A DNA stretch of 19,442 nt from Acidobacteriota bacterium (GTDB taxonomy: Bacteria > Acidobacteriota > UBA6911 > JACQSX01), in NCBI GenBank assembly GCA_036507075.1, contig DASXQR010000019.1:1-19442 (forward strand), in the 5' to 3' direction. Under the pieces are notes generated by a model, which saw only the letters and a list, made by a program, of their open reading frames with translations, searched no databases and was not told where the DNA came from. Positions 1 through 19,442 of the stretch are shown here, piece after piece. Positions within the stretch are counted from its first letter, which is position 1. Each line of letters starts with the position of its first letter. Both the position numbers and the translations under genes were made by a program.

Positions 1-303
1 ACTACTCCAGCCTGTGTCGGCCCCATGGTCACTTTGGGTTGCTTTCTTGATCGTTATCAGACTGCTGCCCGATACCGGATCGTCAAACGTATAGCCGGAA
101 TAGTTGCCATCTGCAACGTAGTAGACATCTCCCCGCACCAGGACTGCCGGCAACTGCGTGTAGGCATTTGTCCAATCCGAACCGGTCTGGTTTCCAGTTG
201 CGCCTTCCCGAACATAACGACTTACACCAAAGGCGACGCTATTTGACGTCACCAAAAGCAGAAGTAGGAAGACACATGTGAAGGTAGGCTTATAGATTCG
301 CAT
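1..303 (-). CDS. Secreted protein, 5' part only (runs off the window edge); probable right-handed beta-helix/pectin-lyase-like N-terminus
   Basis: Hand translation from ATG (complement of 301-303) is open to base 1: MRIYKPTFTCVFLLLLLVTSNSVAFG-VSRYVREGATGNQTGSDWTNAYTQLPAVLVRGDVYYVADGNYSGY... It has a signal-peptide-like N-terminus, GAGAGG SD at 311-316, and a YV..GA.G...GSDW.NAY / GD.YYVA.G.Y pattern typical of beta-helix protein N-termini. Absent from the ORF track because it is truncated. Confidence 0.85.
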   Translation of the reverse strand, partial: MRIYKPTFTCVFLLLLLVTSNSVAFGVSRYVREGATGNQTGSDWTNAYTQLPAVLVRGDVYYVADGNYSGYTFDDPVSGSSLITIKKATQSDHGADTGWSS

Positions 304-381
304 ATTGGTACCTCTCAAGCTCTAAACGCAGAGGCAGGTGAATGGAGTTCGCCGCGTTTTTATTGACGCCCAGGGAGGAAT

Positions 382-403
382 GAGTGTCTTTTTTTTGACA
401 CTC
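382..403. promoter_or_regulatory. Perfect dyad GAGTGTC-T8-GACACTC, candidate transcription-factor/enhancer site
   Basis: 7-bp inverted repeat with an 8-T spacer, lying between the start of the 1-303 gene and the divergent sigma54 motif at 442. Confidence 0.4.
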
Positions 404-441
404 GCGTCTGTAAGTAGTTGGTGAATCCGCTCTGGGGCTAC

Positions 442-457
442 TGGCACAGAACGTGCT
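442..457 (+). promoter_or_regulatory. sigma54 -24/-12 promoter motif
   Basis: TGGCACAGAACGTGCT: GG(443-444)-N10-GC(455-456) with the TGGCAC consensus; -12 element is GTGCT rather than TTGCT. Confidence 0.55.
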
Positions 458-739
458 TGGATAATGTGATAGAAGGGGAGAGGGATGTGTGATCGTGCCG
501 CGATTGTGGCGGCCGATGCGAGGCATTCCGGCGACTTCAGAAATGGCCGCGACAAAACCTATTGAACTTCTAATGGTAAGACCGGGACCGGTCGCGGCGA
601 AGTTGGTAAATGCAGCCGGAATTTCGAGGGGGTCAGTAGCGTCTGCGACTGAACGTGAATCGGACTTAGAAATAGCAAAAAATCTTTGATAGAATCTCGT
701 GGCCATTGCAGTGCTCCTTTGCACAGGCTGCAGTGGTGC

Positions 740-778
740 GCTCCCCTCGGATGCAGCGGCATCCGAGGGGGCTTCCTT
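740..778 (+). terminator. GC-rich hairpin, possible intrinsic terminator
   Basis: Perfect 12-bp stem CCCCTCGGATGC(743-754)/GCATCCGAGGGG(759-770) with a 4-nt loop, followed by pyrimidine-rich TTCCTT (weak U-tract). Confidence 0.45.
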
Positions 779-1149
779 CGTCAATCCTAACTAAGTGTGA
801 TTAGCTGCGCCGAGCATAGACGCATCCCTGTCCAAATGAAGTGAGAGCGATTACAGCCCAGCGAAGCGCCGTGAGAGCAATGACTTGCCGGTGATTTTTG
901 TCGTAAAAAACCAGATTCTAAGCTTGCGAGGAGAACCGGGTTCGGCGCCTCAACAGTCAAAGGCGCGGCACCGACCCGACGCCTCACAGGGTATGCGTTG
1001 CGAGCTCAGCCAGACAAAATCGATTACCTAGGGCTGGATTATCAAGAATCTTCATCGCAAAGGCCACCAAAGAGCGCCAAGGATAGCGTTCTTCGCGTTT
1101 TAAGTTTTCTTGAGATTCGGGCTTAACGCTCCAAGGGTGTTCCACCTTG

Positions 1150-1164
1150 GAAACCTCAGGTTTC
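1150..1164. promoter_or_regulatory. Perfect dyad GAAACCT-C-AGGTTTC, candidate upstream activator site
   Basis: 7-1-7 palindrome about 120 bp upstream of the sigma54 motif at 1276, a typical enhancer distance. Confidence 0.3.
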
Positions 1165-1275
1165 GCGTCCACTATTTCCGCAATTACATAATGTAGGTAA
1201 GTGACTGGCAGCGTCTCAGATCGGCTCGTTCATATAAACCTTTTAGTTACAATTGATTACCGGCTCTCTCTCTGA

Positions 1276-1291
1276 TGGATTGATTCTTGCT
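1276..1291 (+). promoter_or_regulatory. sigma54 -24/-12 promoter motif for the LLM-A-ACP-acyltransferase operon
   Basis: TGGATTGATTCTTGCT: GG(1277-1278)-N10-GC(1289-1290) with a canonical TTGCT -12 element and an AT-rich tract upstream (about 1230-1260). Confidence 0.5.
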
Positions 1292-1311
1292 TGTCCAAGG
1301 TACCGGAGGTC

Positions 1312-1602
1312 ATGAATTCGAACTTAGGCGGCGGATTGGTATCAGCCCGTCCCTATCGTGGCGGAGCATTATCATGCTTTAACGGCAATTCATCCGGATT
1401 TCAGTTGCGACGCTGTGCCTTGGGGTTTTCCCACGAAGTGTCGAGTGCCGATGACATCAAGCACATTGCAGACGCCAGTCCTGCAAAACGAGGATGCATT
1501 TTGACCGGAATTGGACGGCAGACTGTGCCTTCCCGAGTTTCTTCATGGTCCTCAAATTCAAAATTGTTTGAAAGCCTGTTGAGAACAGACCATGGAGTAT
1601 AA
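1312..1602 (+). CDS. Possible 96-aa Ser/Gly-rich hypothetical leader ORF
   Basis: ATG 1312 follows GGAGGT (spacing unusually short) just after the predicted sigma54 start; its stop overlaps the LLM start by 11 nt. No recognisable domain. Confidence 0.25.
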   Translation: MNSNLGGGLVSARPYRGGALSCFNGNSSGFQLRRCALGFSHEVSSADDIKHIADASPAKRGCILTGIGRQTVPSRVSSWSSNSKLFESLLRTDHGV

Positions 1603-2641
1603 GAAATATGATCCGCCGGTGGATGTATTTTCCACAGCGCCACAATCGGCCGACGCGACGCCGGAAGCTTACATTCAGAAAGTGGTCAATGTTGCCCGGT
1701 GGAGCGAAGAGGCCGGGTGCAAGGGAATCCTTATCTACACGGATAATCGACTGGTAGATCCCTGGCTCGTTGCGCAGATAGTAATTCAGAGCACGCAGAG
1801 TTTGCGCCCGCTCGTCGCGATCCAGCCGATCTATATGCATCCGTATTCGGTAGCGAAAATGGTTTCCTCTTTGGCGTTCATGTATGAAAGGCAGATTTAC
1901 CTCAATATGGTGGCAGGGGGGTTTTGCAATGACCTGCTCGCATTATGTGATGAGACACCTCACGATATGCGGTATGAGCGGCTGCGCGAATATACCACGA
2001 TCATCAAAGAACTCCTGTCTAACAGATCGGCCGTAACATTTTCGGGAAAGTTCTATCGGGTTGAAAATTTGCATTTGAAACCCGCGCTTCCGCCTCATTT
2101 ACTCCCGGGGATTTTCATTTCAGGGTCCTCCGAGGCTGGGATGGCGACGGCACGAGCTTTAGGCGCGACAGCTATCGAGTATCCCAGATCGGGAGAGGAA
2201 TACGCTGCTAGGGAAGCCGGCGATCATACCAATTCTGGCATCCGGATAGGCATCATCGCTGCTGAAGATGAAACCACCGCGTGGCAACTGGCGCATGAGC
2301 GATTCCCGCCGGACCGAAAAGGTCAGATCACTCATATGATGGCGATGAAGGCCTCGGATTCACTCTGGCACAAGCAATTGTCCGAACTGGATCAGGAAAT
2401 CCAGGGGCAAGAGACTTGTTACTGGCTCTGGCCTTTCAAGAACTACAAGACGTTCTGTCCGTATCTAGTAGGCAGTTACAAGAAGGTCTCTGAGGAACTT
2501 GCAAAATACATCAAGGCCGGATTCAAGAACTTCATCCTCGACATCCCGGCAGAAAAGCGGGACCTGCAAACCGCTGGGATAGTCTTTACAAAGGCTGTAG
2601 AGGAATCAAGTCAATGGCAATCCTATTGCAGGACTTCGTGA
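1592..2641 (+). CDS. LLM-class (luciferase-like) flavin-dependent monooxygenase, SsuD-like fold
   Basis: 349 aa; SEEAGCKGIL...DPWLVA, LVAIQPIYMHPYSVAKMVSSL, LNMVAG, RYERLREY, FSGKFYRV, IFISGSSEAG and LVGSY motifs fit the bacterial luciferase-like family. An in-frame TGA at 1580-1582 fixes the start. Confidence 0.9.
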   Translation: MEYKKYDPPVDVFSTAPQSADATPEAYIQKVVNVARWSEEAGCKGILIYTDNRLVDPWLVAQIVIQSTQSLRPLVAIQPIYMHPYSVAKMVSSLAFMYERQIYLNMVAGGFCNDLLALCDETPHDMRYERLREYTTIIKELLSNRSAVTFSGKFYRVENLHLKPALPPHLLPGIFISGSSEAGMATARALGATAIEYPRSGEEYAAREAGDHTNSGIRIGIIAAEDETTAWQLAHERFPPDRKGQITHMMAMKASDSLWHKQLSELDQEIQGQETCYWLWPFKNYKTFCPYLVGSYKKVSEELAKYIKAGFKNFILDIPAEKRDLQTAGIVFTKAVEESSQWQSYCRTS

Positions 2642-4257
2642 CTGAACAGGCAAAAACTCGCCCTGAGTCAGTCGCTCTGGTTTTTGAAGAAAAAGCCGTC
2701 ACTTACGGAGAACTGGAAAAGAAGAGCAATCAGTTGGCCTGGCTTCTCAGGGATATGGGATGCGCGAAAGGAGACCGAGTGGTCTTGTTAATGCCCAAAT
2801 CCACAGAAGCGATTCTCAGCATGATTGGAATATTGAAAGCAGGCTGCATTTACGTGCCGATCGATCCGTCTAGCCCTGCTGCCAGGATAGGAAAAGTCCT
2901 GGATTCATGCCAGCCAGCATCTATCTTAACCACGGGGTCTTTGGCTGAGGTTCTCACCCCTATTCCTTCCCCCGATCGCGAAAAGTTGACGATCATAAGC
3001 TGGTTGAGAGAAGGAGAATTAAGTCAGAACGGAATAAAACATGATGTCACGAGGCATGACCTTGACGCGTACAGCGAGGAAAGCCCAAACGTCCGCGTTA
3101 GACCTGATGAGCCTGCACACATTCTGTTTACCTCCGGATCCACGGGCAGTCCTAAAGGTGTGATTATTTCACATGCCAGCGTGCTCCATTTCGTCCAGTG
3201 GGCGAATACGTATTTCACCTCATCCTCTGAGGACAGGAACTCAGGGCATTCACCGTTGTTCTTCGATCTTTCCACTTATGACATTTACGGAACCTTTGCG
3301 TCTGGAGCCAGCCTTTATCCGGTCCGGCCGGAATTGAACCTGCTGCCCCATAAGCTAGCCGAGTTTATCCGAGACCACGAATTGACGAAGTGGTTTTCCG
3401 TGCCCTCCGTTCTCAACTACATGGCTAAGTTCGACGTGGTGAAGGCCAATGACTTCCCCTCGCTAAGACGCATCCTCTGGTGCGGGGAGGCATTTCCAAC
3501 GCCATCTCTCCGGTACTGGATGCAAAAGCTTCCCAGGGTCACCTTCACGAATCTTTATGGGCCAACGGAGACTACGATTGCGAGCAGCTATTACACCGTA
3601 CCCGTCTGTCCTCCACACGACAAGGTTGAAATTCCCATCGGACGTCCGTGTCCCGATGAGGAATTGTTCGTTCTCGACGAAAAGATGTGTTCAGTTGCTC
3701 CTGGAGAGACCGGAGACCTCTACATTTGTGGCGTCGGGCTCAGCACAGGGTATTGGAAGAATCCGGACACAACCGCCAAGGTTTTCTTGAAGAATCCTCT
3801 CAAACCGGAAGCCAACGATATGATCTACAAAACAGGGGATCTAGCGAAAGTCGATGAAGAGGGGCTGATTTATTATGTGGGTCGCTGTGATGCCCAGATA
3901 AAGAGCAGGGGATATCGAATCGAGCTCGGAGAAATTGAAGCCGGATTGCACTCATTCGAGGAATTGCGGGAATCCGCCGTTGTTGCAATTCCCACCGGCG
4001 GGTTCGAGAGTCATCAAATTTGTTGCGCCTACGTTGCACAGGAGGGGAAAGAAGTCACTCCGCTTTTCCTTCGGAAACGGCTATCGACGCTTCTTCCTCC
4101 ATATATGATTCCAAGTCGATTTCGAGAGTTTAGTCAGCTCCCCAGAACTGCAAACGGAAAGATTGATTGCCGTTTCCTAAGGGAAGAATTTGCACACAAT
4201 GAGACTGAAACCAGACACCGGGGATACAGAGGAAGTCTCTCAGCGGATGTTCGATAA
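2614..4257 (+). CDS. Stand-alone amino-acid adenylation enzyme (DltA-like / NRPS A domain)
   Basis: 547 aa; core motifs TYGELEKKSNQLA (A1), HILFTSGSTGSPKG (A3), FDLS (A4), NLYGPTE (A5), YKTGDL (A7), GR.DAQIKSRGYRIELGEIE (A8), LPPYMIP (A9), PRTANGK (A10). No condensation or PCP domain is fused. Confidence 0.93.
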   Translation: MAILLQDFVTEQAKTRPESVALVFEEKAVTYGELEKKSNQLAWLLRDMGCAKGDRVVLLMPKSTEAILSMIGILKAGCIYVPIDPSSPAARIGKVLDSCQPASILTTGSLAEVLTPIPSPDREKLTIISWLREGELSQNGIKHDVTRHDLDAYSEESPNVRVRPDEPAHILFTSGSTGSPKGVIISHASVLHFVQWANTYFTSSSEDRNSGHSPLFFDLSTYDIYGTFASGASLYPVRPELNLLPHKLAEFIRDHELTKWFSVPSVLNYMAKFDVVKANDFPSLRRILWCGEAFPTPSLRYWMQKLPRVTFTNLYGPTETTIASSYYTVPVCPPHDKVEIPIGRPCPDEELFVLDEKMCSVAPGETGDLYICGVGLSTGYWKNPDTTAKVFLKNPLKPEANDMIYKTGDLAKVDEEGLIYYVGRCDAQIKSRGYRIELGEIEAGLHSFEELRESAVVAIPTGGFESHQICCAYVAQEGKEVTPLFLRKRLSTLLPPYMIPSRFREFSQLPRTANGKIDCRFLREEFAHNETETRHRGYRGSLSADVR

Positions 4258-4531
4258 TGGCATCCAGCAGCAGGTTCAGCGCATTCTCGTCGAACAACTA
4301 AACCTGCATCTTCCTTCTCCCGATACCGACCTGATAGGGTCCGGCTTTCTGGATTCCTTGGGCTTTGTCGAGTTGCTCTTGCAATTGGAACAGAGATTCG
4401 GCATTCAGATTAGGATCGAAGCGCTTGAGCTTGATGATCTGAAATCAGTTGCCAAGATCGCAGAATTTGTGGCGAAAAGAGAGAAGGGGCGAAGTCTACC
4501 AACCGGCGAGACGGCGTATCGAGTGAAATGA
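4247..4531 (+). CDS. Acyl/aminoacyl carrier protein (DltC-like, phosphopantetheine-binding)
   Basis: DTDLIGSGFLDSLGFVELLLQLEQRFGI with the attachment Ser at codon 4355-4357. Start placed at ATG 4247 (AGAGGA upstream, overlaps the A-domain stop); ATG 4199 is an alternative. Confidence 0.88.
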   Translation: MFDNGIQQQVQRILVEQLNLHLPSPDTDLIGSGFLDSLGFVELLLQLEQRFGIQIRIEALELDDLKSVAKIAEFVAKREKGRSLPTGETAYRVK

Positions 4532-5079
4532 ACATTGTAAGTTCTTTTTCAGGGGTTTTTAAGAGATTCCTGGGCAAATTGGCTTATATAGCGCCAGGAG
4601 GAAGTAGCCTAAGACCATGGCTTCATCGAATGCGAGGAGCCAAGATCGGGAAGAACGTTTGGATTGGCCAGTTCGTTTACATAGATGAATCTCATCCTGA
4701 GGCGATTTCAATTGGTGAAAACTGTTCAATTGGGCTTAGAACTTCTATCCTCACCCATTTTTACCGCGGACCCAGAAAATCAAAAAGCAATCATGCAGTG
4801 GTAATCGAGAAGGACGTCTTTATAGGCCCGCATTGCTTAATTCTCCCGAATGTGAGGATTGAGGAGGGCGCAGTTATCAAGGCAGGGACGGTAGTGACGT
4901 GGAACGTACCCGCACATGCATTTTGGGGTTTCCCACATGCTGGCATTTTGGGTGAAGCTACAATCCCCCTAACTCCTCAGTATTCCTACGAAGACTTTAT
5001 CCGCGGACTTAGACCTGTCGGCAAAAAGGATGCCATTGAGCGGAGACGGCATTCACCTCAGCGTCGGACTTCAACGTAA
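4528..5079 (+). CDS. Left-handed beta-helix (hexapeptide-repeat) acyltransferase
   Basis: GAKIGKNVWIG, ISIGENCSIG, ILTH, VVIEKDVFIGPHCLILPNVRIEEGAVIKAGTVV hexapeptide repeats; ATGA start/stop overlap with the carrier protein gene. Confidence 0.88.
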   Translation: MNIVSSFSGVFKRFLGKLAYIAPGGSSLRPWLHRMRGAKIGKNVWIGQFVYIDESHPEAISIGENCSIGLRTSILTHFYRGPRKSKSNHAVVIEKDVFIGPHCLILPNVRIEEGAVIKAGTVVTWNVPAHAFWGFPHAGILGEATIPLTPQYSYEDFIRGLRPVGKKDAIERRRHSPQRRTST

Positions 5080-5285
5080 GAATCGGCCTACTCGAATTCA
5101 TTTACGAATCGAAAGTACTACTTAGTTGCCGTAAACTCATGTACGAATTTTTGCCACTGCACTAGGCGCAGATTACACGCATAATCGGCTACCGCTTTAA
5201 GCGGGCGGTTCAGAAGCTTGATTAGTGAAAGCAGCAGAGATAAAGTTTGGTTAGAATGAGGATCCATCGAATGGTGCCGTAGCAG

Positions 5286-5385
5286 CGTTCAGGTGGCAAG
5301 TTTGCGGCGGCAAGAGCTACCAGTTTCTTTTTCGCTAATGTTTAACTGGGCAACTCCTGCTCCCGGAAACTTGCCTCCTTGAACG
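5286..5385. repeat. Long imperfect inverted repeat (REP-like) between convergent genes
   Basis: CGTTCAGGTGGCAAGTTT (5286-5303) pairs with AAACTTGCCTCCTTGAACG (5367-5385); inner GCAAGAGCTACCAGTT pairs imperfectly with AACTGGGCAACTCCTGC. Confidence 0.55.
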
Positions 5386-5414
5386 TAACCCATGCTCACA
5401 TCCGTCGACGCGGG

Positions 5415-6878
5415 CTAAATTATCGGTCTGAACCTCCCGCTTGACCTTATATACGCACTCCAGTGCGGAATTTTTTCCGCAAGGGCTGGAGGAGCGGTGC
5501 CGGCATTGACAGTGTCCTTCTTGCTGTCTGTCGGGCAGCCTGGCTGATCACATGGCTTGTGAAGCTGAATGTTGCCGCCGTCATTATCGTCGTCAGTGGG
5601 ATCCAGATCGCCGCATTCCGGCTCGCCGGCAGGACAGATTTTGCTGGGTTTCAAGTTGTCGGCAAAGTAAACAACATCCCCTTGGCAAGAGCCAGGCGTG
5701 ACGTTTTTAACCAGTACCTGGATGCGGTCGTCCCGGCCAGGTTCACCGTAGTCACAAACCACCGCCCTGTAGCGAAACTGCGTCGGCGCTACACAGCCTT
5801 TTGACGCAGCAATCTGGGCAGCTAATTGCGCAGCACCTCCTGTGAGCTCGGCATTGCCTTCGAACAACCGACAGTGGCAGGGATCTGACGCAACTGCGTT
5901 GTAAACATCAACGTCGACCCCCTTAATGTGGGTCTGGTCATTGTGATCGACCAGATTAAAGTGTCCCTTAATCTCCGTATTGTTCTCACTCCTTGCACCG
6001 GCATTAAAGCCCCAGCTGACTCGCCCGGCCGGACACTCGAGTGGCGGTCCCGGAGGCGCGGGGCATCGCGGTTGAAAATGACCGCCGCCGGTGACAAAAT
6101 CGAAGCACGGTCCCGGTGCTTGGTCCCACACAAATTGCAGAAATGGCACGCCGAGCGATCTGCCCGCCACCCATTTAAGCGCCGCCATCGTCAGGTTGGC
6201 GTCAAGGGAGTTCTTGTACACAGTCTTGTAGCTGACCGGAAGTATCGTGGTTCCCGAACTGACCGAGCTTCCGACACTCGCCAGGATAACCTCACCGCCA
6301 GTCGCGAGGGTGAGGTGAAGGGCATTCACCGTGATTCCCTGGGAACCAGCGCCAGATGCGGACTGCTCATTGATAATGAGAGTTGCTACGCCAGGGATGC
6401 TGACCGTCTGGTTGGGAAGGCCGGTTACTGCGATGGGAATGCCCCCAAAAGTGAGACTGTCGATTTCAGTGGAGCCCCCTGAACCAAGTTCGGTAGCTCT
6501 GGCCTGGGCTCGCACGAACGAAACAGTGAGTTCTGCGGCCTGTCCGGCAAGAACAACGACGCCGGCCAAAGAACTGGAGCTGTTTACCAGACCGGTACCT
6601 GCGCTGGTAGCGCTGTTGGGCACGTTAGCGCTCAAGACTCCGGGAACTCCTGCGGTCACGTTCCCCGCAGCTTCCCATCCCCCGGTTGAAGGTAGCTGAC
6701 CTGTATCTGTAAGGTACAAGGGACCAGCACCCAGTGACGGGACGTTCACGTAGGCGCCAAAGGCGCGGCCCGTATAGGTACCAGCCTCAGCTACAGAAAA
6801 ACAGGCCGCCACAAGGGCAAGGCCGAGGCAGACGGAAAAACTACATTTTAGAAAGTGTTGCTGGCTCTTTTTTTTCAT
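5415..6878 (-). CDS. Secreted choice-of-anchor P-like protein with a C-terminal post-COAP-1-like Cys-rich domain
   Basis: 487 aa; signal peptide ending AEA; Gly/Ser/Ala/Val-rich beta domain with LPNQTVSIPGVATLIINEQ...ITVNALHL; C-terminal domain with FVTGGG, WGFNA, KGHFNLVDH, DYGEPGRDD and GGNIQLH. GGGAGG SD. Family name is from motif recollection, not a search. Confidence 0.8.
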   Translation of the reverse strand: MKKKSQQHFLKCSFSVCLGLALVAACFSVAEAGTYTGRAFGAYVNVPSLGAGPLYLTDTGQLPSTGGWEAAGNVTAGVPGVLSANVPNSATSAGTGLVNSSSSLAGVVVLAGQAAELTVSFVRAQARATELGSGGSTEIDSLTFGGIPIAVTGLPNQTVSIPGVATLIINEQSASGAGSQGITVNALHLTLATGGEVILASVGSSVSSGTTILPVSYKTVYKNSLDANLTMAALKWVAGRSLGVPFLQFVWDQAPGPCFDFVTGGGHFQPRCPAPPGPPLECPAGRVSWGFNAGARSENNTEIKGHFNLVDHNDQTHIKGVDVDVYNAVASDPCHCRLFEGNAELTGGAAQLAAQIAASKGCVAPTQFRYRAVVCDYGEPGRDDRIQVLVKNVTPGSCQGDVVYFADNLKPSKICPAGEPECGDLDPTDDDNDGGNIQLHKPCDQPGCPTDSKKDTVNAGTAPPALAEKIPHWSAYIRSSGRFRPII

Positions 6879-7014
6879 CGTGATTTAACCTCCCAGGTTA
6901 ATGTTTTGGCAACCGCGTTGGCGATTCCTTCAGCCCATCCTTCCCTGGGTGTCCGATAGGAATCGCTTCCCTATAATTGCTCTGCCGTATAATCGCTCTG
7001 CCATGAGGGGAGTA

Positions 7015-7030
7015 GGCAAGAGATGTGCCA
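7015..7030 (-). promoter_or_regulatory. sigma54 -24/-12 promoter for the secreted protein gene
   Basis: Minus strand reads TGGCACATCTCTTGCC, a near-perfect TGGCAC-N5-TTGC, about 140 bp upstream of the ATG at 6878. Confidence 0.8.
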
Positions 7031-7223
7031 AAAGGGTGGGGTGTGGCGTCATACAATCAAGTTTAAGCTTTAGAACAAGTTATGAGACTGTGCTGAGGGT
7101 AGTCCGGTGGGAAAGCGGTGCATGGATCTTCCAGTTATAGGAAGCAACCTCCACAGGTAATAGTTATTTGTTCAATGAGAAACGGGATCTACAAGCAGCC
7201 GTCCGTTGAAGGCGGAGGAGGCA

Positions 7224-7709
7224 TCAAGAAATCGTAAGGTTAGTGTATTTTTGGGCGCGCAGGCGCTTGAGGGCGATGTTATACAGCGATGTCAGATTTT
7301 CTGCTTCACTGGGATATACCGCACAGGATGCCTTCAGCGACACAGCTTTGTGCTCTTTTGATACGGAAAGCAGGAAGTCTGATTTCAGACGTTGGAGCAC
7401 TGAGAGACAATTTTCGGCCTTCGAATTTAAGAGAATAACCGCCAGCGTTCTGTTACTTAACGTCCCCACGCCGTCGTTCTGTCGGACGCAGGCCCTCAAG
7501 AAACGGGCCAGATTCGCAAAAAGCGCATCCTGGTCTTTTGGAATTCTAAACAGGAGAAGGGCGACAAAGAATTGATACCTGAGGGCACGCGCTAATTCTT
7601 CTTCTAAAGAATGAAAGAAGAGTTCGCTGTTCAGGCATGGACGATCTGGTTGGAAAGCTCGCAGCAATTCTCCGGACCTCTGTTTAAAATTCATTGCAGT
7701 CAGGCTCAT
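7224..7709 (-). CDS. Stand-alone degenerate GGDEF-domain protein (RxxD I-site retained, active site lost)
   Basis: LNSELFFHSLEEELARALRYQFFVALLLF...LRACVRQNDGVGTLSNRTLAVILL...LKASCAVYP follows the GGDEF fold pattern; the GGDEF position reads SNRTL with RQND five residues upstream. Alternative start at ATG 7694. Confidence 0.8.
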   Translation of the reverse strand: MSLTAMNFKQRSGELLRAFQPDRPCLNSELFFHSLEEELARALRYQFFVALLLFRIPKDQDALFANLARFLRACVRQNDGVGTLSNRTLAVILLNSKAENCLSVLQRLKSDFLLSVSKEHKAVSLKASCAVYPSEAENLTSLYNIALKRLRAQKYTNLTIS

Positions 7710-7724
7710 GCTATGTGTGACCGA

Positions 7725-7740
7725 AGCAAGATTATTGCCA
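7725..7740 (-). promoter_or_regulatory. sigma54 -24/-12 promoter for the degenerate GGDEF gene
   Basis: Minus strand reads TGGCAATAATCTTGCT (GG-N10-GC, TTGCT); predicted +1 near 7714. Confidence 0.7.
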
Positions 7741-8155
7741 AAGATAATCCAGCACGGACAAACCGGAGCTTTTTAACAACACCGACACAAAAGTGCACAA
7801 CATTCCGCTCTTTAAGAACAACGATTTTCAACTCCGGCTCCAACCACTCCGGGAGTTTCTCGATGAATGTCAAAAATGCTGTAGAAAAACTAGCAGCTTT
7901 TGCGTAGTGGATCGCACATTTCCGTTCAAAGCGTTGGTACCGCTCTCCTTGGCCTTCCAAATATTCCAGGTTATCTCCGTCGTTCGTACGATCACCTAGC
8001 CCGAACCATTTAAGAAAACTTAGCCGCCAAGACCGGGCCCTTGCGGTGAATTTTCTAATAATCGGGCCTGCCCACTGAAATTCTGCGGCACACTATATTT
8101 TTCGCCACCCTTTTTACCCTTTTAAGAATGACAGCCCGTTGGAGCGACGAGAAGT

Positions 8156-9565
8156 ATGCACACGTCAGCGCAGCCATTACCCCAACTCTTGTTTATTGAC
8201 GATCAGGAATCCTTTCAGAAATTCGTGACCAGGAACCTGGGTCAGATCGGCTATCACGTAATCACTGTCGGGCACTGGCATGAGGCCAAGAGCCTGATAG
8301 AAAAGGAAAAAGTGCAACCGGAAATTGTATTTGTCGAGCCGCTGTCAAATGGGAACTTTGAGGACCTGAAGGATATCTGTTCTCAAGTTTCACACACTCC
8401 CATCGTGGTGCTGTCCGCATCGAGAGATCCTAAAACCATCCTTAAGGCTCTTCGCCTTGGAGCTCAGGATTACATCTGCAAACCGTTTGATCTTAAAGAA
8501 CTTCAGCGAACCATCGACGAAATTATCATCAGGAAAAGGGCAAAGCTTGAACCTGCTCCACTTCGCGCGAAAGCTGCCGACGATGGATTTGTCTTCAGCA
8601 GCCCCAAAATGAAACAGATCCATGACACCGTCGTCCAGATCGCCAACGAACGGATTCCGTTGTTATTACAAGGGGAAAGCGGTGTCGGCAAAGAGGTTAT
8701 CGCGCGGCTGGTCCATCGGTGTTCCAAATGGTCACGCCGGCCGTTCGTCAAGGTCAACTGCGCGGCGGTACCGGCCGAACTTGCCGAAAGCGAGCTCTTC
8801 GGTTATGAAAAGGGCGCCTTTACCGGCGCTTACATTGACCGGCCTGGCAAGTTCGAGTTTGCAAATGGCGGCACTATCTTTCTCGATGAAATCACCGAAT
8901 TCACTCCCGCCACTCAGGCCAAGCTTTTACAAGTGCTTCAAGATGGAAAATTCACACGCCTCGGCAGTAATCAGGAGATCCAGGTTGATGTTCGAGTCAT
9001 TGCCGCAACCAACCAAAAACTGGACGACGCGATAGAAAAAGGGACTTTTCGAGAAGATTTGTACTATCGCTTAAACGTAGTGAACATTGAAATCCCTCCT
9101 CTGCGAGAGCGAAAGGAAGACATCCCTCTCCTTTGCGACCATTTCCTTTCAAAATTCAGCGAGCAGAACGGGAATCTTAAGAAGATTCCGGAAGTGCTAT
9201 CCAAGCTTTTTCATGCTTATCAATGGCGTGGAAACGTCCGCGAATTGGAAAATTCCATCAAACGTTATCTAGTCATGCAGGATGAGGAAGCTCTTCGAAT
9301 GGAGCTGGAGGCCAAAATATCCAGCCAGACGTTGGATGACATTATCGATAAGGGAAAGAACGAGGAGAGCCTGGATCTCAAGGAAATTGCAAAAAAGGCC
9401 AGCGCTGTCGCTGAAAAGAATATGATCATCAAGACGCTTGCCCAGACCAATTGGAATAAATGGAGGGCGGCTAAAGAGCTAAAGGTCAGCTATAAGACCT
9501 TCCTTACCAAGGTAGTGGAATACGACATAAAACCGCAAACCGGAAAAGTTCTCACTCAAAGTTAG
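8156..9565 (+). CDS. sigma54-dependent transcriptional activator, NtrC/AtoC family (atypical receiver + AAA+ + Fis-type HTH)
   Basis: Receiver LLFIDD...IVFVE...IVVLS...DYICKPF; Walker A GESGVGKE; ESELFGYEKGAFTGA; Walker B IFLDE; FREDLYYRLNV; GNVREL; HTH NKWRAAKELKVSYKT. Confidence 0.95.
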   Translation: MHTSAQPLPQLLFIDDQESFQKFVTRNLGQIGYHVITVGHWHEAKSLIEKEKVQPEIVFVEPLSNGNFEDLKDICSQVSHTPIVVLSASRDPKTILKALRLGAQDYICKPFDLKELQRTIDEIIIRKRAKLEPAPLRAKAADDGFVFSSPKMKQIHDTVVQIANERIPLLLQGESGVGKEVIARLVHRCSKWSRRPFVKVNCAAVPAELAESELFGYEKGAFTGAYIDRPGKFEFANGGTIFLDEITEFTPATQAKLLQVLQDGKFTRLGSNQEIQVDVRVIAATNQKLDDAIEKGTFREDLYYRLNVVNIEIPPLRERKEDIPLLCDHFLSKFSEQNGNLKKIPEVLSKLFHAYQWRGNVRELENSIKRYLVMQDEEALRMELEAKISSQTLDDIIDKGKNEESLDLKEIAKKASAVAEKNMIIKTLAQTNWNKWRAAKELKVSYKTFLTKVVEYDIKPQTGKVLTQS

Positions 9566-9583
9566 TACCTAATTGCATTTTTC

Positions 9584-9730
9584 CACCACAAAGACACAAA
9601 GATCACCAAATCGGACGAGGGGCAGGCAGAGTCCGGTCATCCCAGAACACGTTGCCACAATTCACTTTGAGACCTGACGGGACTCTGTCTGTCCCTCGTC
9701 CGATTTGGTGTCCTTTGTGTCTTTGTGGTG
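9584..9730. repeat. 56-bp-arm inverted repeat (MITE/REP-like) with CACCACAAAGACACAAAG ends
   Basis: Arms 9584-9639 and 9675-9730 match at 51/56 positions (two differences are G-U compatible on the + RNA), with a 35-nt loop; sits between convergent stop codons. Confidence 0.85.
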
Positions 9731-9736
9731 AAACGA

Positions 9737-11233
9737 TTAACCTCCCACCAATTCCCGAAACATTTTCTTCTGACGATCCAGAGCCTTTTGATAGATTTCG
9801 TGATTATCCCAGTTGGGCCGATATTCCCTTCCGATCGCAGCCGGAAGATCTTCAAACTGGTCGATCACGCCCAGTGCGCGCAACGCCAGCAGCGCGGCGC
9901 CACGGCTGGAAGCCTCCGTCTCTTCCGAAGCCAGAATGGGGCGGCCGAGTGCATCGGCCATCATTTGCTTCCAGACATTTGAAGCCAGCAGCGCGCCGCC
10001 GGTCGCAATCACCTGCGCTTTTCTGGCGACGATTCCCTTCAACAGTTGCTCGATCAGGGCAAACCTGCAGGCAACCGCCTCCAGAAAGGCCTGCGCCACC
10101 TGTACGGGCGTAGTCTGCAGAGTAAAGCCTGAGATCGCGCCCCGGGCATGATCGGCCCATTCGGGACTCCGCTCACCCAGTAGAAAAGGAAGCACGGTCA
10201 GCCCGTGCGAATCCGGTTTGAGTTTGGAAATGAGATTTTCCAACTGCGGCGCCGGCGGGAGATTAAATGTTTCGCGCAGCCAGGGTATCAGAATCCCGCC
10301 GTTTGAAAGAGCGCCTCCCATTAGAATCCGTTTCCGGTCTGCGCGATAACACCAGAGTCCCGGCACGATCTCAAACGAGGCCGGCTGCCAGCAGACGCGC
10401 ATCGCTCCCGACGTTCCAACCATCAGCGCCAGCCGGTTCTCGTCGACGCAGCCGCATCCAATATTACTGGTTGCGCCATCGCCCACCGCAGGAATCCAGC
10501 GGGTCGTCTTCCAACTCGACCAGCGCGCCGCAAAAGTAGGAGCCAGCGGTGGAAGTTCTTCCTGAAGGCCCACCAGAAGGGGCAACTGCGAGCGTTCAAT
10601 CGGCAGTTCACGCAGCGTCTCGTTGTCCCAGTCCTGCGTGTGTTGGTTGAACAGGCCGCTGGCCGAGGCCATAGACACGCTGCAGTGATCGGTACCGAGC
10701 AATTGCCGATAGAGATACTCTCCAAAGGACAGCCAGCGCGCCGCCCGCTCCAGCAGATCAGGACGCGAATGGCGCAGCCATACAAGCTTGGGAGGCACAT
10801 AGCTGTGGTGGAACATGCAGCCGGTGCGCGCGTGGTATTGCTGTTCGTCCAGGCGGGCGCGCAGCGCGGCGGCCGCCTGACGGCTTCTCACATCCGCCCA
10901 GAGATAAACCGGAGTAACCGCATTGCCGCTGGAATTGACGCCCACCAGGCTGTGCCAGAAAGTGCAGGTTGCGACCGCACCCACTCTCCTGGCGAGCGTG
11001 CCGGTCTTGCGATACAACTCCTGGAGGCAAAGCACCACGGAATCCACCAGTTCGGTCGTATCCAGTTCGACGCCGCCGTCTGCCGTGTTGTGCAGTTTAT
11101 GGGAAACAGTTGAGTCCATGCCGGCAATCTGCCGGGCGCGCGCATCATAAAGGATGGCTCGCGTGGAAGAAGTTCCTACATCCAGCGCCACGACCAGCGG
11201 GTCGACAGCCGAGGAAGGCTCAATCGGCGGCAT
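9737..11233 (-). CDS. gntK: FGGY-family carbohydrate kinase, gluconokinase-like
   Basis: 498 aa; ALDVGTSSTR, TFWHSLVGV, YLWADVR, YHARTGCMFH, SMASASGLFN, GDGATSNIG, MVGTSGAMR, GGALSNGG, PFLLGERSP, ATGG motifs match Bacillus-type GntK. Confidence 0.85.
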   Translation of the reverse strand: MPPIEPSSAVDPLVVALDVGTSSTRAILYDARARQIAGMDSTVSHKLHNTADGGVELDTTELVDSVVLCLQELYRKTGTLARRVGAVATCTFWHSLVGVNSSGNAVTPVYLWADVRSRQAAAALRARLDEQQYHARTGCMFHHSYVPPKLVWLRHSRPDLLERAARWLSFGEYLYRQLLGTDHCSVSMASASGLFNQHTQDWDNETLRELPIERSQLPLLVGLQEELPPLAPTFAARWSSWKTTRWIPAVGDGATSNIGCGCVDENRLALMVGTSGAMRVCWQPASFEIVPGLWCYRADRKRILMGGALSNGGILIPWLRETFNLPPAPQLENLISKLKPDSHGLTVLPFLLGERSPEWADHARGAISGFTLQTTPVQVAQAFLEAVACRFALIEQLLKGIVARKAQVIATGGALLASNVWKQMMADALGRPILASEETEASSRGAALLALRALGVIDQFEDLPAAIGREYRPNWDNHEIYQKALDRQKKMFRELVGG

Positions 11234-11251
11234 CAGAGTGGAATTGAAGCC

Positions 11252-11323
11252 GAATGCGGAATTCGGAATGCGGAATGCGGAATAAAGCTGTCGTTTGTCC
11301 GTCGTCCGTTGTCCGTTGTCGGT
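11252..11323. repeat. Two adjacent heptamer tandem arrays, (GAATGCG)x4.5 and (TGTCCGT)x5
   Basis: GAATGCG GAATTCG GAATGCG GAATGCG GAAT at 11252-11283; TGTCGTT TGTCCGT CGTCCGT TGTCCGT TGTCGGT at 11289-11323. Confidence 0.85.
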
Positions 11324-11343
11324 TATTCACTGTGAGATAGAGT

Positions 11344-11384
11344 CCTCTGCGAAACTTGGCGCACTTTGCGGCTCTGCGGTGAAC
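11344..11384. repeat. 9-10-nt periodic repeat (CTCTGCG/CTTTGCG...GGTGAA family)
   Basis: CCTCTGCGAAACTTGGCGCACTTTGCGGCTCTGCGGTGAAC; same architecture as the right arm end at 9705-9732. Confidence 0.6.
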
Positions 11385-11412
11385 GCGATCTCGGTTCTGT
11401 TGCAGCTCAATC

Positions 11413-12687
11413 TCAATTTCGCCGGTACAGATAAAGATCCCGGCCTGCGTTCTCAATCACGAGAGAATCCGCATCTCGAATTTGATCGGGGTCGACGCGG
11501 CCCGGGTCCTGATACTGCAGATTCACCTGGTGACATTCCTCCCTGGGAACCTGCGAAGCAAGAGTGATTTGAAAACGGGGCGTTTCGACGCCATCCTTCC
11601 ACTCACCTGCATAACGCACATGTGTGAGATGCGCGGCTACGCACAGGTTTTTTTGCAAATCCTCGTTCCGGCTGACCATTTCCTTGACCCTTCCGAGGAC
11701 GTGATACCCGTAACGTCGAATCAAATCGCCGTGAGTTAATGAAATGTGGCGCAGGTGCGGCGCCACGATCAACAGCTCGCCGCCCGGCTGGATAACGGCG
11801 CCGATCCGGTAGCTTGCCTTGCCTCCTGTCCAAAGTTCATCGTAGTGCGGATCCAGCATGGCGACCACGCGCTTGAAGCGACGCGTCACGAAACGAACGT
11901 GTACCCGCGAGCTGACCGCTGCCGCCCTTTCAAACGCGCCGATGATGTTTCCGGTAAACAGCGCATGGGTGCGCAACCGCCCGTCGTCAGCACGCGTGGA
12001 AACAGAATTAAATGAGATCACCTGTTGAATGATGGACCTTGAGGCCTCATTCAAAAGGCGCCGGATGGGAGTATCAAGGTTGCCAATGGTGTTTTCGATA
12101 GTAGCCAGGGCCCCTACCCAATGGGTGGCATGGGTGACGTCAGGTCCGCCGACGCCCGGAAAGAAATATTTCGTTCCTCCTGAAAAACCAGCCACCTCGT
12201 GCGGCGTCGTCCCGCCAATCACAAAAACAGTGTCATACAGCCCCGGACCCAGCAGCCGGTTGATTCGCAGGTTCACCTCCTGCGCATACAGACCATCGGT
12301 AAGTTCAATAACCCTTTGCGCGCTTATTCTGCCGATCGCGGTCAGGTGAGCCGGGTCATCCCAGTGATGATCAAAGATCGTTCCCAGCTTGCGCAACGAT
12401 GTATGCAGGCCAGCGCCGATCTTCGCTCGCTTTTCCGACCCGGTCATTGGAGGGTGGGTTCCCTGCGCGATCAATACATCAATACGGCCGACTGTTTCGG
12501 GAAGCTCCTCACACAGGATGGGGAAAAGCACATCGGTCAAGTCATCGCGGGTTTTGTCGGGCACGATCGCCAGGATCGTTCGCCCAGGCCTGCAGGAAGC
12601 AAAGGTCTCTTTAACGATGGCTCGGATCGCGGTCGAGTCCAGATCAACTTCGGCTCCACCGATTCCGCCGGTCCATTTTGTGTGCAT
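11413..12687 (-). CDS. LarA-superfamily (lactate racemase domain) nickel-pincer 2-hydroxyacid racemase/epimerase; GntE-like candidate
   Basis: 424 aa from ATG 12687 (the ORF-track extension to 13053 overlaps the SDR and a REP). Motifs PDKTR, AQGTH, PHEVAGFSGGTKYFFPG, THATHW and ELWTGGK correspond to LarA cofactor-binding and catalytic Asp/Arg/His/Lys residues. Confidence 0.88.
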   Translation of the reverse strand: MHTKWTGGIGGAEVDLDSTAIRAIVKETFASCRPGRTILAIVPDKTRDDLTDVLFPILCEELPETVGRIDVLIAQGTHPPMTGSEKRAKIGAGLHTSLRKLGTIFDHHWDDPAHLTAIGRISAQRVIELTDGLYAQEVNLRINRLLGPGLYDTVFVIGGTTPHEVAGFSGGTKYFFPGVGGPDVTHATHWVGALATIENTIGNLDTPIRRLLNEASRSIIQQVISFNSVSTRADDGRLRTHALFTGNIIGAFERAAAVSSRVHVRFVTRRFKRVVAMLDPHYDELWTGGKASYRIGAVIQPGGELLIVAPHLRHISLTHGDLIRRYGYHVLGRVKEMVSRNEDLQKNLCVAAHLTHVRYAGEWKDGVETPRFQITLASQVPREECHQVNLQYQDPGRVDPDQIRDADSLVIENAGRDLYLYRRN

Positions 12688-12705
12688 CAAATTAGTATAC
12701 GCGAT

Positions 12706-12788
12706 GTAGGGGCGGCCTGACATGGCCGCCCGATTCGCCGATTTGACCAGCGGCAACCATGCGGGCGGCCATGTCAGGCCGCCCCCAC
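12706..12788. repeat. GTAG/GTGG-type REP doublet (REPIN-like)
   Basis: GTAGGGGCGGCCTGACATGGCCGCCCG (12706-12732) and an inverted copy at 12762-12788 differing only GTAG to GTGG; each unit is itself palindromic (GGGCGGCC-tgacat-GGCCGCCC). Confidence 0.88.
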
Positions 12789-12797
12789 GGTTTTGAT

Positions 12798-13571
12798 TTA
12801 CTGGTTTACGCCCGAGGCCAGCAACCCGCCGTCTACCACCAGAATTTCTCCCGTCACGTAGCTGGCCGACTCTGAGGCGAGGAAAATCGCGGCGCCGACC
12901 AGTTCTTCCACCTGTCCGAAGCGACCCATGGGAGTGCGCAGCTTGAATTCCCTTCCCCGCTCGGTGCCATCCAGCAACGCGGTGTTCAACGGGGTCCGAA
13001 ACACGCCGGGCGCAATCGCGTTCACATTCACTCCATACTTGCACCACTCGCATCCCAGACTCTTGGTGAGCATCGCCACTCCGGCTTTAGAAGCCGAATA
13101 GGCCGAAGTTTCATGCAGGCTCACAAACGAAGCCAGCGATCCAATGTTAATGATGCGGCCGTAGCCGCGCGCGATCATTCCCTTGCCGAAAATCTGGCAG
13201 GAGCGCAGCGTCCCGGTCAGATTCGTGTTCAAAATGGCATTCCAGTCGTCTTCTGTCATCTCCAGTGTGGGAACGCGCTTTGTGCGCCCCGCAGAATTGA
13301 CCAGAATGTCCACGCGCCCGAACTCTGTTGTCACGCGGTCGTGCAGCTTCTGCAGCGAAGCACGATCGTCGACGTCGCCTGTGGCGCGCAGCGTCCGCCT
13401 GCCTTTGGCTTCAATGTCGGCGGCCGTGGCATCTACCTGCTCCTGGCGGCGACTGGCAGGAACGACACTGGCGCCGGCGTCTGCAAATCCCAGGGCAATG
13501 GCCTTTCCTATTCCGCTGGTGCCGCCAAGCACCACAGCTACTTTGTCTGTCAAACTGAGTTTTGAATACAT
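12798..13571 (-). CDS. Classical SDR oxidoreductase (gluconate 5-dehydrogenase/KduD/UxuD-like)
   Basis: 257 aa; VLGGTSGIG, ASRR (basic, NADP-type), DILVNSAG, NTNL, IGS, YSASK, VNAIAPG, RTPMGRFG, VDGG. Confidence 0.92.
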   Translation of the reverse strand: MYSKLSLTDKVAVVLGGTSGIGKAIALGFADAGASVVPASRRQEQVDATAADIEAKGRRTLRATGDVDDRASLQKLHDRVTTEFGRVDILVNSAGRTKRVPTLEMTEDDWNAILNTNLTGTLRSCQIFGKGMIARGYGRIINIGSLASFVSLHETSAYSASKAGVAMLTKSLGCEWCKYGVNVNAIAPGVFRTPLNTALLDGTERGREFKLRTPMGRFGQVEELVGAAIFLASESASYVTGEILVVDGGLLASGVNQ

Positions 13572-13700
13572 TCAAATGAGCGCCGGCAGTAATTACCAGT
13601 GCCGGGAATCCATAGGGCGACGCACAAAAATATCATCAAGTGCCAAAAACGCCGTGAAAAATTCGAGCAGCAGTCTGACAGCGAGCACCTGGCACAAAAC

Positions 13701-13750
13701 CTGGCTTGGTGCCTTGGTGGTTTCATTTTTTTAACCACCAAGACACCAAG
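13701..13750. repeat. Inverted pair of the CTTGGTGCCTTGGTGGTT/AACCACCAAGACACCAAG repeat
   Basis: 18-bp arms at 13705-13722 and 13733-13750 with one mismatch; the 22-mer 13701-13722 is identical to 14901-14922. Confidence 0.8.
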
Positions 13751-13877
13751 GCACCATTCCGTCACCCGACGAATATGCAGTTTCCACTTGCAAGGCTTTG
13801 CCGCCTTCTAGTTAACTTTCCATTCTGGACAATGTCGACAACTGGTAACTCATGCTCCTGTTAACTTGTGACTTGCA

Positions 13878-14894
13878 ATGGATTTTGGATTAATCGGAAC
13901 CGGGCTGATCGCCGACATCCACGCTGAGGCGATTCGCAACATATCGGGCTGCCGCGTGTCGGCCGCCTGGGGGCGGAATTTCGAGCGTACGCAACAGTTC
14001 TGCTCCCGTTTTGGAGGTTCGCCGTTTCGAGAAGCCGGCGATCTATTCAGGTCCAAAGAGGTCGAAGCCGTTGTCATCTGCACCCCCAGCGGAACGCATG
14101 CGGACCTTGGAATTCAGGCGGCCCGCAATGGCAAGCACGTGCTGGTGGAGAAGCCGATCGATATCAGCCTGGAGCGGGCTGATGCGCTCATCTCCGCCTG
14201 CCGCGAAGCAGGAGTGAAACTGGCCACCTGTTTTCAGAGGCGCTGCCTTGACCACGTCAGGCAGGTCAAGGAAATGGTTGATGCGGGAAAACTCGGACGG
14301 CTGCTGGTGGTGGACGCTTTTATCAAATGGTATCGAAAACCAGGCTACTACGCCGGGAGCTGGCACGGCACTAAAGCGTTAGATGGAGGAGGGGCGCTGA
14401 TTAATCAGGGCATCCACGCCGTGGACTGGCTTCTCTGGATCGGCGGTCCTGTTCGGAGCGTTGCCGCCCGAACGCGTACTCTGCTCCATAAGATTGAAGC
14501 CGAGGATACGGCGCTGGCAGTGCTGGAATTCTCAAACGGAGCTGCGGGACTGATCGAGGCCACAACCTGTGTTTATCCCGGTTTTGCCATGCGCCTGGAA
14601 ATCACCGGGGAAAAGGGTTCCATTACGATTACTCCCGATGCTGTAGAATTTGCCGAAATCACCAACATCCCAGATGCGATCAAGCTCTTCCACCGCGCCG
14701 GGCTGGATGATGGGAGCAGCGATCCGGGGAACATCGGCTGGGAAACGCATCGGCGACTGATCGAGGACTTCATCATCTCCATCCGGGAAAATCGAAAGCC
14801 GCTGGTGGACGGCACGGAAGGACGCCGGTCGCTGGAACTGGTATGCGCCGTCTACGAATCCTCCGCAAAGCAGCAGTGGATCACGCTGAAGTAA
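13878..14894 (+). CDS. Gfo/Idh/MocA-family NAD(P)-dependent oxidoreductase
   Basis: 338 aa; GLIGTGLIA, VVICTPSGTH, GKHVLVEKP, FQRR, GGGALINQGIHAVD, EAEDTA. Confidence 0.93.
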   Translation: MDFGLIGTGLIADIHAEAIRNISGCRVSAAWGRNFERTQQFCSRFGGSPFREAGDLFRSKEVEAVVICTPSGTHADLGIQAARNGKHVLVEKPIDISLERADALISACREAGVKLATCFQRRCLDHVRQVKEMVDAGKLGRLLVVDAFIKWYRKPGYYAGSWHGTKALDGGGALINQGIHAVDWLLWIGGPVRSVAARTRTLLHKIEAEDTALAVLEFSNGAAGLIEATTCVYPGFAMRLEITGEKGSITITPDAVEFAEITNIPDAIKLFHRAGLDDGSSDPGNIGWETHRRLIEDFIISIRENRKPLVDGTEGRRSLELVCAVYESSAKQQWITLK

Positions 14895-14900
14895 ATTAAG

Positions 14901-14958
14901 CTGGCTTGGTGCCTTGGTGGTTGGAACTTTTCACCACAAAGGCACAAACAGCACAAAG
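14901..14958. repeat. Same nonamer-periodic repeat family, inverted pair
   Basis: CTGGCTTGGTGCCTTGGTGGTT (14901-14922) followed by CACCACAAAGGCACAAACAGCACAAAG (14932-14958). Confidence 0.75.
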
Positions 14959-14980
14959 CACGATTCTGCAATCGTAATAA

Positions 14981-15955
14981 ATGTCCGAGAAATACTTCAT
15001 TACCGGAGCCCAGGGTTTCATCGGCGCCTGGATTGTCAAAGCGCTGCTGGAGCGCGGAGACACCCCTGTTATTTTCGACAGCAGCAGTGATTCAAGGCGG
15101 TTGAAAGCCATTATTCCGGAAAAGTGGCTTGACCGCGCCCAATTCATGCTCGGCGATATCACTGACGCGGATGTCGTCAGAAGGTCGGTGCAGGAATCCA
15201 AGGCGAATAAAATCATTCATCTGGCTGGGGTCCAGGTTCCTGCGTGCAAGGCGGATCCGCTTCTGGGCGCAAAGATCAACGTAATCGGGACCCTGAACGT
15301 TTTTCAGGCGGCCAAAACCGCCGGCCTTGAAAGGGTCGTCTATGCCAGCTCGGCTGCCGTTTTCGGTATGAGCGACGACGGCAGACCGCTCGACGAATCG
15401 GTGCGGCCGGAACCCGGCACGCATTACGGCGTTTTCAAGCATGCCAACGAAGGCAACGCGCGCGTTTATTTCCTGGACCATAAACTCTCGAGCGCCGGAC
15501 TTCGTCCTTACACCGTCTACGGAGTCGGGCGCGATACCGGGATGACCAGCGATCCGACCAAGGCGATGAAGGCTGCCGTGCTGGGCCGCCCCTTTCACAT
15601 CCGTTTTGGCGGAGCGACTGATTTTCAGTATGTCGCCGACACGGCGGCCGCTTTTATCGCCTCTGCCGACCGTTGCCAGGCCGGCGCGCACGTGTTCAAC
15701 CTGCACGGGGAAACCATCCAGGTGGCCACCATCGTGGAGACTATCCGCCGTCATCTCCCCATGGGAAGTCGCGAACTGGTCACTTTTGGCGGCCCTCCCA
15801 TTCCGATCGCTCCTGAGTTGCGAGACGAGGCAATCCGGGCGGCCGTCGGACCACTGCCCTCCACTCCCCTCAGCACCGGCATTCGCGAGACAATCGAGCG
15901 TTTCCAACAGCTTCGGGAGGAAGGAAGACTGGACACGAGCGACCTGGAAACTTAG
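14981..15955 (+). CDS. Extended SDR, NAD-dependent epimerase/dehydratase family
   Basis: 324 aa; ITGAQGFIG, GDITD, IIHLAG, NVIGTLNV, YASSAAVFG, YGVFK, LRPYTVYG. Confidence 0.92.
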   Translation: MSEKYFITGAQGFIGAWIVKALLERGDTPVIFDSSSDSRRLKAIIPEKWLDRAQFMLGDITDADVVRRSVQESKANKIIHLAGVQVPACKADPLLGAKINVIGTLNVFQAAKTAGLERVVYASSAAVFGMSDDGRPLDESVRPEPGTHYGVFKHANEGNARVYFLDHKLSSAGLRPYTVYGVGRDTGMTSDPTKAMKAAVLGRPFHIRFGGATDFQYVADTAAAFIASADRCQAGAHVFNLHGETIQVATIVETIRRHLPMGSRELVTFGGPPIPIAPELRDEAIRAAVGPLPSTPLSTGIRETIERFQQLREEGRLDTSDLET

Positions 15956-16012
15956 TGAAAATCAGTACCGCGTCCCGTCAGGGCGCGGCGGACAATGTTT
16001 GTCGGCTCTTCT

Positions 16013-16130
16013 GAATTGAAAATAGGGAGAATTGAAAATAGTGAAAATATGAATTGAAAATAGGGACAGTCCCCTTTTTCCGGTTAATGGGGGACAGTCC
16101 CCTTTTTTCGGTTTAATGGGGACAGTCCCC
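16013..16130. repeat. AT-rich GAATTGAAAATAG repeats followed by three 28-nt-period units with a GGGGACAGTCCCC palindrome
   Basis: GAATTGAAAATAG at 16013, 16029 and 16051; (G)GGGACAGTCCCC at 16063, 16090 and 16118. Confidence 0.8.
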
Positions 16131-16142
16131 ATCTCGCCTCAA

Positions 16143-16260
16143 CAGTACCGCGGTGCGTCAGCCCGCGGCGCGCGCATCACCGTAATCTGATTGATCGGGG
16201 CGCCGCTTATCCTCAAGGTCGGTCGATGCGCGCGCCACGGGCTGACGCACCGCGGTACTG
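16143..16260. repeat. 36-bp-arm inverted repeat CAGTACCGCGGTGCGTCAGCCCG... (REP/REPIN-like)
   Basis: Arms 16143-16178 and 16225-16260 match at 35/36; a diverged half copy CAGTACCGCGTCCCGTCAGGGCGCGGCG begins at 15963. Confidence 0.85.
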
Positions 16261-16328
16261 ATCGGCAGGGTCGTGCGCGCTTTTTGGCGGTCACAACGAC
16301 ACTAAGTGACCATTAATCCACGGTTTCC

Positions 16329-16337
16329 TGTTAAAAT
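16329..16337 (+). promoter_or_regulatory. Extended -10 promoter (TG-n-TAAAAT) for a probably leaderless transcript
   Basis: TGTTAAAAT lies 6 nt before ATG 16344; no SD is present. Confidence 0.55.
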
Positions 16338-16343
16338 AGCCCC

Positions 16344-17915
16344 ATGCCTAATCCTGCAGAATTGATCGCGCCGGTCAGAGAGTACGCTATCGTGGTCGAT
16401 CCGAAAGACAATGTGGCCGTGGTGAAAACCAGGGTCACAGCCGGGACTCAGGTGAGACTGGAAAATGGCGAAGCAGTAAGACTTTCCGCCGCCGTCAATC
16501 CGGGACATCGCTTTGCCACGCGCGACGTTCCCCACGGCGATTATGTGCTCCAGTACGGCCAGCCCATCGGAACTTCCATGGGGATCAAGAGGGGGGATCT
16601 GATATCTCATACCAACATGTCCAATGAAGTGCCGGTAGTGCGCGATTTGGACCCGAATCTCTCCACCCCGCCACCCGACTATTTTCCTGTTCGCGAACGT
16701 CCGACTTTTATGGGATATCGCCGCGCCGACGGGCGGGTGGGGACGCGCAACTACATTCTGATCGTGCCGACCAGCATGTGCGCCAGCCATGAGGCTCAGC
16801 AGGTGGCGATGATTGCGGAGTACACACTTTACAGTCGCGAAAAATATCCCAACATCGACGGAGTGGTCGCCATTCCTCATAACAAAGGATGCGGATGTGC
16901 CGACGGTTCGACAGTGGAAGTTTTGATGCGCACCTTGGCCAATTATGCGGATCATCCCAACGTCGGCGGGGCGGTACTGATTGATCTCGGATGCGAGAAA
17001 ACCAATCTTTCCAAGATTGACCGCTATCTTTTCAAGCGACGTCGCGAGTTCCAGAAGCCAGTGGCAAAGTTTGGAATTCAGGAAGTAGGCGGCACACAAG
17101 CGGCCATCGCCCGCGGCCTGGAGGAAGTTTCCAAAATGCTGCCCGAAGTGAACCAGGCAAAGCGCGCGCCCGCGCCCATCAGTGATCTGATTTTGGGCGT
17201 CAAGTGTGGCGGCTCGGATGGATTTTCCGGGCTGTCCGCCAATCCCAGCCTGGGACGGGCCGCCGATCTGCTGGTCCGTTGGGGCGGAACGGTGCTGATT
17301 ACCGAGGTCCCGGAATTCTGCGGAGCGGAACACATCCTTGCACAACGTTCCAGAGATGCCGAAACGGGTCACGCCGTTTATCGCATGGTCGATTGGTACA
17401 AAGATTTCGCTTCGAAGTTCGGAACCGTCCTTGGTGAAAATCCAAGCCCAGGCAACGTCGAAGGTGGTCTGCTGAACATCACGATCAAGTCGCTGGGCGC
17501 CATTGCCAAAGCCGGCACCACACGGGTGGAAGGAGTTGTCGAGTACGCCGAGCCGCCCTCCGGCAACGGCCTGTATCTGATGCAGGGACCGGGATACGAT
17601 CAGGAATCCACACCGGGCCTGGTGGCCGCGGGTTCCACGGTAGTGGTATTTACCACCGGCCGGGGTACAACCATCGGCAATGCCATCACTCCTGTGGTGA
17701 AGCTGGCATCGAACACTCCGGTGTTTCAACGCATGTCGCGTGATCTGGACCTGTCGGCGGGCGGAGTAATCGACGGAACCGAGAGTATTGACGAAGTAGG
17801 CGCCCGCGTGTTCGAACACATGCTGCGCGTGGCAAGCGGCCAGGTGCCTGCAAAGGCGGAAGAAAACAAGCATCGCGAATTTCAGGTCTGGGCCGAGCAA
17901 ACCGTCTCTTTGTAA
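16344..17915 (+). CDS. uxaA: UxaA/GarD-family sugar-acid dehydratase (altronate/galactarate dehydratase) with N-terminal SAF domain
   Basis: 523 aa; PKDNVAV, PGHRFA, QYGQPIG, FMGYRRADGRVGTRN, HNKGCG, HPNVGG, LGCE, KCGGSDGFSGLSANP, ENPSPGNVEGGL, FTTGRG. Exact substrate (altronate vs galactarate etc.) cannot be determined here. Confidence 0.88.
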   Translation: MPNPAELIAPVREYAIVVDPKDNVAVVKTRVTAGTQVRLENGEAVRLSAAVNPGHRFATRDVPHGDYVLQYGQPIGTSMGIKRGDLISHTNMSNEVPVVRDLDPNLSTPPPDYFPVRERPTFMGYRRADGRVGTRNYILIVPTSMCASHEAQQVAMIAEYTLYSREKYPNIDGVVAIPHNKGCGCADGSTVEVLMRTLANYADHPNVGGAVLIDLGCEKTNLSKIDRYLFKRRREFQKPVAKFGIQEVGGTQAAIARGLEEVSKMLPEVNQAKRAPAPISDLILGVKCGGSDGFSGLSANPSLGRAADLLVRWGGTVLITEVPEFCGAEHILAQRSRDAETGHAVYRMVDWYKDFASKFGTVLGENPSPGNVEGGLLNITIKSLGAIAKAGTTRVEGVVEYAEPPSGNGLYLMQGPGYDQESTPGLVAAGSTVVVFTTGRGTTIGNAITPVVKLASNTPVFQRMSRDLDLSAGGVIDGTESIDEVGARVFEHMLRVASGQVPAKAEENKHREFQVWAEQTVSL

Positions 17916-17970
17916 CAAACTCTTTTAACACAGTGGGAAACGGCGGAGATCAAGAACGCGTGCTGCGGCA

Positions 17971-18167
17971 GAATGAAGAATGCAGAATGCGGAATGTAGA
18001 ATGCGGAATGCAGAATGCGAAATGTGGAATGCGGAATGTGGAATGCGGAATGAATCTTGTTGGTTATGATTAGAACTTCTGATCGTGGGTCATTAATCTA
18101 TTCCGCATTCCGCATTCCGCATTTTGCATTTTAATATTCCGCATTCCGCATTCCACATTCCGCATTT
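17971..18167. repeat. Inverted pair of heptamer tandem arrays, (GAATGCG)x12 ... (ATTCCGC)x~9
   Basis: 12 consecutive GAATGNN units at 17971-18054, a 45-nt spacer, then reverse-complement units at 18100-18167. Confidence 0.9.
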
Positions 18168-18177
18168 GGAAGGTTCA

Positions 18178-19317
18178 ATGCTGGCAGCCGTTTTATCCGA
18201 CGTAAAAAAATTCGAGCTGCGCGACGTGCCGCGGCCCGTTCCGGGTTCGCATGAGGTACTGGTCGAGATTTCTGCGGTGGGCCTCTGCGGCACGGACTTT
18301 CACATTTACTCCGGCGAAGCCAATTACAATCTCGATGCGCGCGGCAGGCCGATTCCGCTTGCAGCACATCCTCAGATTCTCGGGCACGAGATCGTGGGAG
18401 TGGTGCGGGAGGTCGGCCGCGACGTGCGGGACCTGAAGGAAGGCACCGCCGCGGTCCTCGATCAGGGTCTGAACTGCCGCAGTTCGCGAAGATCGGAGAT
18501 TTGCGAGTACTGCGCCAGCGGCAGTTCCCACCAGTGCCGCTATTACCGCGAACTCGGGATCACAGGTCTTCCCGGCGGATTTGCGCAATACGTTTCAATC
18601 GCCGCCACTAATGTTCTCCCGATCCGGTCCAGCTTGGAAGCGACAAGCGCAGCCTTGACCGAGCCGCTCGCCTGTATTGTCAGGGCGATGGATCTTTGCC
18701 AGCGCGCCGGCGCCCGTTTCAGCATCGGCGCACAGAATGGAACGCGCGTCCAGTCGGTTGTGATTCTGGGAGCCGGACCGGCGGGACTCCTGTTCACACA
18801 GTACCTTCGGAGAGTTCTGGGATATGAAGGCTTGCTCATCGTGAGCGAACCGAATCAAGGCAGGCGTGAATCGGCCGCCCGATTCGGGGCCGAAGCCATC
18901 AATCCCGCTTCAGAGGACCTGGTGGACTTTGTCGACCGAAGAACAAAGGGCCGGCGGGCGGAGCTTGTAATCGAGGCTTCCGGATCCTCGGCGGTGTTTT
19001 CTCAGATCCAGGCGCTGATCTGCAAACAGGCGACGATCCTGCTTTACGCGTATGGATACTATGGAGGCGATCTGGGACTGCTCAACGGCATCCATTTCCA
19101 CGAACCTACCTTCTTGCTGCCCGCCGGAGGTTCGGGCGGTTTCAACGAAGAGCAGCGCCCCCTGACTTATCTTCGCGCGCTTCGTCTGATTGAAGAAGGC
19201 AAGATAGAGGCGGCTTCGCTGATCACGCATCGCTACGAAAAACTTGAATCGGTCCCACGCGCCTTTTCAGGCGAGCACCGAAGACCTGATTATGTAAAAG
19301 GCGTCGTGATAATGTAG
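18178..19317 (+). CDS. Zinc-dependent alcohol/sugar-acid dehydrogenase (MDR family)
   Basis: 379 aa from ATG 18178 (GGAAGG SD at 18168; the ORF-track start 18124 lies within the repeat array). GLCGTDFH, ILGHE, C..CEYC..SHQC, LTEPLAC, ILGAGPAG, VIEASG, LITHRY. Confidence 0.92.
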   Translation: MLAAVLSDVKKFELRDVPRPVPGSHEVLVEISAVGLCGTDFHIYSGEANYNLDARGRPIPLAAHPQILGHEIVGVVREVGRDVRDLKEGTAAVLDQGLNCRSSRRSEICEYCASGSSHQCRYYRELGITGLPGGFAQYVSIAATNVLPIRSSLEATSAALTEPLACIVRAMDLCQRAGARFSIGAQNGTRVQSVVILGAGPAGLLFTQYLRRVLGYEGLLIVSEPNQGRRESAARFGAEAINPASEDLVDFVDRRTKGRRAELVIEASGSSAVFSQIQALICKQATILLYAYGYYGGDLGLLNGIHFHEPTFLLPAGGSGGFNEEQRPLTYLRALRLIEEGKIEAASLITHRYEKLESVPRAFSGEHRRPDYVKGVVIM

Positions 19318-19329
19318 CGGAAAAACGGA

Positions 19330-19438
19330 ACCGCCAAGCGCGCGAAGAACGCCAAGACTCCAATGGCTCTAATCCAATTAACTAAGCTGCCACGTTCGGC
19401 ATCCATCTATCACGGGCTGGCTTGGTGTCTTGGTGGTT
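19330..19438. repeat. Nonamer-periodic repeat family, imperfect inverted pair
   Basis: AACCGCCAAGCGCGCGAAGAACGCCAAG (19330-19357) and CTGGCTTGGTGTCTTGGTGGTT (19417-19438; one mismatch to the 13701/14901 copies). Confidence 0.7.
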
Positions 19439-19442
19439 CATT

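Follow-up and report, generated by a model that had tools for sequence, protein, structure and literature searches.

A conserved LLM oxygenase, adenylation enzyme and carrier gene unit joined by a left-handed β-helix acyltransferase: a candidate aminoacyl transfer system in an acidobacterium

The conserved unit described here consists of three genes, encoding a luciferase-like (LLM) oxygenase, a stand-alone adenylation (A) enzyme and a carrier protein; what is new is the fourth gene, for a short left-handed β-helix (LbH) acyltransferase, on this three-gene core. All four lie in a 19,442-nucleotide stretch of acidobacterial DNA, here called the window. Our proposal, which we rate as falling just short of probable, is that a widespread LLM, A and carrier module here takes a form with an LbH as its exit enzyme: glycine would be loaded, oxidised on the carrier, and handed by the LbH to a surface-glycan sugar.

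The four genes overlap, as the initial annotation had claimed, by 28, 11 and 4 nt, the last as ATGA (Table 1). For the carrier, the ORF caller uses an upstream TTG at 4190, and the ATG at 4247 was adopted. The gene after the carrier encodes a hexapeptide protein, and the gene after that is on the opposite strand. The cassette proteins score above the Pfam cut-offs for Bac_luciferase, AMP-binding with AMP-binding_C, PP-binding and Hexapep, respectively. Contigs from a second run (X2) are identical over 112-3286, which includes the LLM/A overlap; the A/carrier junction is covered by an X3 contig, and the carrier/LbH junction by X1 only, which may itself be the source of the window DNA. The overlap of LLM and A genes recurs in 53 of the 68 related loci that have an A gene, and is therefore not due to chance. 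Sigma-54-like matches number 4 in the window against 0.72 expected (3 of 200 shuffles gave as many), and a sigma-54 response regulator is encoded at 8156-9565; the site at 442-457 is tentatively a possible promoter of the cassette.

Table 1. Features of the cassette and its upstream region
Feature	Coordinates	Strand	Details
Sigma-54 (-24/-12)-like site, one mismatch	442..457	+	~1.1 kb upstream of LLM
LLM (luciferase-like, group C) FMN-dependent monooxygenase, unnamed family	1592..2641	+	349 aa; PF00296
Stand-alone amino-acid adenylation (A) enzyme, AlmE-like glycine-type pocket	2614..4257	+	547 aa; TIGR01733
Stand-alone carrier protein	4247..4531	+	ATG start, 94 aa; PF00550
Short left-handed β-helix (LbH) acyltransferase, carrier-associated subfamily	4528..5079	+	183 aa; Hexapep

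The A enzyme scores 387 bits against TIGR01733, above the cut-off, and is below the cut-offs of both DltA models (319 against 476 bits and 302 against 560). Its pocket code (positions 235-331) is D-L-Y-F-L-C-L-I-A, exactly as had been read by eye, and has 6/9 residues in common with AlmE (4OXI; DLHLFCLIA) and 5/9 with DltA (DLMTLCTVA). The pocket residues include D218, L219, C290 and L314. Both glycine gatekeepers of AlmE, Leu (236) and Cys (301), are kept, as L219 and C290; of the D-Ala pocket pair Cys301 and Thr322 the Cys is kept and Leu replaces Thr, and positions 239 and 278 hold bulky residues, unlike in DltA. Two neighbouring pocket positions are described as smaller in DltA than in AlmE, with Ala in place of Ser and Thr in place of Leu (PMC11253843); at these two positions, as assigned here from PDB alignments, the enzyme has the AlmE-type S213 and L314. 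Within the close A clade, L219 and C290 are each found in 57/58 sequences and L314 in 58/58. By alignment, AlmE, a glycine enzyme, is a closer fit for the pocket than DltA is, and the most likely substrate is glycine. The earlier suspicion that the substrate may not be D-Ala was therefore probably right, whereas DltA/DltC, then taken as the model for loading, give way to the closer AlmE/AlmF. The carrier likewise scores below both DltC models (38 against 68 bits and 33 against 52). Its predicted phosphopantetheine serine is S37 (codon 4355-4357), part of an LDS motif; D36 and S37 are invariant across 41 aligned carriers.

The LLM scores only 101 bits against the NCBIfam SsuD/MsuD models (TIGR03565 and NF001939), whose cut-offs are 518 and 510, and a natural-product LLM-domain model is not among its 11 NCBIfam matches. 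The structural model (pLDDT 89) has the group C LLM barrel fold and matches MsuD (7K14) with a Z of 31.9 and an rmsd of 2.8 Å over 323 aligned residues, closer than a PKS/NRPS oxidase domain (Z 21.9). In its predicted fold, the LLM is thus nearest to MsuD, SfnG and SsuD, yet without their full sulfonate-binding motif. MsuD requires W195, R225 and an RGGA loop (PMC8234197); at these sites, in an alignment of about 24% identity, the LLM has Y197, R218 (the R225 equivalent) and a YKTF loop. The family columns agree: Tyr is at the Trp position in 79/80 sequences, the R225 equivalent is present in 80/80, and the loop Arg is absent. K286, present in 75/80, might partly stand in for the missing Arg. 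The low score and the loss of W195 and the loop bear out the view that this is no ordinary SsuD. The family occurs at 530 places in species genomes. Among 401 sampled genomes of the phylum of G416, two had matches at E 1e-35, and neither was identified as a Sky39-, NyuM- or BtrO-type cluster. Running counter to the proposal, a Streptomyces relative (41%) adjoins an NRPS with pockets that are not glycine-like, and two alphaproteobacterial relatives are paired with a DltA-like pocket (DVFVLCTVA).

Gene neighbourhoods were counted over 80 related LLM loci, 54 of them with at least 4 kb downstream. Of these 54, 51 have the A gene directly 3' of the LLM and 52 have a carrier no more than 6 kb away. 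All four of the plasmid relatives opened (41-50% identity) are, by annotation, in adenylation/carrier/PPTase-type clusters. Conservation of all four genes together, as implied at the outset, does not hold in general: the three genes are the constant part, and an LbH directly follows the carrier in only 2/80 loci (1/54 of those with room downstream). Related loci usually add one capping enzyme, a formyl- or acetyltransferase, together with a double-GNAT transferase, and are often within exopolysaccharide loci. Of the 51 core loci, 33 have either a formyltransferase or a small GNAT and none has both; over all 80 loci, one does. The slot beside the core holds, among the 80 loci, a formyltransferase alone in 33, a small GNAT alone in 8, a methyltransferase alone in 4, and an AAC(3)-family enzyme in 3, one of these with a small GNAT. 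The suggested linkage to exopolysaccharide holds for the relatives, with glycan genes near the LLM in 32/54 loci, but not for the window itself, where none flanks the cassette and the link runs through relatives and other contigs.

Against family models of this fold the LbH scores weakly: it is below the cut-offs of the LpxA and LpxD models (31 against 226 bits and 30 against 207) and matches TIGR02353 weakly, in every case far below the cut-off. Its best fold matches are the acetyl-CoA enzymes VatA (Z 14.9) and QdtC (14.6), with LpxA also matched (13.9). It has basic N-terminal helices. H77 (codon 4756-4758) is invariant in two alignments, one of 25 and one of 49 sequences, and lines up with the ATH-motif His of a galactoside O-acetyltransferase. 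The window LLM and those of L012, L013 and L014 form one clade (support 100/99), of which three members have the LbH (the window, L012 and L014) and L013 does not; in the loci with an LbH, both the A enzyme and the LbH come from different subclades. Searching with the LbH turned up six further genomes, and in 6/6 it is encoded no more than about 5.5 kb from genes for a carrier and an adenylating enzyme, in one case as a single A-T-LbH polypeptide. Their loaders include acyl-CoA-ligase-like and oxalate-ligase-like enzymes, and in G261 a related LbH is joined in one polypeptide to an A-T unit resembling oxalate-CoA ligase (E 4.6e-124 to 5IE0). None of the six has a window-type LLM at E 1e-30, and the LbH is thus not tied to an oxidised donor. 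The source genome has six other LbH-like ORFs; on none of their contigs was an A enzyme or carrier detected. On these sequence comparisons, the LbH belongs to a carrier-associated subfamily, and the gene context supports its use of a carrier-bound donor. In the three-gene core it is a minority replacement of the usual double-GNAT.

The initial annotation noted the lack of condensation, thioesterase, MBOAT, PPTase and flavin-reductase families, and indeed a Pfam scan of 12 proteins of the window found none of them. The rest of the genome supplies several. Contig C126 carries an Sfp-type PPTase, a C-T protein, a formyltransferase, an A-T protein and a P450; against the cassette profile the formyltransferase reaches 467 bits, and it shares 57% identity with cassette members. 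The genome has one FMN reductase and one MBOAT, the latter on contig C83, where no carrier gene was seen next to it; no DltB/DltD is linked to the cassette. A FemAB/GNAT-like protein is encoded on C95 (E 1e-4), there are two strong AsnB-like genes, and Wzz/Wza/sugar-transferase loci are found on C221 and other contigs. No double-GNAT was detected in this genome (95.7% complete), and none in G418.

The idea of loading, oxidation and transfer on a stand-alone carrier is supported in its logic, although it had missed the N-capping step, and all of the chemistry is what we infer from gene content and precedent. The PPTase of C126 would make the holo-carrier, and the A enzyme, by analogy with AlmE, would form glycyl-AMP and load Ser37. 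The C126 formyltransferase orthologue would then N-formylate the tethered glycine. With FMNH2 from a reductase in trans, the LLM would hydroxylate the alpha carbon, as Sky39 and BtrO suggest, to give N-formyl-alpha-hydroxyglycyl-S-carrier; this step is likely, by analogy, and is the least certain of the pathway. Finally, an LbH trimer would use His77 to transfer the unit to a nucleotide sugar or a Wzy-type exopolysaccharide repeat unit, at an amine or a hydroxyl group, a task for which most relatives use the double-GNAT transferase. A broader reading, possible if doubtful, is that enzymes of this unnamed LbH subfamily serve generally as the exit step of stand-alone carrier modules at polysaccharide loci, with loaders of glycine, oxalate or acyl-ligase type, here installing N-formyl-alpha-hydroxyglycyl or hadacidin-like N-formyl-N-hydroxyglycyl groups on exopolysaccharide, possibly as a metal-chelating or labile coat. 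We know of no glycan carrying either substituent.

Other readings put the LbH or the LLM to different use. With loader and oxygenase as proposed, the LbH could simply draw on acetyl-CoA in the ordinary way and acetylate a sugar or the tethered unit, with release of the unit from the carrier left to an enzyme encoded elsewhere in the genome (the FemAB-like protein, an AsnB-like amidotransferase or the MBOAT, all of them present). This agrees with its best structural matches, which are acetyl-CoA N- and O-acetyltransferases, and with G419, where the LbH cassette is accompanied by a second LLM-A cassette and by two double-GNATs, with no formyltransferase match at E 1e-10. We consider it rather unlikely: all six independent LbH loci are linked to carriers, one by fusion, and the LbH is found alongside a formyltransferase in G000 and G418, though capping enzymes are mostly mutually exclusive. 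It is scarcely credible that the LLM has nothing to do with the carrier and scavenges free alkanesulfonates in the manner of SsuD. MsuD and SsuD are its nearest kin in fold and family, the R225 equivalent is invariant and many relatives are labelled alkanesulfonate monooxygenase; however, the score and lost motif described above speak against this, as do its ties to A and carrier genes and the lack of an ABC ATPase motif, by a crude test, within 4 kb in any of 80 loci.

The chemistry could also differ. If the LLM acted on nitrogen, N-hydroxyglycyl-carrier would be formylated to a hydroxamate like hadacidin, which is of the N-formyl-N-hydroxyglycine type (PMC2111929), and the LbH would place it on a glycan to give a metal-binding polysaccharide. 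The varied contents of the capping slot would suit this. So would the hydroxylate-then-acylate order, in which the AAC(3)-family enzyme FrbF acts on a hydroxylamine; but we know of no LLM-class N-hydroxylase and the LLM precedents cited below oxygenate carbon, making this distinctly unlikely. It is improbable that the oxidised glycine loses its nitrogen, so that the carrier would supply the sugar with a two-carbon unit of glyoxylyl, oxamoyl or oxalyl type. For myxothiazol and melithiazol, alpha-hydroxylation is described as being followed by carbinolamide cleavage (PMC10204066), and the G261 LbH, with its oxalate-CoA-ligase-like partner, groups with those of L012 and L014 (87/94); the window LbH, however, lies in the sister subclade, and the conserved N-capping enzyme would be wasted. 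Highly improbable is a small-molecule NRPS product made through the A-T, P450 and C-T genes of C126, with no glycan. In about 15/80 loci the LLM cassette does have as neighbours orthologues of the A-T of C126 (with the same DAWFLGNVV code), of its P450 (about 70%) and of its C domain, but the C126 C domain lacks the catalytic motif (THDIVYDDW, against LHHIIFDGY in 15/15 relatives), its protein lacks the A and TE domains of the relatives, and most cassette loci have no NRPS.

Carrier-based aminoacylation of the cell envelope is known mainly from Dlt and Alm, and our preferred reading, with its LbH exit, resembles both. The AlmE/AlmF/AlmG system of Vibrio cholerae, which places glycine on lipid A, is described as having a Leu/Cys-gated glycine-type A enzyme, as here, and a cytoplasmic acyltransferase that unloads the carrier onto an envelope glycoconjugate (PMC4278540, PMC12930378, PMC11253843). 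Both have a stand-alone carrier, here a PF00550 protein whose gene overlaps the A gene; the cassette system differs in adding the LLM and an N-capping enzyme, and its acceptor is probably an exopolysaccharide sugar. A linked AlmG-type lipid A acyltransferase is absent, the LbH being the exit enzyme; the AlmG-type fold differs from LbH. With Dlt D-alanylation (DltA/DltC, with DltB/DltD) it shares a CGE-type A enzyme and a DltC-like carrier, both below the family cut-offs, and differs in the pocket, in the extra oxygenase and in having no linked MBOAT/DltD.

For the oxidation, BtrO is an LLM alpha-hydroxylase. In the BtrO-containing system a carrier-bound, N-protected aminoacyl unit is reported to be hydroxylated and moved to an amino sugar (PMC13707489, PMC11350588). 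There, the unit is derived from glutamate, a ligase and decarboxylase replace the glycine A enzyme, a BtrH-type transferase replaces the LbH, and the acceptor is an antibiotic. Stand-alone LLMs are described as making alpha-hydroxyglycine in the case of Sky39, and are proposed to in that of NyuM (PMC9321520, PMC12224093, PMC10204066), a 357-aa protein (PMC12224093). As expected of a Sky39/BtrO-type tailoring LLM, the window LLM family is encoded with adenylation and carrier genes. Together with EpcG and the monooxygenase domains of the solanimycin, myxothiazol and melithiazol NRPSs, Sky39 and NyuM are, as described, flavin monooxygenases making alpha-hydroxyglycine, likened here by function; their substrates are NRPS peptides, without a stand-alone carrier/LbH cassette. 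LpxA, LpxD and the terminal domains of Pls/PosA share the LbH fold and catalytic His, and these enzymes use carrier-bound donors; the cassette LbH has just 183 residues, and its donor would be a small oxidised aminoacyl unit rather than a fatty acyl group or lysine.

The four small proteins, with the C126 formyltransferase and PPTase, would suffice for reconstitution in vitro. If the proposal is true, it would give a name to an LLM family often labelled alkanesulfonate monooxygenase, predict a new glycan substituent and make LbH enzymes an interchangeable exit step, and would imply that soil bacteria of many phyla decorate exopolysaccharide by NRPS-style oxidation on a free carrier.

The four open reading frames of the cassette, their overlaps of 28, 11 and 4 nt and their family assignments are all as described in the initial annotation, according to ORF calls and profile scans. 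The genome is 6.1 Mb in size and 95.7% complete, and the window spans all of its contig C19. The cassette is a self-contained unit, both flanking genes being on the opposite strand: one, truncated where the contig ends, encodes a probably secreted protein, and the other a choice-of-anchor P protein. Independent contigs confirm the overlap of the luciferase-like monooxygenase (LLM) and adenylation (A) genes and cover the junction of A and carrier. The gaps at 320-1590 and 5080-5414 have no protein match in this genome or in the related loci, and scans of the window for sigma-70 promoters and terminators gave results at chance level. The sigma-54-like sites listed in the table possibly form one regulon with the cassette. 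A 62% paralogue of the window's sigma-54 response regulator adjoins an exopolysaccharide locus on contig C221. The sugar-catabolism block of the window is unrelated to the cassette, with 57% GC as against about 50%.

Features of the window and of related loci, with locations
Feature	Location	Strand	Description
Sigma-54-like sites	window, 7015-7030 and 7725-7740	-	directly upstream of two genes: choice-of-anchor P (5415-6878) and a small GGDEF-like one (7224-7709)
Sigma-54 response regulator	window, 8156-9565	+	adjoins the sigma-54-like sites
Sugar-catabolism block, by Pfam	window, 9737-19317		FGGY kinase, lactate-racemase-like protein, altronate/galactarate dehydratase
Sugar-catabolism block, by eye	window, 9737-19317		SDR, Gfo/Idh/MocA, epimerase, zinc dehydrogenase
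C-T protein of contig C126	L093:4532-6349 (window's own genome)		degenerate condensation motif; lacks the A and TE domains that its relatives have
Secreted proteins	C126:2-625 and C221:3-1109 (window's own genome)		similar to each other; both run off contig ends
Polysaccharide locus	L136:3500-9687 (G1079)		carrier, acyl ligase, LuxE-like, LuxC-like, FabZ-like and LbH genes
Gene row with LbH	L137:9124-14881 (G1059)		glycine-type A, carrier, two further stand-alone A enzymes, LbH; without LLM
A-T-LbH polypeptide	L108:7095-9683 (G261)		single oxalate-CoA-ligase-like polypeptide, in a polysaccharide locus

The pocket code of the window A enzyme is DLYFLCLIA. Its close clade has DLFFLCLIA in 44 of 58 members, and a second clade, 32% identical, has nearly the same code. 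Alignment to PDB entries gave DLHLFCLIA for AlmE, DLMTLCTVA for DltA and DCFFLALIT for IdnL7. Cysteine had been raised as a candidate substrate by a cysteine pocket code; it was set aside because the pocket fits AlmE and the IdnL7-type small-residue enzymes in the PDB alignments. The marginally best score over the pocket region was that of 6O6E, of the proline ligase PltF type, in which residue 301 is Ala instead of Cys. Entry 4OXI is the glycine enzyme AlmE, whose gatekeepers L248 and C316 were verified by mutagenesis, and the neighbouring residues are smaller in DltA (Ser to Ala, Leu to Thr), leaving room for D-Ala (PMC11253843, a review). The window enzyme has the gatekeeper Leu and Cys, and by our mapping also the AlmE-type Ser and Leu at the neighbouring positions. 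Judged from its residues, the substrate is most likely glycine. The main alternative is D-Ala, because AlmE itself mis-activates D-Ala (AlmEFG literature: PMC4278540, PMC12930378) and distant relatives of the cassette have a DltA-like pocket code.

The model of the LLM has a pLDDT of 89 and its nearest structure is MsuD, in which sulfonate turnover requires a Trp, R225 and the RGGA loop (PMC8234197). Of these, sequence alignment finds only the R225 equivalent kept in the LLM, the Trp being replaced by Tyr and the RGGA loop by YKTF, and the LLM reaches one fifth of the SsuD cut-off score. In none of 80 loci was an ABC ATPase motif found within 4 kb of it. Eight relatives are on plasmids, and each of the four examined is clustered with adenylating enzymes plus carrier, NRPS or PPTase genes. 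These results favour a tethered molecule as the substrate. BtrO has a role in the butirosin route. This route was used as a comparison (PMC13707489, PMC11350588), and glycine is alpha-hydroxylated in peptides by the flavin enzymes Sky39, NyuM and EpcG and the SolF domain (PMC9321520, PMC12224093, PMC10204066). With these precedents, our best guess is that the LLM would hydroxylate the C-alpha of a glycyl thioester whose nitrogen is capped. Of 401 genomes sampled in the phylum of G416, two gave a match at E 1e-35, and neither was recognised as a Sky39-like cluster. On chemical grounds, the N-capping would also keep the hydroxylated product from falling apart.

Relatives of the LLM are encoded in 530 stretches of species genomes, of which the best 80 were examined as loci; their record titles cover more than ten phylum-level groups, and Nitrospira defluvii and Bradyrhizobium records with the core are among them (L030 and L027). 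The top 119 other clusters of the family are 59-79% identical to the window LLM. Counts were made on the 54 loci that extend 4 kb or more past the LLM on its downstream side, the 26 shorter ones being set aside. The A gene directly follows the LLM in 51/54 (69 of the best 80), and a carrier is nearby in 52/54 (63 of the best 80). A formyltransferase is present in 28 of the 54 and a small GNAT in six, as a rule between A and carrier; the two occur together in none of the 51 core loci and in one of the best 80, four of which have a methyltransferase instead. A double-GNAT-like protein of roughly 370 aa is present in 34/51 core loci, and glycan genes lie near the LLM in 32/54, using a limited profile set. 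A homologue of the window LbH (left-handed beta-helix acyltransferase) follows the carrier in only two of the 80 loci, L012 and L014. The expectation that all four genes are conserved together is thus half borne out, since LLM, A and carrier are conserved together while the LbH is a swap.

A metagenome scan with a single LLM query gave one weak locus, left out of the counts. No intact LLM orthologue was found outside the window's genome among 41 related genomes, one of which (G036) has three fragments. These (L109, L110, L111) are partial copies of the C-terminal part beside transposase-like genes, and downstream of one of them are a broken A gene and a methyltransferase. A search for fusions gave seven long proteins, with LLM-A in three, formyltransferase-LLM in one and DegT-LLM in one; these fusions may be assembly artefacts and are given little weight, because truncation affects two of the LLM-A joins and an efflux-pump domain is attached to one LLM. 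In four loci labelled Gemmatimonadota or Chloroflexi (L026, L032, L047, L076) the LLM has no adjoining A gene, and an AAC(3)-family acyltransferase and an FAD oxidoreductase are encoded nearby.

His77 of the LbH is invariant in alignments, and the net charge of its first 45 residues is +8 versus -4 for the carrier domain. Structure comparison shows that the fold does not discriminate between acetyl-CoA and carrier use, and gene context is more telling here. An LbH search found it in 3/400 other genomes of the phylum and 4/136 of the class, six distinct genomes in all, and in every one it neighbours a carrier and an adenylating enzyme, the latter being exosortase-ligase-like in three. In the other three the LbH is within a LuxE/LuxC/FabZ-containing operon (G1079), next to a glycine-type A enzyme and two more (G1059), or part of a single oxalate-ligase-like A-T-LbH polypeptide (G261). 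This LLM was found in none of the six at E 1e-30. No A enzyme or carrier was detected on the contigs of six other LbH-like ORFs of the window's genome. LbH searches of plasmids and of viral contigs gave no match, and neither did a scan, run without a positive control, that covered 201 genomes from the phylum to which G420 belongs. In the LLM tree (31 rows, drawing on 27 of the 80 loci) L012, L013 and L014 form a group with the window LLM at support 100/99; the signature of this subclade is present in 59 of 119 top protein homologues. The LbH follows the carrier in three of the four members, though their A enzymes fall into two subclades, as do their LbHs (LbH support 85/92 and 87/94). A double-GNAT was not found in the window's genome or in G418; G419 has two, and a second LLM-A cassette. 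Read most simply, the LbH takes the exit slot, as the transferase that would unload the carrier. The fused A-T-LbH polypeptide of L108 predicts oxalylation of a glycan.

Other parts lie elsewhere in the genome. Contig C126 encodes an A-T protein, a P450, a C-T protein, an Sfp-type PPTase, an unnamed 452-aa protein and a formyltransferase. The last two directly precede the LLM in L014, and orthologues of the first three adjoin the cassette in about 15 loci. An NRPS product is weakened as an explanation because the C domain of C126 has lost its catalytic motif; from its sequence, the C-T protein next to the A-T protein and P450 may be an NRPS fragment that is decaying or has no catalytic function. 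Also located outside contig C19 are one FMN reductase and several polysaccharide loci. The secreted proteins at the ends of C126 and C221 adjoin cassette-related or polysaccharide genes.

No description of such a cassette was found in the openly accessible literature searched. Membership tests place the cassette in none of the Alm, Dlt and SsuD systems. Its genes, their families, the pocket residues and the co-occurrence are direct observations; we infer each of its reactions and its acceptor, and consider that it would work like AlmEF, sharing the logic of A enzyme plus carrier and adding a butirosin- or skyllamycin-style oxygenase. We regard the cassette as a genuine variant, so far uncharacterised, of carrier-based envelope aminoacylation.
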